Shown piece by piece: positions 1 to 64,000 of a DNA stretch of 64,000 nucleotides. This stretch comes from Tubulanus polymorphus. Its lineage: Eukaryota > Animalia > Nemertea. The notes beneath the pieces are model-generated. The model saw only the letters and a program-made list of their open reading frames with translations. It did not search any database and was not told the origin of the DNA. Numbering within the stretch: the first letter of the stretch is position 1; every line of letters starts with the position of its first letter. Made by a program: the position numbers and the translations under genes. The stretch spans positions 14,880,001 to 14,944,000 of the forward strand of contig NC_134025.1 of assembly GCF_964204645.1 (NCBI RefSeq), in the 5' to 3' direction.

Positions 1-414
1 ATATGAGTGTCTAGTATTTATTTATATTCAGATATCAGATCCTGCTTCATTATTGCCAATACAATCATTTGAATTGAATCAAAATCCACCAAGCGAGGTA
101 ACATATTACAATAATGCAATTTTGCAATAGAATTTGAAAAATTTTCGTTTTTCTTGATGAATTTTGTTCCATAGTTACACTAATAACAGTTGACGATAGA
201 GTTATGATTGCTTTAACAAATTTTTAGAATTACTTCTGTGTTTCAGCATTTTTCTGTCCTCGGAGAGCTGCTACATGCAAGATATCCTTTTAAAAACCTG
301 AATAAACCTGAATAAATTTGCAAGAAACTGAAATGAATTTAATTCAAAATATTTTATTTTAACTTTTGAAAATTAGTGAAAGATACTTATACTGTTTGAT
401 ATTATTTTTTTCAG

Positions 415-1689
415 GCTCTACCGGTGAACAATTCTTGTTCTTGTAGTACTGCGCTACAGACGTTGGAGTCGGTTATCTCACCTGAAATGAAAATACAATT
501 TGAATGTCGATACAATGAGGGATATGATGTCGCGGGAGATTCCCTGTATGAGGCATGGAAATCCCTGAAATCAAACGAAATTAACATTCATTCCAACATT
601 TTCAACAATTCATCATCGCCAGGTGAGACTCAAATGAAATGGGTTTGTTTGATTCAACTAATTGTTAGAACGTGAAATTACCTTTCTAATCTCATTTTCA
701 AGCTGACTCGGACAAGGATGTTTTAAAATATCCGATTGTGGAAAGTCGTCGCTCGAAAAATCGCATAGAAGATTCGAAACGATATTTCATCCTCACAGCA
801 GATGATGCCTATGCGAAAGCTCTCGACAAAAATCGGAAATAAGAAGAGAAAGAAAACAAGAAATTAGAACGACAAGAGAGAAATAAGAAATGTGCAACAA
901 GTGTAAGTTTCAGGGACAACCTCCTGTCGAGTTGTGAGTTCATTCATTTCCCGGTACATCGTGATGATTCTTGACCTGCTAGGTACTTAGTCTATAAATA
1001 TTTCAGGCGTCCTCAAGACCAGTGGCGTCACCTGTCGAGGAAAAAAAAACGAAAATCGTGTAGTCGAGGTAGACCTATGAAAATTAAACATTTAATGAAA
1101 TAAGGTTTTTTGGAATTTAAAATTGAGAAGGGCTACAATGTGTATCTGAATTTCAGGATCCTGTGAGTGTGCCTGAAACAAGTGGCGTGAACTTGATTCA
1201 CGAGATCAATATAAGGTAAATTACTACAAGCTTAGCTTAAAAACATGTAATAGGCCTACCTGGTTAATAGTGATGAATAATCTATCATTACTGGGTTATT
1301 ATCATTGAAGTGAAGGTTCATATGTAACCCTATACCAAGAGGGCCAGAAAGGCAGAAAGCACCTTTACTTCGGAGTGGTATGTTTCATCGGCTAAATTTT
1401 AACTAAAAAAGGAGAAATAGGATTCATGTACGGATAGTTATATATTCAACTATTTGCAGATTCTGGAAATATCGAATGACGGAGAAACAATATCGGTGCA
1501 ATTTTTGGAACAATATTGCAATAAAAATCTGTTCGTTGGCCGGACGTGGAGCTCAAAGAAGATCATCCGGTTGAAAATATCGTAAACAGCTTGGAACCAC
1601 CAGAAGTAGTAAACACAAGGATTCAGATGGTTTTCCGGGCTGCCGAATTTGTGAAAAGTTGCGATTTATTTGCTTGTATATGTACATAA
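415..1689 (+). pseudogene. Spliced C-terminal exons of a pogo-like transposase (stop codon and frameshift)
   Basis: AG/GT-bounded exons encode ALQTLESVISPEMKIQFECRYNEGYDVAGDSLYEAWK, ADSDKDVLKYPIV..YFILTADDAYA and ILEISNDGETISVQFLEQ. Each aligns to an exon of copy 2. Confidence 0.7.
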
Positions 1690-1793
1690 ATGTTTTACTG
1701 TACTGTTGATAATATATACACGTATTTGTTGTTAAGAAAAAAATCATTTGTTGTTAAATCATTAAAGTTATTACTGTTATTGGCTACGATTAT

Positions 1794-2003
1794 GGGAAAA
1801 AGTGCAGATCTGCACCTCTCCGCATAAACGGTTCAATCAATTACATTAAATAATACATAAAGTTTCAGATTCAAAATGTCATCAGCAATTCATACATTGC
1901 CATTGGTTAATTTTAATATATCTTCACTAGAAAGATTTAGCCTGGATACTGTCATTCAGTAGATTGCGTCAATCACGAGAGGTGCGGATCTGCACTTTTA
2001 CCC
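1794..2003. mobile_element. 210-bp MITE with 27-bp TIRs and a 6-bp TSD (GATTAT)
   Basis: GGGAAAAAGTGCAGATCTGCACCTCTC ... GAGAGGTGCGGATCTGCACTTTTACCC, with GATTAT at 1788-1793 and 2004-2009. A partial second copy lies at 16301-16441. Confidence 0.85.
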
Positions 2004-3335
2004 GATTATGTATGTATCTCTCTATTCTACAGTCGTAAGATGTTTTATAATATTTATTAGCCTACCGGTACCAGTAGGCCTATTTAGTTGTGCAATAAAA
2101 ATGTGCTGTTGTTAGTGTTTTGCCTTTAATAGACCTACATACATTCTCAGTTTTCCATTTTATTACCTTCTTATTTGCGGTTGCTGCATATCTAACGGTC
2201 CTCCTTTCAGGTGTGATGAATTTTAGGATCAATTTCCCAAGCCAAACATTCTTCATGTTTGCATGATTAAGCAGTCATCTCCCGTCACTTACAGTCTAAG
2301 CCAACTACCGTTTGATTTCCAACGTGACAACCATGTAGTTTGTATGACAGTTAAGATACAGTTTTGGTATCTAAAGCTTAGGTGTGAAAGATAACGGTAC
2401 ATCATCTATCTAATCCATCAAAATCCACGTGGAAACACCGTAATCTGGCAATCTTCCAAATCATTTCCGGGTTTGACTTCTGGGCACATCTATCCATCGC
2501 ATTGGGGACGGTGGGTAGCGTAAAGCCGAGGGAATATCGAAAATGAAAACCGGCTCGTGGTTTTTCTGAAACGTGCATGGAAATTCGAATTTTTCATGTT
2601 ATAAGCCATCTAATAGGCAATATATATTAAATATTAAACAAAATGCGATTTATGTTTTGTCTTAATTACCTAGACGAAAAACTCCCTCCAACGGCCATTT
2701 GTGCGGTTTTTGATGCTACCATCCCTAACAAATTGGTATAACCCATATCCCCCATAAACAACATGGTATCGCCCGTTTTCAATAGCATACAAGCTGTGTG
2801 TAAATCGGCGTACAGAGCATTTCCGAACTTATGTGTTAGGTTTCCGAATTTACGTGACCGCGGCTTCCGAAATTACTTCGGCATAAAAAACTTAAAAAAT
2901 CAGTGCGTTTATCTATTCAAACCAACAAAAAAATGATTTTGACAATAATTTGGGCAAAAAAGAAAAATACATATCGGAGCTTAATTGCCGATTACTGCTA
3001 ATAATTGACGGAATCCACCGATCAAAATCGCATTTCTATAAATGTATTCCGAACTTACGTGGAGTTAACCTATATGAAGAGGAACACAAGGTACTATTAT
3101 GATATCCAATCTTCCGCTGACGACGTAAGTGTTCTCAAAATGAGTAAAGACCGAGCCTTCTCATGGGTTCCTACCAATGTATGACAAGTTTCAGAATTCA
3201 AATTGGCCTATTTCTAAAGAAATTGGTGAAATTCTGTTGTCTCCAGTGGGAGCTCTGAATGTACTGGTTATATCGTGTGATATGGCTACACTGACAAATG
3301 ATGAGCCTTTTATAGTCGGCCTTTAATTGAAAATT

Positions 3336-3660
3336 TCATTTTTCGATTGAAAAATTGTATTCCCTAAAAATACTTACCTGTACTGACATAATAGCCAAGT
3401 TGCTTTAGACGACTGGCGCCGGCCATAAACGATTTTGAGAGTAAGCCAACCATCAGCTGGCGAAACCTACCCTACTAATCTTTGTTTTAGATAGACTCAA
3501 GATAGCGGGGATGGCTGGGAGGGTATATTCGGTATGTCAGTACAGGTAAGTATTTTTAGGGAATACAATTTTTCAATCGAAAAATGAGGTATTCCCGTCA
3601 AAAAACGTTCCCTGAACTGACATAATAGCCAGAATACCACAGAAAAGGATGGCTGGGCAT
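3336..3660. repeat. DIRS 3' inverted terminal repeat plus internal complementary region
   Basis: Perfect 55-bp inverted repeat 3336-3390 / 3533-3587. It is followed by a diverged direct copy (..CCTGAACTGACATAATAGCCA, ~3581-3631). Confidence 0.85.
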
Positions 3661-4131
3661 CTCAAAGTCGACGACCAACCAAGGTCTAAAATTGCTAAAG
3701 ATTTTCTACAATAAAAACATGGAAAACACTCACCCATTACAACAAATCGTGAGACCGGAGAGCTTACCATCCACGTCGCACAAGAAACCAAAGAGATTGG
3801 TAATTACGAGGCCAACCCTCTGTTTCCCGTAAAACTACAATAACACTATATACAATCTGCCCTAGTGCCAACAATTATAGCTTTCTACTGCTCAAAACAA
3901 AACAAAAATCGGAGTTTACGCAACCACCGAAGGATGACCCTTAAATTACTATCATCGATAAAACTATAAACAAAAAGAGCCATGCCTTGACCGCAAGGTC
4001 TTCGATTAGACCTACACGCATATACACACACACAAACCATGCGTGTGCGGCCCGAAGGTAATACTATGGTTTCCGTATCTTAATGGAACACTAATCTTGT
4101 AATACTTCCAAAACAACGCCACGACTGTGTA

Positions 4132-5200
4132 TCAATCCCCAGGACCCGGCAAAAACGGATCTGTGGGGACCGTATTACCAAACCATTTTGGGGGTTTTCT
4201 CAGCCCTTGAGCTAAAACCACAGGGCCCACTGCAGAGAGGCTACCTAACTGCCCCGAAACATCCCTCAGATAAAACGAGGAGAATGTGGACGGGCATGAC
4301 CAGAAAGCTGCCTTGCAAACCTGGTCTAGAGAACCTTCGGTGAAAACGGCCCAGGACGTGGCCAATGCTTGCACCTGGTGCGAAACCACCTCCTGAGAGG
4401 GCGGGGCACCTTCATGGTTTAACGCCTCCTTAATCACTGACGTAATCAACCTAGCCACGGAGTCCCTAGAAATGTCCTTCGAACGATCCCCCACTATCGG
4501 GAGAAATAATCTCTGGCTCTAGCCCTGTAATTGCTCGGTCTTTTCTAAATACCTCTTCAGGGAGCGCACTGGACACAACATCATGTCGGGTAAGTCTCCT
4601 GAGACCCTATGCCCCAGAGCTTCTACCCTCCACGACCTAGCCGCTGCTAAGGATTTCTGATTTCCGGACGAAGTATCACGTATCTATCCTCAGGCCCGAA
4701 AACTATATGGCCCGGTCATAGCCAAACAAAGCAAAAACACCGTCTTCCTAGTTAACCGTGACAAGGAAATCTCCCGTAACGGTTCATAGGGAGGACGTAT
4801 CAAATACTTCAGTACGACTGTAAGGTCCCATGGAGGAACCTCTCTCACCTTTCTGGGGCGAGCCACCGTGAACCCCGCAATCAATTGGGAAATTCTCGAG
4901 TCCGTGGAAACCTCCGGGACCCTGGCAGACCGATGCGTTTGTGAAATAGCCGATCGGTACCCTTTAATAGTCACCACTTGAAACCCCTTCTGATTAAACA
5001 GAAAATGAAAAAAGTCCGCTAGTTCTGCTACAGCGGGACGGAGAGGATCCACCTGTCTCCCAGAGCACCAATTGCGAAAAAAATGCCCACTTTGCATGAT
5101 AGACTGTCCCTGTCGAGGGTCTCTTGGATGCCAGAATAAATGAGGCAGGCCCTTGCGAAAATCCCTGATCCGCGAGGGATTGCTGGACAGTGGCCAAGCG
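4132..5200 (-). pseudogene. DIRS tyrosine recombinase (frameshifted)
   Basis: N-terminal TIKGYRSAIS and PPWDLTVVL..L..PPYEPL..LTRKTVFLL (ORF 4690..5442). C-terminal HQVQALATSWA..CKAAFWS..STF..FY (ORF 4132..4494). Confidence 0.85.
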
Positions 5201-5653
5201 TGAAGATCCAGGAAACTCACGTTGGGGTGAGACTTGAACCGCCCCTGGGATAATACTGTCGGAAACGTTGGGAGCCGACGCAGCTGACCGCACAGAAGAT
5301 TCAGAAGTCTCGGGAACCAAGTCTGAACCATCCAACAAGGTGCCACGAGGACCAAGACGCAGTTGCGCGCCTCCTCCACCCGCTCCAACACCCGATTTAT
5401 CAGGGGAACGGGGGGGATAAGCATAGGCATGAACGTTGTCACACTCTAGGGAGAACGCATCCATGGCCCATGCCCGGTTGTCTGGGAATGGACACACGGA
5501 TACTGGGCACCTGGTGTTGAACCTGGTAGCAAACAGGTCTAGATTGGGCCAACCTATCAGTGACCTGACTCGATTCGTTACCGGCTGAAACAGTGTCCAC
5601 TCTGTGGGAATCGGCTTGTCCCGACGCGACAACTGGTCGGCCACCACATTCAA
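5130..5653 (-). pseudogene. DIRS RNase H end plus DNA adenine methyltransferase-like domain
   Basis: NVVADQLSR, DLFATRFN, DAFSL..YAYPP, then PLINRVLERV..VLVAPCW..QTWFP across a frameshift. This matches the typical DIRS MT domain. Confidence 0.75.
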
Positions 5654-5695
5654 TTTTCCGGCTAGATGGGTTATCGAAAGCGAAATCCCCTGTGC

Positions 5696-7056
5696 CTAAA
5701 CCCATAGAAGGATCTCTGCGGTTAACCGCGTAAAAGTCCGAGACCTCGTTCCCCCTGATTCAAGAGATAGGCTTTGACCGTCGAGTTGTCCGTGGCCAAC
5801 CACACGTAGTGCCCGGACAGTCTCCTGTGGAAGAACTGCAATGCTTTCTGCACTGCTAACAACTCCAGATGGTTTATGTGCAAACCTCTCTCCCTCGACG
5901 TCAAGGCTCCCGACTTCCGAGAAGCCTCGAGATGGGCTCCCCATCCGTAAAAACTGGCGTCCGTGAAAAAATGAATCGGCGCCTTGAGTGGAGCTAAGGA
6001 CGTGCCTCTCAGAAGGTTGACAGTTAGAGTCCACCACATGAGATCCGCCACCAGGGCCGGTGGAGGCACTGGGAGAAGACCGTCCCAGCATTGATTTGAA
6101 TTCGACCAAGAACTTTTCCAAAACTGCTGTAGTGGACGACTGTGTAATCTGCCCAGCAGAACGACTAAGAATATCGAACTCATCTGTCCTAGGACCTGAG
6201 ACCAGTACCGCGCTGACTGGGGAATCCCCTGAGTCAAGCCGGATACCGCTTCTTTGAGTTTGTGTAACCTTGGTTCGGCTGGATAAACTAGACCGACTTC
6301 CAGGTCAAAGTACATCCCCAGATATACGAAACTCTGAGTGGGGACCAGATGCGACATCTCCAGATTCACCCTGAAACCCAACTGGTTTATTAAGGCCAAG
6401 GTTTTCTCCAACCCTTCCTGGCACTCCCTTGCCGAATCCGCCACCACCAACCAGTTGTCCAGGTAAACGAACAGACGTACCCCTTGTGACTGAAGGCGAC
6501 GCTGAACAGTTTTCACTAACTTTGTGAATAACCAGGGGGCTGCACTGAGCCCGAACGGAAGAGCGCAAAATTGGAAAGTTTTTCCTTGCCACTTCACCCT
6601 GAGGAATTTGCGGGACCTCAGGTGTACAGGGACCTGGAAGTAAGCATCCTTTAAATCTATCGAGGCAGCCCATTGAACGGGTCTCAACCCTTGAATTACC
6701 TCCTTGGACATGGTCATCTTGAACTTTGGACACTTGAGGAACTTGTTCAAGGACGATAGATCGATCACTGTCCTGAGACCCCCGTATGCCTTGGGTACCG
6801 TAAACAAACGGGAGTACCAACCGAGAGAGTTGGGGTCCTGAACTAATTCTAGGGCCTGTTTCTCCGACAGCTCTTCCACTGCCGGGAGGACATGGGACTC
6901 TTGCCCTTTCTTGAGTCTCATGTCCGGAGGGTTACGACACAGTCGTGGTTTCTTTTGAAACTCTAAGCGATACCCCGCAGAGACGATTCTGCTCTGCCAG
7001 GTGTCGCCAAAAACGTCGTACCAGTGGGAAGCGTAGTCCTGAAGACACGCCCCCAC
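5696..7056 (-). pseudogene. pol: DIRS reverse transcriptase-RNase H
   Basis: SIDLKDAYFQVP, LPFGLSAAP, YLDN (catalytic YLDD mutated), FTDASFYGWG, HINHLELLAV, TDN. Confidence 0.92.
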
Positions 7057-7077
7057 TAGCCGACCTTCAATGCTGCC

Positions 7078-8769
7078 CGACTTTGGGTTTCGGCAGAAAG
7101 GACTTCGCCTAAAGGGCTACGAATTCGGTCGCGTGGTTAAGTTTATCACGAGACCGAATTCGTAGCCCTTTAGTATTCTTAGAGTCGGACCCAGACCAGC
7201 CTGGTCTCCTAAACTGCGCCCTGGGTAGTTCCCCCGTCGAAGGGAGGCCTACTCGCCGAGTATTATTGTTGGATACATTCTTTTTCGGAATCCTGAAATT
7301 GGGCTTAGCCCTAGATTCCTCCATCTTTTGGACCTGCCCGAAGGCTTTCGAACCCCATCCCGAGAATAAGCGATCCGAGGTTCCTAATGGAGCCCTATAG
7401 AGACATGTCTTAATCGAATCGGGTAGTTAAGAATCTTTAAGGAAACTATGTATGCCTGACCGACAGGGCTAAATTTGCCTGAAGCCTAATAGCCAGGGGA
7501 ACCTGATGGCAGACAGCCCGGCTCATAGCCTGCAGCAGTCCCTCTAAAGTAACGATCCGATCTGCCATGTGATCCAAATCGGGATTATCCTGTGAAACCG
7601 AGTCCTTGACCGCCTCCAGCTCTCCATGCATCGCTATCAAACACGTATCCTGGAAGGACCCTATCTGAGCGACTCCCCTAAGGCCTGCATGGCATTAACT
7701 GCCTGTTTCGGGATATGGAAACTTAAGGGCTGAGAGGTTGGCAAGCCCAACTGATCTAAATCTGTGTCTATACGGCTGTGGCTTAAAAGACGCGGTGGGG
7801 TATTATAATAGACCGGCCTAAAACCCGGAATTTTCGGATCCTGGGGCGTGAAAAATCTTTTATGCGCAATTCCAAGGGTGGCCATGTCCAAGCCTCGGAA
7901 GCCCAGGCCTCACCCCACACAGCCGAGTCTAATGCTTCCTTCCATTTCGAAGCGTAATCGGGATGTGGAGCGAGAACCACCACATCCGGGTCGTCGGGGG
8001 CTTTAAAAATCTTCGCACAGGAGCCCCTTCGTTGGGTGACCCGAGGCTCAGGGACGGTTCCCCCATATTTTGAAAGAACGTCCGTAATGAGATAAGGCAT
8101 GTCACCCGTATTCCTCGCATCGTGCACATCAGATAGTGAAGGCGAGGAGCTCCTAGGCCTACGGCCTAAAACCGCAGCTGAACCCGACAAAAAGGTGCTC
8201 CGATTAGCCTGATCCTGAAAAGCCCCTTCTTTCTCGGAGGGCTCGTTTTCAAAATCGCTGACATTGCCTATCGACAATCGATCCCCGTGCTCCTCATCCC
8301 CTTCCGAGCGCGATTCGGGGTGGGGCTGTTTCCTGAGGGCGAGATTTTCCATGCTGGATTTGAGCTCTGAGTGTGTTCAACTCCGCTTTGAAAAATTCAC
8401 AAATCTGCGATAAATCCCTGTCCCCCGATGTTCCAGCGGACAGCGGCGGAGGTAGAGGCTGCGGAGTAGGATCCCTAGGCTGACCTTTTTGGCACACTGG
8501 GGACCTAACTGGTGATCGCGATCTAGACCGAGACCTACTACGTCCGTGTGCTCGAGACCAGTCTTTATAGGGACGATAATCCCATCAGGTTCTATGAACC
8601 CGACAGCTCGCAGAACCTGACCTACGTGACCGCCTACTAGTGCGACGTTGTCAGGAACGAGCCCTGTGGCCGTGGTGCCTCCCTCTGTACCTGCGGGACC
8701 TAAGGCCCTCGACAGAGGAATCCCCTGACCTCCATGACGAGGCATTCCCTGACGATGAGACGAAGTCAC
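7078..8769 (-). pseudogene. DIRS gag-like ORF1 fragments
   Basis: GC-richer, low-complexity, broken ORFs directly upstream of the RT. The call is positional only. Confidence 0.55.
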
Positions 8770-11700
8770 TTCTCAATGTTTATGTACCTACACGATTCCT
8801 TCGCTCCAGTCAATCAAAGCAACTAGTCCAGCCAATATCAAACCACAATTTTGACAAATTGTATTTATTAAATATTTAACCCCCCCTGGTGGCAACCCTT
8901 ACACTTACCATTGTCCACTTAATGATAACAGCACAACAAAACACGGCATGAATGGCACAAATATCCAACTGTTGTAGAGAAACGCAGGCTTCTGTTCAGT
9001 TCTCTTTGAGTCGTCGCTATCAACATTCGACACCTGCCTTCTCATAGATTGATAGGTTGCAAGCATCTAAAACATAGAATCGATGCATCTCATCTCATTA
9101 TAATATTCAACGTGCTGAAAGATTTTCGCCACATCGGCAATCTAAGTGACTAACAGCAAATGATACACACATACAGTGAAAGCTCGTTAAAACACCAGCT
9201 AGCACAGTGAAATGAAAGAGAGAATGAACTAGGGGTCCAGGGACACCATGCCCACTTGGGAAGTGGTTTCAAATGCTCAACAATCTAACAATTTCAATAT
9301 TCAACGCCCTCTGGTGGCCATATACAAAAACCAATGACCTTGAAATTTACCACAATCATAGAACATGTCAGCAGCTACGACTTGGTAATAGATTGTGATA
9401 ACCAAATGTGCCTCGTTACCAATTTAATATGGAAATACAAAGTTATTCTACTATCCAACGCCCCCTGGTGACCATATAGAATACATTTTGTCCTTAAAAC
9501 TCACCACAATCAGAGATGATGTCATGAGCTACAACTTTGCAATTGATTGTGGTAACAAAATATGCATTGGTACAAATATAATATAGAACTACTAAGATAT
9601 TGTATTATTGATATACCAGCATCTAATGTAAAATTTCTATTCTTTTCCAGCATGAAAAATGAAAAGGCACGGCCGATGTCTGCGTCTGAGAAACATAAAG
9701 AAACACGGAAAAGACGCATAGAGAAAGATCCAAACTTTCAAACAAGGGAAATATCGGGTCGGTCGGGCCCGAGAAACAGGGTTTTCTTTTGGTGTGGCCT
9801 AAGTGAGAGAAGTTTTCTCTTTGTCATCCGTGTGGGTCCCGTACCATACTCGCCTTTAAGTGACCCAGCAGTGCCTAGGTCACAAAAATTTTTCCTGTGG
9901 GATAAGATGTGTCTAACCTAGGTCTATGCCCGCTATGTAATCGCTCACTAAGGAGAACAAGTTGAAGATGTAAGTCCGACGATACAACTGATGAGCGTCA
10001 GTTGCTCAGCTGTCATCTTTAACCATGGGGTTAATAACGTGTGGGAATTCGGTGACACTGTCAAGGAGATATATTCCTTAGTAAACACCATACGGCGGAA
10101 GTATCCCCTTGTCCCGATTTTCCACCTTTCCAAAGGCCAAGTGCATGAGAGGCAAGCGTGAGACGGTTATCCCGATTGACCGTATCGATCTAGAGTCATA
10201 GATTTGTAGTCGGGACACCTTACTACAGTCAATACCCACTCTACAAAACCTGGCCTTTTGACTCTTTGCATCCCTGACTTAGTCCTGGTTCTGTGCAAGA
10301 ACTTTTTCTGTTGGCCCCTTACTTTTTCAGCGCTACTACAGAATCATCATACATCAGCTACCATTTGTATATAGACTGCAAGTCCCGACACGTGAGAAGG
10401 TATGGGGATGGCGGGGCCAACACCAGATATTGGAAAATGGCCAGCCATCTACCCTGCAGCGGTGAACCCTAGTCAACCTCGTGCTTCAGGAATGAATTCA
10501 GCGGGAGTGTAAATAATCATCTAGACACATAAGGACACTTTACTATGAGCATTGTACGTTATCTCTTGTGACCTTTTTGCGATGGAAACCCTACGCGTTG
10601 GACTTAATGTTATCGTGTTTGACTTATTGTATTGCGAAAGTTATTTTTGGTAGGCCTACTGAACGGTGTTTCAGTACACATTTTTAGGGAGGAGTGGTGT
10701 AACGGTGTGATTTCGACAGTATTATATCGTAATATATAGTGTATTTGTATTTGTAGTGATAAATGTTAACGATATGTGGCGTATCTATCGCTCTCTTGAA
10801 AAGAACCCATTGTCCTGGTGAGTTGTGTGTGATTCTATTGTCCCGGTTCAAGACTCTTTATTATCCCCTATAACAGCCGCGATTAACCCTGATATATCCA
10901 TAAGAATACCCCAAGACGACAATTGTTACACTCTTTCCAATGGTTGCATTGATTGACTAAATCCTGTCACATACCTATATAATCTATTGGCGCTATTGCA
11001 CTTTCGTACCCCTCCCAAATATTTTAATTTCTGCATATTTATTATCAGGGAGGTCTATGGATTCAGAATCAGTAACTTTCGACCGAAAAAACTTACATTT
11101 TCTATGTCAAATTTTTGATACTTTGGGCCCTAAATTGCATGTAAAATCACCTTTACGCGCAAGGATCGACGCCATATTGGATGCCAATCAAAGTTTCTAA
11201 CCCTTCACTGAATTGTCATGACTTTGAAGTTGCAAAAATCTTTGTTTTCAAACATAACCATTTCTTAAAATCACATGTATGTTTGCATTATTTTCATGTG
11301 TAGCTATTGATTTAAAGATGTTCTGATAAAGAAAAGTTACATGCCAAAAAAAGAAATTTTGTCAATTCAATTCAATTAAATTAACTGTGACTGTTCAGAC
11401 GTTTTTAAGTGGTAATTAGTTCGCCAAAATGGCCGATCCGTTGATTTGAATTGAAGAAATCGGCCCTATATCATCGGAATTTTGAAATGAAAAAAAAATT
11501 TTTTTTTTGGTCAGAAGTAATTAGGGTTTTCTGTTATATCACAGAAAACCCTATTGATATCCGCGTGATTATTATTATTATTATTTTCTTCCACACTATT
11601 TTTACTAAAAAAACAAAGGCTTTCTTACCTTGACGCTGTTGTCGATACAATCCGTCTGATATCATTCAGCTCACTTCGATCTACAAATACCTCGTGCGTA

Positions 11701-13246
11701 TTTCGAAGAATCATCGTTACAAAAGCACTGTCGGGCCGTAAACATCGAAAATTGAGCCCCATTCAAAGAGCCGACATGTTTTTCTAAGTCCTCTTTCCGA
11801 AATCTACTGCACGTTTCTTGTCACATCGATTATCAATTCAAGAATAAATTAACAAATTTATTACCCCACATTCTGTCGCGGTTTTTAAAAACTAATTTTA
11901 ACAATAGCCCATTTTCCTCATCAAATCGTATTACCGATATACAGGAAATTTACTACTTTAGATTTTAAAAGCACTGTCGAGCCGTAAACATCGACGAATC
12001 GACGTGTGTCACTACATCGTCGTTCCGGGGATCAGCTGCAATTTTCCCCTCATCTTTGGAATCAAATCGAGTACAAATTAATTTATTACTACCAGTGATT
12101 TGGCTGCGGGCGTCATGCAGTTAGTTTAGCAATACCTATTTTTCTTTATCAAATTAAGCGTGTATTTACTAAGATAAATCATAAGTGTACCGGGGAGTCG
12201 TAGGCCTAAACGAAACCATCCTCGCTTGCCAGGGGTCCGGTATCACACTCCCGAACTCGCTTCCACCAGCCCCCTGGCCTCACGAAGCGTGATTTCATTA
12301 CTAGCGCTGTTGCGCATGACGTCATATATCGATTTGCGAAATACTTCCTTGTTCAGTAAAACGTTCGCTGATTGGTCCATTTAATGGGAAAACCAATAGA
12401 ATCGTTTGTTACAAGCGCTGTGATTGGTACGACCGGATTCTGGTCGGCTAGTAACGACTCCAACGACTCGTGAGGTCAAGGGGTTCGGCGAACAGCTTTA
12501 GTGTAGTGGGTTCGAATCCCTTGACGGGTGAAGATGAAACGAAACACGCCGAAGAGATATAGCGGAGAAAAGCTGTTATGTCGACGAGGTATCAAAATAA
12601 AATAATATATTACTTTATTCGGCCACGGGCTTCTACCTCTATATCAATACCATCAATACTCTATATTTCCTACAGTACATACCGATCATTGTCAAATGCA
12701 CAAGTTATTTACTAAATAAAAGTATATAACACAATCCTTTCCGTATGCTGGACTCACACTTGACATTCGGAGTAAGCGTTCGCTGTGGGGGAAAGGGATC
12801 GTTCGCTGTGTCGCTTGATTGAAGTGTTTATCGAGTTTGACGCGGCTTTAGGCCTACCGGTACTGAGCTTTACTGTCTCAAACAAACACAGAATAATTGT
12901 TGCGTTTATTAACGGACTCATTGGATTGAACTTCAAAACAAAATTTACGATATTTAGGTGGGTTGTTATTCAATAGGCCTACCTACGACCAATCTGTCCG
13001 GATGTTAGGCCTACGCATATACATAGGCCTACATAGCCTAGTAGCCCCTACTAGGTTAAGCGTTCGCTGTGGGGGAAAGGAGATCGTTCGCTGTGTCGCT
13101 TGAAGTGTTTATCGAGTTTTATGCGACCTTAAGGCTTTAGTATGGTGGCTGATAAGGGCCATGCGTAAAAAAAAACACGTATATGCAAATGAGGGCGACA
13201 TTATGACAAAACGACAAAACTAAAATAACGCGACAAAACAATAATT

Positions 13247-14370
13247 TTGGTTTTATCGCCAGCGACAATTCATTATTTTGGTTTTATCGCCTGCGACAAT
13301 TCATTATTTTGGTTTTATTGCCCGCAACAATTCATTAGTTTGGTTTTGTCGCCCGCGACAATTCAATATTTTGGTTTTGTCGCCCGCGACAATTCATTAT
13401 TTTGGTTTTATCGCCCGCGACATTTCATTATTTTGGTTTTGTCGACGCGACAATTCATTATTTTTGTTTTATCGCCCGCGACAATTTTCTTTTTTTTGTC
13501 GCGGTATTATCGCCAGCGACATTTCAATATTTTGGTTTTATCGCCTGCGACAATTCAATATTTTGGTTTTGGCGCCCGCGACAATTCATTATTTTGGTTT
13601 TATCGCCCGCGACATTTCATTATTTTGGTTTTGTCGACGCGACAATTTATTATTTTGGTTTTATCGCCCGCGACAATTTTTTTTTTTTGTCGCGGTTTTA
13701 TTGCCTGCGACATTTCAATATTTTGGTTTTATCGCCTGCGACAATTCAATATTTTGGTTTTATCACATGCGACAATTCAATATTTTGGTTTTATCGCCCG
13801 CGACAATTCATTATTTTGGTTTTATCGCCCGCAACAATTCATTAGTTTGGTTTTGTCGCCCGCGACAATTCAATATTTTGGTTATATCGCCTGCGACAAT
13901 TCAATATTTTGGTTTTATCGCCCCCGACAATTCATTATTTTGGTTTTATCGCCCGCGACAATTCAACATTTTGGTTTTGTCGCCCGCGACAATTCATTAT
14001 TTTGGTTTTATCGCCCGCGACAATTCATTATTTTGGTTTTATCGCCCGCGACAATTCATTATTTTGGTTTTGTCGCACGCGACAATTCATTATTTTAGTT
14101 TTATCGCCCGCGACAATTTTTTTTTTGTCGCGGTGTTTTCGCCTGGACACTTCAATATTTTGGTTTTATCGCCCGCGACAATTTTTTTTTTGTTGCGGTT
14201 TTTCCACCTGCGAAACTTCAATATTTTGGTTTTATCGCCTGCGACAATTCCTTATTTTGGTTTTATCGCCCGAAACAATTCATTAGTTTGGTTTCGTCGC
14301 CCGCGACAATTCAATATTTTGGTTTTGTCGCCCGCGACAATTCAAGATCTTGGTTTTTTCGCCCGCAGCT
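13247..14370. repeat. Minisatellite with a 31-bp unit TTTTGGTTTTATCGCCCGCGACAATTCA(T/A)TA
   Basis: More than 30 tandem copies are directly visible, and they explain the repetitive ORFs in three frames. Confidence 0.95.
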
Positions 14371-14454
14371 TTTGAATAATTAGGCCAATTAATAACGTAA
14401 TAAAGACTTATGCTTTCGCCTATTTTGAAGTCGATTAATCTGATATAGTACGGA

Positions 14455-15085
14455 AGCCATAAAGGGCCTCGAGTTGTCGCGTTCAAACTCGACAAGTCGC
14501 CATATTTATGTCGATATATCGCGATATATCGCGTCAAGTCCACATGAATATGTCTATATATCGTGAGGTTTTCACAACATATTTCGCTTTTTTGCTCATT
14601 TTCCACGGGACAAGCCGTCATTTGAAGACATGTCTAAATGTTAGATGAGGACGCTAGTAATATGACGACTGAGTTTCAAGTCGCCATGAATATGTCGACT
14701 TGTCGCGAGGAAAATGGTCGAGAAAACGAAATATGTTGTCAAAACGTCACGATATATCGACATATTCATGTCGACTTGACGCGATATATCGCGGTATGTC
14801 GACATAAATATGGCGACTTGTCGAGTTGGAACGCGACATCTCGAGGCCCCTTATCGCTTCCGTAGATATAGTGTCGAATATTAAGGTCATTTTGGCGGAT
14901 TCTTTTTTTTTTAAAGTGATATTAAAGCGATCATTCAAGTGATCCTACTTAATGAAAGATCTACTGAAGCGATAAAGGGCCTCGAGTTGTCGCGTTCCAA
15001 CTCGACAAGTCGCCATATTTATGTTGATATATCGCGATATATCGCATCAAGTCAACATAAATATGTTGACATATCGTGACGTTTT
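14455..15085. repeat. Three copies of a ~130-bp unit in forward-reverse-forward arrangement
   Basis: AAAGGGCCTCGAGTTGTCGCGTT..ACTCGACAAGTCGCCATATTTATG at ~14461 and ~14975, with the reverse complement at ~14730-14852. Confidence 0.8.
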
Positions 15086-16300
15086 GATGACTTGACTCAG
15101 TCGTCATATCACTGGCGTCCTCATCTTTCAGCAACGCCAGTCACATGGAGTCGTACGTGTTCTACTTTCTGCGACGCGACACGACTGTCACAACCAACCG
15201 ATGCCCTCTTGCGACTGGCAGAAACTAGTCGCACACAATCGTATTGCAACCGACTTGCACCGAAACTTGCGATGCAACGCGAGGATCGCATCGTGTCACA
15301 AGACCAACCTACGTCCGGCTTTAAGTTACTGCAGAGCACCAGAAATATCTTTTTTTTTCGTTCAAAAGACCTTTCGCTTAAAAATTCTTTTGTCGGAACA
15401 AAATTTATTTCGTTCGAACCAATAATATTCTATACAATTAAACCAATTTGAAAAAATCGTAAGAACAAAGTTGAACAAACTTTTTTTTGTCCAAACGAAA
15501 GGTTTTTCGTTCGAACAATCGTTCTATTGAACAGAATCTTTTTTAATTTGAACAGAATTTTCTTGTCAGAACATTAAGTTTTTTGTTCGAACAAGTATAT
15601 TGAAAAAAGTTTTTTCTCCGAACCGAAAGTATGAAGTATTTCGTTCAATCGAACAGAATTGTTTTCATTCAAACATTCGTTCGAAAAAATTGTTTTCGCT
15701 TGACCAAATTTTTTTGCCGGGACTAAAAATTTTTCATTTCAACAATAGCTTCAACATAGCTTTTTATTCGAACACATTTTTTGTCAGAATGAAGAAAATT
15801 TTTGGTTCAAGCAAAAAGCGTATTGTTCGATGAAACAGAATTATTTTCATTCGAACAAGATTTTCTTGTTGGAACATTAAGTTTTTTGGTCGAACAGCGT
15901 GTTAAGGTCGATTTGGAAATTTACTCGGTCTGATATATGTTGGATTACTGTGTATGTCATTTGTCAGGACATTAAACAGAAGACAACTTAGGATACTACC
16001 TTGCGTGACTCCACTAGTTTGACCGACTTATTCCAAGATGAGGCGCTCCGTTGATTTCGGCTACAAGTTTTCGTTCAGAGATAACTGCTGAGCCATTTGG
16101 GCAACCTATCATTGATACTGTTTCCTAATAGCCTGTTTAGTAATGGCTGATGTTGTGCCTTATCATATGCTTCGTCGAAATTCACCGTTGAACAGGATTC
16201 TAAGACTGTGCAGAAAACCCGTTAATGCTGCTTTGCAGCTATATTTTATTTTGATTTTCTAGGCCCCCCTGATTAATAATATGCAGAAATAAAGATATTT

Positions 16301-16441
16301 GGGTAAAAGTGCAGATCTGCACCTCTTGGTTCAATCAAGAACATTAAAATATCACTATTTCAGAAACAAAATGTCATCAGCAATTCAGTTCAGTGGTTTA
16401 TTTTATGATATCTTCACTTGAAAGTAGATTTTTAGCCTGGA
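16301..16441 (+). mobile_element. Truncated copy of the 1794-2003 MITE
   Basis: GGGTAAAAGTGCAGATCTGCACCTCT..AAAATGTCATCAGCAATTCA..TTTAGCCTGGA is shared with 1794-1947. Confidence 0.8.
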
Positions 16442-17089
16442 CTTTGCCTGAGATCGTCATGATTTTTGAACCAGACACCATGTTAGATAGGTATATCTAA
16501 AGTGAAGATTTGTTTAGAATATTTGCTGAAACAATGTTTTATGAACCACTCAATTTGAGGAAGAAAAATAAAAATTTCTTGTCAATTTCAATGAAAATAT
16601 CAGACAATTTGGCTAGCATTAATAACCGCGGTGACAATTGACAACAAGGTGCCCATGGGCACTGATATATTCAGCGCAGAAGTTAGTGAATTGAAGGAGT
16701 TAATCATTTCCACCATATTAGACCATACATTGGATTAGTAAGGTGTTCTATCAACTTATACTTGACATAAAAGGAATTGCATGTTATTAAAGTATACGGT
16801 AATTAGATTTTAAATGACAAACAGTTGTTTATACAAGGAAGAGAAGGTAAAAATGTAACCCATTTTAAGTAGGCCTAATAGATTTTGAAATGAAATACAT
16901 ATAACCATTATAAATTATAAGCCTCCTATAGGCCTAAATTATAAGGTTTCATAAAATCAAAAGCATCTCAGATATTATATTCATGTTTTTGTTGCTGAAG
17001 TTGAAATCAAATCTAGCTGTATCGGGAGATGAGAAAGTATTCTAAGTTCCATACAAACTCTGTCTGGATTTTCAGGATTCAAAGCCAAG

Positions 17090-17956
17090 ACCTAAGGCTA
17101 ACAAAACTGCTTCCTGGCTGTCAAATAAGTCGGCAGATGAGCGTACTCAACTGTTTGACAAAGCAAGGCAAAATTAACATTCCATCAATTTCAAGTTTAA
17201 AGAACGTAGGTTATCTATTCAAAGGCAAAAGTCTGCTCAGTTACTTGCAAAACAACAAGCCAAGATGGATGCAGAGGAACGTGTGTACACAAAAAAGGTC
17301 AGTGCTACTACCAATATGTCCACAAATTGTGGCACAATCTGGGTAAGTCAATCTGTGGTTGATGATGAACTTGATAAATTAGCCCAACATAAGGTAAAGG
17401 ATGCAGTTTAAAGTCAGATCAATTTTCATAAACATGTACTTAAGTCAAAAGGTCCAAAAGAGTTTTTATACCAGTCACTGACTGTTAATGGTCAATGCGT
17501 AGTTTTTGACGTTGACACTGGTGAGCAATTTAAAACAAATCATTGCACTCAATCCTATTCATGTCAACTCCGATGGGGATGTCACAATTCCTTCAACTTC
17601 AGCACCGACTCACAGTCAACATTACATCAGCAGACAACCATCATCAAGCAATGGCTGAACGAAGAGATTACTGTCTGCCAAACTGAGGGATACAAGAATG
17701 AACGTATTGTAGCCAACCAAAAACTAAAGCTACCCAAGTATCTCCCTAGATCCAGCAAGCCTAGTTGGCAAACAAGTAGAGCATCGCTTTTCTGATGATG
17801 GTGAGGTATAACGGTGAGGTAGTTGACATCAGCCACCTTCGAGATGATAACCCCACCAAATCTCTCTTTGACATCGTGTATGGAGGTGAGGATGATCGGT
17901 AAACTTTCGATCTCTTAGGTGACCTTAAAAAAGGTGACCTAATCATTAAGGATTGA
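17090..17956 (+). pseudogene. Decayed, probably transposon-derived ORF ending in a Spindlin (Spin/Ssty) Tudor-like repeat
   Basis: Manual translation gives NKTASWLSNKSADERTQLFDKARQ..SQINFHKHVL. At 17761-17956 it reads LVGKQVEHRF..GEVV..FDIVY..FDLLGDLKKGDLII, with stops and a frameshift. Confidence 0.55.
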
Positions 17957-20496
17957 GTGCCCACAATGAGACCTAAGAAAATCTGATTCTGCACGGGTTA
18001 TTATCATCATCATCATTCAAATTGGACCTTCTATTATCATTCGGTTTATGTATGTACTTGGAGTAACATAAAGGTGCAATCAAACTAGATATCGTATGAT
18101 CTGAAGTGGGGATTGCCCTACTCGAGCAGACGATATCTAATTTACATTGTGCTCATTTCACCATAATCCATGTTTTCTCTTCCACAAATAATTCTCTCAT
18201 CTCTTTTAGTATTCAAATTATATTTTTAAGAGGGTAATTGCAGGTATGGAATTAACCATTTCAGATCCCGGATGTCGTACCGGTACCATACACCAGTCGT
18301 CCTGGATGCACTGGTCGTCTTTTACCCCCTATAAAGTGTAGGTCTATAATCATTTTCTAACTCCTTGTACATGTATAACCTGTATGATAATGACTGAATT
18401 TCAGTGCTTCAACTAGCCAAAAATAGAGAGGCGGTCTGCCCCGCCCCCGAAAATAGCCGCCCTTGTGCCCTTCAGATGTGTCCCATGCTCGCCCTTGTGC
18501 CCTCATCACTTGCTGTAGGTCCACCCTCCTACCCTCGTCAGTCACAAGTAATGTCAGGGCTTTCAAAATAAGCCGTCACATCCGACTGTTAGTAAGAATC
18601 CTGCGACGGCTATGAAATATCTCCTATGATATCGATGATAGTAGCTCATGTGATCAGTGGTTATATTCAAATGTACTGCAGTCAGTGTGCATGTGTGAAA
18701 ACGTGCCTCAGATGCATGGCCTAGTTTTAGTTTCCAGGAAATTAGCTGTCTTCCAAACTACTGCCAATCATTCTAGCGACTGCCGTTGTAAAGCTGGTAG
18801 TGTATATTCGATGGATTGTTTCGTTTTGAACACATCGTTATACTCTGGATCTTGTTATCTAGGCTATTAGACGCATGGTGAAAAACTTTGTTCGGTGAAC
18901 TCACAGAGAGACTGGCAGAGACAATTAGTATGAGTAGCGTAATAGCAATAATGTGTTCTTAAGCTGGCTGCTTACCAATTATCTACAGTTACTTGCCAAT
19001 CACTAACACTATCAATTTAAATCAATTAATTTGATATTTCTAAGATTAAAAATATGCAATTTCATGTAGGCCTATACACTATTGCTGGCTTTTTTTTTGC
19101 TGTATCATTTGCTTTTTTCTGATATTTTTTTGTCTGCAACTGGTTTTCCAAATCATTTTGAAAGCCTTATCTATCATATTATTGACTAACTTTTGTTCAT
19201 TGACAGGCATAGGTGTAAGGATGTGCTGTGGTCAAGTGTGTCACCCATGGCAAAATCAGAGTTAAACATAGTTTCTAGTCCTCAATCGTAGTAGGGGGGT
19301 ACCTCGATTCTATGCAATAGGGAACATTGCAGGTTGCCCCCTGAGTGCGTTATTATGTGCCCTTGCTCCAATGGAATCACGCGCAATAATGCCCTTATTT
19401 GAAATCAGCACCCTGCCCTTTTTTAATGCTAGATGAAGCACTGGAATTTATGTATTTATTCCCGACATCCTATTGTCAAATATAACACCGAACTGGCCTT
19501 TTTTGTAGAAACTCGAAATGTATCTAAGGTGGGTAGATACATACTCAGAGTTTCTTAATTCACATGTACCATAGCAATGATATGTGGTTGTTTGGGTGTG
19601 GAGTGTATAAACTACCTGGGAGTATGGTGGGCTCCCACCGTGCTGCTCGGCAACCACAGTATATATAATTTGCTTTTTTTAACATCCTGAGTTCTGTGAT
19701 AAAGTGTAAGGTGCTCGTTTTCTAATTCAAAGTAACCCTGATCTAGTCAAACAAATTTTAAATGAAGGTAATTTATAACAAAGAAATTATGTTTTATGTA
19801 AATAGGATATCAGTTATTTATAGGCCTAGTTGTTATTGTTGTTTGTTAAGATTTGATAATATTTTATTGTTGTTGGCTCAAACTTAATCATTCTTTTAAT
19901 TAGAATTGGAATTGATCTAAATTAATAAGTGTTATGTTCAAATACTAAACTAGATTTTAATCACAGGTTGTTCGAAATGGACAAAACCTGGCAGGTCGGG
20001 AACATAACACATTTATAGAAGGCCTAACCTCTACCTGCACCACCAGAAACGACATGTTTATGGATGACTGTGAGGCATGTTGTTTCATAGGTAGCCATAC
20101 TGATGATTCTTGATAAGATCAAACATGTCTTCAGTTTTAAATGTGAAATTTTAACCCCAAAGCTCATTTATTGAATGGTGAATTATATAAAAAATGGTTA
20201 AAAATGGTTTTAATTCTTTCCTTGGGAGTAGGATCTAGTAAAAAGATGCTCCGAGATCTGAGTTGAGAAGGAAAATACCTTTAATTTAATACCTCACATG
20301 GCATACTTCCTCGAAAGAGAACTTTTTACGAAAAATATGAGTAAAACAAGATGGCCGCCAATACGTGGGCCTCATTCTAAAATATGTTTCAGGTTGATAT
20401 TTACAATAGATTGCCACATTTATAGATAAATCTAGCTCTTCAATATCTTGAATTTTACTGCTATTTGATAATACATTTCAGGTTTCTCTTATCGAT

Positions 20497-22978
20497 GAAA
20501 GTTTCAACAACTTCATTGATACCAATTATGGCAATTTAGGCTCCTGAAAGTATATCAAATGATTATTAAGAAATAAACATGCATTAGAAGGCTAGGAATA
20601 GCATTCAACAACCCATAAAATGTCTCCTTTTGGTAACAAACAAATTTGCAAGGCATTTTTGGCATTTTATTCCATGCGAATATGTTTATAAGCTCATAAC
20701 GGCTGTTTTCTACTTACCACGTGGTTACCATGGCCCATTAATAGACGGACGCCGGGCTCGCGCCCGGAGGACGTCCCTTTGGTAAATGCGTATATGTTGT
20801 TACTATGAAGTGTCTTCTTAACCGATTCTGACTAGCTGACAAAGTCAGAAAAAAAAGACATCACTTGACGTCCGGTTTGAAGCTCATGGGGAAATCGGAA
20901 ATAGAATTACGTCACGCTAAAATCTGGCAGCCCATTGACTAAAATACGGTAACTTATGGATCGGATTATTTCAGAATTTATTTATTTCATGAAATTTAGA
21001 ACAAGATTGGGTCGATGAATAGTTTAACAATGAACAGCATTGATCGAACGAGTTGAAAATAGCTGAAATTCCCTTAGCATCAGCGCTGAAATGCGTAATT
21101 ATTCTATCAAATCGAATGACTCTAAAACTGCGATGAGTCTTGTTGAGTTCTACGATTTTCTTGGAGTGGGTGATCACATACTGAAACCGGTTACCTCCGT
21201 CGCGTACCTCGGCAACACGCTCTCAAGTAACATGAAGTGGGACCTCCATATAAATTCTGCGGTGGCCTCAGCCTCAAGGACACTGGGCTTCCTAATACGG
21301 AATTTGAAATACGCCCCACATCAGTTGAATGCCACCGCGTACAAGTCGCTTGTCAGGTCCAAACTTGAGTACGCCTGCTCAGTGTGTGACCCGCACTTAG
21401 TGAAAGACGTGGACGCCCTCGAGAAAGTGCAGCGTCCCGCAGCCAGATTTGTGATGGCCGACTACATCGCGTAGTAAAATCATTCATAAAACCTGTCTAT
21501 CAATGCAAATGAGCTAAAATCTTTTGGAATCAACCAATAAGATCGATCTTTATCACTTGGGGGTTGGTTTAGCGTATAAATCCGCATTTAAGTCGAAGAA
21601 AATAGAAATCGAAAAATACCCTTTTTCAAGAGCAAAATTCGTCAGCTTAGGACCCGGAATAAGCGACGAATCATCAGGAATCAGAAGGTTTAGGATCTTA
21701 AAATTCAAATACTGAAGACTGCATGATTTTATTTCGTGTCGCGGCTGAGCGATCGCTGACGGAAAAGTCGATGTCTAAGTTTTGCGTTGAAGCGAGCGAT
21801 ACAAAATAGCATCCGGCACTTGTTATTGAATGACGACGCGCCGCGCTGCTCGTGATGAGATCAATATTCAACAATTATTCATCGGTCTAGCGGTGAGTTA
21901 GTGTATTTATTTTCCGATTCATAATTATTCATCACTATATTTCTGAATATTAGGACAGATTTAGCGAAATGATCGGCAAATTTTTTTGCGCGCGGAACGC
22001 CACTTCGCTCCCGTGGGTTAAGTGGCTGTTGAAAGAAGGAGGCGTCTAATGGGATGAATTGAGGCTTATGACGGGCAAAAATAGAGGCGCGTGATGGGAC
22101 AGCGAGGCTCCCGGGGGGATTTTCCAAAAGCAGCAAAATTGAAATATATATAAAACTAGCCGACTACCCGTCCGCCAGGATTATAATGAATCACTAAGGT
22201 GCGGATAAAAATAATATAATATATAATAATATGTAATATAATATCATATATATTCATTTACACTATAAGTCTGGCATTAGAAACAAATATCAAAGAAGAA
22301 AAAAAGTATTACAACATTTCGCTGTAAACTATGTTTTTGGTTTGTTTGGGTGAGTACTGGGTACCTACTCTGGAAAGGGAAACATAGTGCAAGCCATGTG
22401 TGAACGGAAGTCCAGTCCAATGTATCTGAATGTTTGGCCCTGTGCTTTGTTAACTGCATGTCATGGCAAAACAGGGGCGTAACTGGAATTACTCTCTCAT
22501 ACCTTTCAATCCAAAAACAATAACAGATCAGGCTATTAAATCTCGGTGATTCTTAGAAGAATGGATTGGCATGTTTTCCTTTTGGAAGTGGCCCTGTGGT
22601 GAGCTCGAATACATACAGTCTCCACTATTAGATTCCGGGCAGAGAGAGGAGGTCACCGGCGTCTCTGTAGTCAAAAGCCGAGCAACAGCTGATGCTCACC
22701 ATATCGCAGTAATCTCCACTACATGTATTAGATCCCCAGAATTGAGGTCACCCGCGTCGCAGTAGTCAAGCACACTATACAGAAACCGACGCTCAAATGT
22801 TTGTTTTGATCAGCGCGCGCAGTGACATCACGCGGAGCGTCCAAACTTAAATGGTCCAAAAGTCTACCTAAACTTTATCGTATCGGCACGAAATCGATTC
22901 TAAAACACAGATTAGACCACTAGACTTTCAGGAGCCTAAATTGCCATAATTGGTATCAATGAAGTTGTTGAAACTTTC
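20497..22978. mobile_element. Element bounded by perfect 55-bp inverted repeats
   Basis: 20497-20551 (GAAAGTTTCAACAACTTCATTGATACC..CTGAAAGT) is the exact reverse complement of 22924-22978. Confidence 0.7.
21160..21470 (+). pseudogene. CR1/L2-type LINE ORF2 fragment (post-RT region)
   Basis: YLG..LSSNMKWDLHI..ASRTLGFLIRNL..AYKSLVRSKLEYA.SV.DP..LEKVQR.AARFV. Confidence 0.85.
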
Positions 22979-23799
22979 CATTTTTTTCGTAATTCATTTT
23001 TTGAACATATGATTTTATTTGTATATTCCTCTCTCATATACCCTTAAAAACAAATTAAGCCTAAAAGACAAATTTATTTTTTTGTCTTGTCTTTTCTACA
23101 AAATCAAAGATTTATGAACGCACCAGAATGTTTTATAATCGCAAATGTAAAGAATTCTAGGACTGGCACTATATTTTAGTATTAATGGATTTAATCCATG
23201 ATGATGTTATATGAATGAATAGTTTTCCATTTTGTTGAGCGTAATATAATTTAGGGGATTCTTAGCATCTCAAAAACTTTGATTTTTTATTCACAGAACT
23301 GTATTCAAAGCATACAGAGTTCTGTACACAAAGCATATAGGGTTTAACAGTACCTTTGAACCTGTCACGTATCACTGCAAATCTTTAACAGATGCTGCTA
23401 TTTTGAACAGGAAATAACCATGCCATCTCAAAATGGTCACTTTTCAATAGTTGACTTTTAGAAACGATGTGTTTTGAGAGTAGCTGCTATGGTAGGAGTT
23501 ACTATCACAAAGTCACTGTTAACAGGCGGGTGGTTTTACAGTCACCTCTACTGCTAGTGTGCACTATCGAAACCAGATGTTTCAAAATGGTCACTTTTTA
23601 ATAGTCGACTCTTCGAAACAGCCACTATAGAAAACCAACTAAATTGAAAGGAATACTATTCCAGAGTGACTGTTTTGCAATGTATACTACTGGAAAAGTG
23701 GCTGATATCGTTAATTGCTTATTGTTCTCAAGTGGCTACTAAGTAAAAGTAGACGTTTGGGCCCAAAAGTGCGATAGACATGTTCTTGGATTCAGCCTT

Positions 23800-26700
23800 T
23801 CATGCGCATTAGAAGGACTTCAACCAATGCACATCTGGAACATGGATGAAACGGGCCTGCAGTTTTCCCATGTCCCTGGGAAAATAGTTGCTAGGTGTGA
23901 AAATTGAACATTAGCTCAATGATAATTCTAGACATTGTGTCAATAGATAGGCTAATATTCCTCATTGCAATATGTAGATTTAAAGTATAGGCCTACATAC
24001 CTACCCGTACATTTTGTCACTATCATGCTTGATTTTTAACCAATTTCTTAGTCAAATCTTGAACTGTCAGCAAAAAAACTAAGATATTTTATCAATTGTG
24101 ACATTTATTATCATAGTTCCTCAAGCTTCACGCACGCCATTGAACATACTTTTGATAAAAATATTTTTCAATTTACTTAATTCTTGGTTGAAATTTTAAT
24201 GGAATCAATGACCCTTTGAATCAAATACAGCTGTAAACGTGTCATAACTTTAAAATTGCACACCAAGTCCGCTGAAAATATAAAACAGATATCTCACAAA
24301 GGTATGATAATAAGATTAAGAATTGCATTTCATTCACAGAAAGGGAAGCAGATATGTCCAGTCCCGTATAAGTGGGAATCGAGAGACTATTACCATTATG
24401 GCTTGCGGGAATGCGGCAGGGCAGATGCTAGCACCGAATGTGATTTTCAAAGGGAAGACTGCCGCATCCCTGCAGTCTGTTGATTCAAACCGAGCGCCTC
24501 CCGGAACCACAGTGTCTGTATCTGAAAGTGGATGGACAAAGCAGGTTACAAATAATAGGCTATACATAATCAGGAATCAACAACTTACTTTTAATCTATC
24601 TGACTGTTCATAATTTTTATCATAATAGGGAATCGCAACACTGTTGTTTAAGAAGAGCTTTTTGCCAGAATTATTAATAAGAGTTGCTTTTTCGAGATTT
24701 TTACACCAACCTGGCAAAGCATCTCACCTGAGCACTTGATAAATGGATTTAGGTCGTGCGGAATATATCCATTTGATCCAGCAATGATACCACCAGAGGC
24801 ATTTCTGCCTTCTACAACCACTGTTACAGCAGTCGTAGCTGATGAAGTGAGTTATATTCTACCTGTGTCATATCATCTTGCCAAGTTCTTATATAAATAT
24901 AATGATGTTTGTATCTCAGATTGCCGATCCTACACCATCTAGTGAAATTCCTTTGTCAGAATCAACTAAGGTATTAATTTTCACTCTAAAACATATTGAA
25001 TGCAAACGTAAAAAATTATTTGAAATATTGCGCAATAACATTGTACTGTAACCTTGATAACTATCTAGAATCAATCAACGAGCGAAAATCTCAGGTGTGG
25101 AACAAAAATCTCTTTATAAATTAGGTTCATTGTTTGTTTGTTAGTATTATAATTTTACTTGTGTTGGAATAACAGATTGGTTCTAATGCGTTGTTTGTTG
25201 TTACTTAATAATCTTAATGGTTTTACATTTCAGTTCTCAAGTCAAAGCACGATATATCCTTTTCAAATGATAATAGCAGATTTCAATGATACTTACCATT
25301 ATCTGATGCCATGTTTCGATTTTTTAATTGTTTTGTAATTTTCTAAATTATAAAAACAGAAGTAATTCATGTTGTTTCTGATTTACATTGTAGGCATTGC
25401 CGATAACTGTCAATGGCCCAAATTGCCTAGCTTTACATGCAATGGAAGCTGCAATATCAACTGAAATGAAAACAAAATTTGAACAGCGTTTCGCTGAGGG
25501 CTTCGATGTAACGAGTGACGCACTTTATCAAGCTTGGAAGATATTGAAAACCAAGGCGTCATCTGAACACAATAATAACTTTCCTATCAAAAATAATTCA
25601 TCCCCAGGTAAGAATTAAATAAGATATTATTTAAAACCAAAATTGTTGAAGTGAATTCTTGCCAATTGATTTTTGCATACTTAGCTGATGCAGACAATGA
25701 TATACTTGATTACCCTGTTGTGGTGCAAACTGAAAAAAAGCGGAAATGTGATGAGAAGCAGTATTTTATACTGACGGCTCATGACGCATATGCAAATGCT
25801 GTTTCGAAACGCAAGATAAAAGATCAAAACGCAAGATAAAAGATCAAAAAGAAAAGGAAAAACTTGAAAAAAGAAATGTTTGACAACGGTAAGAACAGTT
25901 CTACAATTTATATCAAACAGTAAAAAGAAAATATTATTAAGAAAGTAATTCACTTTATAATAACTCTTGTAGGCTTCAACAAGACCAGAAAATGAAACTG
26001 GTTCCATTAATCCTGTAAGTTGAAATGAATCTCTTGAAATAAATGGAAGTAAATCTTATGAAAATCATGTTCATATTTTGTATGACTCTATTATTGTATA
26101 GGCTCCATCAACACCAGACGAGGAACAATTAGCCGTAGTTCATGTGAGTAAAAAAATATGTTATATGTGTTCACTTTCGTCAGTTTATTTGTAATATGAG
26201 TAACTGAGGTACCCGGTAACCGGTAGGCTAAAAATTATATATAAGTTTATCGAACAAAAATTAAACCGTTTAATTAAAATTTCATATCGAGAATGGCTAT
26301 AATGTGTAATTCTGAATTTCAGGATCCTGTGCCTGAGACCAGTGGTGTCAACATGGTTTTCGAAATCAACATAAGGTAAATTACTTGCTGCGCTTCTAAA
26401 TATAAAATATAAATATCTAGTCACTAGTGATGAATAATTTATTTGTACCGGGGTACTTACTTTGTAGTGAAGGTTCATATATTGCCCTTTATCAGGAAGG
26501 TGAGAAGCGCAGGAAACACTTATACTTCGGAGTGGTATGTATTAATCGGCTCAATTATTTTATCTGAAAGGAAATATACAATTCATGTGATTGTTATGTT
26601 TAACTGCTTGCAGATTCTAGAGATATTGGACTTCGGAGAATTAATATCCGTTCAGTTTCTTGAACAACACTGCAAGAAGAATTTATTCGTTTGGCCCGAT

Positions 26701-26838
26701 GTGGATATTATCGAAGAGCATCCCGTTGAGAACGTATTGAACAACTTGAAACCGCCTGAGGTGGTAAATACGAGGATGCAGATGGCATTTCAAGTTGATG
26801 AATATTCAAAGACTTGCGATTTGTTCGCTTGTATGTAA
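23800..26838 (+). pseudogene. Multi-exon pogo-family (DDE_1) transposase with an internal deletion
   Basis: IWNMDETG (first Asp), ETITIMACGNAAG..P.VIFKGK, SESGW and INGFRSCGIYP lie on AG/GT-bounded exons. The segments carrying the second and third catalytic Asp are missing near 24667. Confidence 0.85.
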
Positions 26839-26899
26839 TAGGCTTACTACATTTTGTTACGTAGGGAGGCCTTAAAGTTGTATTGCTATTGTATTGTAT

Positions 26900-27072
26900 A
26901 TACGTGTGTGTGTGTGTGCTTGCGTGCGTATTTATGTATGCGTGTATGTATTTACCAAGTATTTATGTATATATTTATGTATGTGTGTGAGTGTGTGTGA
27001 GTGTGTGTGAGTGTGTGTGCGAGTGTGAGTGAGTGTGAGTGAGTGTGTGTGAGTGTGTGTGTGTGAGTGTGT

Positions 27073-27103
<31 letters not shown>

Positions 27104-27198
27104 AGTGTGTGTGTGAGTGTGTGTGTGAGTGTGTGTGAGTGTGTGTGTGAGTGTGTGTGTGTGAGTGTGTGTGTGAGTGTGTGTGTGTGTGTGTGTGA

Positions 27199-27233
<35 letters not shown>

Positions 27234-27380
27234 TGAGTGAGTGAGTGAGTGAGTGAGTGAGTGAGTGAGTGAGTGAGTGAGTGAGTGAGTGAGTGAGTGA
27301 GTGAGTGAGTGAGTATGTATGTATGTATGTATGTATGTATGTATGTATGTATGTATGTGTATCTATGTAGGCCTATGTAT
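26900..27380. repeat. Compound microsatellite (GT)n/(GAGT)n/(GTAT)n
   Basis: Directly visible. Confidence 0.97.
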
Positions 27381-28533
27381 GTTTGTATTTTGTTACTCTT
27401 TTTGTTACTCATCTAGTCTTAAAAATGTTTATAAATAGTGCAATAAAAATTTATTACTTTCTGTTACGCCTTTTAGGCCTACATTACATGTTAGGTAATC
27501 AGTTTGTTACATGTACCTTTTCGACAGCTGCTGCATTTCTAACGGTTTTCCTTTTATCTTGGTGAATTAGGATTACCATATCCACCATCTAGTAGGCTGT
27601 AGAAATTAAAATTGCTGGAAATTCCACTTGACTAAAAAAAATATTTATGGGATTCGAACCCAAATGGTGTCTTGTCCCTAGATGTTTCTGATCTAACCAG
27701 CTGTTACTAAATGCTGCCACCCCTGTAGAAGCAATTAGTATAACCCAAATACGTTCTAGCCTAGGCCAAATTCGGTTTTCGTAGCTAGTCGACTAGTGGT
27801 CGGAACTAATAACCGAATGCGCTTGATTTTCGAACTATTTCCGGAATATAGTTCCGACTAACGGACATTCGGTTTCGTTTAGTTCAACTATAGTCTACTA
27901 ACTCAGAAAACCGAAGGTGGCCCTAGTTTCATAGAACGCATACACAAAAATAACGAATATATGCATTTCCGAATTTATGTTGACTATTTCCGAAATTACG
28001 TAACCCGGGCTTCCGAAATTATGTTGTCTCTATAAATGTCTCATACTGGTAAGTTATTTTAATGGATATATTTCAAATCGATTCTGGAGTAATATTTGGA
28101 TGCAGAAATATCAGGCTGTAAAAATATCCACCTTCCAACGGCATTTGTTCATGTCGAAAATCATCCGTCAAAACAGCGCATCCGAAAATACCTTCCGAAA
28201 TTACGTGGAGTTACCCTATTAGATATTCCTAGATTAACTTAGGGCAAACATAAACTATTGATAACTAGTTATTCTTTCCCCTTTCTACATCATAACTTTT
28301 GATCAAACATCGATATTTTCATTATTTACCATTTTTCGGCTGGTTTCCATGGAAACCATAGGCATTTGGAATCAGATAAAAATTTTGGGTCTTTCAACTG
28401 TCACCTGAAAGTGCTATGAGTGTATTGCTCTTTAAATTTCTAGTCTATCTCTTTTAGTTTAAGAGATATTGAAGTTTGTTTACATGAAATATTGCCTTCT
28501 TCGATCACAGTTTTTGTGTATTGACACATGAAG

Positions 28534-29456
28534 CAGGCCTCGAATTTGGGAAAATCAGACCTGGAGCAAGAGCATTTTACCAAAGACCATCAGCATTTTA
28601 GAATCCCAATTTGCCTCCGTAAATTGAAAAACCCACGGCAAAAAATGCTAAGGGGTAGAATAAAAGAGTTACAAACTAAAAACTAATTAAAGTCATGCTA
28701 GGGGTACTTATATAATACAATGTCAGTTATTGATTAAATAGAAAGAGTGAGAGAATCCAGAACAACATAGATACTTATTTTATTTAGATGTGATACAAAT
28801 TAGGGGTAGGCCTAGTAATAAATCATAAAATTAATAAAAGATAAAACCATTCCAAACTAAATTTAAAGGGGATAATGCAATACTGAATTTAAGCCGATGG
28901 CAGTTTTTAGCCATAAGATACATAAGCTAGATCTAATGAAACTCGCCCAATTACCCTTTGTCAGATAATTTAATTCACTGATTTGTCTATTCGGTTTGTC
29001 TTAATTGAGGATGTAAGAGGCTGAAAAACACTAAGCACAATAGTCGCCAAGCTGATGTGTTTATTCATTGCTGTGACTATTCTATGCATGCGATTATTGA
29101 AACCTGTATAGACAGACACACGCGCTGCTCACTGCTGATGCCACCGTATTTCTTATAGATGTATGCTGGGCATTGTTTATCAGTAAATCTGGATGGAGCT
29201 CTGACTGAAGTTAGATAAATAGGTCAAGTGGCAGCCTAATATATATTTTATAATGCAGCGTCAAGAACTGCTGGTGATTGACGGCTGACCTATATTGTGA
29301 ACCAGGTGTGCCCGGGTTATTTATATCACCTACTGCAATAATAGAAATAAATTCACCGACGGCATTTCATTGCCGCTGGTAAGGAGACCAACCGGCAGCA
29401 GTGGTTGTGTAGCCAGTGGCAAATGCCGCAGCTGCCACCGTTAATTTCGAGGCCTG
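28534..29456. mobile_element. hAT-like MITE
   Basis: CAGGCCTCGAA..TTCGAGGCCTG termini. The flanks share only TGAAG, which is shorter than the canonical 8-bp TSD. Confidence 0.55.
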
Positions 29457-29635
29457 TGAAGACACTTTTCGCTCAAATTTTCAAACTTCAATTTGCGATA
29501 TCTCGAAAACTACTGAAGATAATTCAAATATTTAAAAAGCATATTGTTATTTGAGCCCTCCCCATTCCAACAAGCTTTCTTTCAGTAAGATTGGAGCTAT
29601 TTGAATTTTTTATGGATATAGCTAAATAAGCAGAC

Positions 29636-29900
29636 CGACGTAGACATTGTCGCATCTCGATGATGCAGAAAATCCTGAATCAGGAGACAGCGATCCCTAA
29701 AGACCGCTACATAACGACAGGACTAATGAAAACCAGAAGGCGGAACGACTTCAAACTTTCGCAGTTTAGGACGTCAACCGAGGAGTAGGCCTACCGCAAC
29801 TCCTTTTCCCCAAGAACAGTTGTTGAGTGGAACGCTAGCAGCCAGGAGACGATCAAAGAAATGTGCTCCGCTGCCTCAGTAGCATCACCTAGTCGCGCCA
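29636..29900 (+). pseudogene. CR1/L2-type LINE ORF2 C-terminal tail
   Basis: (Y)RNSFSPRTVVEWN matches the conserved LINE tail motif SFFPRT..EWN. Confidence 0.65.
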
Positions 29901-29930
29901 CCCGCCCCTGCATGCATCATCTATAGGCTA

Positions 29931-30803
29931 CACAGGGACTTGTCACAATTGATAGTGATGGGTGAGCTCACAAGCTCAAAATCGAACAAATATACGAAAA
30001 AGTCACCTCGCACTATCGCGCTGACGGCCATTAATCACGTGACGTGCATAGGTTCGGGCTATGTTAATAGAACCGCGACAAGTCTACGTCTGTAGACTTG
30101 AAAAAAGGAAATATTTACTAATAATACCACCCCTCAGACGAATGTTGCACTATATTTTCATAATACGGATATTTTATCAATTAACAGAACTTTTAATAAA
30201 TTTTGTAATGTTTTTCGAAATCTCTAAGCCAATCAGTGCGCGTGAAATATTTAGCCCGTTACTACGATATCACGTGATTAATGGCCGCCCAGTTGATGAC
30301 AAGTTGAACGCCGTGTTCGTCCTCATTTTCGATTTTGAGCTTGTGAGCTCACCCATCGCGTGGATTATACAAATAAATGAGATAAGCGTACAGGTATGAC
30401 CGCGTAGTTTTAAAAAATGTATGGTTTGTTGGGGTTTTCTCTAAGATCTCACATAGAAATCATCGTTTGAAGTGAAAAAAACGACCATTTTGCTGTCCAC
30501 CATAGAATCGGTAGACCTCCATTTTGAGCTATCTCTCGTCAAAAAAAGGTGATTTCGTTGTGAGATAATTGTCCTAGAGTGGTGGTTGAAGGCTCGTTCG
30601 AAGCAGAAAGTCTTCTAGGTTGTATTAAAGCTTATTTCATGTGAATCGGTTGAGAATTTTTGGAATTACAGTCGATTGAAGTGGAGAAGTCATTGTCAGA
30701 TTGAAAATTTGTTGCCACCCTTGTTATTTTATTATACAGTAGCAGGGATACTGGTACCCCCATCATTGGTCTCATCCATTATCAATCGTGACAAGTCCCT
30801 GTG
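29931..30803. mobile_element. MITE with CACAG termini and an 8-bp flanking duplication, containing a nested inverted-repeat element (~29957-30357)
   Basis: CACAGGGACTTGTCAC..GTGACAAGTCCCTGTG, with CATCTATA at 29918-29925 and 30804-30811. The inner element reads GATGGGTGAGCTCACAAGCTCAAAATCGAA / reverse complement. Confidence 0.7.
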
Positions 30804-30859
30804 CATCTATACGCGCGCACGCGGACCGAAGCAGTAACCAATGTAGATGAAGATGTACT

Positions 30860-31647
30860 CACAGGGGTTTGGCGATGGGCTTGGATTTTATTTCCGGGTT
30901 GTTGATAATCTCGCGAGAATGGCGCTAAATATGAATTGCGAATAAATTCAAAATATCACGGAAATACCTTGTGTTTATATTGTTTATTTATCCGCTATAA
31001 AGTTTCGATAAACAATTGGTCGTTAAGAATCATTATCAGACGGTCGTCACGCTACTATATAAAAGAACAAGGGATGAAACGCCTTCAGAGTTGTGCCAGC
31101 CAGAAAGTTGGGACAGTCACGTGACTTCACGCTTCTTATTTGACTGAACGCGAACCTGAAGCATATAAGATGGAAACTATGATACGAAAAATATTTGAGA
31201 ATAACTTACATTCAAATGCATTTTTTTACTATGAATTATATATTTCGTCATAATTTATTCCTTATAAGTTATTTATTTCATATGAATCATAATCTAACAA
31301 TTGATATCGGTCTGTGAATATGTTAACTTTTCGTGTTGAAGTTTTAAATGCGATGACGTCATCAGAATGTCACGTGACTGTCCCAACTTTCTGGCTGAAA
31401 ATTTAAGTACAGCGGAGGCCTGGCGTTTCATCCCTTGTGATTTTATATAGTAAAGCGTGACGACCGTCTGATAATGATTCTTAACGACCAATTGTTTATC
31501 AGAACTTTATAGCGGATAAATAAACAATATAAACACAAGGTATTTCCGTGATATTTTGAATTTATTCGCAGTTCATATTTAGCGCCATTCTCGCGAGATT
31601 ATCAACAACCCGGAAATAAAATCAAAGCCCATCGCCAAACCCCTGTG
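30860..31647. mobile_element. Fold-back MITE with ~265-bp TIRs and CACAG termini
   Basis: 30860-31125 is a near-perfect reverse complement of ~31370-31647. GATGTACT lies at 30852-30859 and 31652-31659. Confidence 0.85.
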
Positions 31648-32599
31648 GATGGATGTACTAGGCCTACCAAAAATGAGCGAGCTAGGCCACCCCGACCCGG
31701 AATGCTCTCAAGTCAGGTTGAAATAGACATTAACCATAAATTCCTTGAAACTAAATGGGGTGGTCATACCTTTCCAGTTGTTTCATGTAGGCCTATGTAT
31801 ATAATCCAAGCAGTAACAGGGCTTACTAAATTAAAGTTAGCTCGAAATACTAAATTGTGGAAACTCAAATCAAAGTCAAATTTAAAATAACTTTATTGGT
31901 CACATCACACTAATAGACTGGTTACCGGTCTCTATCTGCAATACGGGATATCGACAAATTCAAGTTCTTGAATTACTCGTTTGATGGCACTAGTCAGAAC
32001 CGGAAATTGGAACCTACATCCGCCATGTTTTAGTTCATTTGCAATAAAAATCTCTCGCTTCAAGTTTTTAGTTAGCGATATTTTACTTACTTTACAACGG
32101 CATGCATAATCCTTTGAGTATGATATCCTGACAATGTGTTGAATTCGATAAAAACCCACTTCGAACGATAATGATTACTAGAAATTTAAAAAAAAACTAC
32201 CAAAAATAACAAATTTAGCGATGACGCTCGAAGCAGCTAACGGAAAATGCATTATGAGAATGCCGGTTTGCTAGCGTGTCTATTTAACACCCGTATTGCT
32301 CGGGTGACTTTACTACCAACGGGTGGCGCTGTGTGTAAATTTCACATAAATCAACGACTTTCGGCTATTAGCGGTACTTAAGACCACTTGAAAACATCAT
32401 AGTCAAGTACGGTAGTAGTGAAAATAAAAAGTTACAGTTCGGTGTACAGCACCATAGCACCCATATAATACCACATACATTTTATTCAAACTAAGGACTT
32501 AGTTAACACTGATCTTCATTTCCATTAATTAATGATCTGTTGAATTAATTAGTAATTCAGTCTTTCGGTGGTTCGAGATAAAATGCCCACAAAATAAGA

Positions 32600-33240
32600 A
32601 CCAACGAACCAGGGCTGACCACAAATTGCCCAACAGATAAATTTTCGGAAACGACACAATCATGTTTAGTATCAAATAACTCGTGGCGTGGACCTTGGTC
32701 TATCAACTGACCAATGCATGACCAGTACTGGCTATATCGTAAATTATCTGTTTTGCAAACAATTAAGTTGTTTGGTGTCAAATAACTAGATATAATGTGG
32801 ATATTAAACTAAAAATTGTTTAACTGACCAATGCTTGACCAGTACTGACCAGTTACCACTAACTAGAACCCACCATAAGTAATTTATATGTTTAGTAAAG
32901 CAATAAAATCGTGTTTGGGCGTCGAGCTACTAGATACGGTGCGGGCTATGATCTAACAACTATTTAACTGACCAATATTTTACCAATACTGACCTTAAAG
33001 TAATTTGTTTATTCTAGAAGCAACACAGTCGTGTTTGGTGTCAAATAATTAGAAATGGTGTGGGCTTTCATCTAACAACTATTCAAGTGACCAAATCTTG
33101 ACCAATACTGACCACATAGGCCTAGCTATATTTATCTGTTTCGGACACAACTTAGTCGTGTCTCGTATCAAATAATTTCATTCGGTCTGAACGTAAATAT
33201 AACAACTCTTTTACCTGTACAAGCTACACCAGTACTGTCT
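32600..33240. repeat. Diverged tandem repeat with a TGACCAAT..TGACCA.TACTGACC core
   Basis: The core recurs near 32708, 32825, 32969 and 33088. Confidence 0.6.
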
Positions 33241-36200
33241 AATTACCGGTTAAATGTTTTTAGAAATAACACGGGGTATTGCCTGAATCCTTCGTCAGTA
33301 CTACTCTTATTAAATGTGTCGTTTTAAAAGTCTTGTCCAATTTTTATTGTAGGAAGCGAGCTAACTTTGAAAATTCCCACTAAATGCAAATGATTTTCAC
33401 ATCGGGTTTTGAACGAACAACGTTTCGATTTGTAATTGTAACGTGCGCATTTGAGCCTGTAACGTGCACATTTCACTAGTGTGAACGTGCGTATCGGTAC
33501 CATTATGCGAAACTTGTCAAACTTTTGCGTTCAAGACGTTTAAACTGAACACTAAAGGAGATATTATATCATATCATATCATATCATATCATATCATATA
33601 TATGAATAATGAATAGATGGAAGATAACGTAGTAGTAGTAGTTTTGAATGTTTCGTAACTGCTGACCACTGACCGCAGATCATCAAAGTTAATCGCCTCA
33701 TATGAAATATATATATTCGTTATAAGGGATGTAGTAGTTCAGTGAGAATTCAAACTTATGGGTAATTTTAAGTGATCACAACGCTGACCAATAGAGAAAG
33801 CTGTATCACAACAAAAGTGCGACTTACGTATCTTATCGAAACATTGTAAAATACCAGAGAGTAAATGGGAGAACCCTGAATTTGAAACAATTCCACACTC
33901 GGATCGTTTACTTTGAAAACACAATTTGCAATTTGTGGACATCCATTATTTCTGCACCAAAAGCATGAAGTATATCATCTTTGCTCGTAAAGGAAGATTT
34001 TTGGCCTCGTTAACCTGTGAACACGTCCTTCATATATTTTCTAAGACCGATCTTGATATAATGCTGAGAGTTTAGAGAAAATTATGGTAGGATGTAAACT
34101 TAGGCCGCTTCGTATCCGTGGAAGGTTGCTCATTATTGATCTTATACACAATAATCATAAGTACGTAACATGAGACTCCATAGAATATCGTTTTTCAATC
34201 ATACGTACACAAATTATTGCGATATAAAGATAAATAGTACTTTAATATACTTTTTACTTCTTACACTGAATATTTCTTTAGTAGTATCAATAAAGAGTGG
34301 ATCAGCAGGCTACCTGAGCCCATTCCACGATTTAAGGTCAGTTGCCAAAAGTTAGTAAGTTTACATACCAGTGGATAGTTAACATTTAAAATGACAATTA
34401 AAACTTCATTGCTAAAAATAACTTTGTATTTGTAGAATAGTCACACTCAAATGCGGAGAATTGATAATACCATAATACGATACGAAAATTCACTGTGTAC
34501 AAATTCAAAAAGATGATCTCTAGTGAACGATCGAACGTTGTGTCGTAATTTTCTAATGATAAAACTTGGTTTGAGATTTGAAATGTGTACATAGTGGATC
34601 TTTTTCATATTGATACACCGGTCACAATCCTCTCCTTAATCGTTGAATATAAAAACGTAAAGATCGGTCCCTGGCGAGAGAACGTGTCCGTGCAAAAACC
34701 CAAATAATTAAACATCTTTCCAACCCTCCTGTCAAGACGCGCTTTGATTTACTCACTCCTTGCTTATCATTGTTGAGAGAGCAGCTATTCTCTACGAGTT
34801 ACCAACAGACATGTACACCAACAGAAACCTTAGAGAGCTAGTATTGATATTTGCCACAATTAAACTTCCATAAACTTAAGCGATTATAAAGGTCTTGTCC
34901 TTAATTAACATCCAGGATACTTAATTTAGATATATTTTCAAAACTTAGTTTTCACCTAGATTATGGAACAAACTCATCGTTTCTTTTTCCAATTATCAAT
35001 AGTAAACTTTTGATTCAGAAATACAATGTAATTAATTATCAAATCTAAAATCATTCTATACTTATTATACCAATTTTCATTTATAATTTAACTAATTCTA
35101 TTATAATACAGGATAAAGCAAAACAACAATGTCTTCCTATACTTCCGGTTGTTCCTTTTATAGAAAGTAGTCGGGAGTATCAAGAAGTAACAGCGAGATC
35201 CCTGCACAAACCACATTATCAAAGCACCTCATTGTTCCGACCCAACCAATTACAGTTCCGTCTATTCTTAAGTTTAAAAATAACTCTGAATGTTTGCCAG
35301 ATATCGCAGCACAAGAACCGAGAAAGAATTATTTTTGCACCTGGCTGATTTATTGTCAGCGCTGATAGATCAAAGCATCAAACAACAACTTGCGCAATTT
35401 TATACTACATCGTTTGTTGTCTGATACCCATAAAGAAACCACCAACGCAAACAAAAACCAACATTACAAACATTTTTTAGTTACTACGGAATCTTGCTGC
35501 GGATCAATATTAACAGTGTATTTGGTCATGTAGCCTATCATATTGTATAATGGTTAATTTAAACTAACTGGTTTTAGAGTTGTATCCTTAAATCCTGTAA
35601 TAGAGGATGCAATATTTTTGCGGCAAACAGTACAAATAGCTAGAAAAAGCAACGATAGTGCATTGGTAAACTTAAAGCAAGCGTACATTGGTTGTTTAGG
35701 TTTTTCGTTGGGAAAATTAATGTTTAATCATTATTGAAATATCCGAGGCGAGCTTTTCCAGGAATTTACGAAGTTGAGCTTTACACAAGGAATTATTTAG
35801 TCCGATATCCGTGATTACCTCTGGTGTGGAGAGATACAATCTAAAACCAACCGTAGAGTCAAATATTTTACTACAATTTTTCACGATCAATAAAAAGTTT
35901 GAGTTATAGACATTCCACTCCATTTTAAACTCATTCATCTTAACACAAACTCCAACTTGTTGAACAGTTCAAAATCACGTGGCTTGAATTATTTCGATAA
36001 CTAAAATTAGGGACCACGATACTTGCTCATCTACACTGGCTACCAATTTAACAGAGGATGGAATTTGAGTGTTTGATGTTGTAACAATTCCATACTGAAT
36101 TATGGATTCAGTTTCTACTTTTTGATTGAACATTTATATCACATATTGGGCATCATTTTTACCAGTATATATGGAATAACCTATCCATATATCATGTTCA

Positions 36201-38119
36201 ATTTTATATAATCTGACTTATGATATTCAATCCATGCATTCATGTGCGGTCGTCGCTTTCAATAGCTACCACGGACTGGCTCCTTATTATCTCCTTGGCG
36301 ATATCTTTGGTGGACGATCCCACACGTTTCTTGCTCCAGCCCTAGAATGCTCAATATTCGCCATGAACCCCGATTTGAATTTAAATTCAAAAGTTGTATT
36401 CATCATTCGAACCCACGAATCTCGTATCCTATGAATGTGGAGACCCATCCTCGTAAGAGAATGAATATATAGGCTCTGTTGCGTTCATATCATTTGATAT
36501 GAGGCTACGTGTCATCTTTAATAGAAATCATGTGATTTCAATTAAAGATGACACGATGCCTTATATCATTACGTTATGTTTTTGTTAACGGGTGGGCGAG
36601 ATTATATCCTTATGTTTTTGTTTCTCTGAATGTTGCTATTTAAGAGTTCAATCATTTCAGTCTACCAAACAAAGGATTTTTCTGTATGTTTCGTGACCTG
36701 TTTTTCCATAACCCTAGGACTGCATTTTAGGTTTTTTCGCGGATGACCGAAAGCTGCTGTCCCTTTCTAGTAATTTGATGATATCTGTCGAAATTTAAAT
36801 ATTAAAAAGGAATCAGGCATATCTCCTTGTTTGACTTGGTATGAACTCAACAACAAGTGACACTCCCTTCAAAGGCGCCGAAGTAAAATCATGTCTCGAG
36901 TGGAGATGATATTGTGTCAGAATTTCTTCAAAATCGGAGAAAATTGAATATTTTGAAAATAATCATTTTACATGTTTGTTTAAATCCGTTATAACTGGAG
37001 CAATTTTCATAAAAACATATCTATGGAATCAGCGAAATGTAATTAAGAAGAATACTATGTTTAAGATGTTATCAAAGACATTTGACATTTGAGTTTTCTG
37101 AATTCGTCAACTGTGAAACTAGTGTCAACCAGATGTGTTCCTATTAAACAACCGACCGCGAGCCGAGTCGATGTGAGATGTATAGCCTACACTGAAAATC
37201 TCAAACGCTACCACCGGTTTTAAGGTGCCTCTGAATGTCGGCCGTTAAAAAACTGAACAATCGCCATTTGGAAAGGGCCTAGTTAGAGAAAATGCTAGAT
37301 CTGTACATCGTGTGATACAGGCTCCATATTTCATGTGCGTTTGGAATTTAACCTTGTTTATAACGTAACACACATGTTTTTTTCTATTTTAGATTTAAAA
37401 AGAGCGCGTGATAGTGCAATAAAGAACTGACAATGAAAAAGGGGTAACAGGTGACTGATATCACACCGAATTTCAATTCCTATGAACACTTTTCATATAG
37501 TGAATTCTATACAAGAGTAAAAAAAAACTTGAAATATTAACGAAACAGTTTTTTGGCGGAAAAATCGTTACCATCGAATTTTCAAAACTTTTTTAATGCC
37601 TCGGTGACCACTGGTCTAGTACGCAGTTTTCTGAAACAAAAGTGGCCAAGTCTCAAGAACAACTATTGTAACAAATGATTAATGTTAGGAGCCCAATGCG
37701 TTTAATGATTTAATTAATTGGTATCGCACTGATTGGATGAAGGACGGGTGTTAGTCATCTTGTGATTTAATTGTTTTTTAAGCATCGATTAACCATAGAT
37801 TTAATCTTATCATAATTTATTTGTAGGCGCTTCTCGCAAACATTTTCTATTCGTTGAGTTTTCAAACGCAGTACTGTTCAGATGATTCGAGTCAAGCTTA
37901 GAGTCAAGTAGTAAAACAGTTTATGTATTAGCATTACTATGTAGTGAAAATAACGCACTGCGGCAAGTGAGGTGCTGTGATCCAGATGTGTAACCTATTT
38001 ATGGGTAATATATTTCCATCATGTCAACGCCATTCACAAACAGTAGCAAAACATACTGCTGGTCTCTAGAAATGGCAATACGACGACAAGCACTTTCGAA
38101 TTCGACCACGATATTCGAG

Positions 38120-38760
38120 AAGTTTCTCTTGGGCAGTGGTGGTCAGTGATGGTCAATTTATGAATTATAATGGCGAATCCTTTCTTGTTTCACACCAAAT
38201 GTGGTGCCGGTATATCGTTCTTACATTCGAGAAGTCTAAATTGGTCACTGGTGGTCAGAGATGGTCAATTTATGAATTTTGATGGCGAATCCTTCCTAGC
38301 TTCACACCAAACGCGGTACCGATATCGTTCTCACATTCGAGAAGTTTTAATTGGTCAGTGGTGGTCAGTTAGGGTCAGTTTATGAATTTTCAATGGCGAA
38401 TCCTTTCTAGTTTGACTCCGTAACGCGGTATATCTTTCTCATATTCGAGAAGGATGAATTGGTTAGTGGTGGGCGGTATATCTTTCACATATTCGAGAAG
38501 CATGAATTGGCCAGTGGTGGTCAGTGATGGTCAAATTATGAATTCTCAATATTTATGGCGAATCCTTTCTAGTTTGACACCATAACACGGTATATCGTTT
38601 TCATATTCGAGAAGTTTGAATTGGTCAGTGCACGTCAGTGATGGTCAGTTTTTGAATTTGCAATGACGATTCCTCAATAGTTTGAAAACAAACATGACTT
38701 GAAAAATTCAAGTCAAGTGTTCAGACTCGGGGATATCTCAATTGGTCAGTTTCTGACCAT
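38120..38760. repeat. Diverged tandem repeat (ATTCGAGAAG..AATTGGTCAGTGGTGGTCAG..ATGGCGAATCC)
   Basis: About six copies with a ~110-bp spacing. Confidence 0.75.
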
Positions 38761-38884
38761 CATGGTGTCACCATTGCCTGTGGTCTATAGCGCAAATGAA
38801 AAATGTGGAACCGACGAAGGGGCCCAAAAGCGTAAGTCATTTCCTGAGTTATGTGATCCAAAAAATGTCCTAACTGGAAGAGGC

Positions 38885-39960
38885 AGTCAGTAATAGGGAA
38901 TAAGTTGTTTTGGATCAAAGGTCGAGAGGTCGTGTTCATAAAAAATGAAAAATAAATTCTCGCACGCTCGAATTTATTTTTCATTTTTTATGAACTCACC
39001 CTCTCAACCTTTAATCTGAAACAACTTCCCTATTACTTTTAAAATATTCATATATATGGATATGAATAACCTCTAAAATCAATTTTAATAAAAAATTTGA
39101 TATTAAAATGGAAGCAAATAAGAAATACTACTGTCGAGCATAATAATCTAGAAAAATAAGATCAAATATAGATTTCGAATGATCAAAAATCAATTTTTAA
39201 CATAAAAAGTGTGAGTAAAGTGTGAGTGAAATAATTCATATTTAATTATCAAAAATCAATTTTTAACATAAAAAGTGTGAGTGAAATAATTCATATTTAA
39301 ATCATTGAATATTTATATCTATATGCGTTAAATTCTTATTTTCAATATAAAAAGTAACGAGTGACTAACGAGTTGAAGAAAATATCAATTTTAATAAAAA
39401 ATGACTAATCATTGAATGAACAGATACTACAATTCAAAGATATCGATTTAAATGAATTAGAAAAATATTTTACAATTAAAAATTTCATTCCTATTAAAGA
39501 TTTGATTAAAACTGCACGTTTCCGTTTTCAGGTGAAAAATATTACTGAATTAATATTTAAAAATCATTATCTAATAATAGAGTTATCGAATGATAAAGAT
39601 TAAATCTTATTCAATAAAATAATTCCAAAATTCACAACGTTTGATGAAATAGATCAACATTTAATAATTACAGATGAAATGCAATCACTTTTTAATAATG
39701 AAAATTCACATAAACATTATTTCTAAACTTACGTTATTGTCCTTTCAGAGAATGCTATGTAATGTTTTTCAGAGTAGAAGAAAAAAGATTTACCCCTGAC
39801 ATTCCAAATGAAAAATCATTCAAAGATGTTGGAATTCAATGTAACTTAGACAATAAAATCGAAACACCTAAATATGAACCTAATGAAAAAGCGTTATGTA
39901 ATTGTGGAAAATACCAATAAGTAACAAGAAAATATGAATAAGGAACAAGTTACTTGTTCC
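38885..39960 (+). mobile_element. Rearranged terminal fragment of the Maverick-like element (hairpin terminus plus AT-rich remnants)
   Basis: Hairpin at 38889-39037. The following sequence matches 45400-45445 and 45807-45865 (ATTTGATATTAAAATGGAAGCAAATAAGAA). Confidence 0.75.
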
Positions 39961-40638
39961 TTATTCATATTTCAAACACACGCCCATACTATGGTCAAAG
40001 CTCGTTATAACGCTATATCGTGCTCTACCACAAGAAAGTTACATTGTAACAGTCTAAACACTTACACAGACAATATTGTAGCGTATTTTTGATTTATCTG
40101 TTGCCGGCATATCGGGCTACGACTTACGCGAGGTATTTTGAATGAAATCAGAAGATTTGGAATTAATAATTGATACGACTTACGTGAAAATACGACTTAT
40201 AAAGTACGAGTTATAAGCATTGTTTTATAAGGTTTAAAGAAAAAAATCGGGACCAAAATAATTATACGAGAGATGTGATGATACGACTAATTCGATGACG
40301 ACTTATGCGGGGTTGACTGTAGCAGAAAGGAAAGGCAAGCGCTTCACGCGACACCGAGCTCGTAACCGCGATAGGATTATCCCGTTCTTGGACACGGGCC
40401 GACATATCTGAACCTGTCTGAACCTGTCGTTTCGTACTTAAGCATTTCTTAATTTCGTTTTGCATTTCGTAATTTCGTTTCATATTTCGTAATTTCGTTG
40501 CATATTTCTTAATTTCGTAGTTTCGTACTTTAGAAGTACCCGAAAAACCAACGATTAAAAAAGGACGTAGCGGAAAATAGTGAAGCGAAAGAGGTTACCC
40601 TAGCACAGCAACGAGCGGATCATGAAGCGTTACTGGAT

Positions 40639-41450
40639 TTGCAGTGGAGATCTATGCGCGAAAACGCGATCTTCTACTCGATCAAAGAAGAGGAAAATGA
40701 GGACTGCAATGACAAGATACAGAAGTTTATAGAAAATGATTTAGGAATTGCGGACTTCAAACCGGTACTCGATCGAGTACACAGATTAGGAGGACATAAA
40801 CGCGGAAAAACTAGACCGATAGTAGCAAAATTCCATAAATACACCGACAAGGAAAGAGTACTTAGCGCAGGTCGTAATCTGACAGGAACCCTGTTTGGAA
40901 TGTCCGAACAAATTCCAAAAGAATGGCAGGATCGGAGGAAATGGCGAATGAGTTAATATCGGGATGCGAAAAAGAATGGTCATAATGTTAAATTCGTTAG
41001 AGATAAACTAATCGTTAACGGTAAAGAAGTGTTTCCTCGTGGGCCAACCCACGCACCGCGCCCGACGCACCGCGAATAGGATGTTGCCGAGACCAACATA
41101 CGGATTGCGGCATTAAATGTTTTTGGATTGTTTAACAAAATGAAATCACCTGACGTAGGTGAATGCACTAGACAATTTGACTTTGTTTTTTGGAAACTAA
41201 ACTTGATGCGTGCTACTCGGAATTAGTTAAAGAACAACTACCTAGCGGATACAGTGCTATTTTTGAGAACAGACATAATCTAGCCGTTAGGAAATCTGGC
41301 GGAATGGGGATAATATACCTAAGCCAATATAGTTAATATGTCAAAGAAATACAACCCGAAAATAAGGACATATTATGGATCCAAATTGATAAATTTGTGT
41401 TTAATACTGATAAAGACGTTCTCTTAGCTAATGTCCAACCAGAAGGCTCG
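40639..41450 (+). pseudogene. LINE ORF1 (L1-like RRM/CTD) and the start of the ORF2 AP endonuclease
   Basis: DRVHRLG..RPIVAKF..DKERVL..SEQIPKE. This is followed by IRIAALNVFGL, ETKL and RKSGG remnants. Confidence 0.75.
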
Positions 41451-41864
41451 AAGTTTTTTTAACCAACTATGAATTTGGCAACAAACAAGACTATTCTTCA
41501 GTCAGCCATTGCTTTTATTGTCTAGATACATTCCACCAGATGGCAGCATTGTACAGAGTATTCATCATGCAAGTCTATTCTCTACATCCCCCTTCTTAGC
41601 TTAACAGTACTATCCCAGCTATGGTAGTTATTATGACTAAATATGTCTATGTATCAATCAGACCCTATTTCAGCATCTTGAAACATGAGCTTAAGTATAC
41701 TGCAAAGTCAACTAAAGACATTTTTTTCTTTTAAAAGTCACAAATTCAAGATATGGCCCAATAATTACATAATAAAGTAAACAAAAACTATTAAGACTAA
41801 ATAAGATAAGCAAATGAATTGAGTATAATGTTACGCAACAAACACACACGAACACACGCGATGG

Positions 41865-44800
41865 TCAGAGGTTGCTAGCACTTGACCACATGATTTGGAC
41901 TCTCAACGAGTAACATAATCGTCGAGATATTTTGTCGCCTGATTCCGCGATGATTCCACTTCTCCTTTGGACTACGTTTTCCGGAGGTGTTTGCGGGCGT
42001 GTGTCGTTGTCAGACGGTGGAGTGTCGCCGATGTCTGCGGGCGCATTGTCGACAGGAACCGGTTCAGAAGTTTTCATTAGATGCTCGCCTGTTTCTGCGG
42101 TAACGCGTTCCATTTTGACTTATGAAGTATGATCGTGGAAATCCAGAGTGATGTTCTACAATCGCTGGTTGCCATGATTTGTCGGATGGGGCTCGTGTAC
42201 GTACTACATCTCCGGGTTGTAACTCTGGTAGTTCTTTCGAACCTTGGTCATACGATTTGCTCTGGCGGTCTCTCAGAGACTGTAGTGGCTGCTTCGTCCC
42301 AACTTGGGTGTATGGATACAGCAAATCTGGAACAGTGGGTAGTGTTCTGCATAGTTGTCTACTCATTAGTAGCTGGCTAGGCGACTGTGTCATTCCTGAT
42401 AGCGACGACCGATACTGTAGCGAAGCAATGTACGGATCAGAATCCTGGTCTTCGGTTTTCTTGAGCATTTCCTTCACCGTTTTAACAGCCCTCTCGCTAA
42501 ACCCATTCGATTGAGGAAACTGTGGACTCAAGGTGTTGACTTGTAATCCCCATTGATCTGCAAAGCGTAGAAATTCTCTGCTCGAGGACGGCATGTTATC
42601 GCATATCAATCTTTCGGGAATGCCATGGCGGGCAAATATGGATTTCATGCAATTAATTACCTCACGGGAATTCTTATTCCTCGTCAGGCGCAATAGTTCG
42701 GGGTACTTCGAGTAGCAGTCAGCTACAACAAGGTAGTTGCGACCCTTGAATTCGAGTATGTCCGCGCCAAGACATTGCCATGGGCGATCTGGTATCGGGA
42801 ACGATCGGAGTGTTCCAGGCACACGCCGCATTTGGACACCAGGCGATCAATGTCGCCATTGATTCCGGGCCAATACAGGACTTGCCTGGCACGAGCTTTG
42901 ATCTTCTCTGATCCGAGATGTCCTTAATGTAGCAATTCTAGCATTTGTGATCGCAAAGTAGCCGGAATGACGATGCGATTACCTTTCATTACGTCGACAA
43001 CATGGAGCACGTCACGAACGTCCCAAAGGTCTATTATGTTGGGCGATACGCTTGACTGTCGTTCTGGTCATCCATGCTTAATGGTGCTGACCAGTGTGAC
43101 TATTGACTCGTCCTGTAACGATTCTTTGCGTATCCGATCAAGCTTGTTCGTACTGACCGGTAAGTTCTCCATGAGAACATGAACCATGATTTCAATGTCC
43201 ATGTTCAGCCCAGTCTGATCGTTAATCGGGGCCCGAGACAGCGTGTCAGCAAGATACATGAGCTTCCCAGGCACATGTTTCACATCTTGCGTGTATCTCT
43301 GAAGATTGACCATCATCCTCTGAAGCCTCGGTGATGCTTTGGCGATAGGCTTTCTTGTTATGACAACAAGCGGTTTGTGGTCAGTCTCGACTTCGACGCG
43401 TTTACCATATATGTAGTGGTGAACCTTTTGCACGCGAAGCAAATAGCAAGCATTTCGCGTTCGATCTGGCCATAGTTCTGTTCTGCTGAAGTCAGCGTGC
43501 GTAATGCGTAGGCTACTTGGTGGTCGTCTTGCATGAGACAAGCACCAAGACCTGTTGGGGAGGCGTCGGCCTGTATCTTGACTTGTTTCTTCCCGTCGTA
43601 GAACTTCAGCACAGGCTGCAATGTGAGAACTTCTCTGATTTTATTCCCATTGCCACAATGTGTCAGCTTTGAGCAGGGATCGCAGCGGCCTAGTGATATC
43701 CGAGTGCCGCGGTATGTATGGTGACAGACATAAGAGCCTCTGAAGCGACTTCACGTCTTCTGGTGTGGGCATGTTGACGATAGCTTTGATCTTCGCTGGG
43801 TCAGGTCGGAGCCCATCAGAGGTAACAGTATTGCCCACATAGGAAACCTCTGGTACATGTATTTTGAACTGGAGCTTTGGCTTGTTCAATCTGGCACCCC
43901 TTTCACGTGTGCGCTGCATGACCATGTTGATTATTTCATCATGATCGCGATCGTAATCTCCTACTATGATCATGTCGTCCGTTATAACACCCAGTCAGTC
44001 GGACGATCCACCTTCGCGATAATGCCGGACGCTTCAAATTCAGTCAAGGTAGCTTTCAGCTTATTTCGACGAGCTAACGGAAAGTTCCTCGGAGACTGGA
44101 TGACGGGTGTGACGTTCGCATCGATTTATATGTCATAAGGCTTCTCGAACGCGCCGATGCCAGTGAACAATTTTACATATTTAGGGTTTTCTGACTTTCG
44201 TCGAAAACCCTCTTGAAATTCTGTTGATTATTATTATTATTATATATTTTCCGCCGATTTCGTCAAATAAAATTCATCTTCATTCAGATTCGGCAACTGA
44301 CAGCTTCGAAACGAAATGTATAAATTGATACTGTAATAACGGTCTCTCTGAACCAACAGATTGTCTGAATGTACTTTCCATCCTATTTGAAACTTAAAAT
44401 TACTTATTAGGTTACTGTAAATAAAGAATTGAATTGAATTGTTAGACAACAAGCACCGGCGAAATAACAGTTTGTGACGTCATTTAGTAAGTAAATAAAG
44501 GAGGGCTCCGAGAATTTCCAAATCACGGGGACTATACTGGGGTTAGACCATTCAACCAAAAAGAGGATTGCTCCGATAATATCCAAATCATCTCATTTTA
44601 TTTTTTCCATCGAATACCCGGTAATTAATTTTTCCTTTCGATCACATGCATCCAGAAAACCCGTTATCGCTGCTTTGCAGCTATATTGTTCTACTTGAGT
44701 TTCCTTCGTTAACAGTTGACTTTGTGAAGAGGCGACTGACAAAGCCTAAATCTTCACAAGCTTCGTGTCCGAGTATAGGTGATGCTGCCTGTTTGGTTAC

Positions 44801-45070
44801 GAATAATTTCAAAGTCTTCTCTGAGCCGCTTGGTGTGACACATTTTAGCTCAGTGACTCCCACAGGCTTTATCTTGTTGTTGCTGAAGTCAGTTAGACGT
44901 AAATTAGTACTCAGCAGTTCATGATTTCTTCTGAGTTTGCGAAACACCGATTCTGGGATTACGTTAGCTTGCGCACCCGTGTCCAAACGAAACGTTATGC
45001 TCTCGTCTTCAATTTTGACCTTTGTGTGCCACTTGTCTAACTTATCGACGAAGAGAGCACCGATGAAAAA
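41865..45070 (-). pseudogene. pol: Gypsy pol (protease, partial RT, RNase H, integrase), disrupted
   Basis: FRLDTGAQANVI; DDMII..PDPAKIKAI; QADAS..GLGACL..YGQIERE; ETDHKPL; ADTLSRA; FARHGIPE.LICDN..PQSNG.SERAVKTVK. Confidence 0.9.
44181..44687 (+). mobile_element. ~505-bp Helentron-type (HINE) element inserted in Gypsy pol
   Basis: Near-identical to 59635-60142, with subTIRs GGGTTTTCTG/CAGAAAACCC and a 3' stem-loop GCTGCTTTGCAGC. Confidence 0.85.
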
Positions 45071-45258
<188 letters not shown>

Positions 45259-45461
45259 CTGGTATGCGAGTCAGTAATTGGGAATAAGTTGTTTCAAGCC
45301 AAAGGTCGAAGGGTCGAAAAGTAAATTCTCTCACACTCGAATTTACTTTTCGACCCTTCAACCTTTAACTCGAAACAACTTATTCCCAATTACTCTAATA
45401 ATATTTATATATATGAATATGAATAACTTCTAAAATCAATTTAAAAAAATATGTTATTAAA

Positions 45462-45803
45462 ATTGAGAGTAAACAAATTTACAGTGAATTCTTAGATAGA
45501 ATAAAAGATACTACAAATGTCAAATCTGTAGATTATAAATTTAAGGAGTTAACCGAATTAACAATTCATAAGAAATATTCAATTACAAATATTAAAACAG
45601 TTACTAATAAATATGGAGATAAATTAATGATTCACTTAGAATATGAAGGATTAAAAGGAAATAAATATAAATTCAGAACATATTTGCCAGATAGATTTCA
45701 TAGATTATCTAGTGAAGATCTAGAAGAATTATGTTCAGGTGATTTCTATTTCATATACAAAGGTAAGGATGAAAAAGGCCACTATGATATAGATTTCGAA
45801 TAA
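45462..45803 (+). pseudogene. Small conserved terminal protein (start codon apparently ATG>ATT); paralog of 50828..51154
   Basis: Open frame of 113 codons: ..TNKYGDKLMIHL..FRTYLPDRFHRLSSEDLEEL..YKGKDEKGHYDIDFE. Confidence 0.7.
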
Positions 45804-47624
45804 TACAAAATCAATTTTAATAAAGAATTTGATATTAAAATGGAAGCAAATAAGAAGTTCTACTGTTCAACATGCAAAATCAATATAGATAAATCTCAAA
45901 AAGCAAGGCATGATAAAACTAAATCTCACTTAGAGAAAAAATTGAAATTAGAATATAAAGATGATATATTAGAAACTAAATTAGATGAATTAAAGAATGA
46001 AAAAGAAATATATAAATGTGATACATGTAATCAATCATTCAGTAACAAAAGATATTATATAGAACATTTAAAATCTAAAAGTCATATTAGAAATATGAAT
46101 AATGATATTTTTAGGTGAAGATTATTTTGATAAAGATAATGATAAAAAACAGAAGACAATTAAAAGAATAAAGAATAAATTAAACAATAAAAGACCATAT
46201 ATGGAAGACGTTAGAAATTATATTAATTCATTAGATAATAAAAAAGAAATAGAGATAACTCAAGCATTTAAAAGTGATGTTGGACCAGCTGCTATCGAGT
46301 TTAAATTTCATAAAGGTAAAACATTAGAAGAAAATAAAAAACATTTAGAAAATATGAAAAATATTATTAAAATAATTACTGAGGTAGAATACCCTAAAAT
46401 TAGCATATCAGTTAAAGTTAAATTCATAAAATCTGAAGATAAACCAATATCTAATATAAATTCCCATTCACAACATATTATATCTAAACAACATATAGAT
46501 GATAGATTAGATGAATGTTATAATGAAGTAAAAAAATAAAATAGAAGAGAAATTTTTTGAAGGATCAGGTTTAATATTCGATGAAATAATATTTATGACT
46601 TTACATGTTTATAACACAAAATATAATAAATTAACTGAATCAAACCAATAGATGAAAATAATTTATCATATTATAAAGAACCAGATATTGAAGCGTCGAG
46701 TTATATTAAACTACCATTTAAAACTAATGCTGTTATCAATGTTCACAATTTTGATGATAAATGTTTTCTATGGACAATTATAAGTTGTTTACACCCAGTT
46801 GAAGATTATAAACAACATAGTTTTAGATTAACACATTATAAACCATTTGAAAATAATTATAAGATAGATAATTATCCTGTTAGAATTAAAAATATCCCAA
46901 AAATAGAAAAAGATAATAATCTAAAAATAAATGTATTTGATTTAATCAAATTACCAAAAACAAAAGGTAACAAGGTGCCAGTGGGCACAGTGAGATTCAG
47001 CTTTGAAAGTAAATAGTCATGTGCTTGACAAATTGTCATGGGATGATGACATGTTTCTCATAAAAAGAAGAGTGGTTGACCCTCCACTGGACCAAGTAAC
47101 CAAAAATTGATTGAGGGAACTTATTTGGACCAGTGCCTGCTATGATGTATGAATAAACACTCAATTTCTATTGTTTGCACGAATTATGATTCTGGTTTCA
47201 TACTATCATTTTGGCCTTTGCCAAGCTGTCAGTTACAACGCATGAAACTGGGGACCAAGCAGCAGCAACAGCAGTAGTATATTTTTCTTATTAACTTCTT
47301 TATTGCAACCCTCAGAGGTAAATGTGCTACAGTCGTGGGATTCTTTTTCGTCTGTAGTTTCTGTATATTCATCATCTGAAAAAAATAATGGCAAAAAAAG
47401 TTAACTCATGTGAATAGTAACACCTTTTCTGGTTATCATTGGTGGTATACCTTGCTATTGCTTTAAAGGTTTAAACTCAATATACTAAGTTACGTAGAAC
47501 TTGAATGGAGCCATTAATTTCAATTAGTAGCACATACTTTATTGGGTTTATGGTATGCAAGCAACTGCATTAAGGTAGGACCAAAAGTGTTTACCATTTC
47601 AGTTGCAACACAGGAATACGTGTA

Positions 47625-48170
47625 TGGTAAGTAGTGAAGAGTTAATATCAGGGTATTGTAAGTGTTCAAGGGTTAATATCAATGTATGGTTAGAGGTGAA
47701 GGGTTGATATCAGTGTATGGTTAGTGGTGAAGGGTTAATATCAGTGTACGGTAAGTGGTGAAGGGTTAATATCAGTGTATGGTAAGTGGTGAAGGGCTAA
47801 ACTCAGTGTATATTAAGTGGCGAAGGGGTTAATATCGGTGAATTGTAAGTGGTGAAGGGTTAATATCGGTGAATGGTAAGTGGGGAAGGGTTAATATCGG
47901 CGTATGGTAAGTGGTGAAGGATTAATATCAGTGCATGGTAAGCGGTGAAGGGTTAATATCAGTGTATGGTTAGTGGGGAAGGGTTAATATCGACGTATGG
48001 TAAGTGGGGAAGGGTTAATATCGGTGCATGGTAAGTGGTGAAGGGTTAATATCGGTGTATGGTAAGTGGGGAAGGGTTAATATCGGCGTATGGTAAGTGG
48101 TGAAGGGTTAATATCAGTGCATGGTAAGTGGTGAAGGGTTAATATTAGTGTATGGTAGGCCTAGTAGTGA
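47625..48170. repeat. Minisatellite with a 31-bp unit GGTAAGTGGTGAAGGGTTAATATCAGTGTAT
   Basis: About 17 tandem copies. Confidence 0.95.
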
Positions 48171-48424
48171 AGCGCACACCTGGTCAAAATGGAATGTAAA
48201 AATTATTAACTATTAAATTATTAACAGTGCATCACAGGGTTATTAATATTGCAGGGATGTGGCATTTTAAGCAGGCATCCTAATGGGGTTTCAATAGTTA
48301 GGCCTTTTATATCCCCGGGTTTCAAAAACATTGATCTATATATGGCCTAAGCCTATATCGGTATGTATTTCTTGTTGAAAAATAAATGAACTCAAGGATG
48401 AAAATAAAGTAGCCTTATATTTTA

Positions 48425-48960
48425 GGCTATCCCAAAATAATTGTCTGTTTGCGGTAACACCGACTCAACTTTTCAGGTAGGTAGGTAGAAATTTTTTTGC
48501 AAAATCTTTGGGCAAAAAAAACAAATTTATCACCTTTGTTACATGGAAACAATATCACAAATCTACGTTGTGCACAGAAAATTTGTCTAATAGCGTTGCG
48601 TAGATTTCAAGAATTATTTTAAAATTATAACCTCGTCCAGAGCGTAATCTCTGTTAAAAATGAAACAGTACTTGAATATATGCGCGCTTTTAGGTTACCA
48701 GCTTTAATATAGTCACTATTAGAATGAATGGCAGCTTATTGGAACACTGCCAGTTTCCTGGAAAACTTAAACTATGCCACATGTCAAGGCATGCTTTCAC
48801 ACCATGCACACTTCAAACAAACATCGGCAGTGGGTCGGTCGGCTGTTTTTATAAAAAATAGAATTTATTTCAATGAATCCCAGAAAAAAAGTTTTCACCC
48901 GGTACCTTTGAAGTCGGGTCGGTCGGGTTACGGCAAACAGACCATTATTTTGGGATGGCC
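48425..48960. mobile_element. PIF/Harbinger-like MITE
   Basis: TIRs GGCTATCCCAAAATAATTGTCTGTTTGC / GCAAACAGACCATTATTTTGGGATGGCC, with TTA on both flanks. Confidence 0.8.
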
Positions 48961-50827
48961 TTATTGGAATATTTATTAAGCCCAAGCGCAAAAACGTTAA
49001 CTCCAGCAGTAAGGTATTGTTTTTTTAATGAACTGAATAAATTGCGTCTGTGGTTGTACAACTACGTATGTATCAATGCCTGTATAAACATCAATGACTA
49101 TAGTGCTGTACTACTGTACTCAGCACAGCACGTATATATGGTCGCTTCGACCGAATGCATTCAAAGAAAGGTGAAGCTTCACTTAACTAAGGCCGGAACG
49201 CGCTTGTGTAATTCATGGACCGAATAATACGATAAATATACATAATCGTGGATTCAAGACCACTGTCTGGATATATGGGCAAGTAATATCCTAACATCAC
49301 CTACAAGTACCGGCCGAGCTAGCGAAAAAAAATTGACGTACGTTAAGGCCTTAGTGCCGCCGGACGGGAACTGACAAGACACATCATCAGTGAAATTGCC
49401 AGTTAAATACGCATTGACAACTCTTATTCTCGACAAAAAACCCGATTCAACGCTTTATTGACATCTAGTCTAAACATAATTTACACATCAAATCCTGTCA
49501 TTTTCACAAAAAGAATGTAAAATGCCGGTACCTACCTCTAGACTCGCGTCACAGTAAGTCAATGGCGGCGCGCCGTAGTCACGTATCCATTCGCAATATT
49601 CAGTATTTGTCTACTAGCGCATGGAAACTATATTTTCCCGTAAAATATTATGAAAGTTTTAAGGGACGATCGAATGCATCTACTTAGAAAATATTTGCAG
49701 TTTCGGACTCATGCGATAAGACGTTGGCCTACTGGTACGAGGATCTTTTTACGGCGCGTATATCTACATGTATAAATGTCATTCAGATGGGCGTGCTGCG
49801 GTTCGCCTCCACGCGAAAATGACGTCACATGTCACTTCAGAAATGCCCAAAATCGTATGGAAATTAGCCCCCAGGGCCCAAATTAGATACACCAGATATC
49901 CATACCACCAGAAATTATGACCCTCCAACTGTAACAATCCTGTTGACATAACACTCATAGCGTCAGGTGCTACAGATTAAGCGGAGAAGTTGTGCAACAC
50001 TAATCAGTCGGCACCATTTAGTAAACTAATAGATTCAGCTGCGCTGAATCTAATAATATTAAACATTATACATTAAAACCTTTATACCTATCAAAAGATT
50101 ATGATTCAAATGGTGTTATAGATATATTATATTATGAGAATCATTATATGTGAATAAAGCGTATTGATTTATTTTTCAAATCAGAAAATGATTTTGATAA
50201 TAAGATATATCTATGTAGAAAATGTTAACATAAATTCAGAACTGAAAGAAAATCTTAAATGAAAGAAATTAAATTCTAATGAAAATGATATAATTGATTA
50301 TTCAGATCCTCTAATAACAAATACTATTAAAAAGATTCATCAAAGTGCTGCAGCTTTTGGATTATATATAAAATCTGATTATCCAGAACTAATTGAAAGT
50401 GAATATTATCATTATAGAAATGAAAATGTTATCAATCATTTTTGTGACTTATTAATTGAATATGAAATGAAATTTAATGAAAAGTTAAACAAAAATATAG
50501 AAATTATAATGACAGAAGAAGATAAAGAAGAATTTGAGTTTGCTGATAAATGTTTTTATTGTGAAAAGATATTTAATCTAAAAGATAAAAAAGTTAGAGA
50601 TCATAATCATTTGAATGGTAAATTTAGAGGTGCAGCACATGAGAATTGTAACTTTTAAGCTAAGAAAATCAATTTTGTTCCAGTTATATTTCATAATTTA
50701 TCAGGGTATGATGCTCATTTATTTATCAAACAGCTATGTTATAGTAATTGGAAAAGTGGGCTTTCAGACCAGAGGACGAGAGGACGAGACACCTCTCATC
50801 ACCACAAGTAATTTTTTTTTCTTATAA

Positions 50828-51154
50828 ATGGGAGATAGAAAAGCATTCTTAGCAACAATAAATAACAGAATAAAACCAGCAAAAAAACAATTTGAAATAA
50901 AAAAGTTAGTTGATGTTACAAAAGAAATTGAACATAAAATGTTGAAATTAGAAAAGATAAAAACTAAATATGGAGAGAAAGTATCAGCGAATTTAAGTTA
51001 CTGTAATGTTAGTACATCGCGAGAATTTAAAGTATTTTTACCTGATAAATGGGTTTCATTGAGTACAGAGGAATTAAAAGATTTAGAAGGATTTAAAATA
51101 ATCCATCATGGAAAAAATGAAGATGGTCATCATGATTTAGAAATTGTTGATTAA
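50828..51154 (+). CDS. Small terminal protein, paralog of 45462-45803 (function unknown, possibly ssDNA-binding)
   Basis: KTKYGEKV..FKVFLPDKW..EELKDL..HGKNEDGHHDLEI aligns with the element A ORF. Confidence 0.7.
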   Translation: MGDRKAFLATINNRIKPAKKQFEIKKLVDVTKEIEHKMLKLEKIKTKYGEKVSANLSYCNVSTSREFKVFLPDKWVSLSTEELKDLEGFKIIHHGKNEDGHHDLEIVD

Positions 51155-51319
51155 AAAAATAAATTGATAATAAAAATAATGAATATCTAGAATCCGAAAT
51201 GACTTATCTGGACAATTCAATTGCTCCGCGTAGATAGACAAAAGTAGTGATATGGTGCCGTACATGGTGATATTCAATTGATTTAAAAAAATTATTTTTT
51301 TGCTTTTTTTTCTAAAATA

Positions 51320-51673
51320 TTAATCCATTTTTTTTATTGTCAATTTTTGAATTTCAGAAGTATTTTCATTTTTAATAGCAGTAGATTCAGAATTATTAAT
51401 ATCATAAATTTTATTTGATTTCTTATACCAACTACACCCAATCAAAATGAACACAATTACAAATCCAGTTGCAAAATATGGATATTTATCAAATATTCTA
51501 TTATTAGAAGGAGTAGAAATAACAATATTTTCACCATTTTTATTAACATTTTTATTACTAATTTTTTCTTTTACAGCTTTTTTATATTCTTGTGATTTAA
51601 TTCCTAATTGCCGAGACCATTCAATTTGTTTCGGAGTTCTCGTTTTTTTCTTCACTTCTTCCACCTTGCTCAT
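51320..51673 (-). CDS. Small protein with one hydrophobic segment
   Basis: Intact 117-aa ORF with a TAAATG start and the segment YFATGFVIVFILIGCSW. Confidence 0.65.
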   Translation of the reverse strand: MSKVEEVKKKTRTPKQIEWSRQLGIKSQEYKKAVKEKISNKNVNKNGENIVISTPSNNRIFDKYPYFATGFVIVFILIGCSWYKKSNKIYDINNSESTAIKNENTSEIQKLTIKKMD

Positions 51674-52210
51674 TTATTATAGAAAAATTTTTACTTTCAA
51701 TATTTGAAAATGTTATAACTCCAGTTGATAATAATGTCATAAATCCACCTAATTGAAATGATGAATATCCAATCCATTTATTTAATTCAATCATAACTAA
51801 ATAATCATTTTTTAAATCGGAATAAAATCTATTTTCATCTTGAATTGGTAGCATATATTTACATAATTTACTATAACCTTTTACTACATTTTCTGATATC
51901 GCATCATTAATTCTAGCTTTTCTCGCAGTTTCATAAATCTTAAATAATCTAATAATTTCATCTGATTTCATTGTGTCTAATTCATTATAAGTTAGATTTT
52001 TACCAATAAAAGTTTTACATTTCCAGATGCTATTAATATTTCTAATTGATGTTTGCAATAAAGATAATATATATAATTATTATTTGTTGTAACATTATTT
52101 AAAGCACCATCATCTGGAGTTAATTTTGTTTCTGTTATTCCTAAATCATCTAAAGTTTTTTCAATTGGAACATCACTATTTTAAGATTTTATTTTCTTTT
52201 CACTTCCCAT
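51621..52210 (-). pseudogene. Hypothetical element protein (disrupted 5' part)
   Basis: 145-aa ORF, with an upstream TAAATG start at 52210. Confidence 0.55.
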
Positions 52211-52241
52211 TTATATAACAAACAAATTAGTTGTGTTGTTG

Positions 52242-52540
52242 CAACTAGAATTCAACTAGAATGTAACTAGAATTCAACTAGATTAACAAGCTAGTTGAAA
52301 TATTGTTGTTTTTATTTATTTCTTGTTGAATTTTATTTGATTTTTGTTTCAACTACTAACAACTAGAATTCAACTAGAATGTAACTCGAATTCAACTAGA
52401 TTAACAAGCTAGTTGAAATATTGTTGTTTTTGTTTATTTCTTGTTGAATTTTATTCAATTTTTGTTTCAACTACCAATAACTAGAATTCAACTAGAATGT
52501 AACTAAAAATATACTAGATTAACAAGCTAGTTGAATTTGA
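52242..52540. repeat. 2.5 copies of a 118-bp palindrome-containing unit
   Basis: CAACTAGAATGTAACT starts at 52253, 52371 and 52489. Confidence 0.9.
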
Positions 52541-53151
52541 ATAAATTCATATTTAAATGGGTGTCGTAATCGAAATAGTAATTTTGATCTTTTATTATTT
52601 TTCAATTTATCCATATGTTCATTATGTAAATCATGCGGAATAATATTATTTTCCTCAAGTGCATTTTTCATCGATTTCCAATCTTTATTGTAGAATAATA
52701 CTAAAAATCTAATGTTTTCTCTAAAATCTTTAACAATTGAATTATATATTTGATTTAAAACCCATGTTGTTATCCCAAAATGTCTCCCAGAGAAAGCTAA
52801 ATAACATAACACACTTTCTCTAACTTTTGAATCATGTAAATTTGCACAATCATCTATAATGAATAATGTATTTGAACCTTTATAAATATCAATTGCTATT
52901 TTGTTTTAGGATCTAATATAATATATATATATAATAATATAATATAATAATATAATAAATTTATTATTTCTAGTAATATTTCTATCATAAGTTTGATTAA
53001 ATTCATATGTTGGACAAAATAATACTATACTATCAAAATAGTTTTTATAAATAGTTTCTAATAAATTTAATATAAAATAAGTTTTTCCACAATTTGTTAC
53101 ACCAGAAATTAACATATTATGAGGTTCAAATATTAATAATTCCTTATTCAT
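52519..53151 (-). pseudogene. A32/FtsK-like genome-packaging ATPase (frameshifted)
   Basis: Walker A ISGVTNCGKT; Walker B FIIDDCA (~52845-52865); SGRH..ITTWVLNQ. Confidence 0.9.
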
Positions 53152-54286
53152 TTATATATTTTTAATTTTACTTGATAATATCCATTCATTAAATTTATCT
53201 GGCCATCCAACCCATTTTACTAAAGAATATTTTTTTCTTTTAATAGTTTTTGTTTTTAATACTTTTTCAATTTTATATTCTTGTTCTAGATTTTCGGTAG
53301 TTAAACTTAATTCTTCTTCATAAAAATACCAATCAACTTCTTCACCATTTAAATCTCCTAATTTATAGACATATGGTTTTGTTGTTATTACCTTTTTTAT
53401 TTTATATATTTCTCTCGTAAAATTACGATCGTATCCTTTATCAAATATCTTTTTATACTTAGAAATTCTAACATTTTGACCAACTTTAAATTTAGGTTCA
53501 CCAAAATCATCTACAAGAAATGCTCCGTATAAATTATTCCAAACAATTTCAGCATTTTCAGGTTTTTTAGCATCAATAGATTTCATTCCAATAGAAGAAT
53601 GATAAGAATTATTATAACCTTCTATCAATTTTGGTAAAACATCAAACATCAATCCATTTAAAAGTATTATTTGCTGTAAAATATTTCCACATTCTTGTTC
53701 TTAATGTTCTATTAAATCGTTCAACAACTGATGCTTTTTCATCCGATTTTGTTGAAAAATATTTAATATTATGATTATCTAAGAGTTCATGAACAAGTGA
53801 ATTACCAAATTCTTTTCCATCATCAAATTGTATTTTTTCTGGTTTTAGTTTATCATCCGAAAGAGATTTTCTTAAAACATTTGATGTTTGTACAGCATCT
53901 TTTCTGCAAAGTGGGAAGCTCCATACATAACGACTAAAAATATCAATCATATTCAATATCCACCAATAATCATCATTATCTTTCTTAATATTTTTCATAT
54001 CAATTAAATCTCCTTGCCACTGTTGATCTACATAACTTACCATAGTTTTACGAGTTTTATATTTTCTAACAATTTTTTTATGTGTTGTATATGTTGGTTG
54101 TTCTAACATAAATTCATTTATATCTTTATATTTAACTAAATTTTGTGGGATTATCTTATCTAATTTATCTTTTTTTACTTGACGCCATATATTTTTGGTA
54201 GAAGAATAAGCAACCGAACTCTCAGGGTTGTAATATAAATTTCTAAAATATTGTTCTTTAGTATTAGGAGTTTTTTTACCACCCAT
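53152..54286 (-). pseudogene. Retroviral-type (rve) integrase with a C-terminal chromodomain, one frameshift
   Basis: WQGDLIDM, IDIFSRY, QFDDGKEF, VVERFNRTLR, YNNSYHSSIGM, FKVGQNVRI, YKIEKVL..LVKWVGWPDKFNEWI. Confidence 0.93.
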
Positions 54287-54316
54287 TTATATATCGTTAA
54301 TTTTAACTTAATATTT

Positions 54317-55564
54317 CTAATATTGAATACTATCTAATTGAGAATTTATAATATTTAATTGCGCGTCAGATATAATATAAATGTGCATTTTGAAATTTTT
54401 GATTCCTTTCTTCTTTTTCATGAATAATTGTATCCCATCTTTAGTATTCTGCAGCTTTTTCACAGAACCATGTAATGAATTATCCTCTGTTGTTCTAAAA
54501 TCTAACCATAATGCATATTTATTACCGGTATAATAATCAATTTGATTAATATTACAATTTTCAGATGATTTTACTTTTTCATTCATAAAATGTTTTCTAA
54601 TTTCTGGCCACTGATCTATCATTCTCATTCCCTGACAAAATATTTTATTTGCTATTCCTTCGATAGTTATTTCTACTTTTGTTATTTCAGGATTATAATA
54701 ATCATCAACATTTATTACGCCATTAGATTATGTTGCAATCGTAAAAAATATTAATATACCTTTAATAGATCTTCTTGGGAAGTTAATATTCTCATTAATA
54801 ATTTCATCAGTTGCATTAATAGTTACAGTTTTAAATTTATCAATATAATCATATAATAATGAAAATCCTTGATTGTATTGAGTTTGAATTATCCTTGAAA
54901 TATTTTCATCAGTTACTGTATCATATTCTAAACATATATTCGATAATTTATAACCCATATCTTTAATTATACTTGATATTAAAATTTCATTAACAGGAGC
55001 AAATGTTATTTCGAATATAACATCTTCTTGTATTGCATGTTTATATAAAGGTGCATTATTATTTATCAATTCAAAATCTAATGGAATTTTATATTTGCTT
55101 CCATAAATCTTTTTGATCAAATTATCTGCGGTACGAGTTACTATTGCGTCATTCGCTCCTGATCTTAATTTATTTTGGTTTTCTGATTGGATGCCTTGAA
55201 ATATCATATTATTTCTATTTTCTTTAGTTAACCATAAATCTTTATAATGCATAAATAAATTATAATCATCTAATGAGAAAACTGTTTCTGGTCCAATCTT
55301 TACAGTTAATTTTTTAATCAAATATCTTCCAACATTATCAACAACATAATTATTATTATTACCAGCTACATTTATATCAGCTGATAAATAAATACTATTT
55401 GGAACATAAAAACTATTTTGTGTTAATCTGGGGATTCTAACATATAAAGTTTCGGCGGGATTAATATTAGAAGGATTATGAGTAATTATATGATGAGATC
55501 TTTCTGCTTTAATAGCGTTAGATATTCTAGAATTCCTAGAAGGATTTATATAACTCCCACTCAT
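54317..55564 (-). pseudogene. Probable major capsid protein (double jelly-roll), frameshifted
   Basis: About 415 codons when joined, beta-rich, located beside the integrase and ATPase. Motifs HNPSNINP.ETLYVRIP.L, LSNICLEYD and LWLDFR..DN.LHG. The fold is inferred. Confidence 0.7.
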
Positions 55565-57026
55565 TTATTTAACAAAAGAATTAATTTTTTATTTTTTATC
55601 ATATTCACTAACCCAAAAATAATAGCACTTACAACTGTAATTAAAAATAAAATTATATGTTCAGCAACATAGTTAAGAATATTCCCAGCAGATTTTAAAA
55701 CAAAACCAACAATTGATGCAATAATTCCGGGTTAAGCTGCAGCAGATTTTTTAGATAATTCCCATAAATATTTTGCTAATTTTTTTAAACCATCTTTCAC
55801 TTTATCTTGTATATAATTATTATTTGGTGGTTTATCAGGTGGTTTAGGATTTGGTGTAGATTTTAATGAATTTGATATTGCTAAACCTATTGTTGTAAAT
55901 ATCATAGTTACAGCTGTTAGAATTGAAAGAATTGTTATACCTTCTAACTTAAATAATAACTTTATTCTATCTTTCAATGATATTTCAGAATTTGGTTTTA
56001 TTAGATATCTTTTAAAAACATCTTTTAACCTTTTAAAATTATTACCATATTCTTTTAAAAGTAATTTAATTTCTTCTTTCTGTAATTCTGTTATATTTTA
56101 AATCATCAATTTCTTTTTCTAAACGTAATTCTTTTTGTCTATATTCCATTTCATCAATTGCTTGATGATCTTAATCAGATTTTGATTGTTCTAATTCTTT
56201 ATTTTTCCCAGATAAATTATCTTCTAAAAGCATAATTTTTTTATCTCTTTCTAATTTTATCTCAGAAATTTTATCAGCTTCCTTTCTTATACCTTCTAAT
56301 ACCTTCTTTCTCTAATTGCTTCATCAGGAAATATATTCAAATCTTCTAATTCTTGATCTGTTGCATCAAGTAATCCACTTTGTAAAAGTTTTTCAGTTTG
56401 AACTTCGGTTGATTTAAGTTTACTAGTTTTGGAATTAATAACTTCTTTAGGAATTGTTTCTGGTTCTAAATTTTCATTAATTATCTTCAATAAATCAACA
56501 TTTCTTTGATTAAATTCTCTTTTATTTAGAATTATCTCTTGTTCGGTAACATCAGTTTTAACATCATTATTGATTTTCTTAATTCTAGATTGTTCTAATT
56601 TAATTAAAGTTGGTTTCGTTATTATTTTATCGAGACTTTATTAAAAGATATCTTAAAATAATAGTCATCTTTCAAATGCCAATAATAATCACCATTTAAA
56701 TATTTCAAATCTTTTACTAAATAATTCACACCTTTATTAGTTATATTGAAACCAGATTTTTTTTTAAACTGGTTTACATTTTTCAGTTAATTCTTCATAT
56801 TCTAATTCTTTTTTTCAATTAAATCTGGATTTTAATTTTCAATATCCAATCTTGAACGTGCTTTATTAACATATTCATTAGTATCAGGTATTGCTAAATA
56901 AGAATTAAATGCTGCTTCATTATCATCATTAAAACTTGTTTCATCAAAAACGGGCGGTTGTTCTTCAGTTATGCCGGGTTCGTTGTAAGTACCCATTTCA
57001 TTATCTTCTCCCACTTTTATATCCAT
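55565..57026 (-). pseudogene. Long decayed coiled-coil/membrane protein gene
   Basis: Collinear ORF fragments 56832..57026, 56296..56490 and 55732..55977, with hydrophobic C-terminal segments. Confidence 0.55.
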
Positions 57027-57056
57027 ATAAATAATAAAATAATAAAAGAATTAAAA

Positions 57057-58366
57057 TTAAAAATATAATATTCCTCCTATTACAATTCCTATACAAGTTT
57101 TAGCTAATTTAGTATTTTCATTGGATTTATTATCATTATTAGTTTTAATTATATCATGTTGAATATTATCAGTTTTTATATCACCGTGTGGGTGCCGTAC
57201 GGCACCATTTTCTGTAGTATTGTAATCTTTTATTTTAGAATCATTATTCAATTTAATATTATGAGTTTTAGTTTCAGTTGATTGAATATTTTTTCTATTT
57301 TTTTCACCTTCCATTAATTTTGGAGCAGTAATAATCTTTTTATTTATGTCATTTAATCCAAATGAATTATTTATTGTAGCAGTTTTAATCAAATTATTGT
57401 AACCAATCATATTTCCCATTTTTAAAACTAAATCATTAGAAATGATTAATAAATTAGGGCCTATACAATAATTTAATCTAATATGTGATTTATCTAAATA
57501 ATTTTGGTACCTAACTATATTTTCTGGAATCGATCTATTTTTATCATTATGAATGGAATCTTCAAATAAAACTTTAAATTGTTTCTGCGCATCAATTGAA
57601 GTGTTATCATTTCCAACTATTGGTGATCTTGTTTCAACTTGCGCACCTAAAATACATGTCAAATAAGTTCTAATAGATTGATTTATTCTTTGTATACCTG
57701 ATTTTGTAAAACCTTCACTATTTTCTAAAATGAAATTAATCCAACCATTATTATTATCAATTTTATAATTATCATAAGATCCAATTCTATGCATATAATC
57801 AATTCTTTTTATTTCATACTGTTCACCAATACCTTGCAATTTACCATGCGCTCTAAAATCGGAATTAATATTTATATTAAATTCATTACATATTTTATAA
57901 AACTTAGATAGATTAATATAATTGTCCAATTCTTTAAAATATTTAGATCCGGGCAAAGGACATTCTAATTCATTTAATATTATTCTGATTTGAAAATACG
58001 TGTGAAATCTAAATATTGTGTGAATTAATTTTAAATCAGAATAATTCAAATTTTTATCTAAGTTGTTTTAATGATCATTCCAACTTATACCACAACCAGT
58101 TGTTGCACAATAAACAGCAAAATTTAATTGATTCTGCCAATATTTCATATTAGATTTTACTTTATATATATGATATTCATCACGAGTAAAAGTAACTTTA
58201 TATGTATTAAATATATTTTCCATTTTAGTATTATAGCAACATAAATTTCTAAATTAGTTTATGAATTTAAAACTAAATTTCTATATGTAATATTTTTATT
58301 AAAATCTATTGCAGGAATATTATATTTAATTGATTTATTATATTGGAAAGCTTTTGGAAACCCCAT
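57057..58366 (-). pseudogene. Uncharacterised element protein with a hydrophobic C-terminus
   Basis: 330-aa open segment plus upstream fragments (YWQNQLNFAVYCATTGCG) back to a TAAATG start near 58366. Confidence 0.6.
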
Positions 58367-58398
58367 TTATATAATAAAATTATATAAATTTATATAAA

Positions 58399-58833
58399 TT
58401 AATAATTCATTAATCCTTTTAATAATTTATCCTGTTCTTCAATTGCTATATTACCATTTAAACTTATTATATAATCTAGTGTGTTTTTTAATTTATTAAT
58501 TTCTTTTATATTAGTTTTAATTTTTTCTTTATTACTTTTTATATTCAATTTTGAATTTATACCAGTTAACACACTTGATGATAATCCTAGCACGCCAATT
58601 GATATAGCTAAAGGTGTGAATGGACTGAATATTGCTAAAAATGTTATTACAGAACTAATTGTAACTGAACCACTAATAATAAAATCATAAATAATTTTAC
58701 TTTTTAAATATTTTTTCTTTTTTATCTTTAAGTCACTTTAAAATTCTAATATTTGTTTTTCTAAATATGTTTTTAATTTAGTTTTATTTATATCATGAGG
58801 AATAATATCAATATTATCAACGTTATCATCCAT
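58399..58833 (-). pseudogene. Small hydrophobic protein, disrupted
   Basis: 64-aa ORF plus an upstream TAAATG start. Confidence 0.5.
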
Positions 58834-58852
58834 TTATTTAACAAAAAAATTA

Positions 58853-59274
58853 CTAATTAGTAAATTTATATGCTACAAATATAACAATAACAGTTCCACC
58901 TAAAATCCATATTATTTCATTCTTCTGTTCACTACTTTGGGTATAATAATCTGATAATTTAGGTTTGTATAGATGTAATTTTTCTTTATTGGTTACCGCG
59001 TTATATAAACTCATTTCATCATCGACTGATTGAAAATCTCTATGTGAAATCTTCTGATAATATAATTCTTTGTTAATATAATCCATATAGTTTTGTCTTT
59101 TTTCTCTATATTCTTCTGCTGCTTTATTATATTTTTCTAACGCTAAGTTATGTCTTTTTTGTTCTGATAATGAACCATTTTTATCAATATGCTTAAATAT
59201 ATAACCACCACCAGTAAATGCCGTTAACAATTAACAATTGCCGATCCTATAATAGTTATAATTGCAGAAGCCAT
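58853..59274 (-). pseudogene. Small membrane-associated protein (frameshift near the start)
   Basis: AFTGGGYIF..EQKRHNLALEK.. with a C-terminal hydrophobic segment and a TAAATG start at 59274. Confidence 0.6.
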
Positions 59275-59298
59275 TTATTTAGTAAAATAATTACGCAC

Positions 59299-59520
59299 TT
59301 ATATAGGAGGAATATATTTTTGTTTTTCCAAATAATCAATAGTTAAATTAGATAAAGTAACTGCTAATGTTAATTTTAAGATATCATTTATATCAAATCT
59401 ATCAACATTAAAACTTCCCATTTTAAATACTTTTTTTAATACCATTGAATAACCAACAGTTCCAACTGATAATAATGCTCCATTATATAATCCAGTTATT
59501 ATCCACTTATTATCACTCAT
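59299..59520 (-). CDS. 73-aa hydrophobic protein
   Basis: Intact ORF with a TAAATG start. Confidence 0.65.
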   Translation of the reverse strand: MSDNKWIITGLYNGALLSVGTVGYSMVLKKVFKMGSFNVDRFDINDILKLTLAVTLSNLTIDYLEKQKYIPPI

Positions 59521-59634
59521 TTATTTATCAAAAAAATTACTGTCTTCAAAATATTCATTTATCTTAGTTATAATTATTTCAACATTTATATTATATTACA
59601 GTATTATTAGTTTCATTTTCATATATTTCAGTTA

Positions 59635-60142
59635 TTAGGGTATTCTGACTTTCGTCGAAAACCCTCTTGAAATTCTGCTGATTATCATTATTATATATTT
59701 TCCGCCGATTTCGTCAAATAAAATTCATCTTCATTCAGATTCGGCAACTGACAGCTTCGAAACGAAATGTATAAATTGATACTGTAATAACGGTCTCTCT
59801 GAACCAACAGATTGTCTGAATGTACTTTCCATCCTATTTGAAACTTAAAATTACTTATTAGGTTACTGTAAATAAAGAATTGAATTGAATTGTTAGACAA
59901 CAAGCACCGACGAAATAACAGTTTGTGACGTCATTTAGTAAGTAAATAAAGGAGGGGCCCGAGAATTTCCAAATCACGGGGGACTATACTGGGGTTAGAC
60001 CATTCAACCAAAAAGAGGATTGCTCTGATAATATCCAAATCATCTCATTTTCTTTTTTCCATCGAATACCCGGTAATTATTAATTTTTCCTTTCGATCAC
60101 ATGCATCCAGAAAACCCGTTATCGCTGCTTTGCAGCTATATT
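59635..60142 (+). mobile_element. ~505-bp Helentron-type (HINE) element inserted in the Maverick
   Basis: Near-identical to 44181-44687. It interrupts a minus-strand ORF starting near 60395. Confidence 0.88.
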
Positions 60143-60418
60143 TATTCTTTTAATATCATCAATGATAAAATCTTCATCTAATTCATAAAATCTTAAAGAT
60201 TCTCTAATTAAATTAGTAATCTAATCTACATTTAAAGTTTCTTTATCTATTGTTTTTTTCATACTCAAATGTTGTTTCATTAGAAAATGCAATATTTCTA
60301 ATATGTGTAATTACATCAGTAATGTTAAATTTCATTTCTTTCTCATGTTTAAAATCGAATCCAAAACATATACTCGGCCCAACAGTTATATTCATTTATA
60401 TAGTGAAAAAATTATTCT

Positions 60419-61121
60419 CTACATCTTATATAAATCAATTAGATATCCATTATGATTTCTAATTTCTAATCTAAAATTATTAAAATGAGGAATGCATGGT
60501 TTGAAATCAGATTCTGTTAAATTATAATTTATTTGAGTTACAAATTGTTTAACATTTTTTAACGGTAAAATATTTAGTATACTAGAACTACAAATTGTTT
60601 CTTTAGTTGCTTCGAAAGTTTTTGTAGGATCGATTAAATTGCAATAAATATAAAAGTGTGTAAAAGGTATTATATTTGAGATGCCTTCTGCGTTTCCAGT
60701 AACTGTACGCGGTTTAATTGGTTTGTTTACCATAAATTTATGTTGTTCATTAGATATCTTTATTCTTATTTCATTAGTACTATCAATTTTATTAAATTGA
60801 ATTTCAAATTCAGAAGTGCCCCCGATTTTCAACCGAGCTCTTCTATTAATTTCCTGCGCTAATGATTCTAAATTATATAATCCTGGTTTTAAAAATAGAT
60901 GAAACCATTTATCTTTATTTCTCATATAAATCATAAACCCTCTATCTTCCAAAGTTTTATCCGATATATTATTTAAAAAAATTACATAAACTTACATTTA
61001 CTTATTTTAAATCAACACAATTCTTAAATTCTCTATCTAATTGTACTAGTAAATTATGTGATTTAGAATTTAACAGTTTTCTAGAATCAACAAATATTCT
61101 ATATTCTTTTAATTCAACCAT
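60419..61121 (-). pseudogene. Candidate minor capsid (penton) protein
   Basis: N-terminal IFVDSR, then PGLYNLESL..EIN, HFYIYCNLID, ILNILPL and LEIRN.NG..ID, resembling single jelly-roll pentons. Confidence 0.55.
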
Positions 61122-61189
61122 TATTTATAACATAAAAAAATTACCTCTCATCACTAAAAATTAATTTTAGTAAAATTTTTCCAAAATAA

Positions 61190-62491
61190 ATGGATGAGAA
61201 GATACCATGTGAAATTTGGGGTGAACTTCTAAGAAAATGTAGTATGGCTCGACATATCAAAAAACATGATAAAAATTATAAACCCCCTAAAATAAACTGC
61301 CCAAATTGTAATAAATTATTCTCAAGAAATTATGTCAAAAAACATCCAGAGAAGTGTAAAATTAATGACACAACGGTTAATGTTAATAGTAACGAAAGTA
61401 ATAGTAATTCTGTTGAAGTTGAATCTGAAATTATTTGAAAAGACATTTCTTATTCTATGATAAGGATAATATAAAAGATTATTTCTGTGAGCCTTGTCGA
61501 ATAAAATATAGACATGAAAATATAGAAGATTGGGAGAATCATCAATTTCGTAAAGCACATATAGATAAAATTGGAAACTGAATTCAATGAAAGAAAGGAT
61601 AAAATATTAGAAAAAATTAAATATGAGAAAACGTTGCCAGATAATGAAGAAACACTTAAAAAGTTGGATAAACAATATAATGAATTAGTTAGAAAAACAT
61701 ATTATTGTAAATATTGTAAATTGATTATTACAACAAGTAATTCAAATCTACATAATAGAACAATAAAACATAAAGAAAACGTAAGAAAATACCAAGAGCT
61801 TAATGAAGATCTATTACCAAGAAATGATAGAAAAAAATGCCCACAATGTATTTATGAGTACTTAAGACAAGAAGGTTCTGTGATATTTTGTAATGAATGT
61901 GGATGGCAAAGGAATTTATGGGGTGATGAAAAAACTAGAGATATTCTTATAGAACCAAAATTAAAATATCTAGATGAAATTTTTAAGATATTTTCTATGG
62001 AAGATCATACACCAGAATATAAGCAATGGCTTGAAAAAATGAAAATGATAGAAAACAAAAATGGTGAAATAACTAAAAAAGATATAATAAAAACAATTAT
62101 TCCGTCAACATTTAACACACAAGAAAAGAAAATGTATTTATATCTATTATTTAACGATTATTATAAAAAACCTAAATTAACAGAAGAAGATACGGAATAT
62201 ATAAAAGAAACATTCAAAAAAATATTAAGATATTATGTGGATAATAGAATAACTGATTCAATTAATTATGAATTCTTTTTAAATAAGATTGTAAATTTTT
62301 TAGACATCGATATTATAATTCCATTTGATGAATTAACAAACAAAAAGAAACAAAGAGAGCGAGATGAAATGTGGTACAATATAGAACTTTATTTAAATGA
62401 GAAAAATGAAATGGAAGAACGTAAACAATTAAATGAAAATGAAGAAACCAGTAGTGATTTCCAGTATGATGATCTTGATTTTATGTTTTAA
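61190..62491 (+). pseudogene. Zinc-finger plus VLTF3 (poxvirus A2-like) late transcription factor-like gene
   Basis: Zinc-finger motifs, a CPQC..CNECG ribbon and a C-terminal SINYEFFLNKI..KKQRERDEMWYNI. ORFs 61190..61438 and 61571..62491 are probably one broken gene. Confidence 0.55.
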
Positions 62492-64000
62492 TTAACCATA
62501 AGGTAATGTTTTTATTCCATCACCCAAAATATATCTTATATCATCGAAATGATTTAAACTAGTTTTTTCAACTTCATTAATGTACATTTCGTGATCTTCT
62601 GATCTTAAACAATTCATTTAATGTTTCATTACAATTGAGATATATAAACACTTTATATAATCTTGAAATTCTATATGTTTATCAACCACATGTTTTGTTA
62701 TTCCTTTTAACTTTTTAGCTGCATGATCTTTTGTTCTATAACTATACGTTTTACTTCTTATCCCAACAAATTCAATCATTTCATCAATTCATCTTTAAAC
62801 TTACCAGGAATCTTTTTATTATCATTGCTAAATAGTTCATGATCTTTGGGATAATTGCTAAAATCAAAATGATGTTTTAATGTTTTTAAGTCTTTTGTTA
62901 TGTCATTTGTCTTGATTTTTAGTATGTACGCGTCAGTATTTTTTTGGATTAATGGGAACCCAGAATTGAATGTTCCATCATCTGTTGATAAATCATAAAC
63001 ATAGTCAGTTGGGTTATATATTTCAAATAAATCTCTGACATCTTCTGTTAATTCTTTTTCTACATGCCTTAAGTTAAAACAATTTGGTTTAGATTTAATT
63101 AATTCTATATTCATATTAAATCCTAATGAATTACATAATATATACAATCCTGATATAGCAACATTTCCTTTTTGCGCAAATGTTATTACTCGAGATCTCG
63201 TATATTTTTTCTGTCCATCTGCTGCGTAGAATCCAATGAAGAACCATTTGCTAAAATTATATTTGGCATTTAATACATAATCTGGCACTATCTTTTCTTT
63301 TGTTGAAGTATTACTTTTCACTATTGCATGAATATAGAATTCGTCATTATATTTTATAGCAAAATCTTTAGGATTATTCACAAGTATTCTATAAACGGCT
63401 GATGATTTCATAACATCCATGATTCTAAATGTTTTATTTGAATTAACTTCTTCACAGTATTTCTTTATTCTTTTTAATAATTTCAAATCTTGATTGCATA
63501 AATACCAACAATATTTATTACCCCAAACATAATTATACACACCTGCTGAACCATCGCCCATGAAAAATCCTTTGATAAAATATTCTTTTTCTTCTAATGT
63601 TTCAGGTTCTATATTATAAATATTATCAATTATTTCATCAAATGACATATGATTCATTCTTTGGAAAAATCGTTTATGTAATAATTCATCCCCAATTTTC
63701 AGTTGGTTTTATTTCATCGCCATTTCGTTTAATTAAACTATGATCTTCTGTAACATCAACAAATCCTAATTTAGTTCTAACTCTATAAATCTTTTTATTT
63801 GTTTTATGCCTAATAATATTCTTTCCATCCATTTCTTGTCCAAACATCCATTAATCCATTTATTTGTATTAATTCTTTTTCAACATATGAAATATAACGT
63901 TCATTTTGTTTTGGAATTATTTCTGAAATTCTTCTTATCAATATTTTATCATTACATTTTAATAATATTGGGGTGTCAGCTGTTACAGAATCAAAATATA
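62492..64000 (-). pseudogene. polB: Maverick protein-primed DNA polymerase B, C-terminal part, intein-interrupted
   Basis: YFD|intein|TDAY..FDFSNYPKDH.LFS..NKKIPGKFKDE..EFVGIRSKTY..KKLKGI..LRS..H..FDD.RYI..DGIKTLPYG*. Confidence 0.92.
62938..63989 (-). mobile_element. Intein with a LAGLIDADG homing endonuclease
   Basis: Block A SVTADTPILL; block B VDVTEDHSL; endonuclease motifs FIKGFFMGDG and FFIGFYAADG; block F YVYDLST; block G IQKN, followed by Thr+1. Confidence 0.93.

What the first reader, a model, noticed from the sequence alone, without database searches (positions are those of the whole stretch)
50743..64000. Candidate system: an animal Maverick-like virus adapted to a large cytoplasmic DNA virus
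Several independent signals coincide: a PolB intein of the giant-virus type, a VLTF3-like gene, poxvirus-late-like TAAATG starts, intronless very AT-rich genes and hairpin ends in the related fragments. Intein homing needs donor and recipient DNA in one compartment, and TAAAT promoters are read by viral RNA polymerase, which is not encoded in the visible part of the element. Inference: an integrating, virophage-like element that reactivates in the factory of a helper Nucleocytoviricota virus. Polinton-like viruses associated with large DNA viruses are known, so novelty needs a literature check. This copy is decayed.
Basis: inference. Interest (0 to 1): 0.82.

Follow-up and report, generated by a model that had tools for sequence, protein, structure and literature searches.

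The report
Maverick family with poxvirus-style promoters
This is a decayed copy of a virus-like jumping element (Maverick/Polinton) whose genes nearly all start with the signal poxviruses use for their late genes and whose polymerase holds a giant-virus-type intein, so it likely lives, or lived, as a satellite read by a poxvirus-like helper virus that has not been seen.

Summary
Observations confirmed; interpretation partly. 50,743 to the window end is a decayed, multicopy Maverick (integrase, A32 ATPase, double-jelly-roll capsid, PolB) inserted into another copy's polymerase. TAAATG opens 12 of 14 genes (28 of 484 other ATGs) and 54 of 64 in 15 related loci. The motif includes a T peak 9-10 nt upstream, as published for vaccinia late promoters. 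Divergent genes can be only 19-30 nt apart, and coding strands avoid TTTTTNT. A sister lineage lacks the motif (0 of 7). The motif-C LAGLIDADG intein groups among giant-virus PolB inteins, but it is an old acquisition shared by several Mavericks, and those giant viruses rarely start genes with TAAATG (10%). The signals therefore do not point to one helper. The VLTF3 call is likely right but distant, and VLTF3 in polintons is published. AT-richness, lack of introns and the hairpins do not discriminate. Best model (0.55): transcription by a poxvirus-type helper polymerase. Main rival (0.3): host Pol II steered by the element's own VLTF3-like factor. No transcript or helper was seen. My literature searches found no description of this promoter architecture or intein in Mavericks.

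The parts
50743..64000 (.). Maverick/Polinton copy, right end outside the window; about 17 kb in all if only the rest of the polymerase and the end are missing (inferred)
   Evidence: GC 0.24
50743..50790 (+). Left end, begins AGTAAT; about 63% like the first arm of the hairpin ends; no long hairpin of its own
   Evidence: (D18)
50828..51154 (+). 108-aa ORF, likely ssDNA-binding protein (lead only); TAAATG start
   Evidence: Atlas 0.88 to a cluster with 44% Phi29_Phage_SSB; 69% identical to L001 ORF
51320..51673 (-). Conserved 117-aa ORF with a hydrophobic stretch; TAAATG start
51621..52210 (-). Family ORF (206 aa in L001), broken; TAAATG start
52519..53151 (-). A32-like packaging ATPase, in two frames; TAAATG start whose TAA is the integrase stop
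   Evidence: Pox_A32 E 1.1e-6; 74% to L001
53152..54286 (-). rve integrase with C-terminal chromodomain, in two frames; TAAATG start
   Evidence: rve E 3.6e-11, Chromo E 8.9e-5
54317..55564 (-). Double-jelly-roll major capsid protein, in two frames; TAAATG start
   Evidence: 59 homologues; model of the first piece pLDDT 83; Foldseek E 7e-9 to NCLDV capsids, 3e-6 to PBCV-1 and vaccinia D13
55561..57026 (-). Family ORF (485 aa in L001), several pieces; start lacks TAA
57057..58366 (-). Family ORF (442 aa in L001), broken; TAAATG start
58399..58833 (-). Two-helix membrane ORF (weak SLATT hit in the L001 homologue), broken; TAAATG start
58853..59274 (-). Family ORF (139 aa), broken near its start; TAAATG start
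59299..59520 (-). 73-aa family ORF; TAAATG start
   Evidence: 90% to L001
59635..60142 (.). Host repeat inserted into the element, 95-100% identical to 44,181-44,687
   Evidence: D5, D14, D15, D20
60246..60395 (-). Start of a family ORF (126 aa in L001), broken; TAAATG start
60419..61121 (-). Putative minor capsid protein (label from size and position, not tested), broken; start TAATG
61190..62491 (+). Zinc-finger plus VLTF3-like gene, probably one gene in three frames; TAAATG start at 61,190
62495..64000 (-). C-terminal part of the family B polymerase, broken
   Evidence: 70-88% to intein-free relative P0165
62938..63989 (-). LAGLIDADG intein in polymerase motif C, giant-virus PolB type, in three frames
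45269..46977 (+). Older related copy, left part: hairpin 45,273-45,394, SSB-like ORF, polymerase N-terminus (start TAAAATG)
50031..50742 (+). Continuation of that copy's polymerase, cut by insertion of the main element
   Evidence: P0165 residues 358-657 align
38885..39920 (+). Third, more decayed fragment: hairpin 38,889-39,037 followed directly by a polymerase-type start

Best explanation
A decayed integrated copy of a Maverick lineage whose genes open with a conserved poxvirus-late-type signal and which likely is, or was, a satellite transcribed by the RNA polymerase of a poxvirus-like cytoplasmic helper virus. Shown: capsid, packaging ATPase, integrase and polymerase genes; the promoter-like architecture (A at -18, T tract peaking at -13/-12, TAAATG); no RNA polymerase in what is visible. 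Inferred: transcripts would start inside TAAA and gain a slippage poly(A) leader, which would supply the 5' leader missing between back-to-back starts. The VLTF3-like protein would join or compete for the helper's late complex. The element would copy itself with its own polymerase, package into its own capsid and persist between infections by integrating, as mavirus does. The intein is a relic of an earlier contact with a Megaviricetes-type giant virus and has since been inherited, lost or moved among Mavericks; it does not name the helper.
For: TAAATG at 12 of 14 window starts vs 28 of 484 other ATGs, and at 54 of 64 starts vs 84 of 2,205 in loci L001-L015, including 16 of 18 in the loci of 32-44% GC. 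T is 89% at -12 and 70% at -13, i.e. 9-10 nt before TAAAT; vaccinia late promoters have a conserved T at the 10th position (PMC11980589, passage). T at -3 (85%) runs against the animal Kozak purine (recalled). TAA is an upstream stop codon in only 1 of 57 cases. Divergent starts lie 19, 24, 24, 28, 28 and 30 nt apart, each with TAAATG; two more family pairs lie 64 and 72 nt apart. TTTTTNT in coding strands is 16 observed vs 37.4 expected without two near-duplicate loci, while T5 followed by two non-T is 39 vs 45.6 and T4-V-T 82 vs 72.5; equal-sized giant-virus subsets gave ratios 0.58-1.03 vs 0.43. AATAAA is not avoided (161 vs 173 in 48 kb). The sister lineage L016/L017 has 0 of 7. A deoxynucleoside kinase occurs in L001 (E 2e-31) with a homologue in L008. 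Precedents: mavirus promoters match the helper's late motif (10.1101/068312, passages); PLVs were found in entomopoxvirus occlusion bodies (PMC11296320).
Against: No transcript, 5' end or helper was seen. TTTTTNT is not enriched after stop codons (10 of 59 sense vs 15 of 59 antisense). Its depletion is not significant in the window copy alone (4 vs 7.2), and it is described as an early-gene signal (PMC3061580), so avoidance in late-type genes is unexplained. The intein and VLTF3 relatives found are Megaviricetes-type, not poxviral; no poxvirus sequence was in my comparison sets. VLTF3 also occurs in viruses without RNA polymerase (PMC11253617). The related loci are not independent samples and their hosts are unknown. 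The off-window part could hold further genes.
Confidence: 0.55

Rival explanations
1. Autonomous nuclear Maverick with its own late switch: the VLTF3-like protein recruits host RNA polymerase II to the TAAATG box, with no helper needed.
For: The element keeps a VLTF3-like gene, which a pure satellite could borrow from its helper. Mriyaviruses have VLTF2/3 and no RNA polymerase and are inferred to be nuclear (PMC11253617). Integration needs the nucleus. Unchecked earlier AI notes describe Mavericks with their own TBP/TFIIB and private boxes (leads only). Tens to hundreds of diverged copies show spread with no helper in view.
Against: Starts 19-30 nt apart leave no room for ordinary Pol II promoters and leaders. 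T at -3, unavoided AATAAA and specific TTTTTNT depletion are not expected under Pol II.
Confidence: 0.3
2. Helper-dependent, but on the Imitervirales-type giant virus lineage that gave the intein.
For: The 12 best IMG/VR intein matches are on GVMAG contigs; 3 of 3 labelled neighbours are Imitervirales; known virophages parasitise this order (recalled).
Against: Only 117 of 1,159 ORFs in those giant-virus loci start TAAATG, and 0-2 per locus in those nearest the intein. The intein is old and its sister group weakly supported (86/92).
Confidence: 0.07
3. Ordinary Maverick: TAAATG is a translation context or a by-product of AT-richness and gene packing, and the intein, VLTF3 and kinase are old, unrelated pick-ups.
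For: The element is 76% AT; the ATPase start reuses a stop codon; polintons exchange genes with large viruses (PMC11131425, 10.1101/2024.03.23.586382, passages).
Against: The motif persists in loci of 32-44% GC, has fixed upstream positions (11 of 14 starts vs 8 of 484 other ATGs carry the whole pattern), and is a stop codon in 1 of 57 cases.
Confidence: 0.08

Closest known systems
Mavericks/Polintons (Polintoviricetes; 'adintoviruses', PMC8502044, passages and section 3.1)
   Same: rve integrase, A32 ATPase, double-jelly-roll capsid, family B polymerase without a PF03175 hit (as described for the Beta class), many integrated copies.
   Different: No capsid protease recognised in the window or L001; family-wide TAAATG starts; canonical intein in the polymerase.
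Coral polintoviruses with VLTF3 (PMC11131425, passages)
   Same: VLTF3 homologue in an animal polinton; exchange with giant viruses already suggested there.
   Different: That text has no occurrence of promoter, intein or hairpin.
Entomopoxvirus-associated PLVs (PMC11296320, parts 1-2 of 8 and passages)
   Same: Small jelly-roll DNA viruses proposed as satellites of poxviruses in animals.
   Different: About 12 kb, with protease; two lack a known integrase and two have a tyrosine recombinase; found with the helper; no TAAAT, intein or VLTF in the text. Here rve integrase and promoter evidence, but no helper.
Mavirus provirophage (10.1101/068312, passages)
   Same: PolB plus rve integrase (recalled), integrated, promoters matching a large virus's late motif.
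   Different: Protist host, virophage capsid, helper and induction shown by experiment.
Vaccinia late/intermediate promoters (PMC11980589) and yeast virus-like elements (PMC6211774), passages
   Same: TAAAT initiator overlapping the start codon with an upstream T; slippage poly(A) leader is the predicted output.
   Different: Both encode their own RNA polymerase; none is visible here.
Giant-virus PolB motif-C inteins (e.g. Mimivirus, PMC549080, search listing only)
   Same: Same insertion site and splice junctions (S...KN|TD), LAGLIDADG core, 35-41% identity to the best giant-virus rows.
   Different: Here in a Maverick polymerase. PMC11161782 (passage) only suggests that nuclease insertions in polinton polymerases came from inteins; 10.1101/2023.08.22.554363 describes HNH and VSR domains, with no LAGLIDADG in the text.

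Membership tests
Maverick/Polinton | rve integrase | tested here: met
   PF00665 E 3.6e-11
Maverick/Polinton | Protein-primed family B polymerase | tested here: inconclusive
   PolB motifs A, B, C read by eye in relative P0165; no PF03175 or PF00136 hit at E 1; no match to the RNA-primed PolB flank; protein-priming subdomains not tested
Maverick/Polinton | Double-jelly-roll major capsid protein | tested here: met
   (first 278 residues)
Maverick/Polinton | A32-like packaging ATPase | tested here: met
   PF04665 E 1.1e-6; L001 4e-11
Maverick/Polinton | Minor capsid protein | not tested
   candidate 60,419-61,121 by size and position; no family hit
Maverick/Polinton (group 1) | Adenovirus-type cysteine protease | tested here: inconclusive
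   no hit among window or L001 ORFs; several ORFs are unassigned and the right end is off-window; group 2 gene content is described as more variable (10.64898/2026.06.19.733378)
Maverick/Polinton | Terminal inverted repeats and target-site duplication | not testable with these tools
   right end outside the window; no genome held
Virophage lifestyle (helper-dependent satellite) | Promoters matching a large virus's late motif | tested here: met
   against the description in PMC11980589; no poxvirus sequences compared directly
Virophage lifestyle (helper-dependent satellite) | No own RNA polymerase | tested here: inconclusive
   none in 13.3 kb of window or 11.5 kb of L001; off-window part unseen
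Virophage lifestyle (helper-dependent satellite) | Expression or replication only with a helper | not testable with these tools
   needs infection data
Virophages proper (Virophaviricetes) | Virophage-type capsid and protease | tested here: not met
   best fold matches are NCLDV capsids; a virophage capsid ranks 29th; no protease recognised. It may work like a virophage without being one.
VLTF3 (PF04947) | Profile match with zinc ribbon and C-terminal blocks | tested here: inconclusive
   hhalign 93%, collinear over 206 columns; part without the ribbon 26.9 vs shuffle maximum 23.1; Pfam and HMMER below threshold
Giant-virus PolB motif-C intein | Insertion site, splice residues, LAGLIDADG, placement among giant-virus inteins | tested here: met
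   trees unrooted, direction of transfer not tested

The most novel reading that the evidence does not exclude
A whole lineage of animal Mavericks are integrating satellites of an undiscovered poxvirus-like virus: their genomes are written for its polymerase (late initiator, T tract, terminator avoidance), they bring a VLTF3-like factor to engage it, and fresh copies could act as an inducible antiviral reserve in the animal's genome.
Probability: 0.4. Interest if true: 0.9.

Novelty: new variant of a known kind. Interest (0 to 1): 0.72.

Why it matters
How animal Mavericks are transcribed, and whether any need a helper virus, is open: it was proposed for vertebrate Mavericks without data (PMC8097293, passage) and for entomopoxvirus-associated PLVs from co-occurrence. 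A fixed 20-nt promoter architecture makes the question testable with short reporters and 5' end sequencing, and predicts which kind of virus to look for in host reads. The intein separately shows that a canonical giant-virus intein crossed into a Maverick polymerase and persisted, with filled and empty alleles in close relatives.

Tried and rejected
No whole genome was held, so the right end, TIR, target-site duplication and other copies could not be read. Sequencing-run search: no RNA holder listed; the run guessed as RNA laid 0 records; neither says anything about expression. VLTF3-like ORF: no homologues, single-sequence fold pLDDT 39.6, not used, phmmer against 2,794 giant-virus ORFs near PolB nothing under E 0.02. 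One of 7 fetched VLTF3 loci (L170) was dropped because my extraction rule found no ORF; 8 of 15 handles were not held. No relatives of the element in IMG/VR by capsid, capsid alignment, intein piece, polymerase or ATPase alignment or in prokaryote genomes; pattern scans are insensitive. A single giant-virus PolB query found nothing; alignments did (57, 58). PDB sequence searches with the polymerase and the capsid profile gave nothing useful. NCBIfam and PHROGs named none of the unknown ORFs (104, 105). Rfam: 0 matches in 38,000-64,000. TTTTTNT as a working terminator: not supported. AT-richness, lack of introns and hairpins were rejected as helper evidence. The kinase search found only 4 unnamed close relatives, so its origin is open. 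Earlier-finding look-ups by all key words, by sequence and by genome gave nothing.
Full report
What is there. From 50,743 to the window end lies AT-rich DNA (GC 0.24 against 0.39 in the first 38.8 kb). It holds an rve integrase with chromodomain and an A32-like ATPase, a capsid protein whose first 278 residues fold as a jelly roll matching NCLDV capsids and vaccinia D13, and the end of a family B polymerase 70-88% identical to the database protein P0165. That is a Maverick/Polinton. 'Protein-primed' rests on motifs read by eye and on context; Pfam gave no polymerase hit for P0165, as described for the divergent Beta class (PMC8502044, section 3.1). The left boundary is exact, because the polymerase of an older copy aligns up to 50,742 and stops. 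Most long genes are in two or more frames, and a host repeat has inserted at 59,635-60,142. No genome was held, so the right end is unseen. About 1,160 polymerase codons are missing, which gives roughly 17 kb if nothing else follows. In a raw DNA run with the same species label, 8,811 reads from 1,934 Mb fell on 3.8 kb at depth 82-554; only 137 were 99% or more alike. That indicates a diverged multicopy family, tens to hundreds of copies depending on genome size. The host is unidentified; 'animal' rests on the repeat-rich flanks.

Gene starts. Twelve of 14 starts, placed by comparison with the syntenic locus L001, read TAAATG, against 28 of 484 other ATGs. A capsid alignment fetched 18 metagenome loci; L018, a weak 31% match, was left out. 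In L001-L015, 54 of 64 ORF starts read TAAATG against 84 of 2,205 other ATGs, and 16 of 18 in five loci of 32-44% GC. The pattern extends upstream: A 75% at -18, T 70% at -13 and 89% at -12. The vaccinia review describes late promoters as TAAAT plus G overlapping the start codon with a conserved T ten bases upstream (PMC11980589, passages). TAA is an upstream stop in 1 of 57 cases. Six divergent pairs are only 19-30 nt apart with TAAATG on both strands, and two more are 64 and 72 nt apart. L016/L017, which branch apart from the other 12 capsid rows (100/100, midpoint root), have 0 of 7. These loci are related and are not independent trials.

Other sequence signals. Against synonymous-codon shuffles, TTTTTNT is depleted in family coding strands (16 vs 42.7; 16 vs 37.4 without two near-duplicates), while T5 followed by two non-T bases and T4-V-T are not; twenty equal-sized giant-virus subsets gave ratios 0.58-1.03 against 0.43. 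TTTTTNT is the poxvirus early terminator (PMC3061580, passages). Against this: it is not enriched after stops (10 vs 15 of 59), it is not significant in the window copy alone (4 vs 7.2), and an early signal should not constrain late genes. AATAAA is common and not avoided (161 vs 173).

Intein. It spans 63,989-62,938 in motif C, with S at the start, KN at the end and two LAGLIDADG-type blocks. Of 1,297 relatives the best 150 were listed: 131 have RNA-primed-PolB flanks, 4 Maverick-type flanks, 15 none assignable, nearly all at YGD|S...N|TDS. The best IMG/VR matches are giant-virus MAG contigs; 3 of 6 names looked up were in the table of PMC8575486, all Imitervirales. In a 58-row tree (window piece, the best 40 of 101 giant-virus-locus inteins, 13 database rows, 4 Maverick-type rows) the five Maverick-type rows form one clade (100/98) among giant-virus rows; the sister group is weak (86/92) and the nearest outside row is 1.73 changes per site away. 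A 133-row quick tree agrees. Two of the five rows are fragments assigned only through their grouping with P0114. The trees are unrooted and hold no archaeal or phage inteins, so direction is inferred from the greater giant-virus diversity. Intein and flank identities fall together (73/88, 42/48, 38/50%), and P0165 is 90% identical in the flank yet empty. The intein therefore marks one old contact, not a current partner. Those giant-virus loci start only 117 of 1,159 ORFs with TAAATG.

VLTF3. Pfam and homologue searches missed it; the Atlas ranked PF04947 clusters first at 0.82, a lead. Against six giant-virus VLTF3s, hhalign gave 93% over 206 collinear columns, score 54.3 against 15.4 +/- 2.7 in 100 shuffles; HMMER was weak and beaten by one of 1,000 shuffles. 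I take the call as likely. It cuts both ways, since mriyaviruses keep VLTF3 without RNA polymerase (PMC11253617, passages).

Hairpins. Two near-perfect palindromes of 122 and 149 nt start the related fragments (z about -15); the main copy's visible end has only a one-arm likeness. They lie just inside an integrated end and say nothing about a helper.

Mechanism. The simplest account of a fixed TAAAT overlapping the start codon, T at -3, an upstream T tract and back-to-back starts is initiation inside TAAA with a slippage poly(A) leader, as shown for vaccinia and yeast virus-like elements (PMC6211774, passages). With no polymerase visible, it would be borrowed from a poxvirus-like helper, with integration as the waiting state, as in mavirus (10.1101/068312, passages). 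I put this at 0.55. Host Pol II with the element's own factor gets 0.3, an Imitervirales helper 0.07 and no special meaning 0.08. Everything after the sequence pattern is inferred.

What is known. VLTF3 in animal polintons is published (PMC11131425, passages, citing Krupovic and Koonin 2016, not seen). Helper dependence was proposed for vertebrate Mavericks (PMC8097293, passages) and for PLVs in entomopoxvirus occlusion bodies (PMC11296320, parts 1-2 of 8 and passages; no TAAAT, intein or VLTF in its text). Gene flow from egoviruses to protist polintons is reported (10.1101/2024.03.23.586382, passages). Nuclease insertions in polinton polymerases were suggested to come from inteins (PMC11161782, passage; 10.1101/2023.08.22.554363, passages). 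PMC12220804 and 10.64898/2026.06.19.733378 (passages) gave nothing on promoters. Ten searches showed no paper on poxvirus-type promoters or a motif-C LAGLIDADG intein in Mavericks; the 11 papers holding both 'polinto' and 'TAAAT' were judged from the listing only. The library lacks most subscription papers, and preprint supplements were closed, so Repbase-style notes or supplementary tables may already record these features.

Verdict. A real feature and a new variant of a known kind.

Noticed in passing
window 45,269-46,977 and 50,031-50,742: The main element sits inside the polymerase gene of another copy of the same family, itself split by about 3 kb of other DNA; three family pieces lie within 25 kb.
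   Followed up: partly
window 38,889-39,037 and 45,273-45,394: The two hairpins differ by a block present in both arms of one and neither arm of the other, so the arms change together. Both keep TAAATTC, a 10-nt loop and GAATTTA, and both run AGTAAT...ATTACT. A late-type initiator beside a hairpin recalls poxvirus resolution sites (recalled, untested).
   Followed up: partly
window 51,320-61,121 vs L001:565-10,340: The 13-gene structural block is inverted relative to L001 between the SSB-like and zinc-finger genes; L001 has a deoxynucleoside kinase at one edge that the window copy lacks.
   Followed up: partly
window 39,109 and 45,840: Polymerase starts use TAAAATG with an upstream A-rich TTTTAATAAA box, closer to the published intermediate-promoter pattern than to the late one; two cases only.
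   Followed up: no
window 39,060-39,110 vs 45,423-45,840: The 39-kb fragment lacks the SSB-like ORF, which in the 45-kb fragment lies between two similar promoter-like repeats; deletion between them would explain it.
   Followed up: no
window 62,938-63,989; P0165: A relative 90% identical in the flank has no intein, and read depth over the intein (84-254) is below that of the flank (286-405): filled and empty alleles may coexist in the species.
   Followed up: partly
window 52,242-52,595: 118-bp tandem repeat (two near-identical copies and a partial third) between the ATPase and the next gene.
   Followed up: no
L002:5568-6080, L007:3289-4020, L008:1717-2445: Related loci carry free-standing ORFs of one family with a weak HNH hit, and L002/L003/L005 an unassigned 277-431-aa ORF after the capsid gene, all with family-type starts.
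   Followed up: no
L016, L017: Sister capsid lineage without TAAATG; some starts have TATAA-like text a few bases upstream.
   Followed up: partly
window 4,132-8,900; 42,064-45,000; 13,148-14,454; 47,558-48,231: Flanks hold reverse-transcriptase and rve retrotransposon remains and two 31-bp satellite arrays; the host was not identified.
   Followed up: no

Follow-up and report, generated by a model that had tools for sequence, protein, structure and literature searches.

A decayed copy of a putatively homing intein in motif C of a Maverick protein-primed DNA polymerase

What kind of sequence splits the catalytic motif of a viral-type DNA polymerase, and how could it have come to be there? In the 64,000-nucleotide stretch of DNA analysed here (the window), the YxDTD motif of a protein-primed PolB (pPolB) is interrupted on the minus strand by an insert of 1052 bp (62938..63989). 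An earlier note, made from the letters of the window, had read this insert as a homing-endonuclease intein in the polymerase of a Maverick element. We consider it probable that the insert is a decayed intein of this kind in motif C of a Maverick pPolB, with intact relatives that are predicted to splice and have likely spread through the cutting of empty copies. The likely host is an animal.

The insert and the polymerase it splits

Read on the minus strand, the N-extein ends with the YFD of polymerase motif C (63998-63990), its remainder lying outside the window. The insert follows directly with SVTADTPILL (from 63989), continues through VDVTEDHSL, FIKGFFMGDG, FFIGFYAADG and YVYDLST, and closes with GFPLIQKN, whose Asn is encoded at 62940-62938; the polymerase then resumes with TDAY from 62937. 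All motifs quoted in the earlier note were found on this strand, and the splitting of the YxDTD motif by 1052 bp, which it had described, is confirmed as YFD, insert and TDAY in direct succession.

The length of the insert is no multiple of three, and its reading is spread over three frames, with two frameshifts near 63815-63820 and near 63694-63698. The first frame (63816..63989, minus strand) comprises the first part of the N-terminal splicing region and intein block A with Ser1 (TIGR01445, E 0.02, below cut-off), and the second (63698..63814, minus strand) contains block B, VTEDH (TIGR01445, E 0.0066, also below cut-off). The third (62938..63693, minus strand) holds a LAGLIDADG domain with its two motifs, GFFMGDG and GFYAADG, followed by block F (YDL) and block G (GFPLIQKN). 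The window has every residue expected of a class 1 intein: Ser1, the TxxH of block B, the Asp of block F, the last Asn and Thr +1. Blocks B and F of the VTEDH and VYDL types recur in all six pPolB relatives compared, and each of the seven pPolB inteins compared, at 42-77% identity, retains both LAGLIDADG motifs together with the acidic residue.

Profile and structure comparisons point the same way. The endonuclease part of the window insert scored 29.2 bits against Pfam LAGLIDADG_3, above the cut-off of 22.5; among the Hint models, scores above cut-off were reached only in two relatives, P0002 and P0024. A predicted model of the endonuclease part, built from a 7-sequence alignment (pLDDT 65.6), matched the PI-SceI/VMA1 intein, I-DmoI and the TliVMA intein (E 2e-5 to 4e-4). 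Translated with X at the breaks, the insert gives 351 residues, which align along their whole length, at 60% identity, with the intein of the intact protein-primed PolB P0001, a protein of 1693 aa (BLAST against a set of 126 sequences, E 5e-151). Judged by its sequence, the insert is a real PolB-c intein with a two-motif LAGLIDADG endonuclease, placed between the Asp and Thr of motif C.

The window copy itself is dead. A continuous open frame with the host protein, which is present in six clusters of intact relatives, is absent here, and because it is broken the window intein can neither splice nor home. The GC content of the intein (0.26) is like that of the C-extein (0.25), and so gives no sign of a recent arrival.

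Since the window includes no more than 11 bases of N-extein, the identity of the polymerase rests on the C-extein (62492..62937, minus strand), which begins with Thr +1. It is 75% identical to the intein-less polymerase P0295 and is placed among protein-primed PolBs in the polymerase tree, and its reading frame shifts near 62785 and later runs into an in-frame stop codon (62620-62618).

Mis-assembly or a chance insertion might also have joined part of a giant-virus PolB to a Maverick and so placed an intein at this locus. Most matches of the insert are indeed giant-virus-type PolB inteins, and no single listed contig piece spans the whole stretch, but the insert lies exactly at YxD/TD, the sequence downstream of it is that of a pPolB, and reads cover the stretch completely in three runs. 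Moreover, the nearest inteins all reside in intact protein-primed PolBs, and the six intact clusters largely refute such a junction, which we regard as very improbable.

The Maverick element, its copies and its host

The genes of the element sit in a block of 24% GC that starts at about 50800, left of the polymerase. An A32-like packaging ATPase in two pieces (52519..53151, minus strand; Pox_A32 E 1e-6 and 1e-4) is followed by a retroviral-type integrase with a chromodomain in two frames (53152..54286, minus strand; rve E 4e-11, Chromo E 1e-4) and by a probable major capsid protein gene, again in two pieces (54317..55564, minus strand; Capsid_N E 0.0076, below cut-off). A zinc-finger protein gene of the same element occupies 61565..62491 on the plus strand (zf-U1 E 3e-7). 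By this gene content, in which a protein-primed PolB is combined with a retroviral-type integrase and an A32-like ATPase, the element is a Maverick/Polinton. The flanks of the insert might have grouped with polymerases from outside the Mavericks, a prospect that the earlier note had raised; the C-extein grouped instead with protein-primed PolBs, and the integrase and ATPase are its neighbours.

The division of integrase, ATPase and capsid gene into two pieces each indicates that the entire element is decayed. A repeat of about 510 bp within the Maverick (59635..60142) is 98% identical to a copy outside it, 15 kb away at 44181-44687, and so ties the element to the flanking DNA. A pattern scan of viral_contigs with the single capsid protein returned no relative, and an exact look-up of ten window ORFs in the protein collection found none of them present.

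Several further features of this region were recorded. An A/T-rich motif ending in TAAATG lies upstream of element genes (minus strand, 55563, 59519, 58832, 59273 and 52209; plus strand, 50807 and 61167), with its ATG forming the start of a listed ORF in four cases; we take it to resemble the poxvirus late promoter. The plus strand carries another Maverick, truncated (45273-47016 and 50030-50760), which has a left-end hairpin with 56-bp arms, a small ORF and the N-terminal part of a pPolB, which is interrupted by about 3 kb of other DNA with a 31-bp tandem array. Two small ORFs (45423-45803 and 50828-51154), one near the end of each Maverick, appear paralogous by eye and matched no family.

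Sequencing reads indicate that the element is one of many. Four runs of one study match part of the stretch. At 85% likeness, two of these runs and a raw WGS run from another study with the same species label covered 30/30 bins; the contig runs among those used may include the window's own source. A further run, possibly of RNA, gave no coverage, and no RNA run was listed among those matching the stretch; neither result bears on expression. In the raw WGS run (1,934 Mb read), the intein was covered at a mean depth of about 200, as against about 270 for the next gene and 320 for the C-extein. A length difference from the window was seen at the break near 63698 in 146 of 202 reads and at 62785 in 165 of 250, so that these breaks are not common to most copies. 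We infer that the window's Maverick family is present in many copies, a large part of which carry the intein; the extra depth over the C-extein may represent empty copies or more distant families.

The DNA around the element bears on its host. A Pfam search of 72 flanking ORFs gave no host gene and matched nothing but reverse transcriptase, RNase H, integrase and the remnant of a DDE transposase; Rfam gave no match. The flank has 39% GC without CpG depletion and many tandem repeats, including a 31-bp array of 36 copies (13229-14366) that produces long spurious ORFs. Decayed retroelements with reverse transcriptase and RNase H lie at 4132-8772, in overlapping frames, and at 42064-45364, with an integrase; we take the former to be like DIRS elements and the latter like Gypsy elements. 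Other fragments presumably resemble a CR1-group LINE, an L1-type ORF1 and Tigger-type elements of invertebrates. From these flanking repeats we consider an animal host likely.

The same intein and mechanism in a non-animal host, which might be a protist, a symbiont or some other eukaryote rich in repeats, would accord with the lack of a host gene in the window and with the origin of the closest polymerases from short contigs (4.6-13 kb, some from JGI). Protist nuclear scaffolds with intein-bearing viral-like polymerases are also known, as the available text of PMC10710043 describes, and such a host would add to the algal and labyrinthulid cases. We nevertheless regard a non-animal host as unlikely, given a flank with two RT-RNaseH retroelements, an integrase, a DDE transposase remnant and fragments with a presumed likeness to invertebrate-type repeats. 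The polymerase relatives that carry names are, in addition, all from insects (4/95), in another sub-clade than that of the window, and adintovirus virion proteins are reported as animal-restricted in the portion of PMC8502044 available to us, which would count here if the window capsid were of that kind.

Relatives of the intein and its passage between polymerase classes

Six clusters of intact protein-primed PolBs (P0001, P0002, P0024, P0033, P0037 and P0038) have an in-frame intein at the same site. The Intein_splicing profile (PF14890) was above cut-off in P0002 and P0024 and below it in the other four, and the DNA_pol_B_2 profile was passed by P0001, P0024 and P0033. P0024, P0037 and P0038 also possess an Endonuclease_7 domain; the intein, complete in itself, is distinct from this domain and lies in motif C. 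Fragmentary relatives comprise P0155 and P0287, in which a pPolB C-extein is present, five pieces of intein whose closest match is P0002 or P0143, and the metagenomic locus L003. The last (10-4197 of its contig) is a pPolB with the same intein, read as two ORFs split inside the endonuclease domain. Motif C lacks its Tyr in the intein-plus polymerases P0037 and P0038, where it reads SSD/TDS and ASD/TDS.

In the intact relatives, an intein that appears complete, with Ser1, TxxH, the block F Asp, a terminal Asn and Thr +1, stands in frame between the motif C Asp and Thr. By established intein chemistry, an acyl shift at Ser1, transfer to Thr +1 and cyclisation of the Asn would release the intein and rejoin the motif. 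As splicing would restore the catalytic motif, the polymerase would depend on it.

Wider searches returned mainly inteins of RNA-primed PolBs (rPolBs). Of 137 new proteins from a sensitive search, 111 were rPolB-like, two pPolB-like and 24 neither. A search with the intein alignment yielded two loci in viral_contigs and 61 in metagenome_contigs, with exteins of rPolB type in 42 of these 63, of pPolB type in one (L003) and of neither type in 20. The same alignment gave no locus in prokaryote genomes, phages and plasmids gave no intein match, pattern scans of viral_contigs with single proteins (the intein, P0001, P0037 and P0024) found no relative, and P0024 had no match among PDB sequences. The intein is rare in pPolBs, since none of the 94 other pPolBs found through the P0001 C-extein contains one.

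In four trees, the pPolB inteins and the window intein fell on one side of a single branch, with support of 99 (126 rows), 99 (47 rows), 100/100 (33 rows) and 100 (31 rows). The last three trees used the closest non-redundant rows (40 of the 87 non-redundant, then 26 and 17), with near-copies of P0024 and P0037 removed. This group is related to the PolB-c inteins of giant viruses, the mimivirus intein being 41% identical to that of the window. A comparison with giant-virus inteins, which the earlier note had proposed, accordingly places the pPolB inteins in a group of their own near the giant-virus PolB-c inteins, in trees built without archaeal inteins. PolB-c inteins as a whole are separated from motif-B inteins by a branch of 100, and when rooted on the latter the pPolB inteins are nested among rPolB inteins. 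In trees without archaeal inteins, the AU test did not reject monophyly of the rPolB inteins (p 0.08), so that, in spite of the nested position, a gain from giant-virus-type polymerases is only likely.

The earlier note had also seen a link to mimivirus. The site and the Ser start are indeed shared; the Lys-Asn end is ruled out as a special link, being the commonest end in the group (79/126 inteins).

Other members of the intein set deserve mention. P0003, on a 47-kb contig, is a Pol delta-like polymerase with a motif-C intein and a C-terminal C4 zinc finger (PF14260, below cut-off); quick trees put its intein as sister to the pPolB inteins (96, 94 and 91), but the careful tree did not recover this position. 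Two inteins of type II topoisomerases, P0018 and P0035, fall among the PolB-c inteins, which suggests, on tree placement, a jump to a non-allelic site.

When pPolB and rPolB hosts are compared, the inteins are 39-49% identical and the exteins 19-30%. Inteins far more alike than the proteins around them indicate that the element crossed between the two classes, and the exchange that the earlier note had supposed is thereby supported. The polymerase P0033 repeats this pattern within the pPolBs: its intein is 42-49% identical to those of other pPolBs and its extein 20-30%, which argues for a second jump. P0033 has a VSR-like segment, which we take to assign it to a different, VSR-type pPolB, going also by the description in Jeong et al.

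In the five HNH-type polymerases, intein identity tracks extein identity (45-50 vs 37-52%, 66 vs 67-70% and 77 vs 80-85%), which argues for long residence and mostly vertical inheritance. In a polymerase tree of 52 rows, from which P0033 was excluded and in which the 94 empty matches were reduced to 41, all eight intein-plus rows fell in one 20-row sub-clade, mixed with 12 empty ones. Intein state changed six times on this tree, near the shuffled mean of 7.6, and these changes do not separate gain from loss. We favour a history in which one old gain from a giant-virus-type RNA-primed PolB would have been followed by long residence in one sub-lineage of protein-primed PolBs, with repeated losses there, and later by at least one jump into another polymerase class.

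Intein-plus and empty copies, and known systems

If the intein homes, its two-motif LAGLIDADG domain would cut the empty site, and repair off an intein-plus copy would transfer the intein together with some flank. As Mavericks are present in many copies, donor and target can share one nucleus. The earlier note had suggested a survey of Maverick copies for both states, and both were found in the family of P0024. Of the 136 members of this cluster, 15 are listed, their contigs ranging from 57 kb to 1.0 Mb in length; two short ones were dropped and 13 span the site. At the protein level, seven of these 13 are intein-plus and six empty.

Over the first ~1,030 residues (-1041 to -11), the divergence between plus and empty copies is 1.2-1.8%. 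The difference rises to 41.7% at -10..-1 and 40% at +1..+10, and falls to 16.9% at +11..+30, 8.9% at +31..+60 and about 4% further out. All ten fixed differences between the two kinds lie within -7..+44. The empty sites are of three kinds, YFDTDA, YTDCDS and YGDTDA, which differ mutually by 24% at -10..-1, and the flank HYMD/TDSFVLSV, common to intein-plus copies of three families (P0024's own and two others, with 55-67% N-extein identity to P0024), is missing from the family's own empty copies. The motif YTDCDS also forms motif C of the empty polymerases P0144 and P0146.

A patch of divergence confined to the insertion site is as expected from endonuclease-driven gene conversion. The alignments are compatible both with a gain accompanied by co-conversion and with a loss in which resistant or divergent donors served for repair; either way the break falls at the insertion site. 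Co-conversion of flanking residues upon intein invasion has been described in haloarchaeal MCM (PMC10643990, in the part available). The varied empty sites suggest escape alleles. The earlier note's proposal of homing among Maverick copies thus gains sequence support in this related family; for the window copy, which is broken, it does not stand.

The same data can be read without homing. A real intein that splices in intact copies and no longer homes could have been gained once, long ago, and inherited vertically, with empty copies arising by recombination with intein-less Maverick families. Intein and extein identities that match among HNH-type polymerases would agree with this, as would three kinds of empty site that look as if they came from different donors. 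Such a history would however leave unexplained why both LAGLIDADG motifs and their acidic residue are kept in every pPolB intein compared, why the patch of recombination has the insertion site at its centre, and how the intein crossed into the VSR-type polymerase P0033, and we judge it improbable. We retain as the more likely reading an intein that is predicted to splice and has likely homed. Its bolder form, in which giant-virus-derived inteins in animal genomes are self-splicing and homing and still convert dispersed Maverick copies, with empty copies escaping by changes in the motif flank, we hold only tentatively, leaning somewhat against it.

An intein in an integrated Maverick would be out of the ordinary. 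Metazoan genomes are stated to lack inteins in the accessible text of PMC8529194, and the eukaryotic hosts in the survey of PMC5784728, as far as its available text goes, are fungal nuclear, plastid and giant-virus genomes, the viral ones coming from giant-virus families. No earlier description of a protein-primed PolB or a Maverick with an intein came to light; subscription papers, Repbase, InBase or supplements might mention one. 'Intein' and 'LAGLIDADG' are absent from the main text of Jeong et al., 'intein' from that of Starrett et al., and 'Polinton' and 'Maverick' from that of PMC10710043, and in one supplement file each of PMC8502044 and PMC10748475 neither 'intein' nor intein motifs gave a match.

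If our reading is right, an intein lineage in integrated Mavericks would be an exception to the absence of inteins from metazoans, by way of an endogenous virus; its carrier is still a viral-type gene and no cellular animal gene. It would also mean that giant viruses and Mavericks have exchanged genetic material at a motif of six residues, in polymerase classes with hardly any alignable sequence elsewhere. In a family with many plus and empty copies, the homing cycle of invasion, resistance and decay could be counted within genomes.

Several known systems share parts of this picture. PI-SceI (the VMA1 intein) and archaeal LAGLIDADG inteins have the same two-motif LAGLIDADG fold, and their life cycle combines splicing with homing. 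Unlike the present intein, to which they are 14-18% identical, they reside in another host protein, and they home between alleles, whereas here homing would take place between dispersed copies of an element. HNH and VSR nuclease domains are likewise inserted in Polinton pPolBs (Jeong et al. 2023, 10.1101/2023.08.22.554363) and have been suggested to derive from intein invasions (Krupovic et al. 2024, PMC11161782), both according to the available portions of these papers; in contrast to the intein, they are fixed and without described splicing motifs. Inteins in animal-infecting viruses are already known from the iridoviruses of insects (PMC549080, PMC5784728, each in its available part).

Closer in setting are the viral-like DNA polymerases with inteins on nuclear scaffolds of Klebsormidium, Tetrabaena and a labyrinthulid, again from the available text of PMC10710043. 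These, too, are intein-bearing viral polymerase genes in eukaryotic nuclear DNA, but their hosts are algae and a protist, whereas the carrier here integrates itself, exists in many copies and likely resides in an animal. Closest in sequence and site is the mimivirus PolB intein, a PolB-c allele at site III with the insertion point YGD/TDS, as given in the part of Ogata et al. (2005, PMC549080) available to us. It has the YxD/TD site, Ser1, the Asn end preceded by Lys, Thr +1, TxxH, the LAGLIDADG domain and a length of 351 residues in common with the window intein. It differs in its carrier, an RNA-primed PolB of a giant virus rather than the protein-primed PolB of an integrating Maverick, with exteins 19-30% alike, and it falls outside the group that the pPolB inteins form.
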